The notes under the pieces: model-generated
Told to the model about the DNA's origin: nothing
Database searches by the model: none
What the model saw: the letters and a program-made list of their open reading frames with translations, nothing else
In this document: one piece after another, positions 1 to 62,808 of the stretch
Layout of the letters: every line of letters starts with the position of its first letter
Numbering within the stretch: position 1 is the stretch's first letter
Assembly: GCA_964360855.1 (NCBI GenBank)
Contig: CAYHXV010000003.1
Span: 1-62,808, forward strand
DNA from: an uncultured Candidatus Saccharibacteria bacterium
GTDB lineage: Bacteria; Patescibacteriota; Minisyncoccia; Phycocordibacterales; Phycocordibacteraceae
Reading direction: 5' to 3'
DNA length: 62,808 nt
Translations under genes and position numbers: made by a program

Positions 1-84
1 ATTGGAAGCCTCAATTGAGCTTCTAAACCTTCGAATAGGCGGAACACAAGAGAACACTTACTTTCTAGACATTTCAGTAACGAA

Positions 85-137
85 GCGCGCACAGCGGATG
101 GCTTTCCCTCGGGAGAACCATCCGCTGTGCGCGTTTT
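85..137 (+). terminator. Long stem-loop followed by T-run (probable intrinsic terminator)
   Basis: CGCGCACAGCGGATGG (86-101) is the exact reverse complement of CCATCCGCTGTGCGCG (118-133); inner TTTCCC/GGGAGA extends the stem; followed by TTTT. Confidence 0.7.
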
Positions 138-211
138 GTCGTTTAGTTGCAGGCACGATATCCACAATAGAACCTATGATTAGTATATCTGGTATATGGT
201 ACTGTTAGTGT

Positions 212-901
212 ATGAAGTCAGTTGAACGAGAGCGTGCGCTGGAAATGCGTATCAAACACAAAATGGGATACGGGGCGATAGCAAAGGAACTAAGAGTGGC
301 AAAGAGTACGTTGTCACGCTGGCTTGAAGATCACCCTCTTTCAGACGATCGAATACTAGAATTACGAAGAGAGTCTTGGGGTCGGGGCGAGGCAAAACGA
401 GAGCAATTCCGTAAAACGATGCGGGCAAAGCGAGATGCGCGCGACGAGTTGGTCTATTTGAAGCAAAAGAAAAAGCTGTCCCGCATTTCTGAACAAGCCA
501 CCTATGTTGCTGGACTCATGCTCTATGCTGCAGAGGGAGACAAGAAGAGTCGAGCTGAAATTGCGTTCGCAAATACAGATGCGGAGATGGTGTACTTTTT
601 TGCTCAGTGGCTCACGCGATTCCTTCACATACCACAGACAAAATTAAGAGCGCAACTACATTTGTATGAGGACATGGACTTACTGAAGGAGGAGGAGTAT
701 TGGCGGAGAGCGCTCAGAATGGAAAAGAGTCAGCTTGTGAAAAGTCAGGTTCGCCCACTGCGACCCGGGAGTTTTACATATCGTGAGTCATTTAGGCATG
801 GAACGTGTAAATTGTATGTTGGCGGCGTCGCACAGAAAACTGAGCTCATGTTGTCTATTCGGGCTTTCTTTGATACATATAAGAAACACACGCAAGTGTA
901 G
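212..901 (+). CDS. N-terminal HTH plus LAGLIDADG-like domain protein (229 aa); stop codon overlaps tRNA-Ile
   Basis: HTH-like MGYGAIAKELRVAKSTLSRW; LAGLIDADG-like helix YVAGLMLYAAEG followed by IAFANTDAEMV; extended -10 TGgTACTGT ends 6 nt before the ATG. Confidence 0.65.
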   Translation: MKSVERERALEMRIKHKMGYGAIAKELRVAKSTLSRWLEDHPLSDDRILELRRESWGRGEAKREQFRKTMRAKRDARDELVYLKQKKKLSRISEQATYVAGLMLYAAEGDKKSRAEIAFANTDAEMVYFFAQWLTRFLHIPQTKLRAQLHLYEDMDLLKEEEYWRRALRMEKSQLVKSQVRPLRPGSFTYRESFRHGTCKLYVGGVAQKTELMLSIRAFFDTYKKHTQV

Positions 902-964
902 CTCAGTTGGTAGAGCATCCGCCTGATACGCGGACGGTCGAAGGTTCGAGTCCTTCCACTTGCA
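892..964 (+). tRNA. tRNA-Ile (anticodon GAU); CCA not encoded
   Basis: Acceptor stem GCAAGTG/CACTTGC; D-arm GCTC-AGTTGGTA-GAGC; anticodon arm TCCGC-CTGATAC-GCGGA; T-arm GAAGG-TTCGAGT-CCTTC; discriminator A964 followed by CAA. Confidence 0.96.
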
Positions 965-1028
965 CAACGTCGTCCTATACCCACCCCCGTACCCGGACGT
1001 ACACGGAAGCCAGGTATACTAGCTCTAT

Positions 1029-1568
1029 ATGCGAGATTTACTCATCATCCTTGGAATGTGTGTTGGTGCGGTGGTTATTGGCGCCTGGTTGTATCTGTAC
1101 GGCCCGGGTGAATTCATGTCAGCAACCCCTAAGGCAACTGAGGACGTGCGTGCGGAGGTTGCTCCACCTGCGGGAACGGAGGTTGCATTTTCAGTATTAG
1201 GACATGGGTCAAGGGCCACAGGCATGACGGAGCGCAAGAATTATGCGGTGTACAGCAAAGAGGAATACGCACGTATCTGGAAATTAACGGGCAGTACGGA
1301 AAAGATGCCCACCATTGATTTTGCCGAGGCATACGTAATTGCGGTCTTTGCCGGAACTCGAGCAACGGGTGGATATGCAATCTCTGTTGAAAAGGTAACA
1401 GACACCGAAGGCGCACGTTCGGTTGCGGTACTCATTGAGAAGCCAGGAGTGGGATGCATCACCACCCAGGCAATCACGAGTCCGTACCAAATAATTCGTG
1501 TCCCCTATGTCGATGCTTCGCTTAGTCATGTAGATACCGAACGAGATGTGCCATGTGAGAGCCGCTAG
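1029..1568 (+). CDS. Membrane-anchored protease complex subunit PrcB-family protein
   Basis: N-terminal TM helix; PrcB C-terminal-like motifs VIAVFAGTRATGGYAISV and PGVGCITTQAITSPYQIIRVP. Confidence 0.75.
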   Translation: MRDLLIILGMCVGAVVIGAWLYLYGPGEFMSATPKATEDVRAEVAPPAGTEVAFSVLGHGSRATGMTERKNYAVYSKEEYARIWKLTGSTEKMPTIDFAEAYVIAVFAGTRATGGYAISVEKVTDTEGARSVAVLIEKPGVGCITTQAITSPYQIIRVPYVDASLSHVDTERDVPCESR

Positions 1569-1612
1569 TACTCCCTATTTCATACGCTGAGCTTCTGCGC
1601 TACGATGGGCAG

Positions 1613-2926
1613 ATGAACGCTCGTGCTCACTTAGAGGGGAAAAAGATAACCGTGATGGGACTTGGCCTTCTTGGTCGAGGAGTGGGGGATGCACGCTACC
1701 TAGCTGAGCAGGGTGCTGAGCTCATTATTACCGACCTCAAGACCAAGGAGGAGCTTAGTAGTTCACTTCAGCAGCTTTCAGGGTTTCCTAATATTACCTA
1801 CGTACTTGGCGAGCACCGCTTGGAGGACTTTCAAAACCGCGATTTCATACTAAAAGCAGCAGGTGTACCGCTAGACTCCCCCTACATACAAGAAGCAGAG
1901 AAACACCATATCTCGATAAAAATGAGTGCGTCTTGGTTCATGGAGCTTTCGGGCATTCCGGTTATTGGGGTAACGGGTACTCGGGGGAAGTCCACCACGA
2001 CGCACATGATTCACTCAATACTAATGGCAGCAAGGGTGCCAGTATTACTTGGAGGGAACGTGCGGGGAGTTTCTACTCTCGCACTCCTCGACGAAGCCAC
2101 CCCACAACACCACGCACTCTTCGAACTTGATTCGTGGCAGTGTCAGGGATTTGGGAATGAGAAGATGAGTCCGCAGATTGCGGTCTTCACGACGTTCATG
2201 CCGGATCACATGAATTACTACAAAGATGATATGGAAGTATATTTGCGGGATAAGGCAAATATATTTCTGTACCAGAAGCCAGACGATACGCTAGTGCTGG
2301 GGAGTCAGTGTGCTGAAGTTGTACAGGATTCGTACAGCGAGCGCATGGTAGGGAAGACAGTAGTCGCTAGTGAGCACGATGTTCCCGATGATTGGCAGTT
2401 GAAAATACCCGGACAACATAACCGCTATGATGCCGGACTCGCTCTTGCAACAGCGCGTGTGCTTGGAATTCCGGACACGGTATCTCGAAGTGCACTTGAA
2501 ACATTTGCGGGAGTTCCTGGACGTCTTGAGTTAGTTCGCACGGTTAATGGGGTTGATTTTTATAACGACACCACCGCCACCACTCCGGATGCTACTCTTG
2601 CCGCGCTCCGGGCACTTCCCGCTGGCCGCACCATACTACTCATGGGAGGAGCTGATAAGGGACTCAATATGACGGAGCTAATTCGAGAGATTCCCACACT
2701 CACGAAACAAGTGCTGTTACTTCAGGGAACGGGCACGAGCCGAATTAGGACTGAGCTGCCTAGTGCTCCGGTGTATGAAACCATGCAGGCAGCACTTACT
2801 GCGGCAGTTGAAACGGCAGAAGACGGGGATACCGTACTCCTTTCACCCGCATTTGCCTCGTTTGGTATGTTCAAAAACGAATATGACCGTGGTGACCAAT
2901 TTACTGCTATAGTCGAAGCACTATGA
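1613..2926 (+). CDS. murD: UDP-N-acetylmuramoyl-L-alanine--D-glutamate ligase
   Basis: VMGLGLLG; GVTGTRGKSTTT; ELDSWQ; PDHMNYY; VPGRLE; NDTTAT; LLSPAFASFGMFKNEYDRG. Confidence 0.95.
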   Translation: MNARAHLEGKKITVMGLGLLGRGVGDARYLAEQGAELIITDLKTKEELSSSLQQLSGFPNITYVLGEHRLEDFQNRDFILKAAGVPLDSPYIQEAEKHHISIKMSASWFMELSGIPVIGVTGTRGKSTTTHMIHSILMAARVPVLLGGNVRGVSTLALLDEATPQHHALFELDSWQCQGFGNEKMSPQIAVFTTFMPDHMNYYKDDMEVYLRDKANIFLYQKPDDTLVLGSQCAEVVQDSYSERMVGKTVVASEHDVPDDWQLKIPGQHNRYDAGLALATARVLGIPDTVSRSALETFAGVPGRLELVRTVNGVDFYNDTTATTPDATLAALRALPAGRTILLMGGADKGLNMTELIREIPTLTKQVLLLQGTGTSRIRTELPSAPVYETMQAALTAAVETAEDGDTVLLSPAFASFGMFKNEYDRGDQFTAIVEAL

Positions 2927-4200
2927 AATCTGCCCCGAGAAAAGTCTTCATGAGTGGTATTGGCGGCATTGGCATGTCTGCGCTCGCGCAACTGATGAGT
3001 GAGCGGGGGGAAGTGGTCACGGGCTCTGATAGAGAAGCTAGCCCAACCACTGAACTCCTCGAATCAAAAGGTATAACGGTCTCCATCGGCCAGCGTGCTG
3101 AGAATGTTCCAGAGGACGCGAGCATTCTTGTGTACACCGTAGCAGTGCCTGAAGACAATCCCGAGCGCCTTCGTGCTCGAGAGCTTGGTATTCCCGAAGT
3201 ATCTTATTTTGAAATGCTTGGCAGCGTGTCTGAACAGAAGCGCACCATTGCGGTTGCGGGCACTCATGGAAAGACTACAACTACCGGAATGCTTGCAAAG
3301 ATTTTACGGGACGCGGGTGCGGCACCTTCTGCAGTTATCGGTTCAATTGTGCAAGATTTTGGCAGCAACTATCTTTCCGGAGATTCTGATCTGTTTGTTG
3401 TTGAAGCTTGTGAGTATCAGCGGCACTTCTTGAACCTCTCACCGGAAGTACTGGTGGTGACCAACATTGAATTTGATCACACTGACTACTATCAGGACTT
3501 GGCAGATGTGCAGGATGCGTTTCGAACGCTCATGAAAAAAGTTCCCGCGCACGGCTTCATTATTACCGATGTCGAGCGGCCAAGCATTAATCCTCTTTTA
3601 GAGGGCCTTCAAGCTACGGTTATTGACTATATGCAGGAGTCGGAGTTTCCGCTGCTCCTTCCGGGCGAATTCAATCAAATGAATGCACGGGCGGCTGCGG
3701 CTGCGGCGCGCGTCGTGCTCCCGAGTATCCCGCAAGGGACTATTGTTACCGCACTCGCGGACTTCCACGGCACGTGGCGCCGTTTTGAACACAAGGGTCA
3801 GACAAAAAAAGGCGCAGATGTCTATGACGACTACGCACATCACCCAACTGCCATACGAGAGACGCTGTGTGCGCTGCGCACAAAGACCTCAGGAAAGATC
3901 TATGTGGCATTCCATCCGCATTTGTATAGTCGTACCCGAGACTTACTCGATGGATTCTCCCGTGCATTTGTAGATGCAGACGAAGTATTGATTGCGCCAA
4001 TTTATGCAGCTCGTGAAATTGACGATGGCAGCGTTTCAAATGAACTTCTTGCAGAACGGGTGCAAGCAGAAGGGGTGCATGCCCGAGCACTATCGTTTGA
4101 ACAAATAGAACAAGTGCTAAGTACAGAGCCGAGTGAGGGGGATGTAATTATGACCATGGGAGCGGGGGATATTTATAAGGTTGCTGATGCGTTGGTGTAG
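2923..4200 (+). CDS. murC: UDP-N-acetylmuramate--L-alanine ligase
   Basis: GIGGIGMSALA; VAGTHGKTTTT; EACEY; NIEFDHTDYY; RRFE; DDYAHHPTAI; FHPHLYSRT; MGAGDI. Confidence 0.95.
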   Translation: MKSAPRKVFMSGIGGIGMSALAQLMSERGEVVTGSDREASPTTELLESKGITVSIGQRAENVPEDASILVYTVAVPEDNPERLRARELGIPEVSYFEMLGSVSEQKRTIAVAGTHGKTTTTGMLAKILRDAGAAPSAVIGSIVQDFGSNYLSGDSDLFVVEACEYQRHFLNLSPEVLVVTNIEFDHTDYYQDLADVQDAFRTLMKKVPAHGFIITDVERPSINPLLEGLQATVIDYMQESEFPLLLPGEFNQMNARAAAAAARVVLPSIPQGTIVTALADFHGTWRRFEHKGQTKKGADVYDDYAHHPTAIRETLCALRTKTSGKIYVAFHPHLYSRTRDLLDGFSRAFVDADEVLIAPIYAAREIDDGSVSNELLAERVQAEGVHARALSFEQIEQVLSTEPSEGDVIMTMGAGDIYKVADALV

Positions 4201-4231
4201 GTGTATCGTACTTTTGGGAAGGAGGTGCCCC

Positions 4232-4369
4232 ATGAAAAAGAGAAGCGTTTGGCGTCGAGTCTGCATTCGTTGGAAAGCCTTCTGGCGAACACTCGATCAG
4301 CGCGCTCTTGAGTACCACAAGCTCAAGAACGAGCACCCCGACTGGTTTATGGAAAACCAGCAGCTGTAG
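4232..4369 (+). CDS. Small protein, 45 aa (MKKRSVWRRVCIRWKAFWRTLDQRALEYHKLKNEHPDWFMENQQL)
   Basis: Strong SD AAGGAGGT (4219-4226) 5 nt before ATG 4232; candidate -10 TATCGT at 4204-4209; followed by a terminator hairpin. Confidence 0.65.
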   Translation: MKKRSVWRRVCIRWKAFWRTLDQRALEYHKLKNEHPDWFMENQQL

Positions 4370-4386
4370 TTCCTGTTGCATGGCAT

Positions 4387-4420
4387 GCGCCGACGGTTCC
4401 AACCGTCGGCGCGCTTTGTT
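4387..4420 (+). terminator. Intrinsic terminator after the sORF
   Basis: GCGCCGACGGTT-CC-AACCGTCGGCGC perfect inverted repeat followed by GCTTTGTT. Confidence 0.75.
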
Positions 4421-4450
4421 TCCCCTCGCTATAAATGCTAGGGTGCTTTC

Positions 4451-5131
4451 ATGGGAACCCTCTCCGTTGTAGCCACCCCAATAGGCAACTTAGCTGATAT
4501 CACGCTTAGGGCGCTCGATACGCTGAAGCAAGCTGATGTAATCGCGTGCGAGGATACTCGCGTCACCGCAAAGCTCCTAGCTCGATACGAAATACAAAAG
4601 CCGCTTCTTATTTTTCACGCGCAAAGTGGAAAACATGCGACGACCCGCATTCTCCAACTCCTCGCAGAAGGGAAGCGTGTTGCGCTCGTGACCGATGCCG
4701 GAACTCCAGGAGTGTCTGATCCAGGGAATGAACTCGTACGTAGTGTGCGCGATACGTTGAAAGACGACGTGATCATAGAAGGAATCCCTGGTCCTGCCGC
4801 CTTGACCTGCGCACTCTCCATTGCAGGTATGCCCACCCATGAGTTTACGTTCCTAGGGTTCCTGCCACACAAAAAGGGCAGACAGACGCTCTTTCGGGAG
4901 ATAGCAGAATCTACGCGAGCCATGGTGTTCTATGAGTCCCCACACCGCATAGAGAAGGCACTACAGAGTCTCACCGAGACTCTCCCGGAGACCAGGAAGG
5001 TCTCGGTGCTGCGGGAGCTCACCAAGATGCATGAGTCGGTGGTGGAGGGAACGGCAGTAGAGGTACAGGCTCACTTTGTAGAGCACCAAGACCAGGTACG
5101 GGGAGAATTCGTCGTGATAGTCGCGCCCTAG
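4451..5131 (+). CDS. rsmI: 16S rRNA (cytidine1402-2'-O)-methyltransferase
   Basis: LSVVATPIGNLADITLRAL; IACEDTRVT; VTDAGTPGVSDPG; FLGFLP; FYESPHR; RELTKMHE; RGEFVV. Confidence 0.95.
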   Translation: MGTLSVVATPIGNLADITLRALDTLKQADVIACEDTRVTAKLLARYEIQKPLLIFHAQSGKHATTRILQLLAEGKRVALVTDAGTPGVSDPGNELVRSVRDTLKDDVIIEGIPGPAALTCALSIAGMPTHEFTFLGFLPHKKGRQTLFREIAESTRAMVFYESPHRIEKALQSLTETLPETRKVSVLRELTKMHESVVEGTAVEVQAHFVEHQDQVRGEFVVIVAP

Positions 5132-5145
5132 TATACTGGGGAGGT

Positions 5146-5343
5146 ATGTCTCGTGAACCTATACTTATTTATCTCGGAGTGCTTGTTGCCGTTACTCCGT
5201 TCATAGGCCTTCCGCTATCCTGGCTCTCATTTCTCTTGCCAATATGCGGAGCCCTTATTGCATTCATTGGTATTACGCTTACTCGTCGCAAACGAATGAG
5301 CACACTCCCTGCACATGAAGTATCTTCTAATGATCTCTCGTAA
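5146..5343 (+). CDS. Small two-TM membrane protein
   Basis: Two hydrophobic segments followed by basic RRKR; -10 TATACT and GGAGG upstream. Confidence 0.7.
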   Translation: MSREPILIYLGVLVAVTPFIGLPLSWLSFLLPICGALIAFIGITLTRRKRMSTLPAHEVSSNDLS

Positions 5344-6385
5344 CACTGGCGTTCGAATAGCGTTCGTAGGCTTTGTGGTGGTGTTGTTTGTGGCATTTGT
5401 ATTGCCGTATGCGCGAGCAACCACCTATGACCGTGGGAGTAGTGCTTCGAGTACCGCGAAGCGTCTCATCCCAGAAATCCCGAAGGTACTCGATAAGGCA
5501 AAATACGATCGCCTGATTTTGAGTAATGCCAACTACGCAAGTACCACCGCTACTACGACGGTGCGTCTGTGGCCTGCAAAGGCCCCGTATCCAAAGTATG
5601 GAGCCATTCTTCCGGAGAAACGTATCATTGCATACTACGGTAACTACTACTCCACCAAGATGGGAATCCTGGGCGAGTTTGCTCCGGAGGTGGTTATGCA
5701 AAAGATGCGTGGAGAGATAGCGCGCTGGGAAGTAGCAGATCCAAATACTAAAGTCATGCCGGCGATTGAATACATTGCGGTGGTGGCACAGGATAATCCC
5801 GGCAAGAGTGGGTTGTATCGAGCACGCATGCCAGACGAACATATAGACAAAGCCATTGATATGGCTCGGCAAATGAATGGCATTGTGATTCTCGATATTC
5901 AGGTGGGACTTAGCACCGTGCAGTCTGAAATTCCTGCACTGGAGAAATATTTGAAAATGCCTCAGGTGCACCTAGCACTTGACCCTGAGTTTTCTATGAA
6001 GGGAGGAGAGAAACCGGGAACGGTTATTGGTTCCCTGAATGCCAACGATATCAACTATGCTGCCACCTACTTGGCTGGGTTGGTGAAAGCAAACAACCTT
6101 CCGCCCAAAGTCCTCATTGTGCACCGCTTCACCCAGCGCATGGTGCAAAACGCCGCAAGTATTGCGCCCCTACCTGAAGTACAGATAGTTATGGTGATGG
6201 ACGGATGGGGAAGTCCTGCGCGCAAAATTGGTACCTACAAGAGTTTCATTTTCCCTGAGCCGGTGCAGTTCACCGGGTTCAAGCTCTTCTATAAGAATGA
6301 TCTAAAGCCACCCTCTGAGCGCCTGCTCACCCCAGGAGAACTTCTTAAACTCACGCCGCAACCGGTATTTGTGCAGTATCAGTAG
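5315..6385 (+). CDS. Exported/membrane-anchored conserved hypothetical protein (possible TIM-barrel)
   Basis: N-terminal TM; Ser/Thr linker (SASST, YASTTATTT); globular domain with alternating beta-alpha segments (IIAYYG, VILDIQ, HLALDPEF, LIVHRF, VMVMDGWG, GFKLFY). Confidence 0.7.
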   Translation: MKYLLMISRNTGVRIAFVGFVVVLFVAFVLPYARATTYDRGSSASSTAKRLIPEIPKVLDKAKYDRLILSNANYASTTATTTVRLWPAKAPYPKYGAILPEKRIIAYYGNYYSTKMGILGEFAPEVVMQKMRGEIARWEVADPNTKVMPAIEYIAVVAQDNPGKSGLYRARMPDEHIDKAIDMARQMNGIVILDIQVGLSTVQSEIPALEKYLKMPQVHLALDPEFSMKGGEKPGTVIGSLNANDINYAATYLAGLVKANNLPPKVLIVHRFTQRMVQNAASIAPLPEVQIVMVMDGWGSPARKIGTYKSFIFPEPVQFTGFKLFYKNDLKPPSERLLTPGELLKLTPQPVFVQYQ

Positions 6386-6410
6386 ATACTTCGGGCTATA
6401 ATTAATTGCA

Positions 6411-8126
6411 ATGGACAACCCCGAGCGCGTCACCTATTTCGCTGCCACCGACAACCGCGGAAAACGTACTCCCTTTGGTATTAAATCAAATGACCGTGGG
6501 CGGCACATGTATGTTATTGGGAAGACGGGTATGGGCAAGTCAACGCTTCTTGAGAACATGGCCATTCAGGATATCCAGAATGGCGAAGGTATGGCCTTTA
6601 TAGATCCGCACGGAAGTGCGGTGGAGAAGCTTCTTGATTTCATACCCGAGCACCGTATTAAGGACGTGGTGTATTTTGCTCCCTTTGATCTCGAGCACCC
6701 GATGGCGTTCAACATTATGGAAGACGTGGGATACGACAAACGTCACCTGGTGACGAGCGGTCTCATGGCAACCTTTAAGAAGATTTGGGAGGACGCCTGG
6801 AGTGCGCGTATGGAATATATCCTCACCAATACCCTCCTGGCACTTCTTGAATATCCAGACGCCACTCTGCTTGGGGTTAACCGCATGTATACGGACAAGG
6901 CATATAGAGCCAAGGTGGTGGACAACGTAAAGGATCCGGTGGTGAAAGATTTCTGGACCAAGGAATTTGCCGGATACACGGATCGTTTTACTCAGGAAGC
7001 CACCCCGGCAATTCAAAATAAGATTGGACAGTTTACCAGCAACCCGCTCATCCGAAACATCATTGGGCAGCCCAAGTCGTCTTTTGATATTCGTGAGCTC
7101 ATGGATAATCGAAAGATTCTTCTCATAAATCTTTCGAAAGGGTTGGTGGGGGACGTGAACATGCGCCTCTTAGGATCGATGCTCACCACCCGTATATTCC
7201 TTGGTGCGATGAGTCGGGCAAACCTGGCTCCTGACGAGCTAAAGAAAACACCCAAGTTCTATCTCTATGTGGACGAGTTTCAGAACTTTGCGAACGATAC
7301 CTTTGCAGAGATTCTCTCTGAAGCCCGCAAGTACAATTTGAATCTCATTATTGCGCACCAGTATGTGGAGCAAATGGAAGAAGAGGTACGTGCGGCAGTG
7401 TTTGGAAACGTGGGCACCACCGTTGCGTTCCGTGTGGGGCCCTTTGATGCAGAATTACTTGAGACTGTCTTCAGTCCTGAATTTCTTAAGGAGGATTTGG
7501 TGAATCTTGGATTTGCGCAAGTGTACATGTCTCTCATGATTGACGGTATTGGTTCTCGCCCTTTTTCGGCGATTACCATTCCCCCCATTGAACAACCGGC
7601 GCGTTCCTTCAAGAAGGAAGTTATCGATGCGTCACGAAGTCAGTTTGGTACTGCCCGGGCAGGGGTTGAAGAGCTCATCTATAGCGAGCTCATGCCGCCG
7701 ACGCCTCCAGTGAGCGCTCCCAAAAAAGAGACCATCTCTGCCGCACAGGCATATGCAACTCGTCCTCGTACACCAAGTACCGATACTGAGGAGCGCCCAC
7801 GCCGTACGAATCCTGAGACTCCAAGACGAGACGCTTCGCGGCGCGATACTCCTCCTCGCGATCGCTCGAACGAAGAGCGTCGACCCGCTCCCCCTAAGGA
7901 GAAATCCGCAGACGATCTGAAAGCCATACTTCGCTCAACGATTGCGAAAGCAGAGGGAGAAAAAAGCGCGCGTATTGAAAAGAAAGAAACCGGACTTAAG
8001 GATGCTCTCAAGGAGGCAGCTGGGCACATGCCACCAAAGCCAGAGCCGCCCCAGGAAAGTGAACCGCGTCAGACTCCTTTTGAAGTGCCGGAGAGCACGT
8101 TGCGTTCACTCTTCAAGGATGTCTAG
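6411..8126 (+). CDS. VirD4/TraG/HerA-FtsK-family ATPase (CPR T4SS-coupling-like protein) with disordered C-tail
   Basis: Walker A GKTGMGKS; FIDPHG; Walker B LYVDEFQNF; EARKYNLNLIIAHQY; ~150-aa Pro/Arg/Glu-rich tail; TATAAT 8 nt before the ATG. Confidence 0.85.
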   Translation: MDNPERVTYFAATDNRGKRTPFGIKSNDRGRHMYVIGKTGMGKSTLLENMAIQDIQNGEGMAFIDPHGSAVEKLLDFIPEHRIKDVVYFAPFDLEHPMAFNIMEDVGYDKRHLVTSGLMATFKKIWEDAWSARMEYILTNTLLALLEYPDATLLGVNRMYTDKAYRAKVVDNVKDPVVKDFWTKEFAGYTDRFTQEATPAIQNKIGQFTSNPLIRNIIGQPKSSFDIRELMDNRKILLINLSKGLVGDVNMRLLGSMLTTRIFLGAMSRANLAPDELKKTPKFYLYVDEFQNFANDTFAEILSEARKYNLNLIIAHQYVEQMEEEVRAAVFGNVGTTVAFRVGPFDAELLETVFSPEFLKEDLVNLGFAQVYMSLMIDGIGSRPFSAITIPPIEQPARSFKKEVIDASRSQFGTARAGVEELIYSELMPPTPPVSAPKKETISAAQAYATRPRTPSTDTEERPRRTNPETPRRDASRRDTPPRDRSNEERRPAPPKEKSADDLKAILRSTIAKAEGEKSARIEKKETGLKDALKEAAGHMPPKPEPPQESEPRQTPFEVPESTLRSLFKDV

Positions 8127-9477
8127 AAACGTTTCCGTATTTATGTTCTCTCTCGTTGCGCTTCTGGCGCCCTCAGCCGCTCACGCGGCTGTTGTTATAA
8201 GTGAGGTGGCATGGATGGGCACGAGCGTGAGTGCTTCTGCTGAATGGATTGAGTTGCAGAATACGGACGCCACTCCTGTTAGCTTGGTGGGGTGGACCCT
8301 GGTGTCTTCCACGGGTGCTCCCGCAATAACACTATCCGGAACCATTGCGGCGAGTGGCTTTTTCTTGCTCGAGCGCACCAGTGACTCGAGTGTTCCCACC
8401 GTTACCGCAGATCAAATTTATAGTGGTGCACTCTCTAATAGTGGAGCAACCCTGACACTGAAAGACAGTACGGGAACAGTAGTTGATACGGTAGTAGGAG
8501 GAACTGACTGGCAGTCTATTGGTGGAGACAATACCACCAAGCACACTCCTCAACGCACGGGTTCCACCTGGAGTACGGCGGCAGCTACGCCGCGCGCATC
8601 AACTGCCTCAGTGTCAAGTACGGCGACCACAACTACTTCGACCTCCACTGAGGACACTATGACGCCGCAAACGAGCATTGGCGGAAATCCACTAGTGCTC
8701 ACCGCTCCGGTGGTACCAAAGCTTTTTATAAGCGCGGGCCCCGGACGCATTGTTTCGGTGGGCGCGACCGTGCCGTATGCTGCACGTGTGTATGACGATG
8801 CGGGAGCCGTTCGTAATGACGTAAATATTGTGTGGTCTTTTGGGGACGGGGAGACAAAGAGTGGTAGAGCAGTGGAGCACGTGTTTGTGCACCCAGGCAC
8901 CTATCTCGTGGTGGTGCATGCCAGTAGTGGGGTAAGCCAAGTCTCGACTGCGCTCACGGTGGAGGCGGTGCGTCCGCTGGTAGAAATCGTTACAAGCGAT
9001 GCATCAGGCATTACGCTCTATAACAGCAGTAGTGGCATTCTCGATCTCTCCTACTGGAAACTCGTGAGTGGTGGAACTGCCTTTACCTTTCCCCTCTTCA
9101 CAGCGCTCCTCCCCAAGAAACAAGTTACGTTTCCTGTGTCTGTTACGGGCCTAACTGCTACTTCAAGCGCACTGAGCCTTTTGTTTCCCAACGGTAAGAC
9201 GGTAACCACGTTTGCCACGTCGTCTGAGATAGCAGCAGTCTCTGAGGCACCACGGGTGCAACCTTTCGTCTTGCCGAGAGGTATACAAGAGGTAGAGGCA
9301 GTAGCGCCTCCTGTAAGTACTAACGCATCCACAACGTATGGCCCTCAGTCCCTGGCCCCAAGCGCTCCCGTTACCTCGGGTGCGCTTGGGGCGTCTGCGA
9401 GCCTTTTTAAATCCCCGTGGACGGCCTCATTTTTTGGGCTCCTAGTTGCAGCCGGCACAATTCTTGCAATACTGTAG
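8119..9477 (+). CDS. Exported lamin-tail-domain (LTD) plus PKD-domain surface protein with C-terminal TM anchor
   Basis: Start moved to ATG 8119 (overlaps the upstream stop); signal peptide ending AAHA; LTD motifs VVISEVAW, EWIEL, LSNSGATLTLKD; PKD motif WSFGDG..HVFVHPGTYLV; C-terminal hydrophobic helix. Confidence 0.8.
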   Translation: MSRNVSVFMFSLVALLAPSAAHAAVVISEVAWMGTSVSASAEWIELQNTDATPVSLVGWTLVSSTGAPAITLSGTIAASGFFLLERTSDSSVPTVTADQIYSGALSNSGATLTLKDSTGTVVDTVVGGTDWQSIGGDNTTKHTPQRTGSTWSTAAATPRASTASVSSTATTTTSTSTEDTMTPQTSIGGNPLVLTAPVVPKLFISAGPGRIVSVGATVPYAARVYDDAGAVRNDVNIVWSFGDGETKSGRAVEHVFVHPGTYLVVVHASSGVSQVSTALTVEAVRPLVEIVTSDASGITLYNSSSGILDLSYWKLVSGGTAFTFPLFTALLPKKQVTFPVSVTGLTATSSALSLLFPNGKTVTTFATSSEIAAVSEAPRVQPFVLPRGIQEVEAVAPPVSTNASTTYGPQSLAPSAPVTSGALGASASLFKSPWTASFFGLLVAAGTILAIL

Positions 9478-9484
9478 GTAATCC

Positions 9485-10336
9485 ATGTCTAAGACCATTC
9501 TTGTTACCGGCGGAGCCGGATTCATTGGCTCGCACTTGTGTGAGCGCCTTTCGCGTGAGGGAAATAGGGTGATATCTCTCGATAACTACTTCACCGGAAC
9601 TAGAGAGAACCATATAGAGGGGGTAGAATACCGAGAGGGACACACCAAAGACATTGAAGCGTTAGTGCCGGAAACACCTGATATCGTGTATCACTTGGGT
9701 GAGTACTCGCGCGTTGAGAAAAGCCTCACCGAGCCTGCACTTGTGTGGGATCTAAATAAGTTAGGTACGTTTGCGGTACTGGAGTTTTGTCGAGTAAAGA
9801 ATGTAAAGATTGTGTACGCCGGATCATCTACGAAGTTTGGAGATGGTGGGCTTGGGCGTGATCAAAGCCCGTATGCCTGGAGCAAAGCAACAAATACTGA
9901 GCTAGTTCAAAATTATGGATTTTGGTACAGACTTCCGTATGCAATTACTTATTTTTATAATGTGTACGGTCCTGGAGAGCGAGCGGGTGCGTATGGTACG
10001 CTCATTGAAATATTCAGACAAAAACGTATAAAGAATGAATCTCTTTCTGTCCACGCTCCCGGCACCCAGAAACGAAACTTTACTCATGTGGAAGACATAG
10101 TGGAAGGACTTATTCTTGTAGGCGATAACGGAGAGGGAAACGATTTCGGGATTGGAGACGAACAAGCCTACTCAGTTCTTGAGGTAGCGCAGATGTTTGG
10201 TGGTGAGATTGAAATGAAACCTGAGGTGCAAGGCAATCGCATGGGCTCCGAGATTGATACTTCGAAAACACGCTCGTTGGGCTGGAAGTGTCGCCGTACG
10301 CTTCCTGAGTATATTGCGAACTCAGGCGGGGTATGA
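9485..10336 (+). CDS. NAD-dependent nucleotide-sugar epimerase/dehydratase
   Basis: LVTGGAGFIGSHL; YAWSK (YxxxK); YFYNVYGP; RNFTHVEDIV. Confidence 0.9.
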   Translation: MSKTILVTGGAGFIGSHLCERLSREGNRVISLDNYFTGTRENHIEGVEYREGHTKDIEALVPETPDIVYHLGEYSRVEKSLTEPALVWDLNKLGTFAVLEFCRVKNVKIVYAGSSTKFGDGGLGRDQSPYAWSKATNTELVQNYGFWYRLPYAITYFYNVYGPGERAGAYGTLIEIFRQKRIKNESLSVHAPGTQKRNFTHVEDIVEGLILVGDNGEGNDFGIGDEQAYSVLEVAQMFGGEIEMKPEVQGNRMGSEIDTSKTRSLGWKCRRTLPEYIANSGGV

Positions 10337-11535
10337 AAAAAATCCTCATATTCTCTCTCCAGTACTACCCATTTGTCGGAGGAGCAGAAGTGGCCATAAA
10401 AGAAATCACCGACCGTATTTCTCTCGATGAATACGAGTTTCATATGGTGACGAGTCGGTTTGACTCAACGCTTCCTAAGACAGAGAAAATTGGGAACGTG
10501 ACCGTGCATCGGATTGGTCTGGCAACAAAGTCGCCGAACATTGCTGATTTGAAAAAAATGCCACTGCATTTCAATAAGTTTCTGTTCCAGTTGCTTGCAG
10601 TTCCGCACGCACTCGCCCTTCATCGGAAACATCACTTTGATATGACTTGGGCAATGATGGCGCACGCTACTGCCGTTCCTGCGGGAATATTCAAATCCTT
10701 TAATCCAAAGACTCCTTACCTCCTTACGCTGCAAGAAGGGGACCCGACTGAGTACATAGAAAAAATGATGAAACCAGTATGGCCACTCTTTCGTCAGGGC
10801 TTCGTGCGTGCAGATGCACTGCAGCCAATCTCTACGTTTCTTCTACTGTGGGGGAAGCGTATGGGATTTACGGGTGAAGAAAAAGTTATTCCAAACGGTG
10901 TAGATACCGAGCGCTTCACGCAGACCTTTTCTAAGGAAGAGATACAGGAAATGAAGAACACACTAAATAAAAAAGAGGGAGATGTATTTATTGTCACCAC
11001 TTCGCGTCTCGTACACAAAAACGCCGTGGACGATGTAATCAACGCCCTCACGCATCTTCCCGAGAACGTATACTTTCTTATTTATGGTATTGGTCCAGAC
11101 GAAGACAAACTGAAAGAATTGGCGCGCACGCGGGGTCTGGATATGCGTGCTCGATTTATGGGACAGATTGGACACAAGGAAATGCCACTCATGCTCTCGA
11201 GTTGTGATATTTTTATTCGCCCTTCACGCTCCGAAGGAATGGGTATTTCCTTTATTGAAGCCATGGCTGCGGGGCTCCCGGTTATAGCCACGCAGGAGGG
11301 AGGCATCAGCGACTTCCTTTTTGATGAGAAACGAAATCCTGGAGTAGAGACAACAGGATGGGCAGTGGACGCGGACTCCCCAGAACAGATCGCGGAGGCA
11401 GTGCGGGACATGCTGGCTAATCCAGAGAAGGTCGCGCAGGTGGTGGCAAATGCCAAAAAACGAGCCCTGACAGGCTTTGATTGGGACACTATAGCCGTTT
11501 CCATGCGAGAACTTTTCAACCGTCTCACGGGTTAG
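10333..11535 (+). CDS. Glycosyltransferase family 4
   Basis: GGAE; IPNGVD; SRLVHKN; EGMGISFIEAMAAGLPVIA (EX7E). Confidence 0.9.
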   Translation: MKKILIFSLQYYPFVGGAEVAIKEITDRISLDEYEFHMVTSRFDSTLPKTEKIGNVTVHRIGLATKSPNIADLKKMPLHFNKFLFQLLAVPHALALHRKHHFDMTWAMMAHATAVPAGIFKSFNPKTPYLLTLQEGDPTEYIEKMMKPVWPLFRQGFVRADALQPISTFLLLWGKRMGFTGEEKVIPNGVDTERFTQTFSKEEIQEMKNTLNKKEGDVFIVTTSRLVHKNAVDDVINALTHLPENVYFLIYGIGPDEDKLKELARTRGLDMRARFMGQIGHKEMPLMLSSCDIFIRPSRSEGMGISFIEAMAAGLPVIATQEGGISDFLFDEKRNPGVETTGWAVDADSPEQIAEAVRDMLANPEKVAQVVANAKKRALTGFDWDTIAVSMRELFNRLTG

Positions 11536-11544
11536 AATAGGCAT

Positions 11545-12648
11545 ATGAAGCCTCTTACGCGACTGGTGGTCGCGACCCCCTTATACCCTCCCGATCTTGG
11601 CGGTCCCGCCACGTATGCCTACCTCCTTGAACAGGAGCTCCCGAAGCGGGGTATCGAGGTCGAGATGGTGAAGTTCGCAGGTGTGCGGCATCTGCCAAAA
11701 CTGATTCGCCACCTCGCGTACTTTTTCAAAGTACTCAAAGCACTACGCTCTGCAGATGCAGTGTTAGCTCTCGACCCCGTATCGGTTGGTTTACCAAGTA
11801 TCCTTGCGGCTCGCATTGCCCGGAAGCCTCTTTTCTTAAAGGTGGGGGGAGACTATGCCTGGGAGCAAGGCATGCAGCGTTTTGGTATTACGTCTTCGCT
11901 CGATGTGTTTGTGCAGGAGCATGCAATTTCGATTTCGGTTCGAGCACTTCGCTTCATACAGGGACGCGTTGCTTCGCGTGCTCGCCGAGTTATTGCACCG
12001 AGTCAGTACCTTGGGGGAATAGTTTCAACGTGGGGAGTTCCTCTGGAACGCATTGTTGTGGTATACAATGGGATTCAAAAAGAGACTGAAGGAACTCTCC
12101 CTGAGGCTCTCAGTACTCGTTCGCATCCTCATATTGTTACGGTGGGGCGTCTCGTGCCCTGGAAGGGGATATCGGGTCTTATCGATGCAGTGGCCAGTCT
12201 CTGTGAGGAGTTTCCGGATATCTCTCTGACGATTGTGGGAGATGGTCCTGATCGCACAACTCTTGAAACGTACGCACGTACCCACTTGTCGGACAGAGTA
12301 ATCTTTACCGGCGCACTCTCGCACGCCGATACTCTTGCAGTTATTGCGAGTGCAGACATGTTTGTATTAAACTCAACGTACGAAGGGCTCTCGCATCTCC
12401 TCATTGAAGCAGCATCTCTTGGAGTTCCTATTGTTGCTACTTCGGTTGGAGGAAACCCTGAAGTTATCCAAGAGGGGGTTAGTGGTCTTTTGGTGCCTCC
12501 CGGAGACTCAGCATTCCTTGCAGACGCAATCACCCGTATCTGCAAGGACGCTGCGTTGCGAGAAAAGCTCCAGGCAGGAGCGCTCGAGTCCGCGAGTATG
12601 TTTACGCAAGAGGTTATGATTACCGGTACCGTGCACGCACTGACATAA
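11545..12648 (+). CDS. Glycosyltransferase family 4
   Basis: PPDLGGPATY; VYNGI; GRLVPWKG; EGLSHLLIEAASLGVPIVA. Confidence 0.9.
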   Translation: MKPLTRLVVATPLYPPDLGGPATYAYLLEQELPKRGIEVEMVKFAGVRHLPKLIRHLAYFFKVLKALRSADAVLALDPVSVGLPSILAARIARKPLFLKVGGDYAWEQGMQRFGITSSLDVFVQEHAISISVRALRFIQGRVASRARRVIAPSQYLGGIVSTWGVPLERIVVVYNGIQKETEGTLPEALSTRSHPHIVTVGRLVPWKGISGLIDAVASLCEEFPDISLTIVGDGPDRTTLETYARTHLSDRVIFTGALSHADTLAVIASADMFVLNSTYEGLSHLLIEAASLGVPIVATSVGGNPEVIQEGVSGLLVPPGDSAFLADAITRICKDAALREKLQAGALESASMFTQEVMITGTVHALT

Positions 12649-12651
12649 GAT

Positions 12652-13764
12652 ATGAAAGTACTTTTCGTAGCGAACGACCCGGGACTCCTTGTTGAAGGAA
12701 GTAGTGTGTACATGCGCATGAAGACTTATGCAGCAGCAATTGGGACGTTGCACATTGTTACCGCGGCAAAGGAAGCAACAGAACTGCACGAAGGCTCACT
12801 GCATTTCTACGGTGTTGTCTGTACCAAACTTACTCGGGTACGTGCCCTGGCAGAAAAAGCACATGAGATCATTGCGCAGGAAGGAATTGAAGTGGTATCT
12901 GCACAAGATCCCTTTGAGCACGGGTTGGCTGCGCTCAGAGCCGTACGAGGCACAAATGCAAAACTGCATATTCAAGTACACACGGACTTCCTGTCTCCGT
13001 GGTTTGCGCGCGCCTCACCATTTCCTCTTTCGCTTCTCAACTTTTTTCGTGTTCGCATTGCCGGAAGAGTCCTCCCTCGTGCTTCAGGTATTCGCGTAGT
13101 ATCGGAGCGTATTAGCGCTTCTCTTACTAACCGATACGGTGCACGCATTCCAGTACCGCAGGTTATTGCGATACAAGTGGCGAGCATGGTTCCGGAGCCA
13201 GTGCCACTTCCCGAACACTCATTTTCGTTTGCCCTTATCACGGTGGGGAGAATCGAGCCAGAAAAAAGAATCAAGGATATTATTTTGGCACTGAATATGG
13301 TGCGCGACACCTGTCCCGAGGTTGGACTCATTGTGGTGGGGAAGGGAACTGAATTGGGGCGACTACAAAAGCAAGTTGCCTCTCTTCACTTAGAGGACCG
13401 GGTGGTGTTCACCAACGACTGGCGTACCGATGCTTGGGGCCTGGTGCGCAGCAGCCAGGGGTACATTCAGGCAAGTGCTTATGAGGGCTATGGGCGCACG
13501 CTCATAGAAGCAGCGCTTGCAGGTGTCCCTATTATCACCACGGATGTGGGAATTGTGGGAGAGGTATTTACCGGAAAGGGCGACGCGCTCGTAGCTCCTG
13601 TATGTTCTCCGCAATCACTTGCCATACATATACGCACACTGGTGTCTTCTTTTGAAGTCCCAAAACAGGTAGGGAGCGCAGGGAGGATAGCCGCCACAAA
13701 GCATCTGGCAGAAACAGATTCGTCAGCCGCAAGCATTGCGGCTGATCTATCGCGCCTCGTATGA
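12652..13764 (+). CDS. Glycosyltransferase family 4
   Basis: VGRIEPEK; EGYGRTLIEAALAGVPIITTDVG. Confidence 0.88.
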   Translation: MKVLFVANDPGLLVEGSSVYMRMKTYAAAIGTLHIVTAAKEATELHEGSLHFYGVVCTKLTRVRALAEKAHEIIAQEGIEVVSAQDPFEHGLAALRAVRGTNAKLHIQVHTDFLSPWFARASPFPLSLLNFFRVRIAGRVLPRASGIRVVSERISASLTNRYGARIPVPQVIAIQVASMVPEPVPLPEHSFSFALITVGRIEPEKRIKDIILALNMVRDTCPEVGLIVVGKGTELGRLQKQVASLHLEDRVVFTNDWRTDAWGLVRSSQGYIQASAYEGYGRTLIEAALAGVPIITTDVGIVGEVFTGKGDALVAPVCSPQSLAIHIRTLVSSFEVPKQVGSAGRIAATKHLAETDSSAASIAADLSRLV

Positions 13765-13822
13765 CATACCGTAAAAATCGTCACGGCAGGTGGCCCCTTA
13801 TTCACTCGCTTTCTGAACTGAT

Positions 13823-14833
13823 ATGAAACTTCTCATCGTCACACAATCAGTAGATAGAAATGACCCGGTGCTTGGCTTTTTCCATCGATGGATAGAGGAA
13901 TTCTCAAAACACTACGAGTGGGTGACAGTAATTGCTCTACGTGTGGGCGACTACGCACTCCCAGACAACGTGACGGTGCTCTCGCTCAAGCAAACAGAAA
14001 GCCAAAGCAAGATGCGTACAGCACTGCGGTTTCTAACGCTCATATACACAAACCGCACACAGTACGAAAAAGTCTTGGTGCATATGAATCCCGAGTATAT
14101 TGTGCTAGGTGGCCTGTTGTGGCGACTGCTGGGTAAACGAACAGGGCTCTGGTACACCCACAAACATACGGGTATCCGTCTGCGTATTGCCGTACTGCTT
14201 TCGCACGTCGTGTTCACTGCTTCTCGTGCGAGTTTTCGTCTAGAGACTAAAAAACTGCACGTTATGGGGCACGGGATCGATTGGCCACAGTTCTTGCGCA
14301 AGACTCGCGCTGAGGGTGCGCCCCTGCACATTGTCACCGTGGGGAGAGTATCTGCTACAAAACGCATACGAGAAATGCTTCAGGGCCTCGACGTGCTAGC
14401 GAAACGCGGAACAAGCTTTACCTTTAGTATTGTGGGGGCCCCCGCCACCCAAAGTGATACGGTGTACCAGGAGTCACTAATGCAAGACGTGTCCAACCAC
14501 ACGTATCCAATTGAATTTCGAGGACCGGTGCGGCACGCACAACTGCCCGAGCTACTTAGTACCGCCGATATTTTTTTGAATCTCAGTAGCACCGGCAGTC
14601 TCGACAAGGCCGTGCTCGAGGCACTGTGTGCTGGCGTGAGCGTGGTGTCCTCAAACGAAGCGTTTGAGGAACTCCTACGACCCTATGGATTGCAGCTCGA
14701 TTCAGTACGTCCGGGGGATATCGCTGATGGTATTGAGCGGGCACTATATACGGATAGCACCGCCTTGAGTGCGCGTGTCCGCAAGGAACACTCGCTCTCT
14801 GAGCTTATTCCGGCTATTCTACGGTCACTATAA
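13823..14833 (+). CDS. Glycosyltransferase family 4
   Basis: MGHGID; VGRVSATK; GSLDKAVLEALCAG. Confidence 0.85.
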   Translation: MKLLIVTQSVDRNDPVLGFFHRWIEEFSKHYEWVTVIALRVGDYALPDNVTVLSLKQTESQSKMRTALRFLTLIYTNRTQYEKVLVHMNPEYIVLGGLLWRLLGKRTGLWYTHKHTGIRLRIAVLLSHVVFTASRASFRLETKKLHVMGHGIDWPQFLRKTRAEGAPLHIVTVGRVSATKRIREMLQGLDVLAKRGTSFTFSIVGAPATQSDTVYQESLMQDVSNHTYPIEFRGPVRHAQLPELLSTADIFLNLSSTGSLDKAVLEALCAGVSVVSSNEAFEELLRPYGLQLDSVRPGDIADGIERALYTDSTALSARVRKEHSLSELIPAILRSL

Positions 14834-14835
14834 GT

Positions 14836-15636
14836 ATGACGAACAGACATGCCACCATTGCCTGTACCGTAGCCGTTCTAACTCGCAACAGTGCGCAGAC
14901 ACTTGCGTGTGCACTTGAGAGTGTGCGTGATTTTGCAGAGATTATTGTGTGTGATAGCGGATCAACCGATGAGACACTCGCTATCGCACACACGTACGGT
15001 GCTCGAGTGATTTCTCAGGACCCACAGTTTTTGGAGCCAGATGGCCGAATCAAGAACTTTGCAGGCGTTCGCAACCAGACACTTTCAGCAGCTACCAACG
15101 TCTGGTTTCTGTTTCTTGATTCAGACGAGTATCTCGGACAGGAATTGCGAGAGGAAGTAGCACGCGTGACCGAGGGTGAGCCTGGAGCATTTTGGATACC
15201 GAGAAAGTATGAACACAAGGGAGTAATTATTGACTGCAGTGTTGCGTACCCATCACAACAAATGCGCTTATTCCACTTGTCGGTTGCGCATACATTTATA
15301 AAAGAAGTACACGAAAAGATTGAACTTAAGAAGGGAATTGTTCCGGGATGGCTTAACGCGGCAATGATTGTGCCTGTGCCTGATACTGTTGAGGAGCTAC
15401 GTGCAAAATGGCGACGCTATATTGAGATCGAACGAACCAGACGTACACCCACCTCAGTGCACGCGTGGATAGTTCCTGCTCTGAAGGATGTGGGTATTGG
15501 CGCACGGTATGCACTACGACTTTGCCTACTGTTGTTTTGCAGAGGGACACGCCTCCCCGTGTCCTATGAATGGGCGCGGGTGTGGTATCAGTGTCTATTA
15601 CTCAAGGAGTCCTTCATAACTATCAATCGGGTATGA
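14836..15636 (+). CDS. Glycosyltransferase family 2
   Basis: VCDSGSTDET; FAGVRN; FLFLDSDE (DxD); VHE. Confidence 0.88.
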   Translation: MTNRHATIACTVAVLTRNSAQTLACALESVRDFAEIIVCDSGSTDETLAIAHTYGARVISQDPQFLEPDGRIKNFAGVRNQTLSAATNVWFLFLDSDEYLGQELREEVARVTEGEPGAFWIPRKYEHKGVIIDCSVAYPSQQMRLFHLSVAHTFIKEVHEKIELKKGIVPGWLNAAMIVPVPDTVEELRAKWRRYIEIERTRRTPTSVHAWIVPALKDVGIGARYALRLCLLLFCRGTRLPVSYEWARVWYQCLLLKESFITINRV

Positions 15637-18203
15637 AGTGGTACTACGTGGCCAATGCGCGCCTGCCAAGTGAAAAAGCGCACGGAATACAAATAGCAAA
15701 AATGTGCGAGGCATTTATAGAGGGCGGGCTCGATATCACACTCTTGGCACCAATGAGAATCGGTGCTCATCCAGATATTCAGGGGTACTACAACTTACGC
15801 GTGCCAGTGCCTGTTCGTTTTTTGCCAACCATTGATACGTACACACTCGGACGAGTAGGATACCGCCTTGGGTCGTATCTTTTTATGCTCGCCGTTGTGG
15901 GATATTTGTGGGGAAAGAGAGTATCGGGAGAGACCTTTAGTGTGTATACCGTTGACCTGGACAACTTTTCGTCCGCCGTTCTGCCTCTTGCTGGCGTGCC
16001 AGTCTATTCAGAGATGCACGGTGGCAAGCCCGACACGCTCTCGCAGAGATTTCTTTTTAGAAACCTTCGTGGGGTGATTGCAATAAATAGCATTATTGCA
16101 AAAGAACTCGCTGACACCTTTCCGGATTCGACCGCAGAAACTTTGGTGGAACCAAACGGAGTGGATGCGTCGCAGTTTTATGCTCGTGATAAAGCGGAGG
16201 CACGTGCGCGGCTCTCGCTGCCACCAAATGAAAAAATAGTGCTATACGCAGGACGACTCTTTGCGTGGAAGGGGCTGGAGGCAATTATTGCTGCTGCGCA
16301 ATGTTCGCCAACAACACAGTGGTATGTGGTCGGAGGCGCCAAAGAGCAGCTTATGCAGCTGACGGATGTCGCAAGTCTTCCGGACAATATTACGTGCGTA
16401 GGAGATCAACCCCATAGCGATATGCCGTACTGGATAGCGGCTGCAGATGTGCTTGTGGTGCTTGGCACAAAGCGAGATCAGCAGTCGTACTGGCACACCT
16501 CGCCAATGAAGCTCTTTGAGTACCTACTCTCAGAAAGACCTATTGTGGCTAGTGGTACGCCGGCCATACGAGAAGTGGTGACTGAGCGCGAGGTATCCTT
16601 CTATGAGCCAGACTCAGCGGAAAGTCTAAATGAAATGGTGGAGCGTGCTCTACTAGACTCCAAAGACATACAAGAAAAGATACGCCCGGCACTCGAGAAA
16701 GGAACGGGCTACTCGTGGCAAGCACGTGCCGCAAGAATTATGGCTTTTATACGGCAACCACGTGCGCACCGAGTCACTGCTTGGGGTTCCCGGGTACTGT
16801 TGGGGCTGTGCGCTGGTTTGGTGCTCTTCTTTACACTCTTTCAACTATTTGAAAGCCCCGAGACTTGGATGGATGAGGGATTGATTATTCAATCAGCACA
16901 AGGACTCCTCCACACGGGAAAGGCAGCACTCCCTGTGGCTCCAGGAATATACGAACCGAGTTGGTACATCACCACCGGGTTTCCGCTCACCCTACCTCTC
17001 GCGGGAGTCTTTGCGCTTTTTGGAACCTCCGTAGAAGGCGCCAGAGTAGTAATGGCACTCTTCCTCATTGCATTCTTTACGATAGCGTATCGGTATACAC
17101 GGAAAGCATTTGTGGGAGCGACAGCGTGGTTAGCATTTCTTCTCCTCGTATTCTTTGCACCATTGTATGGAAATGGACGCAACGTACTTGGCGAAATTCC
17201 CGGACTACTATTTGTTTTTTTCTCAGTATTTCCACTCATTAATGGTAAGGAACTTTCAAAAAAGAGCGCCGTGTGGATAGGGGGATGGGCTGGAATGGCC
17301 GTGGCCACCAAGCCATTGTTTCTCTTATTCCTTCCGGCAGTACTGCTATCACTACTGCTGCGCCATAAGTCGCTTAACCTTTCCAGAGTTTTTTGGTTTG
17401 GGGTACTTGGTGTTTCTGCGCCGATACTAGTGTGGGTAGCTCTGCAGTTTGATGCCACAACGCTTGCGGCGGTTATATCGGTGTACGCAAACCCTCACAA
17501 TGTCTCTGTTGGTGCGAGCATTCTCGCAAATGCTTGGCGGCTAGTCACCGAGGCGCAGCCGCTGTACTTCCTAGGCGCACTTTGCGTTTGGGCGATAAGC
17601 TATGGTGTTCGTCGATGGCGAAAAGTGGAGGTACCAGCGGCAGAGGAGTGTCTGTTGTTTTTTTCTGTGTTAGTTGCGCTCGCGTATCTGCGAACCACCG
17701 GCTACTATCGCTATTTCTTTCCCGCACAAGTATTTGCCCTGCTCTATCTTCCTCAGTCGCTCCTGTACCTGGCGAACTTACTTGGTAGGCGGTACGTCTG
17801 GATAGGAACAGGGGTAGTGGTACTGCTGATTTCGTTTCAAGCACATGCAACAGTCTTTCGTTCGTGGGTTGCCGTCCACTACAACGCTACGCGCACACAA
17901 GCACTCGAGTCATATTTTGAGACTCTCCCTGATACTCAAGAAGTATTTGTGTATCAAGCGCCAGAAATAGTCCCCTTTGCTTATGCGCACGCGGTCAGTC
18001 AGTATGTGCTAGTCACCCCCATAGTGATAGTGGGGGAGAAGTATCGGCCGCAGGTACTCTCGGGAACGGCCTCGCTGGTACTGGTTCCTGGAGAGCTCTA
18101 TCTGAGAGAAGCTACTACTACCTTTAAGCACTACCGCGTTAGTCAACAGATTGACAGATACAGCGTTCTGAGGACAGAACGGCCCATGGTACCCATGCGA
18201 TAG
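15633..18203 (+). CDS. Fusion of a GT4 glycosyltransferase and a multi-TM GT-C (PMT/ArnT-like) glycosyltransferase
   Basis: Start moved to ATG 15633 (ATGA overlap with the GT2 gene); N-terminal half RLPSEKAHGIQI, EPNGVD, GRLFAWKG, SPMKLFEY; C-terminal half has WMDEG in the first loop, then ~10 TM helices. Confidence 0.8.
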   Translation: MKWYYVANARLPSEKAHGIQIAKMCEAFIEGGLDITLLAPMRIGAHPDIQGYYNLRVPVPVRFLPTIDTYTLGRVGYRLGSYLFMLAVVGYLWGKRVSGETFSVYTVDLDNFSSAVLPLAGVPVYSEMHGGKPDTLSQRFLFRNLRGVIAINSIIAKELADTFPDSTAETLVEPNGVDASQFYARDKAEARARLSLPPNEKIVLYAGRLFAWKGLEAIIAAAQCSPTTQWYVVGGAKEQLMQLTDVASLPDNITCVGDQPHSDMPYWIAAADVLVVLGTKRDQQSYWHTSPMKLFEYLLSERPIVASGTPAIREVVTEREVSFYEPDSAESLNEMVERALLDSKDIQEKIRPALEKGTGYSWQARAARIMAFIRQPRAHRVTAWGSRVLLGLCAGLVLFFTLFQLFESPETWMDEGLIIQSAQGLLHTGKAALPVAPGIYEPSWYITTGFPLTLPLAGVFALFGTSVEGARVVMALFLIAFFTIAYRYTRKAFVGATAWLAFLLLVFFAPLYGNGRNVLGEIPGLLFVFFSVFPLINGKELSKKSAVWIGGWAGMAVATKPLFLLFLPAVLLSLLLRHKSLNLSRVFWFGVLGVSAPILVWVALQFDATTLAAVISVYANPHNVSVGASILANAWRLVTEAQPLYFLGALCVWAISYGVRRWRKVEVPAAEECLLFFSVLVALAYLRTTGYYRYFFPAQVFALLYLPQSLLYLANLLGRRYVWIGTGVVVLLISFQAHATVFRSWVAVHYNATRTQALESYFETLPDTQEVFVYQAPEIVPFAYAHAVSQYVLVTPIVIVGEKYRPQVLSGTASLVLVPGELYLREATTTFKHYRVSQQIDRYSVLRTERPMVPMR

Positions 18204-18235
18204 CGCAGGAGAATCCTTTGTCGTAGTATTGATCA

Positions 18236-19003
18236 ATGGCTAATGCGTACTTCGTGCTGATGATACACAACGAGGAAGAAGCTCTTCTCGGAGTGATTAC
18301 AAGCATCGCTACGGCGACACTTCCTTTTTCGTATAAATGTCAGATCGTGGCGATAAATGATGGAAGTAGTGACACCAGCCAAAGAATCCTTGAGACAGCA
18401 TCCCAGACATTTCCTGTGCACACCATAGCGTATAAGGAGCGGCGGGGTATGCCCGCTTCGTTTACCGGAGCCTTTCACCATTTGTCTACTATTCTTACAG
18501 ATGATGATCTGGTGTTTACGCTCGAAGCAGATGGCACGAATGACAGCGCGTGCCTCCTCCCCATGATACAAAAGATACATGAGGGAGCGGATGTGGTGAT
18601 TGCCTCCCGGTATGCACCAGGGGCAGTATCAGTTGGCTTTCCACAGCATCGTTTGTGGGGAAGTGCCGTCGTTAATTTGTTCCTTGGGTTGCTCTGGGGT
18701 ATTCCGCGGGTGCGGGACCACTCTGTCTTATATCGTGTGTACCGGGGAGCACCGCTGCGTGCCTACATCGCCGACGCGGTACCCTTTAGAGCACGTAGGT
18801 CTTTTGCCGTCATATCAGAAATACTTCTGCATATGTCGAGATACACTGAGAAATTTGCCGAGGTACCGCTGCGCTACGACTATGCTCTTAAACGGGGACC
18901 CTCAAAAATGAATCTTCCGCAGACACTTTTTGAATATACTCGTATTACCCCGCCAACCGTACTCGGACAAAGAATACTTCGCCTCATTGGTGTTAAGAAA
19001 TGA
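18236..19003 (+). CDS. GT2 polyprenyl-phosphate glycosyltransferase (DPM1/GtrB-like)
   Basis: HNEEE; INDGSSDT; LEADG; ADVVIASRY; RGPSKM. Confidence 0.85.
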   Translation: MANAYFVLMIHNEEEALLGVITSIATATLPFSYKCQIVAINDGSSDTSQRILETASQTFPVHTIAYKERRGMPASFTGAFHHLSTILTDDDLVFTLEADGTNDSACLLPMIQKIHEGADVVIASRYAPGAVSVGFPQHRLWGSAVVNLFLGLLWGIPRVRDHSVLYRVYRGAPLRAYIADAVPFRARRSFAVISEILLHMSRYTEKFAEVPLRYDYALKRGPSKMNLPQTLFEYTRITPPTVLGQRILRLIGVKK

Positions 19004-19884
19004 ACACGACCGCTATCGTACTTGGAGCATCAGGACTTCTTGGTACTGAACTCGTGCGGGAATTAGCGCTATGCGGCTGGGAGGTAATCGCACCCACCCA
19101 CACAGAACTCAATATTAGTGACACAAAAGCGGTTAGTGATTTTTTTGCTACCCATACATCCGCATGTGTGATCAACGCGGCAGCCCACATAGGTGTTGAC
19201 GCGAGCGAACTTGACCCACTGCCCGCGTGGCAGGTAAACGCTCTTGGGGCTGGGAATGTAGCACGGGCATTGATGCAAGGTAAGCACACACGCACCAAAC
19301 TTATTCAGGTGAGTACGAACTATGTCTTTGGTGATGCACATGAGCAATACACTGAAAATGACCGCCCTGACCCAATAAACGTATACGGCACAACCAAAAA
19401 AGCAGGAGAAGAGTTGGTTGAAAACTATTGCCGTGTAGGCACAATTCCGTATGCAATTATTCGTACCTCATGGCTCTATTCTCCTCTTCGGGAAACGTAT
19501 GTTGATAAGGTGGCGACGACTATTCTGCGTGGAGAAGTATTCCAAGCCGCAGATACCCACTGGGGGAACCTTACTTCAGCGAGAGACTTGGCGAGCGCTA
19601 TTGTTGCTTCTCGGGTAACGTTGGAAGAACCCTCGGGTAGGTATCACATGGTAAATAGCGTCGCTGGTGCACGAGGGGGTGTGTCTCGATACGGCATAGC
19701 CATCTGTATTGCCGATACGCTCGGAGTGCCGCGTGATTTGATTAAGAAAGGAGATACTCCAGTTCTTGGTCTGGCGGTGCGACCACGCCACGCCATACTT
19801 GTTAGCAACATGACTCCCACTCTCCCGCCCTGGGAAGAGTCGTTGCGCTCCTACCTCCATTCCCGCTACCAGAGCCCCAAATAG
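19000..19884 (+). CDS. RmlD-like NDP-4-keto-6-deoxyhexose reductase (paralog 1)
   Basis: GASGLLG; INAAAH; QVSTNYVF; YGTTK; IIRTSWLY. Confidence 0.8.
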   Translation: MNTTAIVLGASGLLGTELVRELALCGWEVIAPTHTELNISDTKAVSDFFATHTSACVINAAAHIGVDASELDPLPAWQVNALGAGNVARALMQGKHTRTKLIQVSTNYVFGDAHEQYTENDRPDPINVYGTTKKAGEELVENYCRVGTIPYAIIRTSWLYSPLRETYVDKVATTILRGEVFQAADTHWGNLTSARDLASAIVASRVTLEEPSGRYHMVNSVAGARGGVSRYGIAICIADTLGVPRDLIKKGDTPVLGLAVRPRHAILVSNMTPTLPPWEESLRSYLHSRYQSPK

Positions 19885-19926
19885 ACAGGACCGGTCTGTC
19901 TGACTATACTGACTAGAATCACTGCA

Positions 19927-20964
19927 ATGAAAAAAGCCCTTATTACTGGCATCACGGGGCAAGACGGATCCTACCTTGCCGAACTTCTGATTTCTAAGGG
20001 ATACGAAGTACACGGTCTGGTGCGTCGATCAAGTACCTTTAACCGTCAAAATATAGAGCACATATTCACGCACGATGCCCATCGAGGTGCCCACCTACAC
20101 TACGGCGACATGGTAGATATTAATTCACTCATCTCGATCTTGAGGAACGTACAGCCAGACGAAATATACAACCTTGCCGCGCAATCACATGTGAAGATTT
20201 CTTTCGAAGTGCCTGCATATACGGCACAAGCAGACGCCGTGGGCGTACTTGGACTCCTTGAGGCTGCTCGACTCGTTGTGCCAAAGGCAAAGATATATCA
20301 GGCTTCAACCTCAGAGTTGTATAGCGGTGAGAAGAAGCTTGCGCCCCAGAACGAACATACTGGCTTTAAACCGAGGAGTCCATACGGTGTCGCAAAGCTA
20401 TACGCGTTTGAAATTGCACGCGTGTACCGAGAGAGTTACGGAATGTTTGTAGTAAACGGTATTCTCTTCAATCACGAGTCGCCACGCCGTGGTATGAATT
20501 TTGTGACACAAAAAATTGTGCATAGTGTAGTGGAGATAGCGAATGGCACTCGTGAGTGTATTGAGCTAGGAAATCTTGAGGCCGCACGCGACTGGGGATA
20601 TGCTCCCGAATACATGGAGGCTGCGTGGCGCATGCTCCAGCAAAAAAAGCCAGATGATTTTGTCATCGCAACGGGTAAGTCGCATACCGTTCGTGAGCTA
20701 GTCGAAGAGGCGTTTTTGCAGGTGGGAGTTACCTTGAAATGGAAGGGAAGGGGTATACGGGAAGTGGGTGTAGATGTGCAAAAAGGTACTGTGCGCGTAA
20801 AAATTGATCCAAATTATTTCAGACCGAATGAGGTGGACTATCTGCGAGGAGACGCCCGTAAGGCAAAACGCATACTCGGTTGGAAATCAACTACGTCGTT
20901 TAAGAAACTCATCGCGCTTATGGTGGAAGCAAAATGTGCTCGAGTCGGATACACACGCCCATGA
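19927..20964 (+). CDS. gmd: GDP-mannose 4,6-dehydratase
   Basis: ALITGITGQDGSYLAELL; NLAAQSHV; YQASTSELY; SPYGVAK; LFNHESPRRG; LGNLEAARDWG. Confidence 0.95.
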   Translation: MKKALITGITGQDGSYLAELLISKGYEVHGLVRRSSTFNRQNIEHIFTHDAHRGAHLHYGDMVDINSLISILRNVQPDEIYNLAAQSHVKISFEVPAYTAQADAVGVLGLLEAARLVVPKAKIYQASTSELYSGEKKLAPQNEHTGFKPRSPYGVAKLYAFEIARVYRESYGMFVVNGILFNHESPRRGMNFVTQKIVHSVVEIANGTRECIELGNLEAARDWGYAPEYMEAAWRMLQQKKPDDFVIATGKSHTVRELVEEAFLQVGVTLKWKGRGIREVGVDVQKGTVRVKIDPNYFRPNEVDYLRGDARKAKRILGWKSTTSFKKLIALMVEAKCARVGYTRP

Positions 20965-22163
20965 AGATACGGAAAAACCAAATTGGTGTTGGGTGCGTTT
21001 CTATTAGCGCCAAAGCGAAGCGCTATGTATGTAAGGTACTCGATACGGGCCGTCTCTCATACGGTCCTTTTATTAAGCGTTTTGAAGAAACGTTTGCAGC
21101 CGCTCATGGTGTGCGTTTCGCCGTGATGGTGAACAGTGGCACCAGTGCGCTTGAAATGGCCGTTGCGTGTCTCAAGGAAACATTTTCTTGGAAGGACGGC
21201 GACGAGATACTCTGTCCCGCAGTCACGTTCGTGGCCTCGAGTAATGTAATCATTGCAAACAACCTTACTCCAATTTTTGTTGATATTGACCCAAGAACGT
21301 ACAACATTAACCCTCTTGAGATTGAGGCAAAGATAACGAAGCGCACGCGAGCGATTATGGTGGTACACCTTTTTGGTCAGCCGGCGGCCATGGATCATAT
21401 TATGCGCATTGCAAAAAAGCATACCCTGCGGGTTATTGAAGACTCTTGCGAAACAATGTTTGCACGATATAAGGGTACATCGGTCGGTTCGTTTGGTGAC
21501 ATAAGCTGTTTTTCGACCTATGTAGCACACATTTTAGTTACGGGTGTCGGCGGTATCGCACTCACCAATAATCCACAATATGCCGAACAGCTGCGAAGTC
21601 TAGCAAACCACGGCCGTGACAACATTTATATATCTATTGATGACGACAAGGATGCCACGGGAACGAATCTTAAAGAGGTTATTGCTCGGCGATTTGCCTT
21701 TATTCGTCGAGGGTACAGTTATCGGGTAACGGAAATGGAGGGTGCGCTTGGGTGTGCACAGCTAGAAGAGCACAAGCCAGGCATCGCAAAGCGAAAGAGG
21801 AACGGGGCGTATTTTCTTAAGCATCTCGCCGAGTTTGAAGAGCACCTTCAGTTACCCTGGAACCCTGAATGTGCCGATCACGTATTCATGATGTTCCCAA
21901 TTGTAATCAAAGAAAGTTCTCCCATCAAAAAAGCAGAGCTTACCCATTTCCTTGAAATGCACAATATTGAGACACGGGACATGCTGCCCCTCATCAACCA
22001 GCCCTTTTATGTAAAGATGTTTGGTGACCTTGAGTCAGCCTATCCAGTAGCACGATGGGTCAACCATAACGGATTCTACATAGCTTCTCACCAAATGCTT
22101 AGTGTAGCAGATCGTGCTTATATCGTGAGTGTTTTCAAGGAATTCTTCACTTCTCATCCATGA
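20961..22163 (+). CDS. DegT/DnrJ/EryC1/StrS-family PLP-dependent sugar aminotransferase
   Basis: Start at ATG 20961 (ATGA overlap); NSGTSALE; TFVASSN; VHLFGQPA; IEDSCE; gene follows gmd. Confidence 0.88.
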   Translation: MKIRKNQIGVGCVSISAKAKRYVCKVLDTGRLSYGPFIKRFEETFAAAHGVRFAVMVNSGTSALEMAVACLKETFSWKDGDEILCPAVTFVASSNVIIANNLTPIFVDIDPRTYNINPLEIEAKITKRTRAIMVVHLFGQPAAMDHIMRIAKKHTLRVIEDSCETMFARYKGTSVGSFGDISCFSTYVAHILVTGVGGIALTNNPQYAEQLRSLANHGRDNIYISIDDDKDATGTNLKEVIARRFAFIRRGYSYRVTEMEGALGCAQLEEHKPGIAKRKRNGAYFLKHLAEFEEHLQLPWNPECADHVFMMFPIVIKESSPIKKAELTHFLEMHNIETRDMLPLINQPFYVKMFGDLESAYPVARWVNHNGFYIASHQMLSVADRAYIVSVFKEFFTSHP

Positions 22164-22579
22164 GGAATTTGTTAAAAAAGCATCGACAGTTTCTGACAGT
22201 TGGCGTGGTAGGAGCGTTCGGTGCTCTTACTCAGGCACTACTCTTACTGTTCATGGTGGAGATCCTGGGACTGTCTCCGGTGATAAGCAACACACTATCA
22301 GCAGAATTGGTGATCTTAATGAGCTTTTCCATTAACAACTGTTGGACGTTCAAGAAACGAACAGGGAAGGCCTTATGGGTTCGTTTGATAACGTTTAACA
22401 GCGTTGTCCTTGGCTCCATTGCGATACAGGCAGTAACGATCTGGCTGGGAACACACTTTATTGATGCGCGACTCTACGTGGTGTATATGGCAATTGGCAT
22501 TGGCCTTGGATGGATACTCAATTACTTCCTCTATACGCGTCTGGTATGGTTTCGTCCCCGAGGGACACCTTTGGGGTAG
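22160..22579 (+). CDS. GtrA-family small flippase
   Basis: 139 aa with four TM segments; FSINNCWTF and LNYF..TRLVWF motifs. Confidence 0.85.
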   Translation: MRNLLKKHRQFLTVGVVGAFGALTQALLLLFMVEILGLSPVISNTLSAELVILMSFSINNCWTFKKRTGKALWVRLITFNSVVLGSIAIQAVTIWLGTHFIDARLYVVYMAIGIGLGWILNYFLYTRLVWFRPRGTPLG

Positions 22580-22758
22580 GGAGCATCCTCTAGTATTGCC
22601 TCATAGCTCCACTGTGAGGTAGTTGATTCTAAAAAACAAACCAAATAAGTGTAATTCTGACCCATATGTACGGTTTAATACCTATATTTTCGGCTCTTGA
22701 AAGTGTTGATAATTAGGCTTGCAGGTCTTCCTGCAGGGTATACTTTCTAAAGGTGTGA

Positions 22759-23937
22759 ATGGTCATAATGTTCACTCTCCCAAACACTAATATGGTATTT
22801 GTAACATTCACCGCTCGCCAAAGAATATTTAGTATATTTTTGGTACTCACTGCAGCACTCTTTCTTGCACCACTTGCCATTCCGGGAACTGCGCAAGCCG
22901 CAGAACTTACGATAGTTACCGCAACTACTACGTCAAGTAACGCATCAACAACAGTTGCTAAAGTAGGCGATACGGTAACATTCGGTCTCCAGCTCTCCGG
23001 TACTCCTGCTGCAACATCGACGCCGACCATCAATATTTTCAGCATGGGTACAGCAAGCTTTACCGGCTCGGGGGCTTGGTGGACCTACTCAACAACAACC
23101 ACGTCAGCGTGGACGGACGGTGCCATAACCTTCTCGTTGGCGTGGGGTGGTAGCTTGGGGGAATCGACCACAACCGCTACACAAACAAGTCTTACTGGTA
23201 CTAATGTGCGCTTTGACAAGACGGTACCAACCATTAGTTCCATTGCTTCTAGTCCAAGCTGCACGGGAAACGGTGGACTGTGTAGAACTGGAGACACGAT
23301 TACCTTTACGTTGACGCCAGGTGCTACAGAATATGGGGCTACCGTATCGGGCTCATACAACTCACGTGCACTTACCTACAGTACGAGCGACGCGGGCGTG
23401 ACATACACAGCAGTCTACACCGCAACAAGCGGGGACACTACTCAACTATCGCCACTTCAAATCTCTGGAGTTGTCATAACTGATGCGGCAGGGAATGCAA
23501 GCGCCGCGGGCGCCAGCACTGACGTGACATCGACCATTCGAGCTGGTGCCAATGGAGGCGGGACAACCGTCACCGTTACGTATCCGAACCTGGATCAGCC
23601 GACCCCTGCTGTTACGACCCCTACTGCTGACGTTCCCACAAGTTCGACACCGGAGACTACAAACGTGCGCACCCCAAGTTCCGTACCTTTAGGAGTCTTT
23701 ACACGCAGCCTGCACACAGGTTCGAGGGGCAGTGATATTAAAGCACTGCAAGTGTTCCTAAATACGCACGGTTATCTGGTGGCATCATCAGGTCCAGGTT
23801 CTCCTGCGATGGAAACCACGTTCTTCGGCAAAGGAACTCGGACAGCACTCGCCAAGTTCCAGTCGGCTAGCGGAATTAAACCTGCAGTTGGCTATTTTGG
23901 CCCGATTACACGTGCGTTTGTTTCAGCGATGAAATAA
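22759..23937 (+). CDS. Exported Ser/Thr-rich Ig-like protein with C-terminal peptidoglycan-binding domain
   Basis: Signal/TM ending TAQA; beta-rich DKTVPTI and DAAGN segments; FTRSLHTGSRGSDIKALQVFLN...FGKGTRTALAKFQ...GYFGPITR. Confidence 0.8.
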   Translation: MVIMFTLPNTNMVFVTFTARQRIFSIFLVLTAALFLAPLAIPGTAQAAELTIVTATTTSSNASTTVAKVGDTVTFGLQLSGTPAATSTPTINIFSMGTASFTGSGAWWTYSTTTTSAWTDGAITFSLAWGGSLGESTTTATQTSLTGTNVRFDKTVPTISSIASSPSCTGNGGLCRTGDTITFTLTPGATEYGATVSGSYNSRALTYSTSDAGVTYTAVYTATSGDTTQLSPLQISGVVITDAAGNASAAGASTDVTSTIRAGANGGGTTVTVTYPNLDQPTPAVTTPTADVPTSSTPETTNVRTPSSVPLGVFTRSLHTGSRGSDIKALQVFLNTHGYLVASSGPGSPAMETTFFGKGTRTALAKFQSASGIKPAVGYFGPITRAFVSAMK

Positions 23938-23959
23938 GCTCGCACAATGGGCGCATGAG

Positions 23960-23986
23960 ACAAAAGTCCCTCCTGGGGACTTTTGT
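23960..23986. terminator. Bidirectional-type intrinsic terminator
   Basis: ACAAAAGTCCC-TCCTG-GGGACTTTTGT. Confidence 0.8.
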
Positions 23987-24211
23987 GCTCTGGGTTGCGG
24001 TGTGCATACATACAATTGCGTAAACTCTCCGAGGAGACAGGCAGATTCAACTTGAGGTAGCCACGAACCCCTGTGCGTGTGCTATCGACCCTAAGTATTA
24101 CTCAGCAGCTTTGTTGCGGGGGGCATGATAAAGTAAAATTATGAACAGCTTGGATTTAACACAGAGTACTGACTCGTAGCAGATCTGCGAGGCAGTAGAT
24201 TGGTAACCTTT

Positions 24212-25105
24212 ATGGAGAAGCACACTCATAGTAACTGGCTACTCGAGCACCGAAATAATATAACCTCGTCGCACGGCGAGGATGGTATAATTACCAAGAT
24301 ATTTGAAACTATAGGGGAGGAGTCACACTGGTGTGTTGAGTTGGGTGCGCTTAACGGACTCCATGACAGCAACGTGTGGAGTCTTATTAAGATGAAGGGG
24401 TGGAGTGGCGTTCTTATTGAGGCTGACCCAACGTATTATGAGAATCTTGTTGCAGAGTACCAAAAGTTTCCAGATGCGCACTGTGTGAAAGAGTTCGTTT
24501 CCTTTGAAGGCCCCCACTCACTTGATAGTATTTTTACACACACCCCCCTCCCGAAACAATTTGATTTATTATCGCTTGATATTGACGGTAATGAATATCA
24601 TCTATGGGAGTCGCTCACCACGTATACCCCACGCGTGCTGGTAGTTGAATTCAATCCCTCAATTCCAAACGACATTGATTTTGTGCAACCACGAGATATG
24701 CATGTGTATCAAGGTTCTTCTCTGAAATCTTTAGTGGCACTCGGAAAGAAAAAAGGATACGAACTTGTGTGTGCAAACGAGGCAAATGCATTCTTTGTGC
24801 GAGCAGAACTGTTTCCGCTCTTTGGTAGTTATGACAACGCTATTGATATGATTCGCACTGATCGTCAGTTTGAAACAAAACTCTATCAACTCTATGATGG
24901 GACACTTATGCTTGCAGGCAATACCAGGATGTTGTGGCACGGAATTCCTATAGATGCGGACAAACTACAGGTCCTTCCTGAGCATAAACGACGCTATCCT
25001 GCTTGTATAAGTCCCTGGTCACCTGTTCGAACCCTTAAATATTTTGTAAGAAAGATGCCACTATACGCAGGTATGCAGAAACTCCGTAAAATGCTTGGGC
25101 CATGA
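24212..25105 (+). CDS. FkbM-like (Methyltransf_21) methyltransferase
   Basis: CVELGALNG..SN; FDLLSLDIDGNEY; PRVLVVEFN; ATG 24212 preferred over TTG 24200. Confidence 0.8.
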   Translation: MEKHTHSNWLLEHRNNITSSHGEDGIITKIFETIGEESHWCVELGALNGLHDSNVWSLIKMKGWSGVLIEADPTYYENLVAEYQKFPDAHCVKEFVSFEGPHSLDSIFTHTPLPKQFDLLSLDIDGNEYHLWESLTTYTPRVLVVEFNPSIPNDIDFVQPRDMHVYQGSSLKSLVALGKKKGYELVCANEANAFFVRAELFPLFGSYDNAIDMIRTDRQFETKLYQLYDGTLMLAGNTRMLWHGIPIDADKLQVLPEHKRRYPACISPWSPVRTLKYFVRKMPLYAGMQKLRKMLGP

Positions 25106-25989
25106 TGAGCGGTACAGAAACTGTTGAGAACGTTTCCCTCGAGAGATGTACGACCCGTTTTGGAGATATTTTTATTAATTCAAAAACTGATGCCAAAATG
25201 CTTTGTGCCTTTAGAAAAGGGATATATCCCAACGAATCCCTTATTCAGTTTGCGCGTCACGTAACAACTTCCAGGAGCGTAGTAGTTGACATAGGTGCAC
25301 ACATCGGAACATTTACAGTTCCTATTACTGAGTCGGTTAACTCAGTTATTGCTTTTGAGCCGGCCCCAGCGACACTTGCCATTCTGCGTAAGAATATCGA
25401 GCACAATAGTATTCAGGTTGACGTGCGTACCGTAGGGCTGAGTAATCTTCCGGGGAGTGCTTCAATTGAAACCAGAAAGGCAGAGAACGCGGGTGCCAAT
25501 ACACTGGTGAGTGGGAGCGATATTATACTTAGTACTCTCGATGCTGAAGTAACAAGGGCGGACTTCATAAAAATAGATGTTGAGGGCATGGAGTTAGAAG
25601 TGTTAGAAGGGGGAAGCGTGCTCATTGATCACGCCCGCCCAATTGTTTATTTTGAAGTCAATCTGTCGCAGTTGCGTGCGCACCACACCTCACCACAAGC
25701 ACTCGAGTATTTCTTTAAAAAAAGAAACTATCGGCTCTACTTCCTTCTTGAGGACAAGCACCATACGCAATGGCTGTCACACATCAACAGTCTCCAGTTG
25801 CTTGTAGCCTGCATTGCCCCACGAGCATGGCTATTTCGCGTTGAAAGTGCGCCGTTCGATATTGTGGCAATTCCCCGTGAGAAAAAGGTGTCACTGATTA
25901 TTGTTGGATTTGGCGCCGCACTTTCCCGCGCGTTGTACTACAACTTTCGAATAAAATGGCAACGACTTTTACGAACATATACGGTATGA
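25102..25989 (+). CDS. FkbM-family methyltransferase
   Basis: VDIGAHIG; AFEP; FIKIDVEGMELEVLEG. Confidence 0.9.
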   Translation: MMSGTETVENVSLERCTTRFGDIFINSKTDAKMLCAFRKGIYPNESLIQFARHVTTSRSVVVDIGAHIGTFTVPITESVNSVIAFEPAPATLAILRKNIEHNSIQVDVRTVGLSNLPGSASIETRKAENAGANTLVSGSDIILSTLDAEVTRADFIKIDVEGMELEVLEGGSVLIDHARPIVYFEVNLSQLRAHHTSPQALEYFFKKRNYRLYFLLEDKHHTQWLSHINSLQLLVACIAPRAWLFRVESAPFDIVAIPREKKVSLIIVGFGAALSRALYYNFRIKWQRLLRTYTV

Positions 25990-27011
25990 AACAGACTACT
26001 GTTCATAAAGCACTCACCTTTCGTGCTGCATCTATTGGAGATTGTTTAATGGCTCGATATTTACTCCAGAATATTCACGAACAGTTTCCAGAAGCAAAAC
26101 TTGGACTCGTTGTAGCAAGTCGGGGCGACATGATACGAGACCTCTGTGCCTCCACGCCCTGGATTACCGTTATAGAAGCAAACCGAAAGAATTTGCCAAG
26201 CCTCGTTCGTCTGTGGAAAGAATTTCATGCTAGTGACTTCACCGTCACGCAATACAGTGGAAAGGTTGGGGGACGTCTCGGGCTTGCGACTAAGATTGCA
26301 GCACGGCTCCTTACCAAGAGAGGAAGACTCGTTGGTTTCAAAGACGCGTCAGCACACAACAGTGTACTTTTCGACACACTACTTCCGTTTCGTGCGGACG
26401 CGCCGGTGGTTGAACACGAGCGCGAAGCACTGCGGGCAGCAGGTATTCCTATTGCAATCAAGTACCCGACTCTGCCACGAGAAGATACTTCCCACGCATT
26501 AGCCGCGTTCAACCTTACAGAGGGCACCTATCTTATTGCCCATTTCTTTGCTGGCAACAAAGGACGCAGCTTGCGACCAGAGAAGGCACACGCACTGCTC
26601 GCGTCACTGCGCGCTGCGTATGGAGCAACGTACACCTTTTTGATAAGTGGCTCAGCCGCCGATCGAGACACTGCACTGCATATAGCCGAGGGTATTTCGG
26701 GCACGCACGTCATCGCGGGAGATGCATCGCTTCAAGAAATGATGGGCCTTATTTCAGGCAGTGCTGGTGTCGTGAGTGTTGATACTGGCATTGCACACCT
26801 TGCCGCCCACCTCGGGCGACCACTGGTAGTGCTACGAAGTTGCCTCGGGCCTAATTGGTGGTTTACTGAGTCATACGGGCCGGAGCGATCCATTATGCAA
26901 CACACACGAGAAGAGGTGTGCACACCACACATTTTTCGCGATTATCCAGCTTGCTTGGATGAAATCGATCTTAGCAAAGTTCAAGAAAGTGCCCAGTCGC
27001 TATTTCCGTAA
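25986..27011 (+). CDS. Glycosyltransferase family 9 (heptosyltransferase-like)
   Basis: RAASIGD; VVSVDTGIAHLAAHLGRPLVVL; C-terminal C...C....CL..I motif; start at ATG 25986 (ATGA overlap). Confidence 0.85.
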   Translation: MKQTTVHKALTFRAASIGDCLMARYLLQNIHEQFPEAKLGLVVASRGDMIRDLCASTPWITVIEANRKNLPSLVRLWKEFHASDFTVTQYSGKVGGRLGLATKIAARLLTKRGRLVGFKDASAHNSVLFDTLLPFRADAPVVEHEREALRAAGIPIAIKYPTLPREDTSHALAAFNLTEGTYLIAHFFAGNKGRSLRPEKAHALLASLRAAYGATYTFLISGSAADRDTALHIAEGISGTHVIAGDASLQEMMGLISGSAGVVSVDTGIAHLAAHLGRPLVVLRSCLGPNWWFTESYGPERSIMQHTREEVCTPHIFRDYPACLDEIDLSKVQESAQSLFP

Positions 27012-27016
27012 ACTAT

Positions 27017-28093
27017 ATGACCATCCATTTCTATACGTTTAGTAACGAGCGCGGCGGATCCTCACGTCAGCGAGCATTTCGTATTAGCGAAGAATTAGAG
27101 CAGCGAGGATTCTCGACCATCATCCACACGCCACCAGTTATAGATATTACCCGCACCCCCTGGCCCCAGAAGCTTGGACTCATCATCCAAATACTCCACA
27201 CTCTTCCGAGCATTAAGAAGGATGATATCGTCTTTCTCCAGCGAGCCATTTACAGCAAGTACTTTTTTATAATTATGGTTTTGTTTCTTTTCTTGTCTCG
27301 ACGTAGAATGATTTTTGATATTGACGATCCACTCTATTTACATAGTTTTACCAAGACAAAAGTATTCACACAGATGGCCACGGCAGTTATTACCTGCAGT
27401 CACGGCGAAATGGAGTGGGCAAAAGAATACAACACACAGGTCAGCTGTATTCATATAGCCCTTACGATGTTGGATTATGAGAAATTTACCAATCCTCACG
27501 AGCAAAAGAACAGCCCGGTCACTATCGGATGGATCGGGACAGGGCCGGAACACACAGAAAACCTAAAGGTGTTAGCGGGCATTTTTACACGCCTCGCCCG
27601 TACTCACGGCAACGCATTTAGGTTTGTTCTTATTGGAGCACTGGGGGATAGTCGCGTCTACGATATTTTCAATACCATACCTAACCTCGAGGTGTCCTTT
27701 ATAGATACCCTTGACTGGGCCAACCCCGAAAGCGCTCCTCGCGAAATTCAGAAGTTTGATATTGGAGTCCTCCCACACCGCACCGATGGGGAGTGGAACA
27801 AGGCGAAAACTTCGTTTAAGATTCTTGAATATATGGCTTGTGCGGTTCCAACTATAGTTAGCTCCTTTGGGGAAATGCCCTACATCATTACGGACGGAGA
27901 GAATGGATTTATTGCAGAGAATGAGGACAAATGGGTAGAGAAACTAGGACTGCTCGTATCAGACTCTTTACTACGGGCGCGCCTCGGTCGAGCTGGACAG
28001 GAGCGTGTTCGCGCGGCCTATTCGTTTGATGCAACCATACCCCAGTACATCAAGGTTATAGATTCTGTAGCCAGAGGCTCCTCAATTGATTAA
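27017..28093 (+). CDS. Glycosyltransferase family 4
   Basis: GGSSRQR; FDIDD; IGWIG; KTSFKILEYMACAVPTIVS. Confidence 0.88.
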   Translation: MTIHFYTFSNERGGSSRQRAFRISEELEQRGFSTIIHTPPVIDITRTPWPQKLGLIIQILHTLPSIKKDDIVFLQRAIYSKYFFIIMVLFLFLSRRRMIFDIDDPLYLHSFTKTKVFTQMATAVITCSHGEMEWAKEYNTQVSCIHIALTMLDYEKFTNPHEQKNSPVTIGWIGTGPEHTENLKVLAGIFTRLARTHGNAFRFVLIGALGDSRVYDIFNTIPNLEVSFIDTLDWANPESAPREIQKFDIGVLPHRTDGEWNKAKTSFKILEYMACAVPTIVSSFGEMPYIITDGENGFIAENEDKWVEKLGLLVSDSLLRARLGRAGQERVRAAYSFDATIPQYIKVIDSVARGSSID

Positions 28094-28102
28094 CTCCACT
28101 TA

Positions 28103-29146
28103 ATGAAGTACCATCGCCAGATGAAAGGGCTAGGAAATACAACGATATTGGTATGTGGCGGAGCCGGATTTATCGGGTCTAATTTCATACGCCTGGTGCT
28201 TAGTTCGTCTAAAGTCACCAGGGTGGTGTGTCTTGATGCGCTCACGTATGCAGGGAACAAGGAGAACCTTAAGGGGTTGCCGAAGGACAGATTTACCTTT
28301 GTTCAGGGTGACATTACTGACAGAAAGATGGTTGAGAAGATACTAAAGAAACACCAACCCTCACACGTCATAAATTTTGCTGCAGAGTCTCACGTCGACC
28401 GCAGTATCCATAATGGTGCAGAGCCATTTATTCACACAAACGTGCACGGAACGGTGGTACTCCTTGAGGCACTACGCGCGCAGACAAAAAATCTGAAGAA
28501 GTTTGTGCACGTAAGCACCGACGAGGTGTACGGAAGCCTCCCGCTGAACGCCAGAAAAAAATTCACTGAGTCGTCACACCTGGCACCAAATTCCCCGTAT
28601 GCTTCATCAAAAGCCGCATCTGATTTGGTGGTGAAGTCTTTTTTTGCGACCTACGATATGCCACTGGTCACCACGCGGTGTTCAAATAACTATGGGCCAT
28701 TTCAGCATCCGGAGAAGCTTATCCCGTATTCCATACTGCGCCTTGGGGAAGGAAAGCCAATAGCGCTATACGGAGACGGCAAATATGTACGTGACTGGAT
28801 ACATGTTGAGGATCACTGCTCGGCACTTCTATTGGTAATGAAGGACGGTACACCAGGGGAGGTATATAACATTGGCGCAAATGACGAAACAGACAACCTT
28901 TCACTCGCTACGTGGCTCGTGAAGATCTTTGAGAAGAATGCCAAGGACGCCATTAGCTTTGTAAAGGATCGCCCAGGCCACGATCGTCGGTATGCTATCG
29001 ATGCATCTAAGATAAGGAAGGAATTGGGCTGGGAACCGAAACACTCATTTGCTACGTCATTTGCGAGCACCGTCGAGTGGTACCGAGAAAACACGGCGTG
29101 GGTAGCGCGAGCACTCGCTCGTGGCGCTAACAATACACACATATGA
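28103..29146 (+). CDS. rmlB: dTDP-glucose 4,6-dehydratase
   Basis: GGAGFIGSNF; DALTYAG; NFAAESHVDRSI; VSTDEVYG; PNSPYASSKA; RCSNNYGP; DRPGHDRRYA. Confidence 0.95.
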   Translation: MKYHRQMKGLGNTTILVCGGAGFIGSNFIRLVLSSSKVTRVVCLDALTYAGNKENLKGLPKDRFTFVQGDITDRKMVEKILKKHQPSHVINFAAESHVDRSIHNGAEPFIHTNVHGTVVLLEALRAQTKNLKKFVHVSTDEVYGSLPLNARKKFTESSHLAPNSPYASSKAASDLVVKSFFATYDMPLVTTRCSNNYGPFQHPEKLIPYSILRLGEGKPIALYGDGKYVRDWIHVEDHCSALLLVMKDGTPGEVYNIGANDETDNLSLATWLVKIFEKNAKDAISFVKDRPGHDRRYAIDASKIRKELGWEPKHSFATSFASTVEWYRENTAWVARALARGANNTHI

Positions 29147-29868
29147 AAGGCGTAATACTTGCAGGAGGACTTGGCACGCGACTTTCTCCACTCACCAAAA
29201 TAACCAACAAGCACTTGTTGCCGGTGTATGACAAGCCAATGATTATGTATCCGCTCGAGACGCTGAAACGTTCCGGTATTAAAGAGATTATGATTGTGTG
29301 TGGGCGCGAACACGCCGGTCACTTTATGCAATTCCTGGGTTCGGGAAAGGAGCACGGACTGAATTTGTCGTATGCGCTCCAGGACACAAACAATGGTGGT
29401 ATTGCAGATGCACTTTCGTATGCGGAGAAGTTTTCTGAAGATGAGCCGGTGGCAATTATTCTCGGGGATAATCTTTTTGAAAAAGATTTCAAGAAGGAGG
29501 TTGCGGCCTTCAAACGCGGCACCTCAGTTTTCTTTAAGAAAGTGTCGGATCCGAAGCGCTTTGGCGTCCCAGTTTTTTCTAAGGACGGAAAGAAGGTGCT
29601 TAGGGTGGAGGAAAAACCCAAGATACCAAAATCAACATACGCCCAAGTTGGCTTCTATATCTGCGACGCGACCGCCTTTGCGCGTATTAAGAAATTGGTC
29701 CCGTCAGGCCGTGGCGAGCTCGAGATGACTGATCTCATAAACAGCTATCTCGTGGACAGCGTGCTATCGCACTCCTTTGTGAAGGGAAAATGGCTTGATG
29801 CAGGTACCTTTGATTCCTTGCTCGAGGCTGCTGATTTTTATAGAGCGAAAGAGAAAAAGAAGCTATGA
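29143..29868 (+). CDS. rmlA: Glucose-1-phosphate thymidylyltransferase (short form)
   Basis: GVILAGGLGTRLSPLT; NKHLLPVYDKPMI; LGDN; SGRGELEMTD; WLDAGT. Confidence 0.9.
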   Translation: MKGVILAGGLGTRLSPLTKITNKHLLPVYDKPMIMYPLETLKRSGIKEIMIVCGREHAGHFMQFLGSGKEHGLNLSYALQDTNNGGIADALSYAEKFSEDEPVAIILGDNLFEKDFKKEVAAFKRGTSVFFKKVSDPKRFGVPVFSKDGKKVLRVEEKPKIPKSTYAQVGFYICDATAFARIKKLVPSGRGELEMTDLINSYLVDSVLSHSFVKGKWLDAGTFDSLLEAADFYRAKEKKKL

Positions 29869-30410
29869 CAGAACAGCTTTTTCAGGTACAAGACTTAGCG
29901 CTCACTGGTGTCAAACTACTGGTACCAAATATACGAGCAGATGAGCGCGGCTTTTCCGCAAACGTGTATAATGCAGAACTCTTTGCAGAACTCGGGGTGC
30001 CTAGTGTTTTTAAGGAGGACTTCATATCATATTCAAAAGAGAACGTTTTGCGCGGCTTTCATTTTCAGCGGGCTCCTCATATGCAGGACAAGCTGGTGCG
30101 TTGCTCTCGGGGGAGCGTGCTCGACGTAGCTGCTGACTACAATCCCACGTCTCCCACATACGGACAATCAGTCTCAGTTGAACTTTCGGGAGACTCGCAA
30201 GCGTTCCTGTTTATTCCCGGTAAGTACGCCCACGCATTTTATGTGACAAGTGAAGAGGCAATGATGGAGTATAAACTCAGTGACACGTACTACCCTGAAT
30301 TGGTTGGGGGGGTGTGTTTCGATGATCCGGTACTTTCAATAGAGTGGCCAACCAATTCCCCCATAACATCTGTGCAGGATAGTTCATGGGCGCCCCTTCC
30401 CCCAGTATGA
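29865..30410 (+). CDS. rmlC: dTDP-4-dehydrorhamnose 3,5-epimerase
   Basis: DERGF; SKENVLRGFHFQ; QDKLVRC; IPGKYAHAF. Confidence 0.92.
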   Translation: MTEQLFQVQDLALTGVKLLVPNIRADERGFSANVYNAELFAELGVPSVFKEDFISYSKENVLRGFHFQRAPHMQDKLVRCSRGSVLDVAADYNPTSPTYGQSVSVELSGDSQAFLFIPGKYAHAFYVTSEEAMMEYKLSDTYYPELVGGVCFDDPVLSIEWPTNSPITSVQDSSWAPLPPV

Positions 30411-31228
30411 ATCAGATATTAATTACAGGAGGGGAAGGGGTTCTGGGGTCTTATTTTGACTTCGGAATTCGTATGGGCCAGAAAGAGCTTGACATTACAG
30501 ATCTGAACACTGTCTTGAAAGTTTGTGAGAACATACAGCCAAAGATCGTCATCCATACTGCGGCACTAACCGACCTGTCCGTATGCGAGACGAATCCTGA
30601 GAAGGCGTATTTTGTAAATGCAGTAGGAACATACAATATTGCCCTGGGCGCTCGTGCAGTTGGTGCAAAAGTAGTTTACGTATCAACCTCTGATGTCTTT
30701 GACGGCACCGGAAGCGAACCGTATGCCGAGAGCGACATCCCAAATCCTGTCAGCGTCTACGGGCACTCAAAATATCTTGGCGAGCTTGCTCTTAGAAGTT
30801 TACTCAAAGAGTACCTGATCGTCCGTGTATCGTGGATGTTTGGCGGAGGCCCCACGAAGGACTCTAAATTTGTTGGAAAAATCCTCAAGCAACAAAACAC
30901 ACCTGAAATACGAGCGGTGAATGACAAGCGAGGCTCGCCCTCGTGGGGAAAAGATGTTGCCAAAAGTATACAAACGCTCATAGAGCAAAACCAATCTGGC
31001 ATACACCACCTTGGGGGCGGGGTAGCAACCAGGTACGAGATGGCGCAAGCGATAGTATCGGCTGTTGGCTGGAACACGAAAGTCGTGCCCGTAGATTCGT
31101 CAGAGTTTTTTTCTGCGTATCCAATTAGCACAAACACCAGCATGTCTTCTTCCGTACCACAGCGTCCCTGGAAAGAGGCACTTGCACAGTACCTTGAAAC
31201 AGAATGGAAAGATGCACCCACGCTATGA
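30407..31228 (+). CDS. rmlD: dTDP-4-dehydrorhamnose reductase
   Basis: ILITGGEGVLG; IHTAA; STSDVFDG; YGHSK; directly after rmlBAC. Confidence 0.88.
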   Translation: MNQILITGGEGVLGSYFDFGIRMGQKELDITDLNTVLKVCENIQPKIVIHTAALTDLSVCETNPEKAYFVNAVGTYNIALGARAVGAKVVYVSTSDVFDGTGSEPYAESDIPNPVSVYGHSKYLGELALRSLLKEYLIVRVSWMFGGGPTKDSKFVGKILKQQNTPEIRAVNDKRGSPSWGKDVAKSIQTLIEQNQSGIHHLGGGVATRYEMAQAIVSAVGWNTKVVPVDSSEFFSAYPISTNTSMSSSVPQRPWKEALAQYLETEWKDAPTL

Positions 31229-32109
31229 AAGAACCACTAGATGTATCCATTGTTGTCCTTAACTGGAACACCTCAGAGCTACTTGAGGGTGCTCTAGAGT
31301 CGATTGTTTCGACCGTGGGGGAACTGCGCGTGGAAGTGGTCGTTATTGATAATGCATCTACTGACGGTGGTTTTGAAAAGGTCCCGCTGAAATTCAAGAA
31401 CGACTTACGATTTGATTTTATACAGCGCGAGACGAATATTGGCTGGGCAGCCATTAATATAATGCTTGAGCGAGCGCGCGGGAAGTACATCGTCACGGTT
31501 GACCCTGATGCGATAGTTCATGCGGGAGCGCTGCAAGCACTCTATGAATTTATGGAGGAAACTCCGAATGCGGGCGCTGCTACTGCTGCGCTTCTTAACT
31601 CTGATGGAACACCACAAATCTATTTTAGGAGATTAATGACACCGCGTAGTTGCTTTTATACCACCGTGCTTGGGCGTGTGGTAGATAAATTCTTCTTTAA
31701 CTTGAAGTACTTTAAGGATAATCGGTATGCTGATCTGGATGAAACGAAGGTGTCCGAGGTTGAGCAGCCATCTTGGCCCTGTCTTATCTGGAGACCGGTA
31801 GCACTTGGCGCATATATTGTTAACAAAGACATACCGTTCTATTTTGTGGACGTTGATATGAGTCAACGTGTGTATAAGAATGGATACAAAATCTTTATTG
31901 TCCCGAAAGCGGTTGCGACACATCTGAAATCAACATCATTTAGTCGAGCCAATAACAGATGGAGAACAGCCGAGTACAACCGGAGCCTTTTGGTGTATCT
32001 GCGCACGCATTATCCACTTCACCTTCTATGGCTTGCCCCACTCCTCCTTATCGACCGGGGGATTCGGTATGTTGTACTAAAGTTAACCGGAAGGGAATTA
32101 GTACGCTAA
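31225..32109 (+). CDS. Glycosyltransferase family 2 (rhamnosyltransferase-like)
   Basis: SIVVLNWN; IDNASTDG; VDPD; FVDVD..RV..GY; H.KS.S. Confidence 0.85.
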   Translation: MKEPLDVSIVVLNWNTSELLEGALESIVSTVGELRVEVVVIDNASTDGGFEKVPLKFKNDLRFDFIQRETNIGWAAINIMLERARGKYIVTVDPDAIVHAGALQALYEFMEETPNAGAATAALLNSDGTPQIYFRRLMTPRSCFYTTVLGRVVDKFFFNLKYFKDNRYADLDETKVSEVEQPSWPCLIWRPVALGAYIVNKDIPFYFVDVDMSQRVYKNGYKIFIVPKAVATHLKSTSFSRANNRWRTAEYNRSLLVYLRTHYPLHLLWLAPLLLIDRGIRYVVLKLTGRELVR

Positions 32110-32126
32110 TCCTGTAAGATACTGAT

Positions 32127-33356
32127 ATGAGTGACTACGTAAACAACAACGCCTGCAGAATATGTCTCGGTACTGATCTGGTGCAGATACTTGACCTTGG
32201 TTCGACGCCGCCAGCCAATGCCTACCTCTCTAAAGCACAGCTGGCGCTTCCTGAGAAATCGTTTCCTTTGGCCCTCTACTTTTGTCGTACCTGTTCACTC
32301 GCTCAACTTCTTGACGTGGTGAATCCAGAAATTCTGTTCAAGGACTATCACTTCCTTACTGGCGCAAGCGCTCCTTCAGTGGAACATTTTAAAGAGTACG
32401 CGAACGACGTACTACGACCTCTGGTTCAATCCCCAGAAGATCTCGTCATAGATATTGGGGGGAATGACGGAGTCCTGCTGAGTTTCATTAAGGACGAAGC
32501 TCGCGTGCTTAATGTTGATCCCGCAGATAATCTAGCCCCAATTTCAGAAGAACGAGGAGTTCCATTTTATCCGGCGTTTTTCACCTCAGCGACCGCAGAC
32601 GATATTCTGGCTAAGTACGGAAATGCTGCAGTCGTTGTTGCTAACAATGTATTTGCACATACTGACCCTATTCGAGACGTGTTTGAGGGAGTTGCGAAGC
32701 TAATTGGGGAAGAAGGAACGTTTGTATTTGAAGTACATTGGGCCAAACACTTGGTAGAGGAGGGCTGCTTTGATCAGATATATCATGAGCACTTGTGTTT
32801 CTACTCGCTTCACGCTGCTAAGCATCTTGTCGAGGCGACAGGAATGAAAATTTTCAGAGTAGAGATTGTGCCCACACAAGGACAGTCGTTGCGCGTATAC
32901 GTTGCAAAAAATCGTGAACAGGAGACGTCTGTTGACGAGATTCTTGCACAAGAAGTTGCTGCTGGTCTTACAGGCGAGGAAGCGTACGTTGCCTTTGCCA
33001 CTCACGTACAAGAGAACAAGGAGAAAGTACTTGCCATCCTTCGAGATCTTACGCGCGAAGGGAAGAAGATTGTGGGGTACGGAGCTCCCGCAAAAGGAAA
33101 CACACTCCTAAATTATTACGGCATAGGCACAGAAACGCTTGAGTATCTTACGGACACGACTTCACTCAAGCAGGGGCTTTATAGTCCAGGGATGCACGTG
33201 CCCATTGTGTCTCCGGACAGACTCAAAACTGATACCCCTGAGTATCTCTTTCTTTTCGCCTGGAACTTTAAAGATGCAATTCTCGAGAAAGAGAAAGAAC
33301 TGCGTGAGAAGGGAGTGAAATTCATTGTGACCGTGCCGGAAGTAGAAATTATTTAA
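32127..33356 (+). CDS. NDP-hexose C-methyltransferase (3-C-methyltransferase family)
   Basis: CRIC...CRTC zinc motif; DLGSTPPANAY; IDIGGNDG; YHEHLCFYS; GYGAPAKGNTLL. Confidence 0.88.
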   Translation: MSDYVNNNACRICLGTDLVQILDLGSTPPANAYLSKAQLALPEKSFPLALYFCRTCSLAQLLDVVNPEILFKDYHFLTGASAPSVEHFKEYANDVLRPLVQSPEDLVIDIGGNDGVLLSFIKDEARVLNVDPADNLAPISEERGVPFYPAFFTSATADDILAKYGNAAVVVANNVFAHTDPIRDVFEGVAKLIGEEGTFVFEVHWAKHLVEEGCFDQIYHEHLCFYSLHAAKHLVEATGMKIFRVEIVPTQGQSLRVYVAKNREQETSVDEILAQEVAAGLTGEEAYVAFATHVQENKEKVLAILRDLTREGKKIVGYGAPAKGNTLLNYYGIGTETLEYLTDTTSLKQGLYSPGMHVPIVSPDRLKTDTPEYLFLFAWNFKDAILEKEKELREKGVKFIVTVPEVEII

Positions 33357-33359
33357 GCA

Positions 33360-35267
33360 ATGGAAAGCCAAAACATAAAAAGAGATATTGTGCTCTTAAC
33401 TGAAGTCAGCCACATTGATGTGCTTGAGAGCTTTCTTCAGCAGCACCCAGAAATAGACCAACAGACGATTTGCCGCGTCGCTCTTGATAGGGAGGTCGAG
33501 TTAGTGCTCGAGGATAGACACACACCCTTTGTGTCGGGGAGAGGTCTTCGATTACCCAACACAGATACGGTCGTTTTTGGTGAGCAGTGGACTGCGAGAA
33601 TACTTGAAAGTGCCCGCTTGTCCTTTTTTTCATACCGTGGCGTCACTATCTCACAGGTATATTTCCTATCTTTTCAAAGCTGGCTTACCCGACTGCTGTA
33701 CTACGTCGATATGGTCGTGTCGGCTGTCGACCAGCACCCTGATGTTCGACGAATCATTGCATTTGCCCCCACTGCAGGCGGACCCTCACTCGGAAGTATA
33801 CTTGCCACCCATAAGGTAGAGGCTTATGTGGACGCAGTACAGATAGTCGCGAAGAAGTACAGCATACCAGTGCTCTTGGTACCGGCTCCAGCACGCGAGC
33901 CTATTAAGAACAGCCCGCAACTCTTTTACATAAAACGGGCTCTATTTAGTATCGTGCTTAGTGTTCTGAATTGCGGTGTCCGGATTACGCAGCGACCTAG
34001 AAAGATCAGAATACTTGCCAGTGACTATTGGAAAAACCTTGCACCGTACGTTCAAGCAATTCCTTCCGCAGAGATAGTTCTCGTTGATCGGGTAGAGGCA
34101 TTCAGGGCGGGACCCAAAAACATATGGAACTACCGAATGCAGTTCCTCCACACGACTGCTTCCGCTGAAGATCCTACACGTGCGCAGACGGCAGAGCGCT
34201 TTTTGCGCGAATGGAAAGCCGTTAAGGCTTCGCACGAGCTCGATGTGTTTGTGTTCCGAGGAATCTCGCTCGCCCCACTGCTTGAAGCTGCACTTGATAG
34301 CCTAGTCCCCGAGGTGGGTACAAACCTTCTTCGAGATATTGATGACACGCACTCGTTTCTTTCTCGCGTAAAGCCAGACATTGTCATACTTCGTTCAACC
34401 GTGAGTACCCAGACTCACTTTGTTGTACTCGCACACGTTGCTCGCGCACAAGGGATTCCGTCGATTGAGATGCAACACGGACTTGAGTACTACGGACCCG
34501 GCTCAGTTAGCTTGCGGCACCGAGCAGAGTTCACCGGCGTGTACGGGAAACTAACGGTAGAACAAATGAAAGCGGTGAAAGACACCGCAACCACCGCGGT
34601 GATTGTGGGATCGCCACGATTTGACGTGTACGCTGCTTCCGCAACAAAAGAGAACTTCGCACAGGTGCCAGGTGCGTTCAACATACTGTGCGTTGCTCCC
34701 GCAGTTGATCCTGGAGGCGATTCTCCTGATACGTATGATACGGAGGAATACTACGCGGCGGTTGCTTCAGCTGCTCGTTCCATACCGAACGTGACTGTTA
34801 CCGTTAAGTTTCGCCCAGGTCCTAACCGAGACTCGTTTGTGGAACGAACACTCGAAACGGTGTTTACAGGCATTCCGTATACCATTGCCCAGTTCGAATC
34901 ATTTGCGGAGTTGTACCCAAAAGCAGATATCGTTATCTCGTGCTATTCGACCGCCCTCATTGAAGGACTTCAGTGTGGCAAACCACTGGTATATCTTGGC
35001 CTCTCTCCCGCCCAAAGTATGATGGGACGCCACCATTTCACCCTGTACGAGGCCGCTGGCGCACTGCGAGTCGCAACGTCCTCAAAAGAGCTCGATGAAT
35101 GTATGGCAGAGCTCGGAAGAGACCCGGGAGCCCGGGAGCGACTGTCGGCAGGCGCAACTTCATTCCTGGGCCAGGAGTACTCTTTTGATGGACATTCAAG
35201 CGAGCGAGCAGCCAGCTTGGTGGCAGAATTGGTCGAAAGGCGTCGGGCGAGGCGCGGGGTAAAGTAG
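33360..35267 (+). CDS. Surface-carbohydrate biosynthesis protein, probable GT-B fold
   Basis: SIEMQHG; GSPRFD; VKFRP; SCYSTALIEG; located just before the NeuB module. Confidence 0.6.
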   Translation: MESQNIKRDIVLLTEVSHIDVLESFLQQHPEIDQQTICRVALDREVELVLEDRHTPFVSGRGLRLPNTDTVVFGEQWTARILESARLSFFSYRGVTISQVYFLSFQSWLTRLLYYVDMVVSAVDQHPDVRRIIAFAPTAGGPSLGSILATHKVEAYVDAVQIVAKKYSIPVLLVPAPAREPIKNSPQLFYIKRALFSIVLSVLNCGVRITQRPRKIRILASDYWKNLAPYVQAIPSAEIVLVDRVEAFRAGPKNIWNYRMQFLHTTASAEDPTRAQTAERFLREWKAVKASHELDVFVFRGISLAPLLEAALDSLVPEVGTNLLRDIDDTHSFLSRVKPDIVILRSTVSTQTHFVVLAHVARAQGIPSIEMQHGLEYYGPGSVSLRHRAEFTGVYGKLTVEQMKAVKDTATTAVIVGSPRFDVYAASATKENFAQVPGAFNILCVAPAVDPGGDSPDTYDTEEYYAAVASAARSIPNVTVTVKFRPGPNRDSFVERTLETVFTGIPYTIAQFESFAELYPKADIVISCYSTALIEGLQCGKPLVYLGLSPAQSMMGRHHFTLYEAAGALRVATSSKELDECMAELGRDPGARERLSAGATSFLGQEYSFDGHSSERAASLVAELVERRRARRGVK

Positions 35268-35346
35268 CTACCTCATAGCCAAGAGAAGGGTTATAGTGAG
35301 TATATTCCGCTTGTGGCAGAGATTTTTCTATAGGACTTCATTACAT

Positions 35347-36111
35347 ATGGCAAATAAATACGACCTTCTTAATAAAAACGTACTCATTACTGGCGCAGCT
35401 GGGCAAATAGGTAGGGAGCTTGTGCGTGCATTCATTGAAAGTGGCTCACACGTCTATGCCGCCGACTTGGCTGCCACGCCGGATTCTGGACTCACAGACG
35501 CAGTGGGAAAACACACGGACCTCTTCACCTATGTCAGTGGGTCTGTCACAACGGAGACTTCAGTTACAGAAATCTTTGCGGAGATTAAAAAACCAATAGA
35601 CGTGTTGGTTAATTGCGCTGGTATAGGAGTATATACAGCGTTCGAAAAAAGAACAGAGGAAGAACTCGATAGTGTATTCGATACAAATCTGAAGGGCACC
35701 ATTCTAATGTCCAAGCACGCCGCTGAAGGAATGAAAGAACAGAAGCAAGGAACTATCATAAATGTTGCCTCTATATATGGCGTGACAACACCCGACTTTC
35801 GTATATATGGCGATTCAGGCAGAAACAGCTCAGAAATTTACGGAGCAACCAAGGCCGGCATTATTCACTTCACCAAGTACATTTCTGCCTATTTAGCCCC
35901 ATATGGTATTACGGCTAACAGCATTTCTCCTGGTGGCGTCTTCAGAAAGCAGGACCCAGCCTTTGTGGCGAATTACGAGAAAAAGACACCGCTTGGAAGA
36001 ATGGCCACTCCGGAGGATTTGGTAGGAACAGTCCTATTTCTTGCGTCATCAGACGCACGATACATAACCGGTCAAAACATCTCTGTGGATGGAGGATTTA
36101 CTGTATGGTAA
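35347..36111 (+). CDS. Short-chain dehydrogenase/reductase (SDR), PtmA-like context
   Basis: TGAAGQIG; VNCAG; YGATK; SPGGV; TPLGRMA; SVDGG; ATG 35347 preferred. Confidence 0.88.
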   Translation: MANKYDLLNKNVLITGAAGQIGRELVRAFIESGSHVYAADLAATPDSGLTDAVGKHTDLFTYVSGSVTTETSVTEIFAEIKKPIDVLVNCAGIGVYTAFEKRTEEELDSVFDTNLKGTILMSKHAAEGMKEQKQGTIINVASIYGVTTPDFRIYGDSGRNSSEIYGATKAGIIHFTKYISAYLAPYGITANSISPGGVFRKQDPAFVANYEKKTPLGRMATPEDLVGTVLFLASSDARYITGQNISVDGGFTVW

Positions 36112-38513
36112 AGGAACAAACGAAAAAGCCACACGTACATATCATAGGGGCGGGAATGAGTGGGCTTGCAACAGGACTTCGGCTCTCCGAACTCGGTATT
36201 CCTGTGTCTATATACGAAAAGAGTTCCGGTGTCGGTGGTATGGCGAGCTCCTTTGCTTGGGGAGAATTTGCCTATGTCGATCATGGGCCACATATTTTCC
36301 ACACCCCAGACGAACGGCAGGCGCATATTTGGGAATCAGAATACGGTGATCTGTTCGCAAAGAATGAATTTTGGGGCAAGAACGTAAGGGGTGAGAAATT
36401 TGACGAGCTCTACGACTATCCACTTTCCTATGATTCGCTCGAATCCTTTCCTAAGGAGAAGCGAGAAAAAATAATGACAGAACTCTCCTGTCTAAGTGAA
36501 TCAAAGAAAGCTGAAGCAAAGAGTTACAAAGAGTACGTGCGGGAGTTGGTGGGCCCGACCTTGATGGAGATGTTTTTCATACACTACCCGCAAAAGCTCT
36601 GGCGAGTTACCGTCGATGAGATGACTGCCAACTGGGCGCCCAAGCGCGTAAACTTCCATCGAGAAAAAGGACACTTTCATATGGGTCAGTGGAGTGCCGT
36701 AGGGAAGTACGGCGCAGGTAGTGTTATGGAGCGAATGGCGGAGAAATTTACCCAGAACGGTGGCGAGCTACACCTGGATAGTGCACTTACTGAGATTGAA
36801 ACAGCGGGAACCACTCTAACAGGGTTGGTGTTTGGTGAGAAACGAGTCACCCTGTCGCCAGAGGATTTCGTAGTCTCTACTATGCCGCTGCCGCGGCTTG
36901 CTGAGTTGTTTGGTGTGACGAACGAGCTCAAGTACCGGGGCGCAAAGCTCATTTTCGTTGCACTTAATAAGCCACAGGCTATAGAAGGGCAGCCGAGCTT
37001 CCTATACTACGATAACCCGGACATCATCTTTCACCGTGTTAGCGAACAAAAGAAGTTTTCAGCCTTTGGTTTTCCCTCAGACAAAACCCTTCTGACACTT
37101 GAAATAGCGTATACGCGAGGAGACGAGCGTGATGTACAGCCAGAGCAAGAACTCATAGAAATAGCAATTCGAGACTTGAACACCGTTGGACTCGCTAAAC
37201 CAGGGGAAGTGTACGACACCAAACTCGTTTCACTTCCGTATGTGTACCCAATGCTTGCAAAAGGTAGTGAAGAAGCGCTTGCGCGCGTGCGCGGTGCGGT
37301 TGCCTCGTACCAACAAGTATTTCTTATTGGCACCGGGGGAGACTATCACTACGCAGACCTGCAGATTCTTGCCGTGAAGGGGCGTGACCTCGCAGACCGC
37401 ATTGCGGGGGTTAGTGACGAAGAAGAGCATCTGGTTCGTGGAAACGGGTATAGCGAACACTTTGCAAACGAAGTGGTACTAGGAACACATACGGTTGCAT
37501 ACGGAAAGCCAGCGTTTGTTATTGCTGAAATTGGTCTAAATCATAATGGGTCACTTGAACTTGCAAAGAAACTTATTAGCGCCGCAAAGCTCTCGGGAGC
37601 GTCAGCCGCAAAGCTTCAGAGTTTCAGTGCAGGAAGTAGACTCTCTCAAAAAGTTAAAGAGAATAGATACGCGGAAGAATTGATCGATACCGAGGAAGGA
37701 ATGTTTTCAATGTTTAAGCGACTAGAGCTTACTGAGTCAGAGCACGCAGAATTATTTGCCTATGCACAAAGCATCGATATGGTCCTGTTCTCTACGCCGT
37801 TCGATATCGAAAGTCTAGAACTGCTCGAGTCGTTTGGTGCGCCGTTTTACAAAATCGCATCAATGGACGTGGTGAACCTTCCGCTCGTGCGAACGGTAGC
37901 AGAAACAGGTAAGCCCATAATCATGTCTACCGGTATGTCCAGTCTGGCTGAAATTGAAGACGCTGTTGAGGTAATTCAATCCACCGGCAACAAAAACCTC
38001 ATACTATTGCAGTGTGTCTCATCGTATCCTGCCGTACCGCAAGACATGAACCTTGCTGCTATGAAGACGCTTCACAAGGCATTTGGGGTGCCGGTAGGGT
38101 TTTCGGACCACACCATAGGACTCATTGCTTCGACCGTTGCGCTCTCGCTCGGTGCCACCGTTATTGAGCGCCACTTCACTCTGGACCGTTTTATGGAGGG
38201 TCCTGATCACATACTTTCTTCAGAGCCTCACGAACTTACTGAGTTGGTAGAACTCAGTCGTCTCGTTCCTCTTATACGAGGTACTGGTGAGAAGCGTGTA
38301 CAGGGGAGTGAAATAGAAACTATGAATCGTTTCAAAAAGGGCTTGTACGCAAAGGTAGATATACACACGGGTGATACGATTACCGAAACGATGCTTACGA
38401 TTAAGGGTCCAGGAGGAGCGGTACTTCCGAAGTTCCAGTCGGACGTAGTAGGAAAAACTGCCCGTATAGATATTCCAGCAGACCACCCCGTGAAATGGGA
38501 CCATTTCCAATGA
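36105..38513 (+). CDS. Fusion of an FAD-dependent oxidoreductase (UGM/PPO-like) with a NeuB/SpsE-type nonulosonate synthase and SAF domain
   Basis: N-terminal IIGAGMSGL..E....GG..DHGPHIF; from ~37460 FVIAEIGLNHNG, FSTPFD, KIAS, IMSTGM, LQCVSSYP, GFSDHT, IERHFTLD, GPDH; C-terminal SAF-like KGPG. Confidence 0.88.
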   Translation: MVKEQTKKPHVHIIGAGMSGLATGLRLSELGIPVSIYEKSSGVGGMASSFAWGEFAYVDHGPHIFHTPDERQAHIWESEYGDLFAKNEFWGKNVRGEKFDELYDYPLSYDSLESFPKEKREKIMTELSCLSESKKAEAKSYKEYVRELVGPTLMEMFFIHYPQKLWRVTVDEMTANWAPKRVNFHREKGHFHMGQWSAVGKYGAGSVMERMAEKFTQNGGELHLDSALTEIETAGTTLTGLVFGEKRVTLSPEDFVVSTMPLPRLAELFGVTNELKYRGAKLIFVALNKPQAIEGQPSFLYYDNPDIIFHRVSEQKKFSAFGFPSDKTLLTLEIAYTRGDERDVQPEQELIEIAIRDLNTVGLAKPGEVYDTKLVSLPYVYPMLAKGSEEALARVRGAVASYQQVFLIGTGGDYHYADLQILAVKGRDLADRIAGVSDEEEHLVRGNGYSEHFANEVVLGTHTVAYGKPAFVIAEIGLNHNGSLELAKKLISAAKLSGASAAKLQSFSAGSRLSQKVKENRYAEELIDTEEGMFSMFKRLELTESEHAELFAYAQSIDMVLFSTPFDIESLELLESFGAPFYKIASMDVVNLPLVRTVAETGKPIIMSTGMSSLAEIEDAVEVIQSTGNKNLILLQCVSSYPAVPQDMNLAAMKTLHKAFGVPVGFSDHTIGLIASTVALSLGATVIERHFTLDRFMEGPDHILSSEPHELTELVELSRLVPLIRGTGEKRVQGSEIETMNRFKKGLYAKVDIHTGDTITETMLTIKGPGGAVLPKFQSDVVGKTARIDIPADHPVKWDHFQ

Positions 38514-39538
38514 AACAGCTAGAAAAAACTGTGGAGCACATTTGTACAAGCGCCAAGGGGCGCGCTACGGCGTTTGTTATTGGTAATACATCGGATGTGT
38601 TTGTGGAGGGGCATATGTACAGCACCCCACTGCGCGAGACTGGGGAGCTCGTGTACGCTGGCGTAATTGTGCGAGACGTAGAGACGGCAGAAGAAGTGGC
38701 GCGATGGGTGGACGGAAAAGTCGACTATGTATTTGTGGACGACGAAAAGAAAATTAGGAGCATGTACTATGGCCCAGACGATGTGGGAAATATAGAAAAA
38801 AGTGTTCGAGGAATTATTTCCACCTCTACGCTACTTACCTACAAGGGAAATGACCTAACGGTGGAGGCCGTAGATACCCTTATTGGAAGTATTGTGGGAG
38901 AGGTGAGCGGAAAGAGAGTTGCACTCATTGGAATGGGCAATCTAGGGTCAAAAGTAGCGCTCAAGCTCGTTGAGCGCGGCGTGCATATTTCTGCATTTCG
39001 AAGAAACAAACAAAAGCTAGATGCTATTGTTGCGGGACTAAACGAGATCAAGCCAGCGGACACTCATGCGCGCGTTATCGCGATGGAGAATATTGCGCAC
39101 GCCTGTGCAAACGCCGATATTATTATTGGCACAACAAACGAGAAAAGCGTAATAACTATGGATGATGTGCAGTGTGCGAAGCCCGCAGTACTGCTCCTTG
39201 ATGTGGGGAAGGGCTGTTTTGCGCAAGAGGTGACCGAGGACTCTTCGCGCATTGTGTATCGTGTAGACGTTTCCATAGTCCAGAAACAGGCCTTTCTCGC
39301 ACTCGTACACACAAAAAGTCACTACTCAAAACAACTAGGGAGACGAAGCATCCCGGAAGCAGAAGCGACCCTTGTGTCTATCGGTATTTTTGGCAGAAAA
39401 GGGGAAGTTATTGTAGACGATATAGAGCACCCAACGAGTATTATTGGTATTTCAGCAGGGGACGGCACCCTCGAACCTAGTAGCGACGAAGTGCTCAAAA
39501 AAATAAGCGATTTGAAGTCAACGTTTGGAATTCTATAA
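38510..39538 (+). CDS. Hypothetical protein with a C-terminal NAD(P)-binding Rossmann domain
   Basis: GKRVALIGMGNLG; ADIIIGTT; LLDVG; N-terminal ~120 aa not recognised. Confidence 0.6.
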   Translation: MKQLEKTVEHICTSAKGRATAFVIGNTSDVFVEGHMYSTPLRETGELVYAGVIVRDVETAEEVARWVDGKVDYVFVDDEKKIRSMYYGPDDVGNIEKSVRGIISTSTLLTYKGNDLTVEAVDTLIGSIVGEVSGKRVALIGMGNLGSKVALKLVERGVHISAFRRNKQKLDAIVAGLNEIKPADTHARVIAMENIAHACANADIIIGTTNEKSVITMDDVQCAKPAVLLLDVGKGCFAQEVTEDSSRIVYRVDVSIVQKQAFLALVHTKSHYSKQLGRRSIPEAEATLVSIGIFGRKGEVIVDDIEHPTSIIGISAGDGTLEPSSDEVLKKISDLKSTFGIL

Positions 39539-39543
39539 ACACT

Positions 39544-40293
39544 ATGAAAACGTACGCAATTATTCAGGCTCGTATGGCCTCGACAAGACTCCCGGGGAAA
39601 ATACTCCTCGACATAGCTCCAGGCACGACTGTGCTTGAGTGTATGCTCTCTCGTGTGGCCGCCTGTACAGAGATTGATACTACTATCGTAGCGACAACAA
39701 CGAGCGAGAAGGACCTCGTACTTATCGATTTTTTAGAGAAACACAAGCTGCCCTATTTTGTTGGTGATGAGAACGATGTACTAGACCGTTACTACCAAAC
39801 AGCTCTCGCGTTTGGGGCCAAGAGTGGAGATGTAATCGTACGCATGACATCCGACTGTCCACTCATTGACCCATCGGTTGCCGACACCACCATACGGTTT
39901 TTTAAGGATGGGGACTTTGAGTATGCTTCTAACAATCTGGAACCGTACACCTACGCTGATGGTATGGATACCGAAGTGTTTTCTTTTGACGCACTGGAAC
40001 GTGCGTGGAAAGAATCCACTATCCCCGCCCACCGCGAGCACGTCACCTTCTATATGTGGAAGAATCCTGAACTATTCAGAATAGGGCAATACGTTAACCC
40101 CAAAGAAGGGCAGGTAGCGTACCGACTCACTCTCGACTACCAGGAGGATCTGGATGTCCTTTCTGATGTGTACCAGCACCTGTACCCACAGAATCCACTA
40201 TTTACTATGGAAGATATTTTGGGCTATCTGAACGCACATCCGGAAGTGAAAGCTCTTAATACTGACGTAGAGCGCAACGCGTCTTGGAAATAG
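39544..40293 (+). CDS. SpsF-like cytidylyltransferase (CMP-sugar synthetase family)
   Basis: AIIQARMASTRLPGKIL; GDENDVLDRY; VRMTSDCPLIDP; REHVT; RLTLDYQED. Confidence 0.88.
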   Translation: MKTYAIIQARMASTRLPGKILLDIAPGTTVLECMLSRVAACTEIDTTIVATTTSEKDLVLIDFLEKHKLPYFVGDENDVLDRYYQTALAFGAKSGDVIVRMTSDCPLIDPSVADTTIRFFKDGDFEYASNNLEPYTYADGMDTEVFSFDALERAWKESTIPAHREHVTFYMWKNPELFRIGQYVNPKEGQVAYRLTLDYQEDLDVLSDVYQHLYPQNPLFTMEDILGYLNAHPEVKALNTDVERNASWK

Positions 40294-40336
40294 ACGAGGC
40301 GAAACCTTATTGGATTGATATCTAGTTATACTGTAT

Positions 40337-41653
40337 ATGAAACGAACCGGTCAGAGACTCTGGGAAAAGGCAAAAAAACTCATACCAGGAGGTAATCAAT
40401 TGTTGTCAAAGCGGGCAGAGATGTTCCTGCCAGGGGCGTGGCCAGCATATTTTAGTAAGGCCAAGGGTCCCTATATATGGGACTTAGACGGCAATAAATA
40501 TCTTGATATGTCGATTATGGGTATTGGCGCCTGTCCTCTTGGCTACGCGGACCCCGATGTTAACAAAGCGGTCACGGCAGCAGTCGGACGTGGGTCTATG
40601 GCTACTTGGAACACTCCTGACGAGGTGGAACTCGCTGAATTACTAACCAAAATACACCCGTGGGCTGATATGGTCCGCTATGCTCGCACGGGGGGAGAAT
40701 CAATGGCAATTGCGGCGCGTATAGCGCGTGCACACACGGGACGGGATACCGTTGCTTTTTGTGGATATCATGGCTGGTCTGACTGGTACCTCGCAACAAA
40801 CTTAAAGGATCCGAAAGGACTGAATGAACACCTACTGGCAGGTTTGGAGCCCAAGGGTGTTCCGGAAGGACTTCGAGGAAGTATCTTGCCATTTCGCTAT
40901 AATCGTATCGACGAGCTCGAAGCCCTGGTGAAGCAAACGAAAGGAAAGCTCGCTGCCATTATTATGGAGCCAATACACGGTGAAGAACCGAAAGACAATT
41001 TTCTTCAGAAAGTCCGAGCCATTGCGACACAAACAGGAGCAGTACTGGTGTTCGATGAAATATCCATAGGATGGAAGGAAACAGTCGGGGGTTCGCACCT
41101 TATGTATAAGGTGAACCCTGATATTGCAGTATTCAGTAAGGGTATGAGCAACGGATATCCCATGGCCGCCATTATTGGGAAAAGGAAGGTAATGGAGTCG
41201 GCTCAGGACACATTCATCTCGAGTACGTACTGGACTGAGAGTATCGGACCCGCGGCGGCACTTGCCACAATTAAGAAAATAAAACGCCTTAATGTCCCCA
41301 GGCATCTCATACGTATTGGTACGCTAGCGAACTCTGGACTGAAACGTCTCTCCAAAAAACACGGAATTAACGTGCAGATTGGAGGCACGGCAACCATGGG
41401 TTTTTTTTCTTTTGAGTACGGTCCTCTAAGCAATGCAGTGAAAACATTATTCACTCAAGAAATGCTAAAGAGGGGAATTCTTGCTGCCAACAGATTCTAT
41501 CCTTCCTATGCCCACTCAGAAAAACACATCAAGCACTACCTGCAGGTTATGGATAAAGTGTTCGCTCTTATGAAAGACGCCATAGATTCTGGAACGGTAG
41601 AAAAGAAACTACAAGGACCCGTCGCACACTCCGGATTCCAGCGCCTCAATTAA
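40337..41653 (+). CDS. Class III PLP aminotransferase (GSA-aminomutase-like)
   Basis: IPGG.Q..SK; WDLDGNKYLD; RYARTGGE; GYHGW; EP; FDEI; FSKGMSNGYP. Confidence 0.88.
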   Translation: MKRTGQRLWEKAKKLIPGGNQLLSKRAEMFLPGAWPAYFSKAKGPYIWDLDGNKYLDMSIMGIGACPLGYADPDVNKAVTAAVGRGSMATWNTPDEVELAELLTKIHPWADMVRYARTGGESMAIAARIARAHTGRDTVAFCGYHGWSDWYLATNLKDPKGLNEHLLAGLEPKGVPEGLRGSILPFRYNRIDELEALVKQTKGKLAAIIMEPIHGEEPKDNFLQKVRAIATQTGAVLVFDEISIGWKETVGGSHLMYKVNPDIAVFSKGMSNGYPMAAIIGKRKVMESAQDTFISSTYWTESIGPAAALATIKKIKRLNVPRHLIRIGTLANSGLKRLSKKHGINVQIGGTATMGFFSFEYGPLSNAVKTLFTQEMLKRGILAANRFYPSYAHSEKHIKHYLQVMDKVFALMKDAIDSGTVEKKLQGPVAHSGFQRLN

Positions 41654-41684
41654 GGTGCTATTCTGAGCTCTACGTACAGCGGAT

Positions 41685-42569
41685 ATGGAATTGTCACACA
41701 ACAAGGTTGAAGCCCTCAAGCAATTTGCTGACCACTTGGTGCGCGCACCCAGCTGTAACCTCTGTGGAGGCATGGAACGGAGCGTGTGGGCGGTGTCCGA
41801 TCCCATTACCGCCTACGAGTGTACGGCGTGTGGCCTGGTCTATCACGACCCACAACTCACTGACAAGGGCAGGGAGCTTTTCTATGCGAGCGGGTATTTT
41901 GAGATGCAAAACGACCCTGCAGATTCTGCGCTTCGCGACGTCATGTATGGAGTGGAAATTGCATTCTTGGAAAAGCACCGAGCGAGCGGCGTGTTGCTTG
42001 ACGTAGGGTGCGGTGGCGGGTTCTTGCTGAATGCATTTAGTAATTCGTGGGAAAAACATGGTATTGAGTTTGATGCTCGTGCCGTTGAACACGCACGCGA
42101 GGTGCTGAATCTCGATGTCGCACAAGGAGAAGTGACGAGTGTGTCGTTTCCGGAGGGAACCTTCGATGTCATTGTGCTGCGGGGCGTCATCGAGCATATG
42201 GCAACACCCCGAGAAATGATCGAGCACCTATTGCCGTGGCTCAAGAAGGGGGGGCTACTGTATATTACCTCCACCCCAAACACCGAAAGTCTGTGCGCAG
42301 AACTGTATCGCGAAAAGTGGAACCTATTTACTGCCGATCATCAAATACATTTCTCCAAGTCCAATCTGGTGAGCTTCTTTAAGGGGATCGGAATGTCTCT
42401 GGCTGATGCTGGGTACCTGTATCTTGAGACACCCTATGCCAACGAAGTGGCCGACTATCGAAAAATAGTTACTGACGCAAAGCTCATCGGTAGCGGGAAC
42501 GGTAGCGAAGTTATTTCTTCCCCCGCATTCTATGGAAATATGCTCAGTCTCATCTTTCTGAAAGATTAA
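41685..42569 (+). CDS. Class I SAM-dependent methyltransferase with zinc ribbon
   Basis: CNLC...CTAC; LLDVGCGGG; VIEH; STPN. Confidence 0.85.
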   Translation: MELSHNKVEALKQFADHLVRAPSCNLCGGMERSVWAVSDPITAYECTACGLVYHDPQLTDKGRELFYASGYFEMQNDPADSALRDVMYGVEIAFLEKHRASGVLLDVGCGGGFLLNAFSNSWEKHGIEFDARAVEHAREVLNLDVAQGEVTSVSFPEGTFDVIVLRGVIEHMATPREMIEHLLPWLKKGGLLYITSTPNTESLCAELYREKWNLFTADHQIHFSKSNLVSFFKGIGMSLADAGYLYLETPYANEVADYRKIVTDAKLIGSGNGSEVISSPAFYGNMLSLIFLKD

Positions 42570-42575
42570 TATTTT

Positions 42576-44342
42576 ATGCGTATCCCCGAAACACTTGCAT
42601 TGCTCGCCAAGACCTACCACCGGTACGGCTGGCATATTTTGGCGCTCGCGCTGCTCGGGATGTTCAGTGCCATTCTGGAGGGTATTGGTATCACCGTGGT
42701 GATACCACTTCTTTCATTCTTTGTGGGTGGAAACGCACCGGTTGATTTTATTTCAAAAGCAGTGCAGTCACTCTTTGCATTTGTTGGAGTCCCGTTTACC
42801 TTTAGGTACCTCCTTGGATTTATTCTCGCGCTCTTTCTTGTGCGCGCAGTCACCGTCGTTGCTTTTGGGTATATTCGTGGCAGAATTTCTGCAGACTTTC
42901 TCCATATTGAGAGCAAAGAACTGCTCAAGCGGACACTCCGTGCCTCGTGGCCGTTCTTGCTCAAACAGAAGATTGGCTCACTGCAAAACACGCTCGTGCG
43001 AGACATTCAGTGCTCTACCGGCCTGTTGGGTATCATCGCCCAAATCATCCAGTCGTTCGGAGGATTCTTGATGTACTTGATCATTGCGATAAACATTTCT
43101 CCCTCCATTACGTTCTGGACCATCGGGGGAGGAGCGGTACTTATGTTGTTTGCCCGACCCCTCATTATCAAATCGCGAAAGGTGGGGGAGCAGCTGGTGC
43201 TAGTAGAAAAAGCATACGCCCATTTCTTGTCGGAACATATCATAGGTATGAAGTCAGTGAAGGCCGCTGGTGTTGAGCAGCCAGCACTCCAGAGTGGGAA
43301 CGAAGAGCTGGACTCACAGCGAAAACTTTCCTTACGCCTTGCGTTCATTCGTTCAATTGGCTCGAGCTTCTTTCAGCCGTTCACACTTCTGTTCGTAGTG
43401 GTGTTATTTGCACTTACGTCAAAGTCACCTGACTTCAGCATCGTCTCCTTTATTGCGGCACTATACTTGATTCAGAAAATCTTTACCTACCTTGAATCAG
43501 GACAGAATGCACTCCACAGCTTTAGCGAAATGGTGCCGTACGCCAAGAACCTGGTAAATTTCAAGAAAATTTCTGACGAGTACAAGGAGGAAAAAATCAC
43601 TGGAGAGAAGACGCTTATTTTTGAGAAAGAGCTTGCATTCAACAATGTCTCGTTTTCCTATGAGCCGGATTCAGCCACACTCTCTGATGTGTCATTCGTT
43701 CTCCCGCAAGGAACCACCATGGGACTCATTGGGCCTTCTGGTGCGGGCAAGACCACTGTTGCAGATATTCTCCTGCGGTTGTTTGAACCAACCTCAGGTT
43801 CGGTGACCATCGACAACGAGCCCATAAGGAACATTCGTATAGATGAGTGGCGGCAGTACATAGGGTATGTTTCTCAGGACGTCTTCCTGCTCAACGCAAG
43901 TGTTTCTGAAAACATCAGGTTCTATAGTTCAAACGTTACTGACGCTGATATAGAGGAAGCTGCACGCAAGGCGAATATTTATGACTTTGTTATGTCTCTC
44001 CCCCAGGGATTTAATACTGCCGTAGGGGACCGAGGGGTGCTGCTTTCGGGCGGACAGCGACAGCGCATCGTGCTTGCGCGGGCACTGGCAAAACGGCCCA
44101 AGCTCCTCATTCTGGACGAAGCAACAAGCGCCCTCGATTCGGAGTCGGAGAGACTCATTCAAGAGGCTATACGAGCACTGCACGGGTCTATTACGGTGTT
44201 TGTCATTGCGCACCGTTTGAGCACCATTGAATCAGTAGACACTCTGTTGGTACTAGAAGAGGGCAAACTCACGGAATCGGGCACACCAGTGCAGTTGCGG
44301 AGCACCGCGACCTCCTATTTTGCGAAGTACAGGGGGGCTTGA
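42576..44342 (+). CDS. ABC exporter, fused permease/ATPase (MsbA/PglK/Wzk-like; likely glycan flippase)
   Basis: Six-TM N-terminus; GPSGAGKTT; LSGGQRQR; ILDEATSALD; IAHRLST. Confidence 0.9.
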   Translation: MRIPETLALLAKTYHRYGWHILALALLGMFSAILEGIGITVVIPLLSFFVGGNAPVDFISKAVQSLFAFVGVPFTFRYLLGFILALFLVRAVTVVAFGYIRGRISADFLHIESKELLKRTLRASWPFLLKQKIGSLQNTLVRDIQCSTGLLGIIAQIIQSFGGFLMYLIIAINISPSITFWTIGGGAVLMLFARPLIIKSRKVGEQLVLVEKAYAHFLSEHIIGMKSVKAAGVEQPALQSGNEELDSQRKLSLRLAFIRSIGSSFFQPFTLLFVVVLFALTSKSPDFSIVSFIAALYLIQKIFTYLESGQNALHSFSEMVPYAKNLVNFKKISDEYKEEKITGEKTLIFEKELAFNNVSFSYEPDSATLSDVSFVLPQGTTMGLIGPSGAGKTTVADILLRLFEPTSGSVTIDNEPIRNIRIDEWRQYIGYVSQDVFLLNASVSENIRFYSSNVTDADIEEAARKANIYDFVMSLPQGFNTAVGDRGVLLSGGQRQRIVLARALAKRPKLLILDEATSALDSESERLIQEAIRALHGSITVFVIAHRLSTIESVDTLLVLEEGKLTESGTPVQLRSTATSYFAKYRGA

Positions 44343-44426
44343 AGCGCACCCCAAAGAAAAGATTTGTGGTTGTGGTATAGTGCTCGCGGCGTTTGATCTT
44401 TGAGACGCTAGCAAACAGAAGCAGCA

Positions 44427-46220
44427 ATGCTTCGCACAGACACAAAGGAGCCACTGATGGCTGCGAAACGCTTCGTCCTCGTGGCTCAGTATTCATCCAT
44501 TGAGCCGCTCGGAATCCTTCACCTCTCCGGACTTGTCCGGGATGCAGGGTGGGACTGCAAGGTCGTCCTCATCAAGGGTGACGACTACGCGGAACTCTAC
44601 GACACCGTACAGAATTGGCGGCCCGACATTGTCGGGTTTCAGATCTGGACAGGCAATCACCTGGCCGCGTTTAGGGCCTGCAACACCGTGCGTGGGCTTG
44701 GCGTGCCGCTCGTTATTGGCGGACCGCACGCGACTTACTTCTTCGAGGAGTGCGCAAAGCACGCAGACTGGGTGGTGCAAGCCAGCGGGTTTGGATTCCT
44801 TCAAGACATTCTTGGCGGTGTGCTGCCTCACGGCGTTCACTTCAGTCGTGAAGGGCGATCTGAACCCTTCCCTCTGCCTGACCGCGACCTCCTCTACGAG
44901 ACGTACCCCGGGTATGGTGAAAGCCCTATCAAGAGTATGTTTGCGTCGGTTGGGTGTCCGTACAAGTGCACCTACTGTTACGCGCCGGTGTTCAACCGGA
45001 TGCATAACGGGTTCTTGCTTACGAACCGCCCTGTCGACGATCTCGTGCAGGAAGCGAAAGCCATACTACGACGCTGGCCCCTCTCACTCGTCTATTTCCA
45101 AGACGACGTGTTTGGGTTCAATCCGAAGTGGCTTGGTGAATTCGCGCAAAAATGGAAGACAGAGGTGGGTGTGCCGTTCCACGCGCAGATGCGTCTCGAG
45201 ATGACGCAGCACGCGGGTGGTGACAAGCGACTCGACCTCTTTCGGGAGGCTGGGTGCAGCGGCATAACGCTCGCGATTGAGTCAGGGAATGCGTTCCTGC
45301 GAGACCATGTGCTCTTCCGGCACATGCCGGACGAACTCATTCTCGAAGGATGCCGAAAGATTATGGACCGGGGTATGACGCTTCGGACCGAACAAATACT
45401 TGGCGTGCCGTTCTCGAATCTTGAGACCGAACTGCAGACCCTTGACCTGAACGCGCGTATTAACCCAACGCTGGCGTGGACGAGCATCCTATCTCCCTAC
45501 GGGGGCACGGCAATGGGTACCATCTCTTCGAACTACGGTCTCTATCGTGGCAACAACGACGATCTTCTCGATAACTTTTTCGAGGCGAGCGTCCTGCGGC
45601 ACATCGATGGAGGCCCGCGCGATATCGAGCGGATGGTTGCCATGGTCGGCGCAACACCCAAAGACGAAACACTGCTCGCCTTTCGGACAGAGCAACGATC
45701 GGCTACGGAAGTGTCGGTATTCGATGCAGAGGGAACTCTGCTCGGGTCCGTCACTCACCTGACTCCGAAAGACAACGAACGCTACTGTCGTGATCTCGTG
45801 CGACTGCAGCGACTCTTTAATTTCTTGCCGAAATTTCCTGATGCGGCACTGCTCGGGCGCACACTCGCGCTTATGCCGCAGCAGGAGTGGACGTGGGAGG
45901 GAATTGGGCGGCAGATTGAGCAGCACCTGGTTTCTGCGAACGTGGAGAACCTTTCATCCTGGAAGGACGCCATCGCCGCGGAAATGGGGTATGGCTCAGT
46001 CCTTGAGCTTCCGGGGCCCATTGCTTCGAACCCGTGGCTCTTCTGTGTCGTGCCCGCTGGCGGGCACCTCGCTCGACGTGCGTTAGAGGTGGGTGTATTT
46101 GACCCCCTCCTCTCGACCGAAGAAACGCTCGACCGACTCGGCACCCTCGGGCGCCGGCACCTGTTCGAGTACGGTCTGTACCAGATTCAAGTGGGAAGCA
46201 GTCCCATATGCTCCCGCTAG
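44427..46220 (+). CDS. Cobalamin-binding radical SAM protein (class B-like) with C-terminal extension
   Basis: EPLGILHL; IGGPHAT; GCPYKCTYC (CxxxCxxC); QDD.F; AIESG; start may be ATG 44457; TGgTATAGT promoter element upstream. Confidence 0.85.
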   Translation: MLRTDTKEPLMAAKRFVLVAQYSSIEPLGILHLSGLVRDAGWDCKVVLIKGDDYAELYDTVQNWRPDIVGFQIWTGNHLAAFRACNTVRGLGVPLVIGGPHATYFFEECAKHADWVVQASGFGFLQDILGGVLPHGVHFSREGRSEPFPLPDRDLLYETYPGYGESPIKSMFASVGCPYKCTYCYAPVFNRMHNGFLLTNRPVDDLVQEAKAILRRWPLSLVYFQDDVFGFNPKWLGEFAQKWKTEVGVPFHAQMRLEMTQHAGGDKRLDLFREAGCSGITLAIESGNAFLRDHVLFRHMPDELILEGCRKIMDRGMTLRTEQILGVPFSNLETELQTLDLNARINPTLAWTSILSPYGGTAMGTISSNYGLYRGNNDDLLDNFFEASVLRHIDGGPRDIERMVAMVGATPKDETLLAFRTEQRSATEVSVFDAEGTLLGSVTHLTPKDNERYCRDLVRLQRLFNFLPKFPDAALLGRTLALMPQQEWTWEGIGRQIEQHLVSANVENLSSWKDAIAAEMGYGSVLELPGPIASNPWLFCVVPAGGHLARRALEVGVFDPLLSTEETLDRLGTLGRRHLFEYGLYQIQVGSSPICSR

Positions 46221-46227
46221 ACTCTAG

Positions 46228-46258
46228 AAGGGTCCGTCCACCAGGACGGGCCCTTTTT
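46228..46258 (+). terminator. Intrinsic terminator after the radical SAM gene
   Basis: AAGGGTCCGTCC-ACCA-GGACGGGCCCTT followed by TTT. Confidence 0.8.
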
Positions 46259-46300
46259 GTATGTTCCACAAGTAACGACAGAGGGGTATACTCTCCCCAT

Positions 46301-48442
46301 ATGCATATACAGACCATGGCGCGTTGGACCACGCTCATAGCACTATTTACCATTCCGTTCATCCCACTCTACATTGCGAGTGATATGTACTTCCCCTTTA
46401 TCACCGGAAAAGGGTTTGCATTTAGGATATTGGTAGAAGTGGCACTTGCCGGCTATGTGCTCCTAGCATTGGTTGATGCACGCTACCGGCCGAAGTTTTC
46501 GTGGACGTACCTGTTGTACGGGGCACTTGTGCTATGGATGGTACTTGCGAATTTCCTTGCGGAGAATGTGCATAAAGCGTTCTGGAGTAACTTTGAACGC
46601 ATGGATGGATTTGTCACCATTGTGCACATGTTTGTTTTTTTTGCCGTTCTCGGTTCGGTGCTTACCGTGGACCAATTATGGCGAAAGTGGTGGCTAACCT
46701 TTCTTGCGGCTGCAGGGCTTGTGTGCGCCTATGGACTGTTTCAGCTCGCGGGCATGGCCGAAATCCATCAGGGAGGTGCACGTGTGGATGCTACGTTTGG
46801 TAACGCTGCATATCTTGGTGTGTACCTGCTCTTTGTCATAGCTATTGCGCTCTGGCAGGCCTTCGAAAGCAAGGGTTGGCTGAGGAACATCTTGTTTGCC
46901 TTTGTTTTTGTATCTGCAGCTATCCTTTTTGCAACCGCAACGCGCGGAGCAATTATTGGCCTTGTGGGAGCGACACTTTTGGGTAGCATGCTGTGGGCTT
47001 TTGAGTCGAAAAAGAAGTCTCGCGTACTCGCGGGTGGAGTATTCCTTGGGCTTCTGGTCCTGATAGGGGTATTTTTCATGGCAAAAGACACGGCATTCAT
47101 AAAGAGCGACCCGACTCTCGCACGACTGTCTTCTATCTCCCTGAAGGATGGTACAACGCGCTTTGGAATCTGGAATATTGCACTTGCCGGCGCACAGGAA
47201 CGTCCTGTCTTTGGGTGGGGGCAGGAGGGATTCACCTATGTATTTCAGAAGTATTACCATCCCAGCTTGTTTGGGCAGGAGCCATGGTTCGATCGAGCAC
47301 ACAACACGTATCTTGATTGGCTCATTGCGGGTGGTATTCCAGCACTACTTCTGTTTCTTGGACTTTTGGGAAGTGCAGTGGTAGCACTCTACCGAAAGTC
47401 CGTCTCTCGTCCAGAACGTATTATGCTCGTCTGCGCGCTTGCGGCGTATGGGTTCCAAGCACTCTTTGTTTTCGATAACCTATTTAGCTACCTTGGTCTT
47501 GCGGCACTGCTGGCGGCAGCGCACGCTGCCAGCGGTGTACCAATTAAAAAACTTGCCGCATTACCGGAAGTTAATAGACGGGAAGCAAGTACCGTTGCTG
47601 CTACGGTTGTGGGGGTGGTAGCTATTGGCATACTGTGGGTGGTAAATGTGCCCAGTATAGTACAAGCACAGAAGTTAGTGTACGGCTTGAGTATCGGGCA
47701 GTCTAAGCCACTTGAAGGATACGCCTTACTTACGGAAGCAAATACCAGTGGCGGACTTGCTTCTCAGGAGGTGAGCGAACAACTGGTAAACTTTGCAGTA
47801 AGCATCAAGACGCGTGCGGATATCCCCCTAGAAAAACGAGTAGAGATATTTACCTACGCACTTAATCGTATGGAGAAAGAAGTTGAACGTATACCAACAG
47901 ATGCACGACTTCGCATTGAATATGCTACAGGTCTTCGCGCCGGTCACGATTATCCAAATGCACTAGTACACAGTGCTGCCGCACTGGCGCTCTCCCCAAA
48001 AAAGCAGACGCTTATGATGGAGCGTGGGTTTGAGTTTTGGGAGGCTGGTCAAGCAGAAGAAGCGCGTGACATCTTTGTGCAGATGTATGAGCTTGACCCG
48101 TCATTTACGGGACCTGCGGTATACGCAGCCGCGGGAGAGATTGCTCTGGGGAATGTGAAGGAGGGCGAGTTAATTCTCACGCAGGCATTTGGAACAAATA
48201 TTGTGGACGATGAAGCATTAATTATTGCGTACTACCAAGCGAAACGATATGATCGACTCGTGATGGTGCTTGAACTCCACCTCCAAAAAGACCAGTCGAC
48301 ACAGTCCTACATACGACTCGCGTCTGCTTATGTGCTGGCAGGGCAGTATCAAAAGGCACGAGAGAGTGCTCAAGCGGCGCTACGGCTTCATCCGGAAGAT
48401 TCGAAAGCTATCTCTAGCTTTATTACGAAGCTTCCTCAGTAG
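46301..48442 (+). CDS. O-antigen ligase/PglL-like (Wzy_C) membrane protein with C-terminal TPR-like repeats
   Basis: Start moved past the terminator to ATG 46301 (TATACT 8 nt upstream); ATFGNAAYLG; TATRGA; RFGIW; FGWGQEGF; DRAHNTYLD; helical TPR-like tail. Confidence 0.85.
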   Translation: MHIQTMARWTTLIALFTIPFIPLYIASDMYFPFITGKGFAFRILVEVALAGYVLLALVDARYRPKFSWTYLLYGALVLWMVLANFLAENVHKAFWSNFERMDGFVTIVHMFVFFAVLGSVLTVDQLWRKWWLTFLAAAGLVCAYGLFQLAGMAEIHQGGARVDATFGNAAYLGVYLLFVIAIALWQAFESKGWLRNILFAFVFVSAAILFATATRGAIIGLVGATLLGSMLWAFESKKKSRVLAGGVFLGLLVLIGVFFMAKDTAFIKSDPTLARLSSISLKDGTTRFGIWNIALAGAQERPVFGWGQEGFTYVFQKYYHPSLFGQEPWFDRAHNTYLDWLIAGGIPALLLFLGLLGSAVVALYRKSVSRPERIMLVCALAAYGFQALFVFDNLFSYLGLAALLAAAHAASGVPIKKLAALPEVNRREASTVAATVVGVVAIGILWVVNVPSIVQAQKLVYGLSIGQSKPLEGYALLTEANTSGGLASQEVSEQLVNFAVSIKTRADIPLEKRVEIFTYALNRMEKEVERIPTDARLRIEYATGLRAGHDYPNALVHSAAALALSPKKQTLMMERGFEFWEAGQAEEARDIFVQMYELDPSFTGPAVYAAAGEIALGNVKEGELILTQAFGTNIVDDEALIIAYYQAKRYDRLVMVLELHLQKDQSTQSYIRLASAYVLAGQYQKARESAQAALRLHPEDSKAISSFITKLPQ

Positions 48443-48445
48443 CGC

Positions 48446-49453
48446 ATGGTCGTTCGAGAACATGTCGCCTTGTCAGAGTTGACTACTCTCAAGGTTGGTG
48501 GGCTCGCTCGCTTTGTCTGTACCGGTGAATCACTAGAAGATGTTGAGAAGGCGGTGGCGTTGGCTCAAACGCAAAACCTTCCGTTTACGGTACTGGGTGA
48601 AGGAAGTAATGTGCTAGCGCGTGACCAGAACTATGAAGGGGTGGTGTTACTCATGCATATGCAGGGTACCTCTTATACGGATGAAGGTGATCAGGTTCTG
48701 GTGACTGCGGGGGCAGGTGTTTCGTGGGATGGGTTGGTGAGTGAGGCGGTAGAGAGGGAACTGTGGGGGCTTGAGAACCTGGCGGGGATACCGGGAACTG
48801 TGGGGGCCGCCCCCGTGCAAAATATTGGAGCGTATGGGGCAGAACTACAGACACTCTTTGTAAGCGCAAACGTATTTGATGCGCACACTAAGACGTGGAG
48901 TTCCTTTGATCGAAACGACTGCCAGTTTGCGTATCGGGATAGCATCTTTAAACGCAATCGTTCGCTGGTGATTGAAGAGGTAACACTTAAGCTTTCTAAC
49001 GTAGGCGCACCTCAGCTCGGATACAGTGATTTGCGTACGCTGGTGCAGGAAGGAAAGACGCTTGATACCCCATGTACGATTGTAGAGAATGTGCGGCAAG
49101 TGCGCTCGCATAAATTTCCCGATTTGGTGCAGCACGGCACTGCAGGTTCGTTTTTTAAAAACCCCATTATAGAGCCCGAACTATTTGCCTCTCTCTGTTC
49201 TCAGTATGGTGCTATGCCAAGCTATCCTGCAGTTGGGGGTATAAAGATACCTCTCGCTTTTATCTTGGATCATATTCTTGGCTTGCGTGGTCATCGAGAA
49301 GGAAAGGTGTCTTTGTTTGGTAATCAACCATTGGTATTAGTTGCAGATCGGGGAGCAACTGCAGCTGACATAGATGCATTTGCAAATGCAATTGCAAAAA
49401 AAGTATTTGAAGCAACGGGAATTGTTATTGAGAGAGAAGTGCAGACGATGTAG
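48446..49453 (+). CDS. murB: UDP-N-acetylenolpyruvoylglucosamine reductase
   Basis: TTLKVGG.A; GEGSNVL; GLENLAGIPGTVGAAPVQNIGAYG; FAYRDSIFK; AGSFFKNP; EREV. Confidence 0.95.
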   Translation: MVVREHVALSELTTLKVGGLARFVCTGESLEDVEKAVALAQTQNLPFTVLGEGSNVLARDQNYEGVVLLMHMQGTSYTDEGDQVLVTAGAGVSWDGLVSEAVERELWGLENLAGIPGTVGAAPVQNIGAYGAELQTLFVSANVFDAHTKTWSSFDRNDCQFAYRDSIFKRNRSLVIEEVTLKLSNVGAPQLGYSDLRTLVQEGKTLDTPCTIVENVRQVRSHKFPDLVQHGTAGSFFKNPIIEPELFASLCSQYGAMPSYPAVGGIKIPLAFILDHILGLRGHREGKVSLFGNQPLVLVADRGATAADIDAFANAIAKKVFEATGIVIEREVQTM

Positions 49454-49490
49454 TAAATATGGCCTGTAAACCGGACTAAAGGTCAATATG

Positions 49491-49559
49491 CCGTTAATAT
49501 TAACTGATTTCGGACCATATTAACGGTTTATTGACATAATACCGTTAATAGACTAGTAT
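49491..49559 (+). promoter_or_regulatory. Sigma70 promoter of the Fic gene with three operator-like boxes
   Basis: TTGACA (49531-36), 17 bp, TAGTAT (49554-59); CCGTTAATAT (49491-500), its reverse complement ATATTAACGG (49517-26), and ACCGTTAATA (49541-50) flanking the -35. Confidence 0.75.
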
Positions 49560-49566
49560 ATAAGCA

Positions 49567-50469
49567 ATGGCAACGACCAAACCTATTCGTGAGCGCATAC
49601 AGGCTCTAAAAGAGGAATACGCGCGTATAAAGAAGGGTAAAGACTCACTGCTTACCCTCCTTGACGAAGCTGAGCTCCCCGAGGCAGTCTACAACTCCAA
49701 TGCGATTGAGAACTCCACTCTTACCCTGAAGGAAACAGAACGAATCCTGCTCGAGCAAGAGGTTGACCGTGACGTCTCGGTGCGCGAGGTCTTTGAAGCA
49801 AAGAATCTTGCACGGGTGTCCGAATATATCCGGACGAAGGCATTGGAATCAGAAATTTCAAAAGATACTATGCTTCTCCTTCACCAAATGTTGATTGGGG
49901 GCATTAATGATTCCATTGCGGGGAGGTTTCGTAGAGAGGGAGAGTATGTTCGTATCGGTACTCATGTAGCACCTGCCCCAGAGCATCTAGAACGCATGCT
50001 TGAATCTCTACTCACGGATTACGCAAACGACCACGAAAGCTATGATCTCGATGCCATAGCGCGCTTCCATCTCGAGTTCGAGCACATTCATCCATTTAAT
50101 GATGGTAACGGGCGCATTGGCCGAGTGCTAATTAATTGGCAGCTCCTTCGGCATGGGTTTCCCTCCATCATTATTAGAGACAAGGAGAAGCAGGTGTACT
50201 ACCGGGCATTTGGCGAATACCGCGACTCGCAAAAGAAGCGCTCTAATCAAATGGAGCGGGTGCTCACGCTCACCCTTATGGAGTCTCTGCATAAGAGGCT
50301 TGCCTATCTGCATGGTGGGGAAATCGTGACTCTTGCTGCGTATGCAAAACAGAAGGATGCTTCATTGCCTGCGCTCACCAACGCCGCACGCAGGCAAACC
50401 ATTCCTGCATTTAGAGAACGAGGAGTGTGGAAGATTGAGTCAAAGTTTGTGGACTCTAGAAGTGTTTAG
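49567..50469 (+). CDS. Fic-family protein (class II-type inhibitory motif) with a C-terminal HTH-like domain
   Basis: Canonical HPFNDGNGRIGR; N-terminal SNAIEN matching (S/T)xxxE(G/N); tail TLAAYAKQK...IPAFRERGVWKI. Confidence 0.9.
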   Translation: MATTKPIRERIQALKEEYARIKKGKDSLLTLLDEAELPEAVYNSNAIENSTLTLKETERILLEQEVDRDVSVREVFEAKNLARVSEYIRTKALESEISKDTMLLLHQMLIGGINDSIAGRFRREGEYVRIGTHVAPAPEHLERMLESLLTDYANDHESYDLDAIARFHLEFEHIHPFNDGNGRIGRVLINWQLLRHGFPSIIIRDKEKQVYYRAFGEYRDSQKKRSNQMERVLTLTLMESLHKRLAYLHGGEIVTLAAYAKQKDASLPALTNAARRQTIPAFRERGVWKIESKFVDSRSV

Positions 50470-50586
50470 CTTGTGAGCATCCCGCACCCGAGTCCGCATA
50501 TACAATTGTAGTAATGTTTCTTTGGTAAAATTATTTTACTCAACGCATTCAAATTTCTTTTGTCCTTTGCTGACAAAGAAAAAAAG

Positions 50587-50595
50587 TTATCCACA
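50587..50595 (+). promoter_or_regulatory. Single consensus DnaA box in an AT-rich intergenic region
   Basis: TTATCCACA exact match to the consensus. Confidence 0.4.
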
Positions 50596-50726
50596 TTTCT
50601 TTTTTCTTTGCAAAAAATAAATGTAAACACACGTAATAATAATCAATAGCACATCAGCGAGAAAGTTTTCTAAAAATCTTCTTGGTGATGGGTCGACACT
50701 ATTAGTCATAGTCAATCGCGATACCT

Positions 50727-50897
50727 ATGGCAGCAAAAAAGAGGAAGACCGCCAAGAAGACCGTGAAGAAGGCCGCACCTAAGAAGCGTGCAGCAAAGAA
50801 GACGGTAAAGAAGGCAGTCAAGAAAACCGCTAAGAAAGCTGTAAAGAAGGCCGCAAAGAAGACCACCAAGCGCAAGGCAACGAAGCGCAAGAAGTAG
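50727..50897 (+). CDS. Histone H1-like Lys/Ala-rich protein, 56 aa (not in the ORF track)
   Basis: MAAKKRKTAKKTVKKAAPKKRAAKKTVKKAVKKTAKKAVKKAAKKTTKRKATKRKK; 26 Lys plus 4 Arg, no acidic residues; own terminator. Confidence 0.9.
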   Translation: MAAKKRKTAKKTVKKAAPKKRAAKKTVKKAVKKTAKKAVKKAAKKTTKRKATKRKK

Positions 50898-50918
50898 TCT
50901 CCTTTCGGTTCTCTATAC

Positions 50919-50953
50919 AAACAAAAAGCCTCCTTCGGGAGGTTTTTTGTTTT
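50919..50953. terminator. Intrinsic terminator with TTCG loop
   Basis: AAACAAAAAGCCTCC-TTCG-GGAGGTTTTTTGTTT. Confidence 0.88.
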
Positions 50954-51007
50954 GCCCACCCGCTACCGTTTCTGGGCCCCGCGCGGTATAGTGGCGATAC
51001 CTTATAT

Positions 51008-53518
51008 ATGGCTAGCTTTCTCGGAAACATATTTACCAAGAACCAATCGGCTTCGTTCCTCAAAACGGCGCAGCCGGTGGTGGATCTAGCTAATGGCCTA
51101 GCTGAAGCCCTGGAAACCGTTTCGCGGGAAGATCTTCAGAAACGACTCCAAGAGGTGCGGGAGCGCACAGACGGTGTTCCAACCAAGGATGCTGATATTG
51201 CCGAGGTTTTTGCGCTGGTGCGAGAGGCGGCACGACGTACCTTGAGCGAGCGGCACTATGACGTCCAACTACTCGGAGGGTTGGCACTTGCGCGCAAACG
51301 TATTGCAGAAATGCGCACGGGAGAAGGAAAGACTTTGGTAGCCACACTCCCGGTTACCCTGCATGCACTTGCCGGGAAAGGAGTGCACGTGGTGACGGTG
51401 AACGACTACCTGGCTCGTCGTGACGGCGCCTGGATGGGTCAGGTGTATAGCTACCTTGGTCTAACGGTTGGGGTGGTTACCGGTGGTGGCGGGTACCTGT
51501 ACGACGCAGCGCATATAACAGAAGCGGAGGATGCCGAGCGCGATGCAGAGGGGTCGTACAAGGTATTCTATGAATTCCTTCGTCCTGCATCAAAGCAAGA
51601 AGCGTATGCTGCAGACATTACGTACGCCACCAACAATGAGCTTGGGTTTGATTACCTGCGAGACAACACGGCCTACGACCCCTCACAGATAAACCAGCGG
51701 GGACACTACTTCGCTATTGTTGACGAGGTGGACTCGATTCTTATCGACGAGGCCCGCACCCCTCTTATTATTTCGGGTCCTGCCGCAGAAGCGGAAAGTC
51801 TCTACGAACGATTTGCCTCGATGGTTTCTTCGTTCAAGGTAGACGAGGACTATACGGTTGATGAGAAGCAAAAGGCGGTTCAGATTACCGAAGAGGGGAT
51901 ACACAAGGCCGAAGTGGCACTTGGTATTGAGAACCTGTATGCAGAGGGCGGAATGCGCTTCGCACACTTCCTTGATACGGCAGTGCGTGCCAAGGCACTC
52001 TTTCACCTAGATAAGGAGTATGTCATTAAGGATGGCGAGATTGTTATTGTTGACGAGTTTACCGGTCGCCTACAGCCAGGACGCCGGTGGAGTGAGGGAC
52101 TCCACCAAGCCGTTGAAGCAAAGGAAGGTGTGCCTATTCAGAAGGAAACCCGTACCTATGCAAGCGTGACCTTCCAGAACTATTTCCGCATGTATGGCGC
52201 ATTGGCGGGTATGACCGGTACGGGATTATCCTCGGAAGAAGAGTTTTATACCGTGTATGGGCTCGATGTGGTGGTGGTGCCCACACACCGCACCATTGCG
52301 CGTATCGACTATCACGATCTTATTTTCCAGAATACAAAGGGCAAGTTACGTGCGCTCGCTCGAAACATCAAGTCCATCTATGAGAAGGGACAGCCAGTGC
52401 TCGTGGGTACGGTGTCTATTGAAGATAACGAGGTGGTGAGTGAGTACCTGCGCAAGGAAGGAGTTCCTCATGAGGTATTGAACGCCAAGAACCACGAGCG
52501 CGAGGGGGAGATTATAGCGGGCGCCGGCAAGAAGGGAATGGTGACCGTTGCTACAAACCTTGCAGGACGTGGAGTGGACATTAAGCTTGGCGGACCTCTC
52601 GCAACGCCCGAAGCACGGGAAGAGATTCGCCAGCTTGGAGGACTTGCGGTTATTGGTACGGAGCGTCATGAAGCGCGACGTATCGATAATCAGCTACGTG
52701 GACGCTCAGGACGGCAGGGCGACCCTGGGGAGACCCGTTTCTATGTATCGCTTGAAGACAAACTCATGCGCGTGTTTGCTTCCGACATGCTGAAGAATGT
52801 TATGGGCACGTTCAAGATCCCTGAGGACGAACCCATTGAGAGTGGACTTATTACCAAATCACTCGAGACGGCTCAGAAGCGCATTGAGGGATTCAATTTT
52901 GACTCGCGTAAGCAAGTGCTTGCCTATGATGATGTGCTCAATACCCAGCGTCTCGCTATCTATGCAGAGCGCCGCACGGCACTTACCGGTACCGATGAAG
53001 AACTCAGTGACCTGATTCAAGACTTCATACAGGGGCATGAAGGAGCCAGTGAAGCATTCAAGGAGAAGCAAGCCGAGCTCAAAGAAGCGTTCGTGCCACT
53101 CATGCGCCGTCTCTTGCTTCAGGTAACCGATGCGTTCTGGCTGGAGCACCTTGATACCATGGAGCATTTGCGTCGCTCCGTCTCCCTTCGTTCCTACGGG
53201 CAGCGTGATCCACTTATTGAATACCGACGTGAGGGACTTGCGCTCTTTACTGCAATGCAGGCTGCCATACGTATCCAGATTGCCGAAGCGCTCCCACGTA
53301 CCGTGGTTGCCGACGACTCGCGTATTCGCGCAGAGGAAGAGAAGGTGCGCGCGCAGATTCTTGCGGCGAGTGAAGCTGGTGCAATTTCGGCTCCTCTCGT
53401 ACTTGGAACTACCTATGGCAGGAATGATGAGGTGACCATACGTCGTGGGGAAGAAACACAGACGCTGAAGTACAAAAAGGCTGAACCACTTCTTGCTGAG
53501 GGGTGGGAGCTACTTTAG
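51008..53518 (+). CDS. secA: Preprotein translocase subunit SecA
   Basis: AEMRTGEGKTL; VTVNDYLARRD; DEVDSILIDEARTPLIISG; ATNLAGRGVDI; RRIDNQLRGRSGRQGDPG. Confidence 0.98.
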   Translation: MASFLGNIFTKNQSASFLKTAQPVVDLANGLAEALETVSREDLQKRLQEVRERTDGVPTKDADIAEVFALVREAARRTLSERHYDVQLLGGLALARKRIAEMRTGEGKTLVATLPVTLHALAGKGVHVVTVNDYLARRDGAWMGQVYSYLGLTVGVVTGGGGYLYDAAHITEAEDAERDAEGSYKVFYEFLRPASKQEAYAADITYATNNELGFDYLRDNTAYDPSQINQRGHYFAIVDEVDSILIDEARTPLIISGPAAEAESLYERFASMVSSFKVDEDYTVDEKQKAVQITEEGIHKAEVALGIENLYAEGGMRFAHFLDTAVRAKALFHLDKEYVIKDGEIVIVDEFTGRLQPGRRWSEGLHQAVEAKEGVPIQKETRTYASVTFQNYFRMYGALAGMTGTGLSSEEEFYTVYGLDVVVVPTHRTIARIDYHDLIFQNTKGKLRALARNIKSIYEKGQPVLVGTVSIEDNEVVSEYLRKEGVPHEVLNAKNHEREGEIIAGAGKKGMVTVATNLAGRGVDIKLGGPLATPEAREEIRQLGGLAVIGTERHEARRIDNQLRGRSGRQGDPGETRFYVSLEDKLMRVFASDMLKNVMGTFKIPEDEPIESGLITKSLETAQKRIEGFNFDSRKQVLAYDDVLNTQRLAIYAERRTALTGTDEELSDLIQDFIQGHEGASEAFKEKQAELKEAFVPLMRRLLLQVTDAFWLEHLDTMEHLRRSVSLRSYGQRDPLIEYRREGLALFTAMQAAIRIQIAEALPRTVVADDSRIRAEEEKVRAQILAASEAGAISAPLVLGTTYGRNDEVTIRRGEETQTLKYKKAEPLLAEGWELL

Positions 53519-53691
53519 CGCTTGATTGATTCTCGGTACTTGTGCATGAGTGCGCGTTGATCTGCCGCTGATTCTTTGGCCGCTCTCATCACGGTTCTTT
53601 TCTGTTCGCGAGACCCGAATACAGTCTTCAGGACCAGCTTTTTTGTAGCAGTCTTGCGAGCAGTATGTCCTAATACGGAGAGTAATTTCAT
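53515..53691 (-). CDS. Small basic protein, 58 aa, downstream of the zeta-toxin-like gene (not in the ORF track)
   Basis: Translated by hand: MKLLSVLGHTARKTATKKLVLKTVFGSREQKRTVMRAAKESAADQRALMHKYRESIKR; starts 14 nt after the zeta stop; its TAA overlaps the secA TAG. Confidence 0.7.
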   Translation of the reverse strand: MKLLSVLGHTARKTATKKLVLKTVFGSREQKRTVMRAAKESAADQRALMHKYRESIKR

Positions 53692-53705
53692 ATGTTGATA
53701 CTACC

Positions 53706-54542
53706 TTATACGAGTGGCCTGAGCAATTCCTGCAATTGCGCCTCAGTGTATTCTTGGACTAAACCCGCACGGCGGTTTGCTTCTAAAAAATGGGACACAC
53801 TGGGCCAGTTAAGTGCAATGTCGATAACCTCGTTGTTCACATTCTTAAGTACACAATTAATTTTTACAGCTGCACCGAATTCTCGCTTGACTCTGTCAAC
53901 ATTCTGCTGGGATTTGAAGTACTGTTCAATAAATCGTTCCTTGAGTATGTTTCTTCCTTCGAGCCTTTCTCGTGCTTGGGTAAATTCCCATGCAACGAGC
54001 GGGTCAATATAGAGGTAGTAAATTTGAACTTCACGATCTGACTGAATTGATTTTCGAACGATATCCCGCATGGTTGCATAGTTTCCAAATGTCCCGTCAT
54101 GCAGAAAAGAGATATCGTGTGCAAAACAATACTCTCGAAGAATACTAAGTCCCTTGGTTGCTGCTTTGTGTACGATGTGCGCGTTTCCCATTACTCCGGT
54201 CACAGGGCTGCTTTTAATGTACTGAGGTAAGAAGGTTCGAATTTCGTCGACATCTATACGAATTATCAGTGCATCAAAGGTTGGGGTATCAATGTCGACA
54301 CCCTTGAGTGCGGTACGCACTCCCGTATTCTGAGAGTCGGGAAGCAAGGGAAGGTAACGCTTAGAAAATTCTGTTTTACCAGCTCCTGGAGAACCAGCCA
54401 TAAAAATAGTAATAAATCCGAGCGGAAGGGGATTCTTGTCACGAATAAACGTATCGACCAGGTCTTGCTTGTGAGACTCTACAAACCTTATCGCCTCAGC
54501 TTGTATGCGTAGTTCCTCTTCACTAAGCTCTAACGGATTCAT
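53706..54542 (-). CDS. Zeta toxin/PezT-like P-loop kinase
   Basis: MAGSPGAGKTE; IDVDEIR; HDGT; ARERLEGRNI; start set at ATG 54542 (TATTAT 6 nt upstream; the longer ORF would overlap obgE). Confidence 0.8.
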   Translation of the reverse strand: MNPLELSEEELRIQAEAIRFVESHKQDLVDTFIRDKNPLPLGFITIFMAGSPGAGKTEFSKRYLPLLPDSQNTGVRTALKGVDIDTPTFDALIIRIDVDEIRTFLPQYIKSSPVTGVMGNAHIVHKAATKGLSILREYCFAHDISFLHDGTFGNYATMRDIVRKSIQSDREVQIYYLYIDPLVAWEFTQARERLEGRNILKERFIEQYFKSQQNVDRVKREFGAAVKINCVLKNVNNEVIDIALNWPSVSHFLEANRRAGLVQEYTEAQLQELLRPLV

Positions 54543-54599
54543 AACACAATAATAACCCGCCACGAGCCAGTCTTTCCTATATATGGTAGGGTGGCCTAT

Positions 54600-55580
54600 A
54601 TGGCATTTATCGATGAGCTCCACATACACGCAACTGCCGGTCATGGCGGGGCGGGAGTCGTACGCTGGCTCCACTTAAAGGGTCGCGACAAGGCAGGGCC
54701 TGCAGGAGGAGACGGCGGTAGAGGAGGGGATGTAATCCTTGAAGGAGTGCGTGATTTAGGTGCTCTTGCGCACTACCGGTACGCCAAGAAGTTTCGTGCG
54801 GAGAACGGAGAGTCTGGAGGGGGGAATGATTGCCATGGAGGAGACGGTGAGCATGTGGTGCTCAAGGTACCGGTGGGTTCAGTCGCTACACTTACTACAA
54901 CGGGAGAGGTATACGAGATCTTACAAGAGGGTCAGCGAGAGGTACTCATGCGAGGAGGTATGGGTGGGTGGGGCAACGCTCACTTCAAGGGAGCGGTAAA
55001 TCAGAACCCAGAGCAGTCCACTCCAGGGAAGCCAGGTGCTTCTGGGGATATTCGAATTAGCCTGAAGTTGATTGCTGACGCAGGTTTTATAGGATTCCCA
55101 AATGCAGGGAAGTCTTCTCTACTCAATTCACTCACGAGATCCAAGTCAAAGGTTGGGGCATATCCATTCACCACACTTGATCCTCACCTGGGAGAATTCT
55201 ACGGGTATGTGCTGGCGGACATTCCGGGGCTCATAGAGGGAGCATCCTCAGGCCGAGGACTAGGTTCTCGTTTCCTCAAGCACATAGAAAGAACAGGTTT
55301 GTTAGTGCATCTCGTCTCGGTTGAACAAGAAAACCCTGTTGCAGCCTATAGGGCCATTAGAGAAGAGCTCGCTGCTTTTGGTCGTGGCCTACCTGAGAAG
55401 CCAGAGATTCTAGTGCTTTCCAAGGTGGATATGGTGAGTCCAGAAGAGGCTGAGAAGCTGAGAAAGGACCTCGAGAAGGCTTCTGGGGTCCCTGTGCTCA
55501 CGCTCTCGGTCATTGATGACGAACTGCTGAAGACGTTCTCAGATACCCTTACCAAGCGTCTCCACACCGAAGCGGCATAG
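54600..55580 (+). CDS. obgE: GTPase Obg/CgtA
   Basis: MAFIDE; GGDGGRGG; GFPNAGKSSL; YPFTTLDP; DIPGLIEGAS.GRGLG..FLKHIER. Confidence 0.96.
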   Translation: MAFIDELHIHATAGHGGAGVVRWLHLKGRDKAGPAGGDGGRGGDVILEGVRDLGALAHYRYAKKFRAENGESGGGNDCHGGDGEHVVLKVPVGSVATLTTTGEVYEILQEGQREVLMRGGMGGWGNAHFKGAVNQNPEQSTPGKPGASGDIRISLKLIADAGFIGFPNAGKSSLLNSLTRSKSKVGAYPFTTLDPHLGEFYGYVLADIPGLIEGASSGRGLGSRFLKHIERTGLLVHLVSVEQENPVAAYRAIREELAAFGRGLPEKPEILVLSKVDMVSPEEAEKLRKDLEKASGVPVLTLSVIDDELLKTFSDTLTKRLHTEAA

Positions 55581-55627
55581 AAGTTGGGCACTAGCCCGCA
55601 ACTGGGGGGAGTGCTAGCATGACGATT

Positions 55628-57049
55628 ATGAAAGAGTATCGTCCCACTATTGGTCTTGAGGTGCATGCGGAGTTGACTACACGCACCAAGATGTTTTGCG
55701 ACAGTCCAAATGCACCGCATGCGGCACTGCCTAATACAAATATTTGCCCAGTATGTATGGCGCACCCCGGTACGCTCCCGGTGCCAAACAGAGAGGCGGT
55801 ACACCAGGTGCTCAGAGTGGGTACAGCCCTAGGAGGGACGATAGCCGACTACTCTGAGTTTGATCGCAAGAGTTATTTTTACCCGGACATTCCGAAGGGC
55901 TACCAGATTAGTCAGTATGAGCATCCGTTGGTGACGGGGGGTATTTTGAATGGTGTTGCGATTACTCGGGTGCATTTAGAGGAAGATACCGCACGTTCCT
56001 CTCATGACGCGGGTTCAGGAAAAAGTCTCGTTGATTTTAATCGAGCAGGTGTTCCTTTAATGGAATTAGTTACGGAGCCGGTTATTCACGATGCAGAAAC
56101 TGCAGGGAAGTTTGCACGCGAACTCCAGTTACTTTTGCGCACCCTTGGGGCTTCACACGCTAACTTGGAGAAAGGAGAAATGCGCATAGAAGCTAATATT
56201 TCGGTCTCTACCGATGAGTCGTTTGGTACCAAAGTAGAGGTTAAAAATCTCAACTCCTTTCGTTCAGTGGAGCGAGCGATCGCGTTTGAAGTGGCCCGCC
56301 AAAGCAAGCTTATAGAAGAGGGCGGTGTGGTAACGCAAGAGACGCGAGGATGGGACGAGGGGAAACAATGCACCTTCTCGCAGCGCATAAAGGAGGGAAG
56401 TGCAGACTACCGATATTTCCCTGAACCAGATATCCCAAAAATGGTGCTTTCGGAGATTCCAGAATTTACCCACGAAGCACTTAGTGCAAGCTTGCCGGAA
56501 CTTCCGTGGGAGCGACGCGCACGGTACCTCGAGCTTGGGTTGAAGTCTGAAACGAGTGCGTATCTCGCAGACGGTCTTGCGCGCGGTGAATTCTTTGACA
56601 CGCTAGCAGAGCTTTTGCAGGACACTACACTCATCACACTTGCAGCGAATTATCTTGTGTCTGATGTTGCGGGTTGGTATGCCAAACAGAATGTTACTGA
56701 GTACGAAGGTCTGCGACCACAGACGTTCGCAGAACTTATTCTTCTTACCGGAAGTGGCGCACTGTCTTCTCGAGGGACGAAGGACGTACTACTTGCCATT
56801 CTTGAAGGAGCTGCCGGCACTCCAAAGGAGATAGCAACTAGCAAGGGGCTGATGCAGGTAAACGACCCTGAAGTACTTCGGATACTGGTACAGGAGGTGC
56901 TCAAGGAACAGGCGGACGCGGTGACTGAGTACCGGGCTGGTAAGGAGTCTGCACTGCAGTTCTTGGTTGGGGCTAGTATGAAGGCAAGCAAGGGCGCAGG
57001 GAATCCTGCGACCCTCAGGGGCCTTATCTTGGAGGAATTACGCGGGTAG
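55628..57049 (+). CDS. gatB: Asp/Glu-tRNA amidotransferase subunit B
   Basis: IGLEVH; FDRKSYFYPD.PKGYQISQ; RVHLEED; DFNRAGVPLMELVTEP; EVKNLNSF; DYRYFPEPD; ATG 55628 is 7 nt after TGcTAGCAT. Confidence 0.97.
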   Translation: MKEYRPTIGLEVHAELTTRTKMFCDSPNAPHAALPNTNICPVCMAHPGTLPVPNREAVHQVLRVGTALGGTIADYSEFDRKSYFYPDIPKGYQISQYEHPLVTGGILNGVAITRVHLEEDTARSSHDAGSGKSLVDFNRAGVPLMELVTEPVIHDAETAGKFARELQLLLRTLGASHANLEKGEMRIEANISVSTDESFGTKVEVKNLNSFRSVERAIAFEVARQSKLIEEGGVVTQETRGWDEGKQCTFSQRIKEGSADYRYFPEPDIPKMVLSEIPEFTHEALSASLPELPWERRARYLELGLKSETSAYLADGLARGEFFDTLAELLQDTTLITLAANYLVSDVAGWYAKQNVTEYEGLRPQTFAELILLTGSGALSSRGTKDVLLAILEGAAGTPKEIATSKGLMQVNDPEVLRILVQEVLKEQADAVTEYRAGKESALQFLVGASMKASKGAGNPATLRGLILEELRG

Positions 57050-57125
57050 GTGGCTGTTTTCTTTACGACAAAGAAGTACACAGTCAACTATTCCATCCGA
57101 GCCGAGATAGCCTTATACTGCAGGC

Positions 57126-57914
57126 ATGGATGAACTAACTATTGGAGACAAGGTATACATCTCGTCAAAGGGCGCAGCGAAGCTAACGGGGTATGCGAAG
57201 GACTATATTGGCCAGCTCTGCCGAGAGGGTCGTGTTGAGGCTCGTCTCGTTGGGCGGAACTGGTATGTATTGGAAGCTTCAATACGGGAACATCGGTTCG
57301 GGGAGGAACCAGAGCCTATCAAGGATGAGAAAGAGGTCTTGCCAGTACCAGAGACGGCTGCAACTCCATGGGTTGAACCGGAGTACATTGTTGAAACTCC
57401 AAGCTTCATTCCCGTGCTTTCTCTGAAACCAGAGGTCGTTGAGGAAGTTCAGAGTCCGGTGGTGGCAGACATGCAGTCCGCATGGAATGAGTGGTTTAGT
57501 GGAAAGAGCACCGAACCAAAGGTAGAGGCAATTGAAGAGATTCCAGAGGAAGTCATAAAAGAAGAAGAACCGATCGTTTCGGAAGAGATTTTAGAGGCGC
57601 CTACCGTATTTGAAGAAGAAGAGCCAGTAGAGGAGGAGATACAGTTGCACCGAGTACATGAAGATGAGCCGAAGGAGGTACAGGAGGTAGTTGAGGAGGA
57701 ACCACAGCCTATTTTAGAGGCGCCTCAGCAGGCCAAAAAAAGTTCGCGGCTTGTACTCAAGTCCGTGTTCGCCCTAGTTGCAGTGCTGGCAATGGTTATT
57801 GGCGTTATTGGCACAGGAAGTGTTGAGATAATCACCCACAGCAACACTGCGTCGGTACTACAGCCGTATATAGAATACCTCGAAGGAACGAGTGATTATA
57901 ATAAAGGCTTATAA
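57126..57914 (+). CDS. Membrane-anchored HTH (HTH_17/excisionase-like) protein with Glu-rich linker
   Basis: ISSKGAAKLTGYAKDYIGQLCREGRVEARLVGRNWYV; acidic linker; KKSSR followed by TM helix VFALVAVLAMVIGVIG. Confidence 0.8.
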   Translation: MDELTIGDKVYISSKGAAKLTGYAKDYIGQLCREGRVEARLVGRNWYVLEASIREHRFGEEPEPIKDEKEVLPVPETAATPWVEPEYIVETPSFIPVLSLKPEVVEEVQSPVVADMQSAWNEWFSGKSTEPKVEAIEEIPEEVIKEEEPIVSEEILEAPTVFEEEEPVEEEIQLHRVHEDEPKEVQEVVEEEPQPILEAPQQAKKSSRLVLKSVFALVAVLAMVIGVIGTGSVEIITHSNTASVLQPYIEYLEGTSDYNKGL

Positions 57915-58103
57915 TATATATTTCTCGTCTCGTATAAGCGAGAATAGATTAATGCAGACTGTACAGTAATTGGTATCTAGAGCAAATTCGAGCAAACAAA
58001 AGGCTTAATTTGGGTCATTTTCTAAAGTGGAGAGCGAATACCCATGGGTACTCCTTATTTTTTGCTAGTGGATACAGATCACACACCTGATTCTCTTAGT
58101 TGC

Positions 58104-58129
58104 GTTTACTCCTATATATAGGAGTAAAC
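58104..58129. repeat. Perfect 26-bp palindrome
   Basis: GTTTACTCCTATA|TATAGGAGTAAAC. Confidence 0.9.
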
Positions 58130-58466
58130 AGAGGAAATTTGTACATTTTTTATAATTGACCGACCTACAGCCTATTTTATATGTATATCGTCCGTCCGAC
58201 ATAGACTTACTTACTTTCGTTGTCGTTGCGACACTGCGTAGACTATTTTTCAGAATCTGATCTAAGACAGTGCGCTGTTTTTGTATTTGTAAGTGTTACG
58301 TTGCCCTTCAAAATAGTAATTTCATCTTTATTTTTTTGCAGCTCAGGAATTATTTTTTAATATTTTGTAGTGCAAAAAATATCATATTTTATCCCCACTC
58401 TTTATCTACGTGTTTCCGAAATAACAAGCTAGAATGTAGTTAATTCGGACATCCGACCACTGCACC

Positions 58467-61400
58467 TTGAAACCTCTTCTCGACACAGCACTGATTTCTA
58501 CAAAGGAAGCTTCTGAGCTTTCTGGATACAACGCAGACTACTTGTCGCGACTTTGCCGCGAGAAGAAAATTGAGGGCACGCAGGTTGGACGCACGTGGCT
58601 CGTCTCTCGTTCTTCGCTGGAATCGTTTATTGCGCAACAGATTGTACGCAAGAAAGAAATTGCAGAATCTCTATCACGCACTCGTGGTGATGAATATCGA
58701 AATCCTGTTCAAACGCCAGTTCCTGCACCGAAATTCTCTGTTTTTGTTGAGCATCAGGTTTTTCAGGTGTCAAGTCTTCTCGGGTCTTCACGCCGCTTTG
58801 TTCCTTCGGGGACACTAATGGTGCGTCAGGGAGTTGCGGTACTTCTTACTCTTGCGATTCTTGGGGGAAGTGTCTACGCATCAGAGAGTGGCCTAGTTGC
58901 TCGCGTAGGAAATAAAATTCTTGAAGCCACTACTCGCGCACATACGGTCGTGTTTGATACCGTGCGAGATTCAGAAAACTTGGCAGTTGTTATTCCTGAA
59001 AACGTGTACGGAGAAGTTTCGCCGCTGGTTACTCTGGAACAGGCTGCACGTTTTGTTTCGCAACTAGAGACGGTTCACGAGCCGGTACACATAGTTGAGC
59101 GAGCGAATGATCGTGCGCTGCAGTTCGACAGTCAGGCTCCGGAGTCAGTTAGCTTTGCAGTACTGTACGCGAACACCTCGCGTGTACTTGCGAACCCAGG
59201 AGTGTTGCTTGCAACGATTGGTCATGGAGTACTGAACGCCTATCGTGCTATTGGAGAAGTCGCTGTACGTGATGCAGATGTGTTCGGCACACAGTACCTC
59301 GCGTCACTCACCGGCACGGGAGACGCACTATACACGCTTGGAGTGCAGGTGCGTGACGCAGGTGTTGCAACTCCTGCTGTCCTAGCACGCACACACCGCG
59401 CGCTTGGACAGAGCATAGTGAGCGCGAGTGATCAGGTCGTTGCGCTCTACGTGGCTGGCGTCTACACCTGGGTTGAAGAAACCTCCGCTATTCCGCCTGC
59501 GATTGTTGCGCCAACACTTGCTCTTGGAGACACTTTGCAGACTGCACTTGCATACAGTGTTGTGCACACTCCTATTGCGTATGAGCAGGGGGTCTCTACC
59601 TGGGTGGACAGCTCGTATGCAGTGGCCAGCACCCTCACGGAGGGCCAGCTCGCCGTAGGGACCCGTGCGTCCTCAATTGTTGCGGACACTTTTGCGGCTG
59701 AAGACCGCCTAGTGGCGAGCGCCGTGCAGACCATGCTGGCTAGTGGCCCGGTGTTCCAGGAACTTGCCACTGCACTTTCTCCTGTGCAGGTTGTGTCAAA
59801 CCTTGCACATCGTGCCAGTACTGCCCTTACTCTTTCCGCGTCTCCTTTGGTTGCCCTTACAGGATCGTGGATCCCTGCACCACTACGCACGTTCTCTCAA
59901 GGACTTGCGCAGAGTACCCACACACTATTTGCAAAAATCTTTGGTGCACCACAGCTTGCGGTTATACCGGTGCAGGAAGAGGTTTCAGTTCCCGCTACGT
60001 TGCCGGTCGCGGCGAGTACGCCACGTGCCAGCGCGTATCGTGGACCAACGACGATTGTTCAGAACACGTATCAGCCAACTATTCTTCCGGGTATTACGAG
60101 CGAGTACCTTGAACAACGCTTGGCATCTTGGCGCGGAATCACCACCACCAATGTTATGGATGCTGATTCCTGGAATCGTCCGCAGACAACATTCACGGGA
60201 GCTATCACCGACTCCACCTTTACGGATGGTTCGATCTCCGGAAGCACTCTTGCCGTTGCTACCACCACCATCACCGGCTCACTTTCAGTTGTGGGGAATG
60301 CCAGTATCACCGGAACTCTTTCAACCGGTGCACTCACTGTTTCAGGACTCACTTCATACGGACTTATCGAAGCACCGTACTTCACGGCAACTTCAACTAC
60401 GGCTAACTCAACATTCCCGAACCTGCTTGCCACAAACAGCACGACGACGAACGCAACCACCACCAACCTCTTTGCCACAAACGGAACGTTCACTAATTTC
60501 ACAGGTACGTATGCCACCGTTACCAATGCCACCTCAACCAGTCTGTATTCGTCCGTTGCCCGTTTTGTAACGGGCATCATTGATACGCTCACCGCAACAC
60601 TCGCTACAATCACCACGGCGGTAATTGCAAACCTCACGGCAACGAACTCAACCTTTACGTATGCCACCACCACAAACGCAACCACCACCGGAGCGCTTGC
60701 GCTCACGTTCACTACGCCGTCTCGATTGCTCTTTGTTAACGCAAGTGGGAACGCCACTAGTACTAATCTTTCCTCATGGGTTTCCGGTACCACCAACCAG
60801 GTCACCGTAACGGACAACGCAGCCGGTGGGGTAGTACTCTCCCTGCCAAGCCTGCTCTCACTCACGAACGCTTCCTCCACCGCGCTTTCCGCACTCGACT
60901 TTGTTTCGGTAGGGCGCACCGCAACGAGTACCATTCGGGGTGATGGGGGCACCACCAACCTTGCTGGCATACTCTCGGTGGCAAACTACGCGACTGCTTC
61001 CTACTTCATAGGCACCTCCACGAGCCAGGCCTCAGTACTTCCGTACGCCTCCTCCACTGCGCTTACGGTTTCAGGAGCGCTCTACAATACTGCCCTCACG
61101 GCTACCCGCATCCCGTTTGCGTCTACGGGTGGACTTTTCACTGACTCAGCAAATCTAACCTTTGATTCAGCTTCAGGCAGACTCACCACCATCTTTGCCT
61201 CCACCACCGCTCTCAGCGTTTCTGGTTCGAGCTACTTTGCGACTAGTGGCGGCCGCGTGGGAGTTGGCACCACCACCCCTGCAGTTGCCTTTGATGTGTA
61301 CGCAACAGACGCGGTGCGCTTGCCGGTGGGCACAAGTGCACAGCGCCCAGGGGGAGACATTGGATTCGTCCGCTTTAACACCACCACGCATCAGTTTGAA

Positions 61401-62808
61401 GGATATGGAGACAACAGTGTGTGGCAGGGACTTGGTGGAGTGATTGATGCAGATCAGAATACGTACATCACGGCAGACACCAACAACACGAACGAAGATA
61501 CGCTGCGTTTTGTTACCGCCGGAAGCGAGCGTATGACGATTGCTCCGGGAGGGAATGTGGGAGTTGGTTCCACCTCTCCCTATGCAAAGCTTTCAGTTAA
61601 GGGAGCAGGTACCACCACTGGCGTTAACTTCCAGACGACAAACTCAAGCAACAGCCCACTCTTCAGTATCCTCGACAGTGGCGCTATCTCCACCGTGGGT
61701 GCGATTACCTCAACGGCAACAAGTGCCAACACCTTCCCATATGCTTCCTCCACCGCACTCACGGTCTCCGGTACCGGCTACTTCGGTACCGCCTCCACCA
61801 CCGCACTGAAAGTTTCGGGCGCCACCACCCTCCAGTCTCTTACCCCTTCGCGCCTCCTTAGTCTTGATGGTTCCGGTATTGTGTCTGCAGTCTCCTCACT
61901 CACTAGTTGGATTGCAGGAACCGCAAACCAGATCACCGTTGCGGACGACGGAGACGGCAGCATAACCCTCTCGCTTCCGTCTGCACTCTCGTTCACTGCT
62001 GCAACCTCTACCAATTTCTTTGCAGACCGCCTCACCGCAAACACCTTTGCTGCGGGACAAACAGGAAGCACTACCATCTCAAGTACCGGCGCACTTGCCA
62101 CTCCTTCTCTTACGGTGTCTGGGCTCACCAGTGGGCGAGTGCCGTTTGCCTCAACAGGAGGTTTGCTTCAGGATTCTTCAAAGTTAACCTTCGATAGTAC
62201 CAACGGCACGCTCTCGGTACTTTCTTCAGGTGCTCAGCCAACATTGTACAACTCATCAAACGGTGTTGGAGTTATTTTGCGAGGCATAGCAACCTCGGTA
62301 ACCGGTCAGCTTCGAATCATTGCCAACGGAGGGGCGTGGACTGACTCACAAACAACCACCTACTTCCAAATAACTAACTCAACAAATGAGAATGCAACGT
62401 TCATGGGTGGCTCGTATGGTTCCGATACGCAGCTCAATCGCTTGCAGTTCAATGCCTCATCCACCCAATTTACTGACTATGCATATACCGCAACTCCAAT
62501 ACCAGGTGCACTCTTGGGCGCAATAAACAGCACCGCAAGCAAGGTGGTGGCCGTGTTCCGTGGAGCAAGCTCCCAGTCTGCAGACATCTTCCAGGCACAA
62601 AGCAGTACGGGCAGTGTACTTGTAAACATCACCAGTAGTGGAAACGTCGGAGTGGGTACCACCACTCCCGCAGCTCTGTTCTCCGTTGGCGGTAACGTAA
62701 TCATCGGTGCTTCGTCAGCAGGAGGAACAAATGGCACACTCACCGTATCGGGCACCGGCTACTTCGGTACCGCCTCCACCACCGCACTGAAAGTTTCGGG
62801 CGCCACCA
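58467..62808 (+). CDS. Giant (>1447 aa, 3'-partial) surface/fibre-like protein with N-terminal HTH and TM/signal anchor
   Basis: Translated by hand from TTG 58467 with no stop to the window end (in-frame TAG at 58437 upstream); ISTKEASELSGYNADYLSRLCREKKIEGTQVGRTWLV; VAVLLTLAILGGSVYA; Thr/Ser/Gly-rich beta repeats; several G[RN]VG[VI]G[ST]T[ST]P motifs. Confidence 0.88.
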   Translation, partial: MKPLLDTALISTKEASELSGYNADYLSRLCREKKIEGTQVGRTWLVSRSSLESFIAQQIVRKKEIAESLSRTRGDEYRNPVQTPVPAPKFSVFVEHQVFQVSSLLGSSRRFVPSGTLMVRQGVAVLLTLAILGGSVYASESGLVARVGNKILEATTRAHTVVFDTVRDSENLAVVIPENVYGEVSPLVTLEQAARFVSQLETVHEPVHIVERANDRALQFDSQAPESVSFAVLYANTSRVLANPGVLLATIGHGVLNAYRAIGEVAVRDADVFGTQYLASLTGTGDALYTLGVQVRDAGVATPAVLARTHRALGQSIVSASDQVVALYVAGVYTWVEETSAIPPAIVAPTLALGDTLQTALAYSVVHTPIAYEQGVSTWVDSSYAVASTLTEGQLAVGTRASSIVADTFAAEDRLVASAVQTMLASGPVFQELATALSPVQVVSNLAHRASTALTLSASPLVALTGSWIPAPLRTFSQGLAQSTHTLFAKIFGAPQLAVIPVQEEVSVPATLPVAASTPRASAYRGPTTIVQNTYQPTILPGITSEYLEQRLASWRGITTTNVMDADSWNRPQTTFTGAITDSTFTDGSISGSTLAVATTTITGSLSVVGNASITGTLSTGALTVSGLTSYGLIEAPYFTATSTTANSTFPNLLATNSTTTNATTTNLFATNGTFTNFTGTYATVTNATSTSLYSSVARFVTGIIDTLTATLATITTAVIANLTATNSTFTYATTTNATTTGALALTFTTPSRLLFVNASGNATSTNLSSWVSGTTNQVTVTDNAAGGVVLSLPSLLSLTNASSTALSALDFVSVGRTATSTIRGDGGTTNLAGILSVANYATASYFIGTSTSQASVLPYASSTALTVSGALYNTALTATRIPFASTGGLFTDSANLTFDSASGRLTTIFASTTALSVSGSSYFATSGGRVGVGTTTPAVAFDVYATDAVRLPVGTSAQRPGGDIGFVRFNTTTHQFEGYGDNSVWQGLGGVIDADQNTYITADTNNTNEDTLRFVTAGSERMTIAPGGNVGVGSTSPYAKLSVKGAGTTTGVNFQTTNSSNSPLFSILDSGAISTVGAITSTATSANTFPYASSTALTVSGTGYFGTASTTALKVSGATTLQSLTPSRLLSLDGSGIVSAVSSLTSWIAGTANQITVADDGDGSITLSLPSALSFTAATSTNFFADRLTANTFAAGQTGSTTISSTGALATPSLTVSGLTSGRVPFASTGGLLQDSSKLTFDSTNGTLSVLSSGAQPTLYNSSNGVGVILRGIATSVTGQLRIIANGGAWTDSQTTTYFQITNSTNENATFMGGSYGSDTQLNRLQFNASSTQFTDYAYTATPIPGALLGAINSTASKVVAVFRGASSQSADIFQAQSSTGSVLVNITSSGNVGVGTTTPAALFSVGGNVIIGASSAGGTNGTLTVSGTGYFGTASTTALKVSGAT
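61773..62808 (+). repeat. Exact 55-nt direct repeat (61773-61827 = 62754-62808) inside the giant ORF, ending at the window end
   Basis: ACCGGCTACTTCGGTACCGCCTCCACCACCGCACTGAAAGTTTCGGGCGCCACCA occurs twice, 981 bp (327 codons) apart; encodes TGYFGTASTTALKVSGAT. Confidence 0.9.

Follow-up and report, generated by a model that had tools for sequence, protein, structure and literature searches.

The open reading frame (ORF) at positions 212–901 (+ strand) of the window, the 62,808-nucleotide stretch of DNA analyzed here, encodes 229 amino acids and ends inside the gene for tRNA-Ile(GAU). We put the odds slightly better than even (a probability of roughly 0.55) that it is a divergent LAGLIDADG-like homing endonuclease gene, free-standing and directed at tRNA genes. 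The original prediction had raised a tRNA-hitchhiking selfish element as one option, and that option is favored by tRNA linkage throughout the family combined with a patchy distribution.

The ORF, its flanks and its overlap with tRNA-Ile

The ORF starts with ATG, and its final codons (ACG 890–892, CAA 893–895, GTG 896–898, TAG 899–901) run into tRNA-Ile(GAU) at 892–964 on the same + strand (ARAGORN, 892–965 with anticodon gat; Rfam, 892–964 at 76.2 bits). The overlap is exactly tRNA nucleotides 1–10, and the stop codon is U8-A9-G10; the coordinates (899–901 against 892–964) confirm the predicted placement of the stop within the tRNA. We found a single copy of this tRNA in the assembly. Its CCA is not encoded, and its anticodon stem is a variant that we call type B (TCCGC/GCGGA). 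A paralog in the same genome that is 29% identical (G000:C25, 425–1147, − strand) stops on positions 8–10 of tRNA-Gly(GCC), and 22 of 135 relatives also stop at tRNA position 8, so the stop within the tRNA is not a chance one-off. About 38 of the 135 stop somewhere within the tRNA. An apparent likeness between the start of the window’s ORF and the 5′ end of the tRNA was without significance, and a search for an Ile(TAT)-type ORF remnant before this genome’s tRNA-Ile(UAU) found none.

It had also been noted that no canonical promoter is visible between the ORF and the tRNA. This is correct in that there is zero intergenic space, but a promoter-like element is present inside the 3′ end of the ORF (851–879). 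Within 851–891 (+ strand), a −35 sequence (TTGTCT, 851–856) is followed by a 17-nt spacer and an extended −10 sequence (TGaTACATA, 871–879) that ends 12 nt ahead of tRNA +1. Other tRNAs of this genome have the same −35/extended −10 geometry and spacing. Synonymous-site identity is 0.84 over the last ~15 codons compared with 0.44 for the whole ORF, and an exact 27-mer of the element is common to loci whose ORFs are only 62–72% identical. One relative with a deleted ORF (G050) has only the last 29 codons left, and these carry the sole promoter-like element before its tRNA. Since the element is under nucleotide-level constraint inside the ORF, the tRNA does not have to be derived from the transcript of the ORF. 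As judged from these sequence comparisons, the element at 851–891 is probably the tRNA’s own promoter, and tRNA-Ile probably does not depend on co-transcription with the ORF.

Upstream, a strong hairpin followed by UUUUGU (80–139, + strand; dG −51.1 kcal/mol, z −11 relative to shuffles) is terminator-like and closes the upstream unit. On a contig from the same population whose ORF is 100% identical (L193), the 3′ end of 16S rRNA is 396 nt upstream of the ORF. A promoter-like region for the ORF at 181–211 (+ strand), with TAGTAT at 181–186 and TGGTATATG at 190–198, was recognized from orthologs, in which TGnTATAAT-like −10 elements are located ~7 nt before the ATG. No Shine-Dalgarno sequence was present ahead of the ORF (181–211). 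The ORF mRNA is probably leaderless or nearly so, and we infer that translation is leaderless. A simple scan for sigma-70 promoters and terminators over 1–1700 returned no site, and the promoter calls made here rest on comparison. By simple scan there was no terminator between the ORF and tRNA-Ile.

Predicted fold and dimer of the protein

The protein comprises an N-terminal helix-turn-helix (HTH; residues 1–42, 212–337), a long helix (residues 45–88, 344–475) and a LAGLIDADG-like domain (residues 91–227, 482–892), all encoded on the + strand. The HTH that had been read from the sequence is real: 53 of 73 relatives match HTH_23. These HTH domains belong to the DNA-binding type known from transposases or resolvases, and matches in NCBIfam and PHROGs were confined to this part of the protein.

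The proposed LAGLIDADG domain was borne out at the level of predicted fold, where LAGLIDADG proteins are the best matches, but not as sequence-level membership in LAGLIDADG families. The AF2 model of the C-terminal domain (pLDDT 94.5) has the alpha-beta-beta-alpha-beta-beta-alpha core of LAGLIDADG homing endonucleases, with an extra helix between strands 3 and 4. When this model was searched against 48,161 chains by a method other than Foldseek, LAGLIDADG proteins made up 12 of the top 16 matches, at modest Z scores of 5.0–7.6, rmsd values of ~3–4 Å and 75–92 aligned residues; the full-length model gave similar results. The best Z of 7.6 is below 8, within the range where a common arrangement of elements may explain a match. 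The single-motif homodimeric LAGLIDADG homing endonucleases I-CreI (1af5), I-MsoI (1m5x) and I-CeuI (2ex5) share the core, a helix and then a beta-sheet platform, and the related I-DmoI, I-Vdi141I, I-Tsp061I and intein endonucleases have the same core fold as the window protein (VIA Z 4.8–7.6 to these enzymes, with ~85 residues aligned at ~3 Å).

Sequence methods and Foldseek were negative. The window protein did not match the LAGLIDADG Pfam families (LAGLIDADG_1/2/3, LAGLIDADG_WhiA) at E values up to 10, and no LAGLIDADG family was among the 25 listed of the 46 families matched by the 73 relatives. Searches of PDB sequences by phmmer and with a profile gave nothing relevant and no LAGLIDADG protein, and hhalign against the PF00961 alignment was negative (probability 0.3%). 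Foldseek against the PDB gave no LAGLIDADG match with either the full-length or the domain model. Its only rows were weak OmpA/MotB-like ones (TM ~0.35, rmsd 7–9 Å), which we treated as noise. The lack of sequence-level LAGLIDADG homology, the negative Foldseek result and the modest best Z all count against a homing endonuclease.

The LAGLIDADG-like helix “GLMLYAAEGDK” has at its C-terminal end the glutamate of “AAEG” that the original prediction had singled out. This residue, E108 (codon GAG, 533–535, + strand), is a candidate catalytic, metal-binding residue. It is invariant in 73 diverse relatives, as are G109, N121 and W164, and it lies at the end of the predicted dimer-interface helix. 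The predicted homodimer scored an ipSAE of 0.77 compared with 0.00 for the best control; among solved structures, 20 of 30 homodimers and 1 of 23 single chains reach that mark. Resemblance to LAGLIDADG dimers of solved structure may account for part of this score. Homodimer runs agreed in at least 96% of contacts, with partner pLDDT of at least 86, and placed residues 88–109 against themselves in a two-fold interface (helix 94–108 on itself). The models thus predict homodimerization via the LAGLIDADG-like helix ending in E108. As in LAGLIDADG homodimers, the prediction has the helix packing against its partner copy about a two-fold axis, and the helix ends in an invariant acidic residue followed by Gly. 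Unlike those enzymes, the window protein has an extra helix, an N-terminal HTH and a 45-residue helix, its sequence relationship to them is undetectable, and its gene is free-standing before tRNA genes, outside any intron or intein.

tRNA linkage, patchiness and age of the family

The family exceeds 2,400 clusters at 50% identity, with one clade in Omnitrophota and Planctomycetota. Its core domain has no Pfam model, and literature searches found no description of it. Relatives were retrieved with an alignment as query; a single-protein query of related loci gave none. Approximately 128 of 135 relatives are immediately 5′ of a same-strand tRNA, a linkage far stronger than had been guessed. In nearly all of 80 GTDB loci and a further 60 copies within the same taxonomic family, the start of a same-strand tRNA falls in the range of ~−43 to +22 nt relative to the stop. 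Apparent exceptions were explained by intron-containing tRNAs, N-masked tRNAs and tRNAs cut by contig ends. A clade of five is arranged differently: three members are divergent and ~87 nt upstream of tRNA-Val(TAC), and the other two have too little upstream sequence.

Each type of protein largely keeps to its own tRNA. On a FastTree phylogeny of 135 proteins, 18 changes account for the 16 tRNA labels (minimum 15, shuffled mean 86), and protein clades correspond almost one-to-one with tRNA species; the Ile(GAT) clade is sister to the Ile(TAT) clade. Most partner tRNAs are intronless, and some members precede tRNAs that contain a group I or another intron (L046, L081). The stop-in-tRNA overlap is found in only ~30% of the family, and ~70% end 2–44 nt before the tRNA. 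In the closest Ile subclade, 11 of 13 members have retained it despite saturated dS, and it is seen again, independently, in the Gly, Pro, Phe, Met and Arg clades.

Copies were held by 58 of 101 genomes of the taxonomic family (0–9 per genome, among genomes of 0.6–0.8 Mb) and by 32 of the 151 genomes from across the phylum, where some copies are split or interrupted by in-frame stops. The expectation of patchy presence in close relatives was borne out. The Ile type occurs in 6 of 63 sampled members of the genus and in a seventh genome from a second sample (G106), and the window’s nearest relatives by MurD (72%) are without the ORF, with ORF-bearing G020 and G106 at 63%. In the genus, 23 members keep the synteny of the gene downstream of tRNA-Ile with a plain promoter and no ORF. 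This presence/absence polymorphism at a fixed tRNA-Ile site, which may reflect gain or loss, is, together with decay products, the pattern looked for in a homing endonuclease gene. The type B anticodon stem was present in nine of nine ORF-bearing alleles and 3 of 23 ORF-less ones, a difference confounded by relatedness, and a tie between this variant and the ORF is only suggestive.

At one locus (L048), a leftover 28-nt 5′ piece of tRNA-Pro is located 24 nt before the ATG, and an intact tRNA-Pro follows the ORF. We read this piece as an insertion footprint. Such leftovers before the ORF are not general, since only ~7% of 121 loci were above shuffles. The top match, L029, was merely a neighboring tRNA, leaving L048 as the only true leftover.

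Pairwise locus comparisons and composition did not demonstrate recent horizontal transfer. The ORF block is only modestly more conserved (80% at the nucleotide level) than its flanks (72–74%). GC3 of the ORF equals that of neighboring genes, dS is saturated between all orthologs and near-identical copies in divergent hosts were not seen, so the gene looks like an old resident. Among orthologs, dN/dS is 0.02–0.05, and ORF length is constant at ~229 aa across saturated dS. Very strong purifying selection and constant length would also fit a protein that is useful to the host.

Proposed mechanism, alternatives and meaning

If the gene is a homing endonuclease gene, the niche of the LAGLIDADG-like family would be the 5′ flank or leader of tRNA genes. 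The protein would dimerize via the LAGLIDADG-like helix, bringing two copies of E108 together, and the N-terminal HTH would help to recognize the DNA of one particular tRNA gene. We infer DNA cleavage and homing: the protein would cut ORF-less alleles, and repair from an ORF-bearing allele would copy the gene in. Transcription of the ORF may start from a promoter just past the strong terminator in the 16S–tRNA-Ile spacer. The position would be nearly harmless if the ORF’s last ~15 codons preserve or supply a promoter for the tRNA, and a read-through ORF–tRNA transcript would still be trimmable by RNase P at tRNA +1. The stop within the tRNA may be a by-product of compaction, because U8-A9-G10 is the first in-frame stop (TAG), and it may incidentally render processed transcripts non-stop. 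A further observation goes against homing: the ORF-bearing allele retains the whole tRNA and native-like promoter geometry, and it would have to escape self-cleavage.

The protein could instead be a domesticated, non-cutting DNA-binding protein analogous to WhiA (DUF199), acting as a local regulator of the adjacent tRNA/rRNA-spacer promoter. We consider this unlikely. The regulated promoter would overlap the gene’s own 3′ end, where the tRNA’s promoter-like element is indeed located, and the match between clades and tRNAs would come from cis-acting regulators co-evolving with their operator. The strong constraint and constant length agree with such a role, as does the ameliorated composition. 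WhiA is a domesticated transcription factor that has two LAGLIDADG domains and a C-terminal HTH, has lost its catalytic residues and is distributed in a broad and conserved manner. The window protein recalls it in combining an HTH with a LAGLIDADG-type domain, and WhiA structures rank among its best matches by fold (8dy9_I at Z 6.7; 3hyj; 3hyi). However, two degenerate LAGLIDADG domains with a C-terminal HTH were not what we found: the window protein has one domain and an N-terminal HTH, and the acidic residue lost in WhiA is invariant in it. The distribution is patchy and multi-copy rather than broad, with the Ile type in few genus members and anything from none to nine copies in these small genomes. 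Close relatives manage without the ORF at the same locus, and remnants and pseudogenes exist.

The original prediction had proposed that the overlap, if ORF and tRNA are co-transcribed, is a built-in limiter of expression in which RNase P removes the stop and the non-stop mRNA is targeted by tmRNA. As a selected function, with an obligatory ORF–tRNA transcript and a product tagged by tmRNA, this appears improbable to us, more so than a regulator. The genome encodes RNase P RNA, tmRNA and SmpB, so the limiter is physically possible at the window’s locus. The overlap is real, the ORF and tRNA are not separated by a terminator, and both the retention of the overlap in the closest Ile subclade and its independent recurrence in five other clades would be expected of a selected feature. 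However, an overlap in only ~30% of the family cannot be its conserved regulatory device, given that the remainder end ahead of the tRNA. One clade is in inverted orientation, and in most tRNAs that reading frame simply meets its first stop at the TAG of positions 8–10. The idea is further weakened by the constrained promoter-like element inside the ORF: the frozen synonymous sites and the G050 remnant point to an internal promoter, which the original prediction had itself named as evidence against co-transcription. An RNA-level factor, binding the adjacent tRNA’s transcript and serving that tRNA specifically as chaperone, maturase or processing helper, would fit the clade-to-tRNA specificity equally well. 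Some LAGLIDADG proteins act as intron maturases, and a few members of the family do precede intron-bearing tRNAs. We nevertheless regard this as very improbable, since most partner tRNAs are intronless, their counterparts in close relatives work in the protein’s absence and the HTH domains are of a DNA-binding type.

The homing endonuclease reading has partial precedents. The selfish-looking, patchy lifestyle of the window’s family resembles that of LAGLIDADG homing endonucleases. SegB of phage T4, a GIY-YIG homing endonuclease, is encoded by a free-standing gene within the phage’s tRNA gene cluster; its recognition site includes the conserved tRNA T-psi-C motif, and it drives inheritance of itself and of neighboring tRNA genes (PMC2330249). 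By analogy, the window’s gene would also be a free-standing gene of endonuclease type lodged at tRNA genes, with cleavage presumed. SegB differs in its GIY-YIG fold and in being a phage rather than a cellular gene, and it has neither strict 5′ abutment or overlap with one tRNA nor a large family of tRNA-specific clades. Canonical LAGLIDADG_1 (PF00961) endonuclease ORFs occur in CPR rRNA insertions, in a paper that does not mention tRNA (PMC11270868). At four of our loci (L004, L016, L195, L200), LAGLIDADG_1 ORFs are located just 3′ of 16S and upstream of a gene of the present family, which places them in the same organisms and the same rRNA neighborhood. Those ORFs form a different family that is readily recognized, they are embedded in rRNA insertions rather than placed at the 5′ ends of tRNAs, and the hhalign comparison was negative.

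If the homing reading holds, one uncharacterized family colonizes the 5′ side of essential tRNA genes, both in ultra-small bacteria and in Omnitrophota and Planctomycetota. This would be a new genomic niche and a very divergent branch for homing endonucleases, a case of dual coding in which a protein C-terminus and a tRNA promoter share the same bases, and a source of site-specific DNA binders or cutters for tRNA genes. It also has relevance for annotation, as genes of the family are currently annotated as “hypothetical”, “XRE-family regulator” or “transposase-like”. We suggest, tentatively and at somewhat less than even odds, that the tRNA 5′ leader or flank is a third phenotypically silent harbor for homing endonuclease genes beside self-splicing introns and inteins, in which RNase P trimming and a promoter in the last codons stand in for splicing. 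If so, the family would represent a natural library of nucleases in which every member is dedicated to a single tRNA gene, and it could explain the spread of endonuclease-less tRNA introns and of tRNA alleles in Patescibacteria.

The ORF and the tRNA genes at its 3' end

The ORF at 212–901 (+ strand) encodes 229 amino acids, and its last codons (ACG, CAA, GTG, TAG; 890–901) run into a tRNA-Ile(GAU) gene placed at 892–964/965 by ARAGORN and Rfam (Rfam, 76.2 bits). Positions 892–901 are common to both genes, and the stop codon supplies tRNA residues U8-A9-G10. ORF translation and both tRNA searches thus bear out the original prediction of a stop codon inside tRNA-Ile, in coordinates and in description. 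This is the sole tRNA-Ile(GAU) copy found in the assembly, which is 94% complete.

The contig begins 211 nt 5' of the ORF. In L193, a metagenome contig whose ORF is 100% identical, the 3' end of 16S rRNA lies 396 nt upstream of it, and the same order of 16S, ORF and tRNA-Ile recurs in orthologous loci L004, L005, L016, L038, L195, L199 and L200, which places the ORF in the 16S–tRNA-Ile spacer. A highly stable hairpin followed by UUUUGU (80–139; ΔG −51 kcal/mol, z −11) closes the upstream unit. Canonical LAGLIDADG_1 (PF00961) ORFs were seen just 3' of 16S in L004 (1644–2224), L016 (1136–2685), L195 and L200. They overlap Rfam group-II-D1D4-1 matches (44–47 bits), which suggests that pieces of group II-like introns carrying LAGLIDADG ORFs lie in the 3' region of 16S, 5' of the family gene beside the tRNA.

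The stretch directly 5' of the ATG lacks a Shine-Dalgarno sequence but has the −10-like hexamers TAGTAT (181–186) and TGGTATATG (190–198). Orthologues carry TGnTATAAT-like elements ~7 nt 5' of the ATG, and the sequence suggests a leaderless or nearly leaderless mRNA. A simple consensus promoter scan of the locus returned zero sites. For the 179-aa gene 3' of the tRNA (1000–1568), a TATACT hexamer lies 9 nt upstream of the ATG (1029) and a Shine-Dalgarno sequence is absent; it is likely another leaderless gene. It evolves fast (33–63% identity among genus members), and contigs of many relatives end directly upstream of it, consistent with an rRNA gene there.

The family is large: more than 300 close homologues share a constant length of ~229 aa at 55–72% identity, under names such as "hypothetical", "XRE-family regulator" and "transposase-like", and an exhaustive search (E up to 0.001) gave 2,431 clusters at 50% identity. 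A paralogue in the same genome, 29% identical, has its stop at positions 8–10 of tRNA-Gly(GCC). We compared 80 loci from species-representative genomes and 60 copies from the same taxonomic family collected blind to context; the pooled set held 135 near-full-length ORFs. About 128 of these had a same-strand tRNA starting between ~44 nt after and 22 nt before the stop, so the expected tRNA linkage holds among homologues. Apparent exceptions were explained by introns in a tRNA-Asn (group I, 231 nt; L046) and a tRNA-Tyr (195 nt; L081), by an N-masked tRNA-Ile (L038) and by a tRNA-Gly truncated at a contig end (L073). Three members of a clade of five (L134, L137, L139) are divergent, ~87 nt upstream of tRNA-Val(TAC); in the other two (L149, L150) the upstream sequence is too short to judge.

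On a FastTree phylogeny, 18 changes suffice to place the 16 tRNA labels; the lowest possible number is 15, and shuffled labels averaged 86. On this tree the tRNA species is almost perfectly clade-specific. The clades comprise Ile(GAT), its sister Ile(TAT), Gly(GCC), Gly(TCC), Pro(CGG), with hosts in Omnitrophota and Planctomycetota, Arg(TCG), Phe, Met, Val and others. Some loci have further features. The intron-bearing tRNA-Tyr(GTA) (L081:3367–3648) starts at the stop codon of its family ORF. Two tandem ~160-nt repeats separate the ORF from tRNA-Asn(GTT) in L046 (3670–4291). Each opens with the promoter-like sequence TTAATATAAT plus a degenerate version of the tRNA's 5' end and closes with its complement. 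A diaminopimelate-decarboxylase-like longest ORF call starting inside tRNA-Arg(TCG) (L002:1176–2459; contig C25 of the window's genome, − strand) was rejected as an ORF-calling artefact; the true start is probably an internal ATG ("MKEIPF...").

Predicted structure of the protein

Pfam, NCBIfam and PHROGs yielded only an N-terminal helix-turn-helix (HTH) of transposase, resolvase or homeodomain type on the window's protein, and HTH_23 was matched in 53 of 73 relatives. AlphaFold2, run on an alignment of 34 orthologues, predicted the HTH (residues 1–42), a single long helix (45–88) and a compact domain (91–227) at pLDDT 86.5; modelled by itself with 73 diverse relatives, the compact domain reached 94.5. 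Foldseek found no convincing match. In an exhaustive structural alignment against 48,161 PDB representatives, LAGLIDADG proteins made up 12 of the top 16 matches, and the full-length model was concordant. They included the intein endonuclease 7qsu (Z 7.6), I-DmoI (6.8), WhiA (6.7), E-DreI (6.5) and I-Vdi141I (6.2), with I-Tsp061I, PI-PfuI, I-MsoI and I-CreI below 6.2; these are modest scores, and the tool cautions that a common arrangement can produce a Z below 8. The case for the fold therefore lies in the enrichment of LAGLIDADG proteins among the top matches and in no single score. A profile search against PDB sequences gave no LAGLIDADG link, the Pfam families listed for the 73 relatives included no LAGLIDADG family, and hhalign of the family against the PF00961 alignment gave a probability of 0.3%. 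The predicted HTH-LAGLIDADG-like architecture thus stands for the HTH and for the likeness of fold, but not at the level of sequence.

Across the 73 relatives (20–70% identity), E108, G109, N121 and W164 are invariant and G101, L104, Y105, K111 and G197 nearly so. The first helix of the domain ("GLMLYAAEGDK") terminates in E108-G109; E108 is encoded by GAG at 533–535. LAGLIDADG enzymes carry a catalytic acid at the end of that helix, at the matching position. The domain was predicted to form a homodimer with an ipSAE of 0.77 (best control 0.00), a mark that 20 of 30 solved homodimers attained, against 1 of 23 single chains. Runs agreed in at least 96% of contacts with pLDDT of at least 86, and the predicted interface packs helix residues 88–109 against their twin, with residue 108 contacting the partner. 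The score may partly be the model's memory of solved LAGLIDADG dimers; the prediction supports likeness to LAGLIDADG proteins, short of proof of binding.

The 3' end of the ORF as a candidate tRNA promoter

Synonymous-codon identity among 13 close orthologues is ~0.40 along the gene, rising to 0.66 at codons 211–220 and 0.84 at 216–225, upstream of the tRNA overlap. Here lie TTGTCT (851–856), a 17-nt spacer and TGaTACATA (871–879), 12 nt before tRNA +1. Elsewhere in this genome, tRNA genes have their −10 hexamers 8–13 nt before +1, so the geometry fits a tRNA promoter. An exact 27-mer of the element is common to 7 genome and 16 metagenome loci whose ORF proteins are only 62–72% identical. In G050, a related genome, the last 29 codons of the ORF remain directly 3' of a terminator and run into tRNA-Ile, making this piece the sole promoter-like element there. 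Counterparts of the element lie at the 3' end of ORFs in other clades: among Ile(TAT) ORFs the TGA stop forms part of a TATGAT hexamer, and Pro(CGG) ORFs have TTGGTT, 16 nt and TATAAT. The 3' element is probably the tRNA's own putative promoter. The window's genome also has an ORF-less tRNA-Ile(UAU) outside the window (contig C11, 5040–5113), whose TTTGC..-N17-TGTGATTCCAT promoter is as in ORF-bearing alleles and near-identical to the Ile(TAT)-clade element; in some clades the ORF may therefore merely read across a native promoter. In relatives, a dedicated clade of the family lies 5' of tRNA-Ile(UAU).

These features bear on the proposal that RNase P removes the stop codon and tmRNA tags the product, limiting expression. 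RNase P RNA, tmRNA and SmpB are all encoded in the genome, and no terminator separates the ORF from tRNA-Ile, so a transcript from the ORF promoter would enter the tRNA and could lose its stop on RNase P cleavage. As a family design, however, the limiter is opposed by the probable tRNA promoter, by the ~70% of the family whose ORFs end before the tRNA and by the inverted clade. Once its native stop is lost, an ORF simply reads on to the first available one, which is TAG at 8–10 or, in Gly tRNAs, TAA/TAG at 13. The parts for stop removal are thus present, but we consider it improbable that the limiter is a selected function; it is possibly a local side-effect and not a conserved design.

Distribution and candidate functions

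Presence is patchy, as had been anticipated for close relatives. At least one copy occurs in 58 of 101 genomes of the taxonomic family (range 0 to 9) and 1–5 copies in 32 of 151 genomes phylum-wide, several of them split or with in-frame stops. Sampling of 63 genus members turned up the Ile(GAT) type in 6, and a second sample added G106. Gene order downstream of tRNA-Ile(GAU) is kept across the genus, and 23 relatives without the ORF have an ordinary promoter (TGGAAG, 17 nt, TAGTAT) 8–30 nt upstream of the tRNA. The relatives closest to the window in MurD identity, G134 and G127 (72%), were both outside the genus sample of the ORF search (n = 63); ORF-bearing G020 and G106 stand at 63%. G127 lacks the ORF at its tRNA-Ile locus although nearer, which marks presence as scattered. 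In this relative, the closest by neighbouring genes, the locus (L084; G127:C4:1–3109) shows a local inversion: the tRNA is on the strand opposite the conserved downstream gene, and no promoter is obvious.

In L048, a leftover 28 nt from the 5' part of a tRNA-Pro lie 24 nt upstream of the ATG, and a complete tRNA-Pro follows the ORF; the leftover looks like an insertion footprint in an older tRNA gene. Recent mobility is argued against by sequence comparison: dS is saturated throughout orthologue pairs, dN/dS is 0.02–0.05, GC3 equals that of the neighbours, and nucleotide identity of the ORF block (80%) is only modestly above that of its flanks (72–74%). On such measures the ORF is an old, strongly constrained resident of the lineage. 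Separately, one to four direct copies of the tRNA 3' part (nt ~49–72) occur within 150–700 nt downstream in L051, L054, L055, L056 and L067 (tRNA-Gly GCC) and L009 (tRNA-Ile), and resemble the repeats at attachment sites of small integrated elements.

We put the probability at roughly 0.55 that the ORF is a site-specific selfish homing endonuclease gene with tRNA genes as its target. The features seen here are, taken together, those expected of such a gene: the fixed position at a highly conserved target, clade-to-target specificity, presence/absence and copy variation, remnants, pseudogenes, the insertion footprint, the predicted dimeric endonuclease-like fold, the invariant acid and the accessory HTH. 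The main rival, which we consider unlikely, is a domesticated WhiA-like local regulator; strong purifying selection and old residence speak for it, patchy presence, copy-number variation and the retained Glu against it. Less likely still are the selected limiter and, at very long odds, an RNA-level role of the protein.

If the ORF is a homing endonuclease gene, tRNA genes would be the target of the putative enzyme, and insertion in their 5' flank would do no harm, since a promoter is left to the tRNA and RNase P trims any leader. All 9 ORF-bearing genus alleles differ by three compensated anticodon-stem pairs from 19 of 23 ORF-less alleles, and the L048 leftover stops at tRNA nt 28. Together these observations point tentatively to recognition or a cut close to the anticodon arm, with relatedness a confounder. 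T4 SegB, a free-standing endonuclease that recognises a tRNA gene sequence, offers a precedent (PMC2330249). We found no paper on this family or arrangement, and tRNA goes unmentioned in a study of LAGLIDADG enzymes in CPR rRNA insertions (PMC11270868). We class the putative endonucleases as a very divergent LAGLIDADG-like homing-endonuclease family that would occupy a new niche.

Follow-up and report, generated by a model that had tools for sequence, protein, structure and literature searches.

Synthases of the NeuB, PseI and SpsE families (1xuu, 8h2c, 1vli) combine a TIM barrel with a C-terminal SAF domain and a His/His site, and NeuB-type synthases take a free open-chain aldose. To our knowledge, every known nonulosonic acid pathway needs an NDP-sugar hydrolase or a hydrolysing epimerase (NeuC, LegG or PseG). 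In the Kdo8N pathway of Shewanella, the oxidase KdnB and the aminotransferase KdnA work on the finished ulosonic acid. UDP-galactopyranose mutases (UGM) carry out a ring contraction; their mechanism is redox neutral and proceeds through a covalent adduct at flavin N5 and an acyclic iminium (PMC7662398). In the Trypanosoma cruzi enzyme (TcUGM), Arg176, Arg327, Tyr395, Tyr429 and His62 are UDP-phosphate clamps and catalytic residues, and Arg327 is conserved in all UGMs (PMC4192007).

Here we analyse a 62,808-nt stretch of DNA from an uncultured Candidatus Saccharibacteria bacterium (hereafter the window), in which a UGM-like flavoenzyme and a NeuB-type synthase form one protein. We could not find in the literature any published characterisation of such a fusion, with a standard Neu5Ac, Leg or Pse product or with any other. 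Sequence comparisons suggest, with a probability that we put at a little under one half (about 0.48), that it is a bifunctional enzyme central to a conserved route to a CMP-activated, non-canonical nonulosonic acid, and that its flavin domain would strip the NDP from a nucleotide sugar.

A flavoenzyme fused to a NeuB-type synthase

The ORF at 36105-38513 (+ strand) is single and unbroken, starts with ATG and codes for 802 aa; the ORF listing, Pfam, NCBIfam, AlphaFold2 and homologues together establish it as a genuine and widespread two-domain fusion, as the first-pass annotation had read it. Residues 1-437 (36105-37415, +) form the flavin domain, residues 438-450 (GVSDEEEHLVRGN; 37416-37454, +) a disordered linker, and residues 451-801 an entire NeuB barrel with a SAF domain. 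The AlphaFold2 model has a mean pLDDT of 89.7 and a pTM of 0.83, and of its three segments with pLDDT below 50 only the linker falls between domains, inside the range of about 37410-37460 where the junction had previously been placed. We could not find any homopolymer run, stop or other oddity in the DNA of the junction.

A search for the same architecture showed that at least 118 of the best 120 database clusters are near-full-length (741-841 aa), carry both flavin-family and NeuB Pfam matches, and share 39-82% identity. They come from NCBI, ENA, JGI and Logan assemblies, and those with names belong mainly to Patescibacteria, but also to Omnitrophica, Flammeovirgaceae and Aliiglaciecola, the fusion being kept across at least four phyla. 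The position of the linker is common to homologues from independent projects and phyla.

The synthase domain and its gene context

The C-terminal half contains a NeuB-type PEP-condensing TIM barrel (residues 451-730; 37455-38294, +), supported by Pfam (residues 490-730, E 4e-85, 285.7 bits, whole model 1-241/241), PDB phmmer, Foldseek and conservation, and a SAF (antifreeze-like) domain (residues 747-801; 38343-38507, +), supported by Pfam (E 1.5e-8, 35.5 bits) and by alignments to 4ipi and 8h2c. Phmmer searches of the PDB with the fusion gave PseI (8h2c, E 3e-55) and Neisseria meningitidis NeuB (NmNeuB; 1xuu, E 3.5e-48), and Foldseek TM-scores on target were 0.88-0.91 to both structures. The fusion thus has the same barrel, SAF domain and His/His site as NeuB, PseI and SpsE, together with their PEP-binding Lys, Ser and Glu residues, but differs from them by an N-terminal extension of 450 aa. 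Across 55 fusion sequences, down to 40% identity with the window protein (the sample for all residue counts given here), the metal ligands H669 and H690, the PEP/sugar residues K503, Q505, K583, S586, S608, E688 and D701, and E475 are each conserved in 55/55, and Y641, another PEP/sugar residue, is invariant too. H669 and H690 align with the metal histidines of the SDHT and ERHFT motifs of NmNeuB, His215 and His236 as numbered on the 4ipi alignment. The LQC motif pointed out earlier in place of LHC is present at Q636, but is not diagnostic: the position holds His in 40 and Gln in 15 of the 55 sequences, Lys in C. jejuni PseI and Gln in a canonical NeuB that a related genome carries as a standalone paralogue, and it is not a metal ligand, as the metal histidines lie elsewhere.

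Identity to NeuB, PseI and SpsE is 31-35% each, with no clear affiliation; the C-terminal domains of the fusions share 48-85% identity with one another and no more than 35% with NeuB, PseI or the standalone paralogue. In the SAF domain the loop K767-G768-P769 is invariant, and Gly768 (55/55) stands where NmNeuB has Arg314, as aligned on 4ipi, which is the R314A mutant. The Arg at this position, which in NeuB, like its equivalent in PseI, touches the 2-acetamido group of the substrate, is retained in NmNeuB, in PseI and in the standalone paralogue. The fusion also scores below the NCBIfam equivalog cutoffs for Neu5Ac synthase (TIGR03569, NeuB_NnaB: 347.4 against 399.65) and for PseI (TIGR03586: 303.0 against 340.25). 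We therefore rejected a Neu5Ac synthase proper, given this score and the loss of the acetamido-binding Arg, as well as PseI, given the score, the same Arg to Gly change and the failure of Pfam to detect any PseB/C/H/G-type genes around the window fusion. The sub-cutoff scores, Gly768 and a conserved context that is not of the Neu, Pse or Leg type make it very likely that the product is a non-canonical ulosonic acid, which agrees with the original suggestion.

Upstream in the window lies an SDR (35296-36111, +; Pfam, best NCBIfam model PRK09186 at 183 bits), whose stop overlaps the start of the fusion (ATGGTAA). Downstream, an uncharacterised NAD(P)-binding protein of 347 aa (38495-39538, +) overlaps the 3' end of the fusion by 19 nt; its family has 311 members, none of them named, and its AlphaFold2 model (pLDDT 94.5) has a top PDB fold match with a TM-score below 0.5. 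It is followed on the + strand by a CMP-type (ulosonic acid) cytidylyltransferase (39544-40293; Pfam CTP_transf_3 at 86.9 bits and weak KdsB-type NCBIfam matches), a class-III (omega-type, HemL-like) aminotransferase (40337-41653; Pfam Aminotran_3, NCBIfam PRK06209 at 274 bits, below its cutoff of 486), a SAM-dependent tailoring methyltransferase (41685-42569; Pfam) that is also conserved in L001, L002, L009 and L010, the closest loci, and an MsbA/PglK-type ABC exporter (42576-44342; Pfam, NCBIfam) that recurs near the fusion in other loci and is likely a lipid-linked glycan flippase. Further upstream, rmlB-rmlA-rmlC-rmlD (28103-31228, +; Pfam, with RmlB at 447.9 bits against a cutoff of 365.1), for the supply of dTDP-6-deoxyhexose (L-rhamnose), are a candidate source of substrate, and the same genes lie upstream of the fusion in L001, L002 and L009. 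The cluster is also rich in glycosyltransferases.

We compared ten Pfam-annotated fusion loci from at least four phyla. All ten have a CTP_transf_3 gene, eight have an SDR beside or near the fusion, eight a sugar-1-phosphate nucleotidyltransferase and six a class-III aminotransferase. The most constant partner of the fusion is the NAD(P)-binding protein, found downstream in the cluster in nine of the ten contexts (next to the fusion or, in L022, separated from it by one gene); BLAST finds it in 18 of 24 loci. Neither Epimerase_2 (NeuC/LegG) nor PseG was detected by Pfam in any of the ten contexts, where the proteins are divergent CPR ones, and PseG was not Pfam-detectable either in the canonical Pse/Leg-like sub-cluster of L020. 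Some unannotated proteins could hide a hydrolase, namely those of about 430 aa in L017, L018, L022 and L024 and one of 635 aa in the window.

A minimal locus, L021, is an island of five genes flanked by housekeeping genes: a PseF-like cytidylyltransferase, an RmlA-like protein and RmlB (388 bits against a cutoff of 365), both directly abutting the fusion, the fusion itself, and an SDR of the 4-reductase/epimerase type. It has no unassigned gene nor space for one, and neither an aminotransferase nor a glycosyltransferase. On these assignments, L021 covers all steps from Glc-1-P to a CMP-sugar except NDP removal. In some other loci the rml genes do not adjoin the fusion, so that the identity of the NDP-sugar is uncertain and may vary. 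In Aliiglaciecola, the fusion locus adjoins flagellin and Maf genes, which ties the product to glycosylation of the nonulosonic-acid type.

The flavin domain and its possible functions

The first-pass annotation had described the N-terminal domain as UGM/PPO-like. Foldseek, a family profile run against the PDB and residue conservation all place it, on sequence and model, in the UGM lineage and not with the protoporphyrinogen oxidases (PPO). Almost all Foldseek matches of the fusion model at ranks 11-50 are UGMs (E about 1e-21 to 3e-23, TM-score on target 0.68-0.80), the first PPO-type fold appearing at rank 38, and the top match of the profile is T. cruzi UGM (4dsg; E 5.7e-21, aligned positions 6-415, with chain numbering offset by +3). 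The domain has the three-domain fold common to UGMs (GLF, PF03275; K. pneumoniae 1wam/3gf4, T. cruzi 4dsg, A. fumigatus 3ute), the FAD Rossmann motif, GPH(I)FH(T), the aromatic uridine pocket and a clamp of two Arg and two Tyr, but its identity to UGMs is only 16-21%. Pfam GLF (residues 157-340) scores 30.0 bits, narrowly above its cutoff of 26.3, and the UGM equivalog TIGR00031 stays below its cutoff (35.8 against 303.75), while NAD_binding_8 (residues 13-70, E 3e-13) and Amino_oxidase (residues 18-380, E 6e-16, 59.3 bits) also match, the latter scoring above GLF.

Both motifs singled out in the earlier reading are where they were reported. GAGMSG lies at residues 14-19 and GxGxxG at 15-20, with G15, G17 and G20 near-invariant, and DHGPHIF corresponds to residues 59-65, within a His loop whose D59, G61, P62, H63 and H66 are each conserved in 55/55 and which aligns with G58-P59-H60...H63 of K. 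pneumoniae UGM (KpUGM), H63 aligning with TcUGM His62. The GPHIFHT motif of bacterial UGMs is accompanied by their FFxxYxxKxW uridine pocket (F157 and W166 55/55, F158 52/55, Y161 51/55), which aligns with 'ffkgytikqw' of 1wam and whose KpUGM counterparts we take to be F151, F152, Y155 and W160. The diphosphate set, R181 (54/55), R311, Y381 and Y416 (55/55 each), aligns with TcUGM Arg176, Arg327, Tyr395 and Tyr429. However, the third active-site Arg of UGMs (TcUGM Arg423, KpUGM Arg343, the Arg of the bacterial GRxG motif) is absent, and a near-invariant Thr410 takes its place, indicating that the active site differs from that of UGMs. That the nucleotide-diphosphate site and the His loop are kept points to a redox-neutral chemistry, covalent at N5, with an NDP-sugar as substrate.

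Amino_oxidase is the top-scoring Pfam family, databases label the fusion 'FAD-dependent oxidoreductase', and a transaminase requiring a keto or aldehyde substrate is found in six of the ten contexts. The domain might then be a redox enzyme of amine-oxidase, PPO or dehydrogenase type, acting on a sugar or on the finished ulosonic acid, for instance so that the class-III aminotransferase has a keto group to work on, or to turn an alditol or amine into the aldehyde substrate. We regard this as unlikely, since UGMs come first in both fold and profile searches, whereas amine oxidase, LSD1, L-amino-acid oxidase and carotenoid desaturase are matched at positions ~4-67 only, that is, over the dinucleotide-binding motif. 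The NCBIfam PPO model proto_IX_ox reaches 18.9 against a cutoff of 97.85, and since neither PPO nor amine oxidases are matched along the whole length, both are the weaker assignments, the UGM half of the original description being the better one. Moreover, a simple oxidase would have no reason to keep the invariant diphosphate clamps and His loop, an SDR and a second NAD-binding enzyme are already at hand for redox steps, and L021 keeps the fusion while having no aminotransferase.

Conservation of the UGM active-site residues could also mean that the domain is a true NDP-pyranose/furanose mutase, delivering an NDP-furanose to glycosyltransferases such as the many in the window cluster, the fusion to NeuB serving co-regulation or stoichiometry only. 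The best NCBIfam models for the domain are of the PRK07208 type (NF005547 and NF005548, at about 155-160 bits, well below their equivalog cutoffs of 380-389), and 92 standalone, unfused relatives of this type (~430-490 aa), on which we found no literature, keep the same residues (R311 in 92/92, Y381 in 90/92, H63 in 89/92). Yet the closest relatives of the domain are all fused, and the fusion has been kept through at least four phyla; L021 has no glycosyltransferase, and its NeuB domain would be left with no supply of free sugar; TcUGM Arg423 is replaced, and the missing NDP-sugar hydrolase would go unexplained, which makes a mutase quite improbable. We give still less credence to a catalytically silent domain, either an allosteric module sensing nucleotide sugars or CMP-sugars or a scaffold of the NeuB dimer. 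In its favour, the residues that bind the nucleotide are conserved and CMP-sugar feedback control does occur in sialic acid pathways, but the invariance of the flavin motifs and catalytic His loop in sequences as divergent as 40% identity argues for retained chemistry. Finally, the window protein's own database record is a partial 448-aa entry (P0040) from a 3.2-kb contig, as an assembly or frameshift artefact of two adjacent genes might leave, but the 118 near-full-length homologues from independent assemblies, with linkers at the same place, and the clean junction exclude such an artefact for practical purposes.

A proposed route to a non-canonical nonulosonic acid

The lack of detectable NeuC, LegG or PseG in all ten contexts suggests that NDP removal is supplied by the flavin domain, which would thus replace a separate NDP-sugar hydrolase or hydrolysing epimerase. 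The domain would bind a pyrimidine NDP-sugar, most likely a dTDP-6-deoxyhexose from the upstream rmlABCD genes; N5 of the reduced flavin would attack C1 and expel the NDP, as in UGM, giving a ring-opened flavin-iminium adduct. Instead of re-closing to a furanose with recapture of the nucleotide, this adduct would be hydrolysed, releasing a free open-chain aldose. We tentatively put forward the more specific notion of a UGM-type flavoenzyme acting as a covalent flavin-N5 'NDP-sugar opener', which may hand the acyclic aldose directly to its fused NeuB-type synthase. The outcome would be net NDP release, in contrast to the ring contraction of UGM, and, unlike UGM, the domain is joined to a synthase in need of a free sugar. 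We could not find in the literature a precedent for a UGM homologue working as a net NDP-sugar hydrolase. NeuC, LegG and PseG would be functional analogues only, having the same proposed role of turning an NDP-sugar into a free aldose, with a fold unrelated to that of the flavin domain and a catalysis that would differ from its N5 covalent one. The idea that the flavin domain makes or remodels the substrate thus holds in that condensation would most plausibly come after its action on the sugar, a redox role being the weaker reading, but ring contraction or epimerisation as such, which had been proposed with it, gives way to NDP removal.

The NeuB and SAF domains would then join the aldose and PEP at the His/His metal site, yielding a 3-deoxy-non-2-ulosonic acid with no 5-acetamido group; a 6-deoxyhexose as input would make it 9-deoxy as well. 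To judge from the neighbouring genes, the SDR, the NAD-binding partner, the class-III aminotransferase and the methyltransferase may tailor this acid, for instance through oxidation followed by transamination and finally methylation. Kdo8N may be a precedent for such amination after condensation through oxidation and transamination, although it is a lead only, being a C8 sugar made by enzymes of other families than those of the fusion cluster. The CTP_transf_3 enzyme would finally form the CMP-sugar, to be transferred to a surface glycan or, in Aliiglaciecola, to flagellin via Maf.

If this proposal is true, it would represent a fourth route into nonulosonic acids, without NeuC, LegG or PseG, leading to a previously undescribed sugar with a non-acetamido C5, 9-deoxy, and with amination or methylation deferred until after condensation. 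The large PRK07208-like clade of UGM relatives would gain a function too, and this sugar would be placed on the surfaces of Patescibacteria and on the flagellin of some marine Gammaproteobacteria.

A flavoprotein–NeuB fusion and its distribution

The first-pass annotation had proposed, from the sequence alone, that a flavoprotein is joined in the window to a NeuB-type synthase with a SAF domain, and this fusion is real: the ORF listing gives a single open reading frame of 802 aa (36105..38513, forward strand). Its N-terminal part contains the motifs GAGMSG (residues 14-19) and DHGPHIF (residues 59-65) and is matched in Pfam by NAD_binding_8 (residues 13-70, E 3.3e-13), Amino_oxidase (residues 18-380, 59 bits) and GLF, the UDP-galactopyranose mutase (UGM) family (residues 157-340, 30.0 bits for a cutoff of 26.3), while its C-terminal part carries the full-length NeuB model (residues 490-730, 286 bits) and SAF (residues 747-801, 35.5 bits). 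The AlphaFold2 model, for which 55 family members served as input, is confident (mean pLDDT 89.7, pTM 0.83), and its low-confidence stretch between the domains (residues 438-450, nt 37416-37454) lies where the junction had been placed from the sequence; the DNA over this stretch shows nothing unusual.

A search of 5.8 billion proteins (E <= 1e-10) returned 327 hits, and 118 of their best 120 clusters consist of near-full-length proteins (741-841 aa) with the same pair of flavin-family and NeuB domains, at 39-82% identity. The family thus comprises at least 118 near-full-length clusters at 90% identity, drawn from NCBI, ENA, JGI and Logan assemblies. It is concentrated in the candidate phyla radiation (CPR), and named carriers are mostly Patescibacteria (Kaiserbacteria, Paceibacterota, Parcubacteria, Curtissbacteria and MAGs labelled 'Saccharibacteria'), together with an Omnitrophica genome, a Flammeovirgaceae MAG and a sequenced gammaproteobacterial strain, Aliiglaciecola sp. 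2_MG-2023. A partial database entry labelled 'Patescibacteria group bacterium' is identical to the window protein. Since the same architecture recurs in 118 clusters from separate assembly sources and several taxa, an artefactual origin by misjoin or frameshift is excluded for practical purposes, and we give it a negligible probability.

Both domain families are already known, and the fusion itself is present in databases under generic names ('FAD-dependent oxidoreductase', 'sialic acid synthase SpsE/protoporphyrinogen oxidase'). Searches of 8.3 million full texts brought up none that describes the fusion, the PRK07208 family or a flavoenzyme taking part in nonulosonic acid synthesis, and the fusion goes unmentioned in a large phylogenetic survey of nonulosonic acid synthases. 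Shewanella SfmA, a 290-aa protein with a NeuB domain only, is unrelated to it.

An intact synthase and a mutase-like flavin domain

Judging from its sequence, the NeuB half is intact and lies outside every characterised subfamily, a placement based on pairwise and HMM-cutoff comparisons. Its PDB matches are PseI (8h2c, E 3e-55), Leptospira NeuB (6ncs), N. meningitidis NeuB (NmNeuB, 1xuu) and B. subtilis SpsE, with 31-35% identity to each. The metal-binding histidines H669 and H690 (SDHT and ERHFT motifs) and the PEP/sugar residues are invariant (55/55). Scores fall below the cutoffs of the NCBIfam equivalogs NeuB_NnaB (347 for 400) and PseI (303 for 340). The C-terminal domains of the fusions are 48-85% identical among themselves, and do not exceed 35% identity with NmNeuB, PseI or the standalone NeuB paralogue of a related Parcubacteria genome (L020). 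In NmNeuB, the SAF-loop Arg touches the 2-acetamido group of the substrate, and 4ipi is its R314A mutant. This Arg is kept in NmNeuB (KRPGNG), PseI (VRPSFG) and the L020 paralogue (IRPGHG), whereas the same column, fixed by alignment to 4ipi, is Gly768 in 55/55 fusions (KGPGG), which fits a substrate devoid of a 2-acetamido group. The LQC motif that had been singled out in the synthase does exist in the family, but as a minority variant (H in 40 members, Q in 15); PseI has K at this site and the canonical L020 paralogue has Q, and this variability, inside the family and in a canonical enzyme, deprives it of information and rules it out as a marker.

Against the PDB, the sequence of the flavin half matches mostly UGMs (best E 1.3e-10). 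In a Foldseek search with the model, the first entries are NeuB and PseI, covering the C-terminal half, and ranks 11-50 are nearly all UGMs of trypanosomes, fungi, mycobacteria and corynebacteria (E about 1e-21 to 3e-23, TM on target 0.68-0.80), the earliest protoporphyrinogen-oxidase-type entry being at rank 38. A profile of the N-terminal domain (n=11) aligns with T. cruzi UGM (TcUGM) over positions 6-415 (E 5.7e-21), and its matches with amine oxidases, LSD1 and carotenoid desaturases are limited to the first ~60-70 residues, the dinucleotide-binding motif. Fold and profile therefore set aside a protoporphyrinogen-oxidase or amine-oxidase reading; of the initial description of this domain as UGM- or protoporphyrinogen-oxidase-like, the first term stands and the second is the weaker.

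Residue conservation, counted over 55 family sequences and mapped through chain 4dsg, whose numbering is offset by +3 (verified on His62 and Arg327), goes in the same direction. H63, along with G61 and P62 (55/55), corresponds to TcUGM His62/Gly61, R181 (54/55) to Arg176, R311 (55/55) to Arg327, Y381 (55/55) to Tyr395, and Y416 (55/55) to Tyr429. In TcUGM, Tyr395, Tyr429 and Arg327 hold the UDP phosphate all through catalysis, and His62, Gly61 and Arg176 are listed as catalytic; Arg327 is common to all UGMs, and its Ala mutant is dead in the K. pneumoniae enzyme (PMC4192007). The fusion family likewise retains the GPHIFHT motif of bacterial UGMs and the FFxxYxxKxW uridine pocket. A single active-site residue differs: unlike in UGM, the position of TcUGM Arg423 is occupied by a near-invariant Thr410.

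When the flavin domain alone was used as query, an exhaustive HMMER search recovered 4013 relatives at E <= 0.001. The nearest are ~800-aa fusions as well, and standalone relatives of about 430-490 aa, mostly at about 35% identity or lower, are of the PRK07208 type, the family that provides the best NCBIfam models for this domain. These relatives retain R311 in 92/92, Y381 in 90/92, H63 in 89/92 and R181 in 78/92 cases. The flavin domain is therefore a member of a large, uncharacterised UGM-like clade. The same evidence argues against a redox role, one of the options initially raised for this domain: a plain redox function becomes the weaker reading, and we regard it as unlikely.

Gene neighbourhood of the fusion

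In the window, glycosyltransferases, a GDP-mannose dehydratase/reductase/DegT set and rmlB-rmlA-rmlC-rmlD (28103-31228) are followed by a GT2 glycosyltransferase, a sugar C-methyltransferase, a 635-aa protein without annotation, an SDR and the fusion; then come a 347-aa NAD-binding protein, a CMP-type cytidylyltransferase, a class-III aminotransferase, a methyltransferase, an MsbA/PglK-like ABC exporter, a B12-radical-SAM enzyme, a Wzy_C+TPR protein and MurB. The stop of the SDR overlaps the start of the fusion (ATGGTAA), and 19 nt are shared between the fusion and the gene after it.

The DegT-containing set (19000-22163, forward strand) is a second 6-deoxy-sugar route, of GDP-perosamine or rhamnose type, with an RmlD-like reductase, a GDP-mannose 4,6-dehydratase (450 bits) and a DegT aminotransferase, and a GtrA-like membrane protein lies after it. 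Just upstream of the glycan cluster, a homologue of TrwB/TraG-like type-IV coupling proteins precedes a protein with Lamin-tail and PKD domains (6411-9477, forward strand). Further downstream (42576-48442, forward strand), the PglK/MsbA-type exporter, the B12-binding radical-SAM enzyme and a 744-aa Wzy_C protein (O-antigen ligase/PglL-like, with C-terminal TPR repeats) sit in a genome of Patescibacteria type; this combination suggests that a lipid-linked glycan is transferred en bloc to protein or cell wall. The region of the radical-SAM gene has a GC content of 0.569, against about 0.48 in its flanks.

The 635-aa protein (33360-35267, forward strand) has no match in Pfam, NCBIfam or the PDB and is conserved, at 49-53% identity, only in the four closest loci (L001, L002, L009, L015); it could be a transferase for the new sugar. 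The NAD(P)-binding partner (38495-39538, forward strand) belongs to a family with 311 database hits, every one unnamed. Sequence and profile searches of the PDB give only generic Rossmann matches, and its AlphaFold2 model (pLDDT 94.5) has no close solved relative there, the best TM being below 0.5 (ornithine carbamoyltransferases, DpaA, MtdA). It has a GxGNxGxK loop and, in its N-terminal domain, many invariant charged residues (R47, D82, E84, K85, K86, K117, D120). It may represent a new dehydrogenase family; at a guess, it could be a tailoring dehydrogenase or a supplier of reductant for the flavin.

We compared the window genes by BLAST with 19 related loci and annotated with Pfam the contexts of nine further homologues. 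Over ten annotated contexts, a CTP_transf_3 cytidylyltransferase is present in all ten, the NAD-binding partner in nine, an SDR and a sugar-1-phosphate nucleotidyltransferase in eight each, and a class-III aminotransferase in six, and such genes form a conserved core around the fusion. Epimerase_2 (NeuC/LegG) or PseG is found by Pfam, on which the absence of a hydrolase is based, in none of the ten. Divergent hydrolases may elude such detection, as the canonical Pse/Leg-like set of L020 also has no Pfam-detectable PseG. That set (15601-21016 of L020) is separate from the adjoining fusion module and consists of a Polysacc_synt_2 dehydratase, DegT, an aldo-keto reductase, an acetyltransferase and the standalone NeuB+SAF with the acetamido-binding Arg, making two nonulosonic acid pathways in one locus.

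Unannotated proteins occur in several loci, but one locus, L021, is a clean exception and the most telling case. It is a five-gene island between housekeeping flanks (Zip and FUR upstream, RuvX downstream), with a PseF-like cytidylyltransferase, an RmlA-like protein, RmlB (388 bits, above the 365 cutoff), the fusion and a 286-aa SDR of 4-reductase/epimerase type, and neither unassigned ORFs nor space for any. From glucose-1-phosphate to a CMP-sugar, the sole step left here without an enzyme is nucleotide removal from dTDP-6-deoxyhexose. In Aliiglaciecola, the module adjoins flagellin and a Maf protein, which ties its product to flagellin glycosylation of nonulosonic-acid type.

Other loci differ in content. 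Three (L017, L018, L024) carry sets of GHMP kinase, nucleotidyltransferase, DegT and radical-SAM genes, and the identity of the NDP-sugar may vary between lineages. A recurrent ~430-aa family without annotation, absent from the window, lies beside the fusion in non-CPR-like loci (L017 16424-17704, L018 15980-17305, L022 11370-12650, L024 14272-16371), its L024 copy being joined to a CTP_transf_3 cytidylyltransferase (699 aa). The 772-aa class-III aminotransferase of L018 (18157-20475) has a LAGLIDADG_3 match between two Aminotran_3 halves, which looks like an intein or homing-endonuclease insertion. Further fusions in the pathway neighbourhood, NeuB::CTP_transf_3 (587 aa) and CTP_transf_3::Aminotran_3 (716 aa) (L017 13470-15233; L022 16856-19006), suggest a strong tendency to fuse consecutive steps.

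A possible flavin-dependent step in nonulosonic acid synthesis

Nonulosonic acids (sialic, legionaminic, pseudaminic) are key surface sugars. In all bacterial routes known to us, a dedicated enzyme (a hydrolase or hydrolysing epimerase) first turns an NDP-sugar into a free sugar, PEP is then condensed with it, and CMP activation comes last; the substrates of NeuB-type synthases are PEP and an open-chain free aldose. We consider it highly probable (about 85%) that the fusion is bifunctional and works in a conserved CMP-nonulosonate pathway that differs from those for Neu, Leg and Pse.

In UGM, N5 of the reduced flavin displaces UDP from C1, via a ring-opened flavin-iminium, in a redox-neutral reaction (PMC7662398, PMC4192007). 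The UGM-like domain would take a pyrimidine NDP-sugar, probably a dTDP-6-deoxyhexose, through the first half of this reaction, and the iminium would be hydrolysed instead of re-cyclised, yielding NDP and an acyclic sugar for the adjoining NeuB domain. Speculatively, nucleotide recapture may no longer be needed, which would be in line with the missing third active-site Arg. The resulting 3-deoxy-non-2-ulosonic acid would bear OH, not NHAc, at C5 and would also be 9-deoxy if a 6-deoxyhexose was its source. It may then be tailored by the SDR, the NAD-binding partner, the class-III aminotransferase and the methyltransferase, before activation by CTP_transf_3; the Kdo8N pathway is a precedent for oxidation and then transamination after condensation. 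This specific mechanism, N5-type removal of NDP by the flavin domain to feed the NeuB domain, is tentative, and we put it at just short of even odds. The flavin domain might also be a true mutase, as its UGM-type residues would allow, acting without any link to the NeuB domain, which we find rather improbable; a regulatory role through nucleotide binding is more doubtful still.

What is new is a distinct and widespread NeuB clade joined to a UGM-like enzyme, and the flavin role proposed here, N5-type removal of NDP, is unprecedented and testable. The family points to a widespread and so far unstudied pathway that has no detectable hydrolase but a synthase with a mutase-like flavoenzyme attached. 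If the proposal is true, flavin N5 covalent catalysis would gain a new reaction outcome, and there would be a handle on the genes, thousands in number, that are called 'FAD-dependent oxidoreductase' and lie in polysaccharide loci. It would also predict that ultra-small episymbiotic bacteria, whose glycobiology is, to our knowledge, almost unknown, display nine-carbon acidic sugars of a new class on their surfaces.

Follow-up and report, generated by a model that had tools for sequence, protein, structure and literature searches.

A conserved two-gene module of Paceibacteria-type Patescibacteria codes for a short and a giant predicted membrane protein with related winged-helix N-termini

Comparison of related loci indicates that two neighboring genes at the downstream end of the window (the whole stretch of DNA analyzed, 62,808 nucleotides) are a conserved two-gene module of Paceibacteria-type Patescibacteria that codes for paralogous, predicted single-pass membrane proteins, one of them short and the other continuing into a giant, fibre-like chain. 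On the strength of structural models, both N-termini can be assigned with high confidence to the excisionase/MerR-type winged helices (HTH_17), and the conserved, related operator-like motifs that we found at both genes appear to be new here. In our estimate there is an even chance that these membrane-anchored winged helices bind DNA at their own promoters and control their own synthesis.

Table 1. Features of the two-gene locus, numbered from the first nucleotide of the window
Feature	Position	Strand	Basis or remark
Motif TCTCGTCTCG (10 nt) inside the obg coding sequence, codons H-L-V-S	55310-55319	+	Locus comparison
CGAGCCGAGA, inverted copy of the TCTCGTCTCG motif in the -35/-10 spacer of the short-gene promoter	57098-57107	+	Locus comparison
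TATACT, -10-like box ending 6 nt before the short-gene ATG	57114-57119	+	Locus comparison
Short HTH-TM gene	57126-57914	+	ORF of 262 aa
Short protein aa 1-59, N-terminal beta-hairpin and winged helix (HTH_17-like)	57126-57302	+	Pfam, alignments, AlphaFold
Short protein aa 111-128, conserved helix ADMQSAWxEWF	57456-57509	+	Alignments, AlphaFold
Short protein aa 205-229, its single predicted transmembrane helix	57738-57812	+	Alignments, model, charge analysis
TTTCTCGTCTCGTATAAGCGAGAAT, best-conserved motif copy, T(A/T)TCTCGTCTCG and inverted CGAGA	57921-57945	+	45 distinct loci
GTTTACTCCTATATATAGGAGTAAAC, perfect 26-nt palindrome in the AT-rich spacer	58104-58129	.	Strong terminators at this place in relatives
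TTATCCCCA, DnaA-box-like element	58389-58397	+	Giant leader motif ends a fixed 67-68 nt downstream
TAGAAT, -10-like box of the giant gene	58430-58435	+	Consensus TA.aaT, fixed position, 44 loci
TTAATTCGGACATCCGAC, near-invariant element between the giant -10 box and start codon	58440-58457	+	Locus comparison
Giant HTH-TM gene, 5' part	58467-62808	+	At least 1447 codons, continues past the window end
Giant aa 9-78, winged helix, then long conserved helix 48-78	58491-58700	+	Pfam, TIGR01764, AlphaFold
Giant aa 116-141, single hydrophobic helix with C-terminal end SVYA/SE	58812-58889	+	Hydrophobicity, AlphaFold
Giant aa 142 onwards, Thr/Ser/Ala/Gly-rich, presumed extracellular fibre	58890-62808	+	Composition, motif counts

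Both reading frames described in an earlier note on this DNA, the 262-aa ORF and a hidden one of more than 1447 aa, are present (Table 1), the latter being missing from the ORF listing because its frame runs off the window. The giant frame is open from the stop codon at 58437-58439 through the window end, and its first start codon is TTG 58467, at which no Shine-Dalgarno sequence is visible. This last point would suit a gene-calling artefact, in which the true start is ATG 58818 and the HTH upstream is an untranslated remnant, but such a reading is scarcely credible, as the HTH is in frame and hundreds of clusters conserve it as protein sequence. We place the start at TTG 58467 because the homologues have a Met at the same alignment position and because an independent NCBI gene call, made on a fragment with 100% identity (P0121), starts with MKPLLDT. 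The HTH thus belongs to the translated giant, and the start at ATG 58818, which the earlier note had kept in view, is contradicted.

The N-termini of the two proteins are identical at 21 of 46 aligned positions (46%; BLASTP E 5e-12), matching the shared domain of about 50 aa that the earlier note describes, and a tblastn search recovered only these two copies of it in the 62.8-kb window. The giant matches the Pfam HTH_17 model (PF12728) at 30.2 bits, above the cut-off of 27, and the short protein at 17.3 bits (E 0.006), under that cut-off; a precomputed PF12728 match accompanies several full-length homologues of the latter. The NCBIfam model TIGR01764 ("excise", excisionase family DNA-binding domain) matches the giant at 26.9 bits, just under its cut-off of 28.8, and has no match in the short protein. 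The suggestion that this domain has an HTH_17/excisionase (MerR-like) fold is borne out by the AlphaFold models, in which both domains form an HTH: the winged helices have a pLDDT of 95-98 (90-96 across aa 1-59 of the short protein and 97-98 across aa 9-78 of the giant), and the succession of a strand, two helices, a beta-hairpin wing and a C-terminal helix (in the giant, strand 9-11, helices 12-19 and 23-31, wing 37-47) agrees with the layout of that type. Across the two domains, Foldseek retrieved Xis, BldC, TraN, RacA and RdfS (probability 0.9-1.0, target TM-score 0.55-0.78), the matches of the short-protein domain being Pukovnik Xis, BldC, RdfS and TraN; the top structural matches all bind double-stranded DNA and belong to the Xis/BldC/TraN/RacA/GlnR type (rmsd 1.5-2.3 Å, target TM-score 0.70-0.78), and TraN in the PDB was also matched by a profile search. 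In alignments, the GRxW wing and the basic residues of helix 2 are invariant across the homologues; the domains are weakly basic, with a net charge of +1 over 60 residues. Neither protein has a Pfam match to Trans_reg_C, the OmpR/PhoB-type winged helix, and the RodZ-type models (XRE-type HTH_25, DUF4115) have no match in Pfam or NCBIfam.

Within the family of the short protein (1645 homologues, aligned over their full length at about 40% identity and in every case from Patescibacteria/Paceibacterota), aa 1-59 are nearly invariant; the DNA of the window itself comes from a Patescibacterium. After the ADMQSAWxEWF helix comes a disordered, acidic linker with a net charge of -21 over aa 126-205, and 33 residues lie C-terminal to the transmembrane helix, close to the approximately 30 given in the earlier note. 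Each protein has a linker and then one hydrophobic segment (aa 205-229 in the short protein and aa 116-141 in the giant), as had been noticed. In the short family, the excess of K+R is on the N-terminal flank of this segment in 67 of 78 homologues and on the C-terminal flank in 3; for 52 giants, the corresponding counts are 30 and 6. This charge bias, together with the tail-fibre-like C-terminal part, favors an N-in/C-out topology, which is the probable arrangement of both proteins.

The outer part of the giant, as far as it lies in the window (to aa 1447), consists of 15% Thr, 12% Ser and 12% Ala, has no Cys and displays GxVGVG(T/S)T(T/S)P motifs, counted by regular expression; GxVGIGT(T/S)P repeats recur across the giants. 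A self-BLAST with default composition correction returned no matches for internal repeats. These first 1447 aa have no tail-fibre or S74 match in Pfam or PHROGs, the C-terminal part being beyond the window, and the outer parts of relatives feature tail-fibre PHROGs, Peptidase_S74, Ig-like domains (Bact_surface_Ig-like) and LVIVD repeats. One relative, L025, has PHROGs 9942 and 18345 and an S74 domain at aa 2103-2159; Peptidase_S74 and the tail-fibre repeats were not seen in the relatives L016, L065, P0205 and P0207. The composition and the domains of the relatives are in keeping with the huge Thr/Ser-rich fibre-like region of the earlier note. Judged from its sequence, this outer part appears to resemble phage tail fibres, and the fibre is probably trimeric and possibly glycosylated; it looks like a fibre or an adhesin, for which the term "attachment organelle" is presumptive.

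In nearly all of 69 species-level loci plus 5 others, gatB is followed by the short gene, an AT-rich spacer of about 500 bp and the giant gene, with secA adjoining the locus within the conserved block, and the pairing of the two genes is thus conserved in relatives. The giants reach 3800-4300 aa in about 70 Paceibacteria-type loci, and relatives of the giant are 2400-4300 aa and up to 7214 aa long. Word-indexed searches with the giant N-terminus gave fragments only, and the full-length giants needed an exhaustive search of representatives, which yielded a family of 326 clusters at E<=1e-30, the longest protein having 7214 aa.

Promoter elements were found by locus comparison, which also uncovered an operator-like motif, TCTCGTCTCG/CGAGACGAGA, flanking the short gene in three copies that span 2.6 kb. 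The copy inside obg is encoded by exactly the codons CAT CTC GTC TCG in 48 of 69 related loci, a uniformity greater than expected from synonymous choice. Most related loci have CGAG(A/G/C)C(G/A)AGA at the position of the inverted copy in the -35/-10 spacer, and in 47 of 62 distinct upstream regions the end of a TAnnnT hexamer is exactly 6 nt ahead of the ATG, from which placement the short-gene mRNA is probably leaderless. The TTTCTCGTCTCGTATAAGCGAGAAT element starts 7 nt past the stop codon and has 10 positions that are at least 95% conserved in the 45 distinct loci, its left arm being invariant and its right arm variable. Between loci, no clear pattern of co-variation was seen for the obg, promoter and post-stop copies. 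An RNA hairpin at the post-stop copy was rejected, given that the left arm is invariant where the right arm varies and that base pairing of some variants is possible on the opposite strand only.

Conserved operator-like motifs are also present in the spacer at 57.9-58.47 kb, to which the earlier note had directed attention. The motif TTCGGATATCCGAC, conserved after the -10 box of the giant gene, is related to that of the short gene; the TTAATTCGGACATCCGAC element contains the palindrome TCGGA-N2-TCCGA; and, in distant lineages with the same gene family, the -10 box is closely preceded by a perfect 18-bp palindrome, ATCTCGGATATCCGAGAT, that combines the short-gene and giant motif types. Elsewhere, whether in the window or in the loci, such motifs are rare, and TCTCGTCTCG, TTCGGACATCCGA and the palindrome ATCTCGGATATCCGAGAT are candidate target DNA for the HTH domains. 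In the giant leader, an RNA hairpin was likewise rejected, its left half varying without compensation around a fixed ATCCGAC; a DNA or sequence element recognized by protein would fit the post-stop and giant-leader patterns better than a hairpin. A known RNA in the spacer was also discarded: Rfam gave a single tRNA at gathering score over the whole window and nothing at E<=1 between 57000 and 58600, and the only ARAGORN match is a tRNA-Ile at 892-965. A simple promoter/terminator scan of 56900-58900 returned nothing above chance. At the place equivalent to GTTTACTCCTATATATAGGAGTAAAC, the relatives have strong terminators with an A-run, hairpin and T-run. The DnaA-box-like element has the form TTATCC(A/C)CA, which is that of the canonical DnaA box, and is also present ahead of a small gene for a Lys-rich, histone-like protein. 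That the AT-rich spacer holds a replication origin is unlikely, considering that there is a single DnaA-box-like 9-mer, that the genes on both sides have the same direction and that the GC-skew change coincides with the Thr/Ser/Ala-rich giant.

On the reading that we prefer, the membrane-anchored winged helices would bind conserved (T)CTCG(G)-type repeats and palindromes that lie within or beside their own promoters, and the proteins would then regulate their own production. This would amount to autoregulation of a surface fibre that is very costly to make, along the lines of membrane-bound regulators of the ToxR/CadC type, and would, as a side effect, hold the chromosomal region at the membrane. 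The DNA binding, the pairing of motifs with proteins and the direction of regulation are our inference. In favor of this reading are the fold, the conserved DNA-contact features, the charge bias, the conservation of the pair and the placement of the motifs, with one in the -35/-10 spacer of the short gene, an inverted copy just past its stop codon and a near-invariant palindromic element between the -10 box and the start of the giant gene. Against such autoregulation are the HTH scores under the Pfam cut-off in the short protein and under the TIGR01764 cut-off in the giant, the weakly basic domains, and the near-invariance of aa 1-59 of the short protein, which would also suit a conserved protein partner. 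Moreover, another factor could bind the motifs, the DnaA-box form being a case in point, the obg and post-stop copies are left unexplained by simple promoter autoregulation, and the three copies lack visible co-variation. The regulators ToxR, TcpP and CadC bind promoters while membrane-anchored and, as is predicted for the proteins described here, have a cytoplasmic N-terminal winged helix, one TM and a C-terminal part outside. They differ in having an OmpR/PhoB-type Trans_reg_C domain and a small periplasmic sensor domain, whereas the HTH here is of the HTH_17/excisionase type, with next to nothing as outer part in one protein and a fibre of 2400 to more than 7000 residues in the other.

Alternatively, the winged helix could be a protein-binding adaptor that links the fibre and the short paralogue to a partner in the cytoplasm, e.g., the cytoskeleton, divisome or Sec machinery, thereby positioning or anchoring the fibre. 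The precedent is RodZ, whose cytoplasmic HTH binds MreB, such that an HTH of this kind need not bind DNA, and whose layout of an N-terminal cytoplasmic HTH, a linker, a single TM and an outer part is matched by the predicted layout here; the conservation of aa 1-59 across the lineage, the low positive charge of the domains and the adjoining secA would also suit this. However, the HTH of RodZ is of the XRE type and its outer domain is DUF4115, neither of them with a sequence or model match in our proteins, whose fold is that of the Xis/BldC/TraN-type DNA binders, with a conserved GRxW wing and basic residues of the DNA-contact type, and related palindromes are found in the promoters of exactly these genes; an adaptor is hence unlikely. 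Quite unlikely, too, is that the proteins bind DNA as structural tethers rather than as regulators, fixing the nucleoid, as a whole or in this region, to the membrane or fibre site, as RacA/DivIVA and Noc do, and aiding segregation or polarity in a very small cell. RacA, itself a tether between chromosome and pole, is one of the structural matches, the motif copies are spread over 2.6 kb with one inside obg and one past a stop codon, and the DnaA-box-like element is nearby as well as ahead of the histone-like gene; but the sites seen are only a handful, all at this one locus, and two overlap core promoter elements, which points to regulation.

A further possibility, which we consider distinctly improbable, is that the HTH, linker and helix of the giant constitute a long cleavable leader or pro-region, cut by signal peptidase after the helix at SVYA/SE, with the fibre released or wall-attached otherwise and the HTH-TM stub degraded or briefly active, e.g., as an export marker. 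The signal-peptidase-like sequence SVYA/SE is indeed there at the helix end, the hydrophobic segment is Ala/Gly-rich and of moderate hydrophobicity (mean Kyte-Doolittle 1.95), the helix of many homologues ends in small-x-small followed by (G/S)SG, and the self-cleaving chaperone S74 at the C-terminus of L025 indicates that processing occurs in this class of proteins. Yet the small-x-small pattern is not universal, the AlphaFold helix extends past the putative site, and the N-region is 117 aa long and folded, a conserved 80-residue domain and a 40-residue linker ahead of the hydrophobic core being atypical for a Sec signal peptide; the same module is also kept in the short paralogue, which has almost nothing to export. 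Finally, of the surface-to-chromosome coupling proposed in the earlier note, the structural part stands (HTH fold, helix, fibre-like part and gene pairing), whereas the functional part, covering host-contact signaling, tethering of the nucleoid, proteolytic release and a short paralogue that acts as heterodimer partner or decoy, is conjecture. We regard it as rather unlikely that the giant is a one-molecule link from surface to gene that signals host contact. In such a link, a host pulling on or binding the fibre would act through the single helix on a winged helix sitting on the palindrome at its own gene start and on the sites around the short paralogue, the signal being a change of oligomeric state or a proteolytic release much as in Notch, and the short paralogue would set the threshold as competitor or partner. 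In a variant of it, the HTH would leave the ribosome minutes before the chain of 4000 residues is complete and bind its own promoter in cis, thereby pinning the locus to the translocon and allowing only one round of synthesis at a time.

Other known systems share parts of this architecture. The strand-helix-helix-wing-helix fold is that of Xis (Pukovnik, Tn916), BldC, RdfS, TraN of pIP501, RacA and GlnR/TnrA (rmsd 1.5-2.3 Å), and TraN has two HTHs in one chain, as does a subgroup of our family with tandem HTHs; unlike the proteins described here, these are soluble, and none is fused to a membrane helix or surface structure. The RsgI-type anti-sigma factors of cellulolytic clostridia, as generally known, likewise have a large extracellular binding module that one TM connects with a transcription-controlling domain in the cytoplasm, but there an anti-sigma domain acts on SigI, the outer module binds carbohydrate and no giant fibre is present. 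PHROGs 9942 and 18345 and the intramolecular chaperone Peptidase_S74 in the relatives recall phage tail fibres and endosialidase-type trimeric fibres, which, in contrast to the giant, have neither membrane anchor nor cytoplasmic domain; the giant surface proteins of small symbiotic bacteria are another group that the giant resembles. A published survey of giant genes does not mention an HTH, and, in line with the earlier note, we found no functional description of the HTH-TM-giant architecture in the literature searched.

Patescibacteria account for a large fraction of bacterial diversity; their way of life is attachment to other cells, and hardly any have been cultured. The locus belongs to the conserved core of one large lineage, and the giant gene takes up about 12 kb of a very small genome, which therefore represents a heavy investment by the cell. 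Direct tests are within reach, since the candidate sites of binding (TCTCGTCTCG, TTCGGA(T/C)ATCCGAC and ATCTCGGATATCCGAGAT) are defined to the base, and the HTH domains are small and should express easily. If true, the physical coupling of a surface fibre to a DNA-binding-type domain would offer the most direct route conceivable between contact with a host and the control of genes, and even the modest version, a structural protein acting from the membrane as repressor of its own gene, would be a novel mode of regulation for a surface structure.

The two open frames begin with the same domain: BLASTP aligns the N-termini of the short HTH-TM protein (an N-terminal winged helix, a linker and one hydrophobic helix) and of its giant counterpart with 21 identities over 46 positions (E 5e-12), and tblastn over the 62.8-kb window showed no further copy. 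The Pfam model HTH_17 (PF12728) scores above its curated cut-off of 27 bits in the giant (30.2 bits) and below it in the short protein (17.3 bits, E 0.006), and the NCBIfam "excise" model gives the giant 26.9 bits, short of its cut-off of 28.8. AlphaFold2, run for both proteins on alignments of database homologues only, folds residues 9-78 of the giant into a strand, two helices, a beta-hairpin wing and a long helix (pLDDT 97-98), followed by a disordered stretch (79-115) and a helix (116-141) that runs on to residue 172. In the short protein an additional N-terminal hairpin (3-13) precedes the same winged helix (14-58, pLDDT ~95), after which come a helix (111-128), an acidic disordered stretch and a further helix (205-229). 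The best PDB matches of both models in Foldseek were DNA binders of the excisionase/MerR type: TraN of pIP501, Pukovnik Xis, Tn916 Xis, RdfS, BldC, RacA and GlnR/TnrA. They superpose at an rmsd of 1.5-2.3 Å with target TM-scores up to 0.78; the E-values are weak, as the query is long and the domain takes up only a small part of it. A profile search with the giant's N-terminal sequence likewise recovered TraN (E 2e-4). Both N-termini are thus modelled as the excisionase/MerR-type winged helix that the earlier note had read from a residue pattern, and its description of two ORFs with a common N-terminal domain was correct in every point. We assign the inner domain of the giant, on sequence and predicted fold, and that of the short protein, on predicted fold, to the HTH_17/excisionase group.

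A start of the giant at ATG 58818, which would leave the HTH untranslated, was rejected: homologous giants begin with a Met aligned to TTG 58467, the NCBI gene call P0121, on a 100%-identical fragment, has MKPLLDT as its N-terminus, and an exhaustive search places the HTH at residue 1 of proteins of up to 7214 aa. The TTG start is seen in the window genome and its nearer relatives, and the leader of ~15-25 nt has no Shine-Dalgarno sequence.

Each protein has one hydrophobic segment, with Lys and Arg commoner on its N-terminal than on its C-terminal flank in 67 short-family members versus 3 reversed (n=78) and in 30 giants versus 6 reversed (n=52). Past the helix, Thr, Ser, Ala and Gly abound in the giant and Cys is absent; the outer parts of complete relatives match tail-fibre PHROG families, a Peptidase_S74 intramolecular chaperone, seven LVIVD repeats or bacterial surface Ig-like domains, all of which belong outside the cell, and in at least one relative the outer part fits among tail-fibre-like trimeric fibres. 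Because of this flank bias and the extracellular type of the outer parts, the N-in/C-out topology anticipated in the earlier note is likely.

The short family comprises 1645 matches at ~40% identity over the full length; its named members all come from Patescibacteria or Paceibacterota and are all annotated as hypothetical. The first 59 residues are almost invariant, and a W..P.Y..E motif and a helix ADMQSAWxEWF are also kept; after them come an acidic linker, the membrane helix, an IGTG motif and a ~35-residue tail. We compared 74 loci (L001-L074), gathered by looking up the contigs that encode the proteins and by scanning one genome per species. Nearly all loci that reach far enough have the order Wzy_C/TPR, murB, a small gene, secA, obg, gatB, short HTH-TM, spacer and giant HTH-TM, so the pairing on which the earlier note had built persists in relatives. 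The spacer spans 400-1000 bp (552 bp in the window), and the genes 3' of the giant vary. Complete giants inside the loci have 2369, 2462 and 2920 aa and called giants in relatives 3817, 4097, 4223 and 4288 aa; many contigs end within the giant, as expected of a repetitive gene. Some genomes carry a mid-sized third HTH-TM paralogue (340-590 aa) between the two genes, a subgroup of giants has two tandem HTHs ahead of the membrane helix, and in L067 the 5' end is duplicated and near-identical. When a profile was run against 1.84 billion cluster representatives, the matching proteins numbered 8037 at E<=1e-3 and 326 at E<=1e-30; of the 127 top newly found ones, 55 are 1000 aa or longer and 14 are 3000 aa or longer, and nearly all of the 55 have their only hydrophobic segment at residues 102-140.

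Features of the short-giant locus and its surroundings (window positions unless a related locus or protein is named)
Feature	Position	Strand	Remarks
Sugar-modification/export cluster	38495-48442	+	cytidylyltransferase, class-III aminotransferase, methyltransferase, ABC exporter, B12/radical-SAM enzyme, Wzy_C protein
Fic/DOC-domain gene	49567-50469	+	between murB and small Lys-rich gene
TTATCC(A/C)CA sites	50587-50595; 58389-58397	+	both in most of L001-L074
Small Lys-rich gene	50727-50897	+	56 aa, MAAKKRKTAKKTVKKAAPKK...
Zeta_toxin-domain gene	53706-54674	-	E 1.8e-26; between secA and obg
obg copy of TCTCGTCTCG	55310-55319		codons H-L-V-S; exactly CAT CTC GTC TCG in 48 of 69 loci
CGAG(A/G/C)C(G/A)AGA	57098-57107		between weak -35 and -10-like box of short gene; locus comparison
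Short HTH-TM gene	57126-57914	+	ORF, 262 aa
T(A/T)TCTCGTCTCG	57921-57945		reverse complement of promoter motif (TCTCGTCTCG at 57923-57932), then partly complementary ACGAGA
Perfect 26-nt palindrome GTTTACTCCTATATATAGGAGTAAAC	58104-58129		spacer
Giant upstream consensus	58389-58457		tATCC(A/C)CA, ~32 nt, TA.aaT, TAgtTAATTCGGatATCCGAC, start
Giant HTH-TM gene, 5' part	TTG 58467 to last base		frame open from stop 58437-58439; at least 1447 codons
Third paralogue or tandem HTH, examples	L026 11149-12912 and 13594 onwards; L050; L060; L066; L067; P0204, P0165, P0181		related loci and homologous proteins

As judged from the locus comparison, the non-coding sequence that surrounds both genes is conserved. 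Of 62 distinct upstream regions of the short gene, 47 have a TATACT/TATAAT -10-like box that ends exactly 6 nt 5' of the ATG, for which reason this gene's mRNA is probably leaderless (57114-57128). Three copies of a 10-nt motif lie around this gene: one within obg, one inverted in the promoter and one past the stop codon. The last sits 5-20 nt beyond the stop across loci, with 10 positions at least 95% conserved (45 distinct sequences); the copy in obg points to a coding region in which the DNA or RNA sequence is under selection. At the place of the window's spacer palindrome most relatives have a strong, long A-run/hairpin/T-run resembling a two-way terminator, and hence the two genes are probably separate transcription units. 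In distant lineages, genes with the same type of N-terminus are preceded, in this order, by TTATCC(A/C)CA, the perfect palindrome ATCTCGGATATCCGAGAT or close variants, and TATAAT. Since TCTCG from the short gene's motif and TCGGATATCCGA from the giant's come together in this palindrome, the elements of both genes look like one family of half-sites. TTATCC(A/C)CA, identical in sequence to the canonical DnaA box, occurs almost exclusively on the plus strand, 5' of HTH-TM genes and of the small Lys-rich gene, and ~32 nt 5' of the giant's -10-like box. No Rfam family matched the region from the short gene through the spacer to the giant's start. The spacer has 35% GC versus ~51% around it; cumulative GC skew climbs up to it and drops through the giant (57900-62808), a change not adopted as a replication landmark, as the drop coincides with the giant's C-rich Thr/Ser/Ala codons.

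Among the neighbouring genes, the small one syntenic between murB and secA lies in an AT-rich region and encodes a very basic Lys/Ala-rich protein of histone H1-like composition, with no Pfam match. The Zeta_toxin gene, the one clear minus-strand gene seen in this stretch, sits where GC is lower; it is absent at the same place in related loci and hence probably an insertion. The Fic/DOC gene, at whose place related loci have no gene, probably represents another insertion in this conserved block. The Wzy_C protein, O-antigen-ligase-like with TPR repeats, is the last of the sugar cluster and keeps synteny with the short-giant pair; it and the cluster could glycosylate the Thr/Ser-rich fibre.

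The locus encodes two bitopic paralogues whose winged helix is of DNA-binding type and of which one has a fibre-like outer part; the pair is strictly conserved, and related palindromic or repeated motifs lie on the core promoters of just these two genes. From this architecture, conservation and set of motifs, we give an even chance to the proposal that the winged helices, facing the cytoplasm and anchored in the membrane, would bind the promoter motifs and control their own genes. The finished giant, once inserted in the membrane, would repress its own gene, a simple setting of fibre number; the giant occupies ~12 kb of a very small genome. The anchored HTH, when bound to DNA, would also keep the locus at the membrane.

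RodZ has the same layout as the pair with different domains (Pfam, NCBIfam), and a protein-binding HTH in a RodZ-like role is an unlikely reading. It is unlikely, too, that the proteins serve as a structural nucleoid tether. Endings in small residues resembling SVYA|SE, the giant's putative signal-peptidase site, occur in many homologues, not in all; that the HTH region is a cleaved pro-region seems quite improbable, and would be compatible with autoregulation from the membrane. A gene-calling artefact is hardly credible. Where the earlier note saw a coupling of surface to chromosome, its architecture, fold, likely topology and conservation stand and its function is not supported; as its stronger ideas have it, host contact may be signalled, the HTH may be freed by intramembrane proteolysis and the short paralogue may act as a decoy.

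Under the regulatory proposal, the closest systems in their working are the membrane-bound one-component regulators such as ToxR and CadC, which exert control from a membrane anchor; the short protein and the giant are not members, since their DNA-binding domain is of a different type (Pfam). To our knowledge, characterised members of the HTH_17/excisionase group are all soluble. The giant is of the membrane-tethered HTH kind, but its outer part is unprecedented and its partner gene conserved, and the literature searched, with subscription journals mostly outside its scope, held no description of an HTH-TM-giant-fibre protein or of the short-giant gene pair. The candidate binding sites are now precisely defined and ready for testing, and in a major uncultured lineage the pair is a conserved core feature, costly and so far undescribed.
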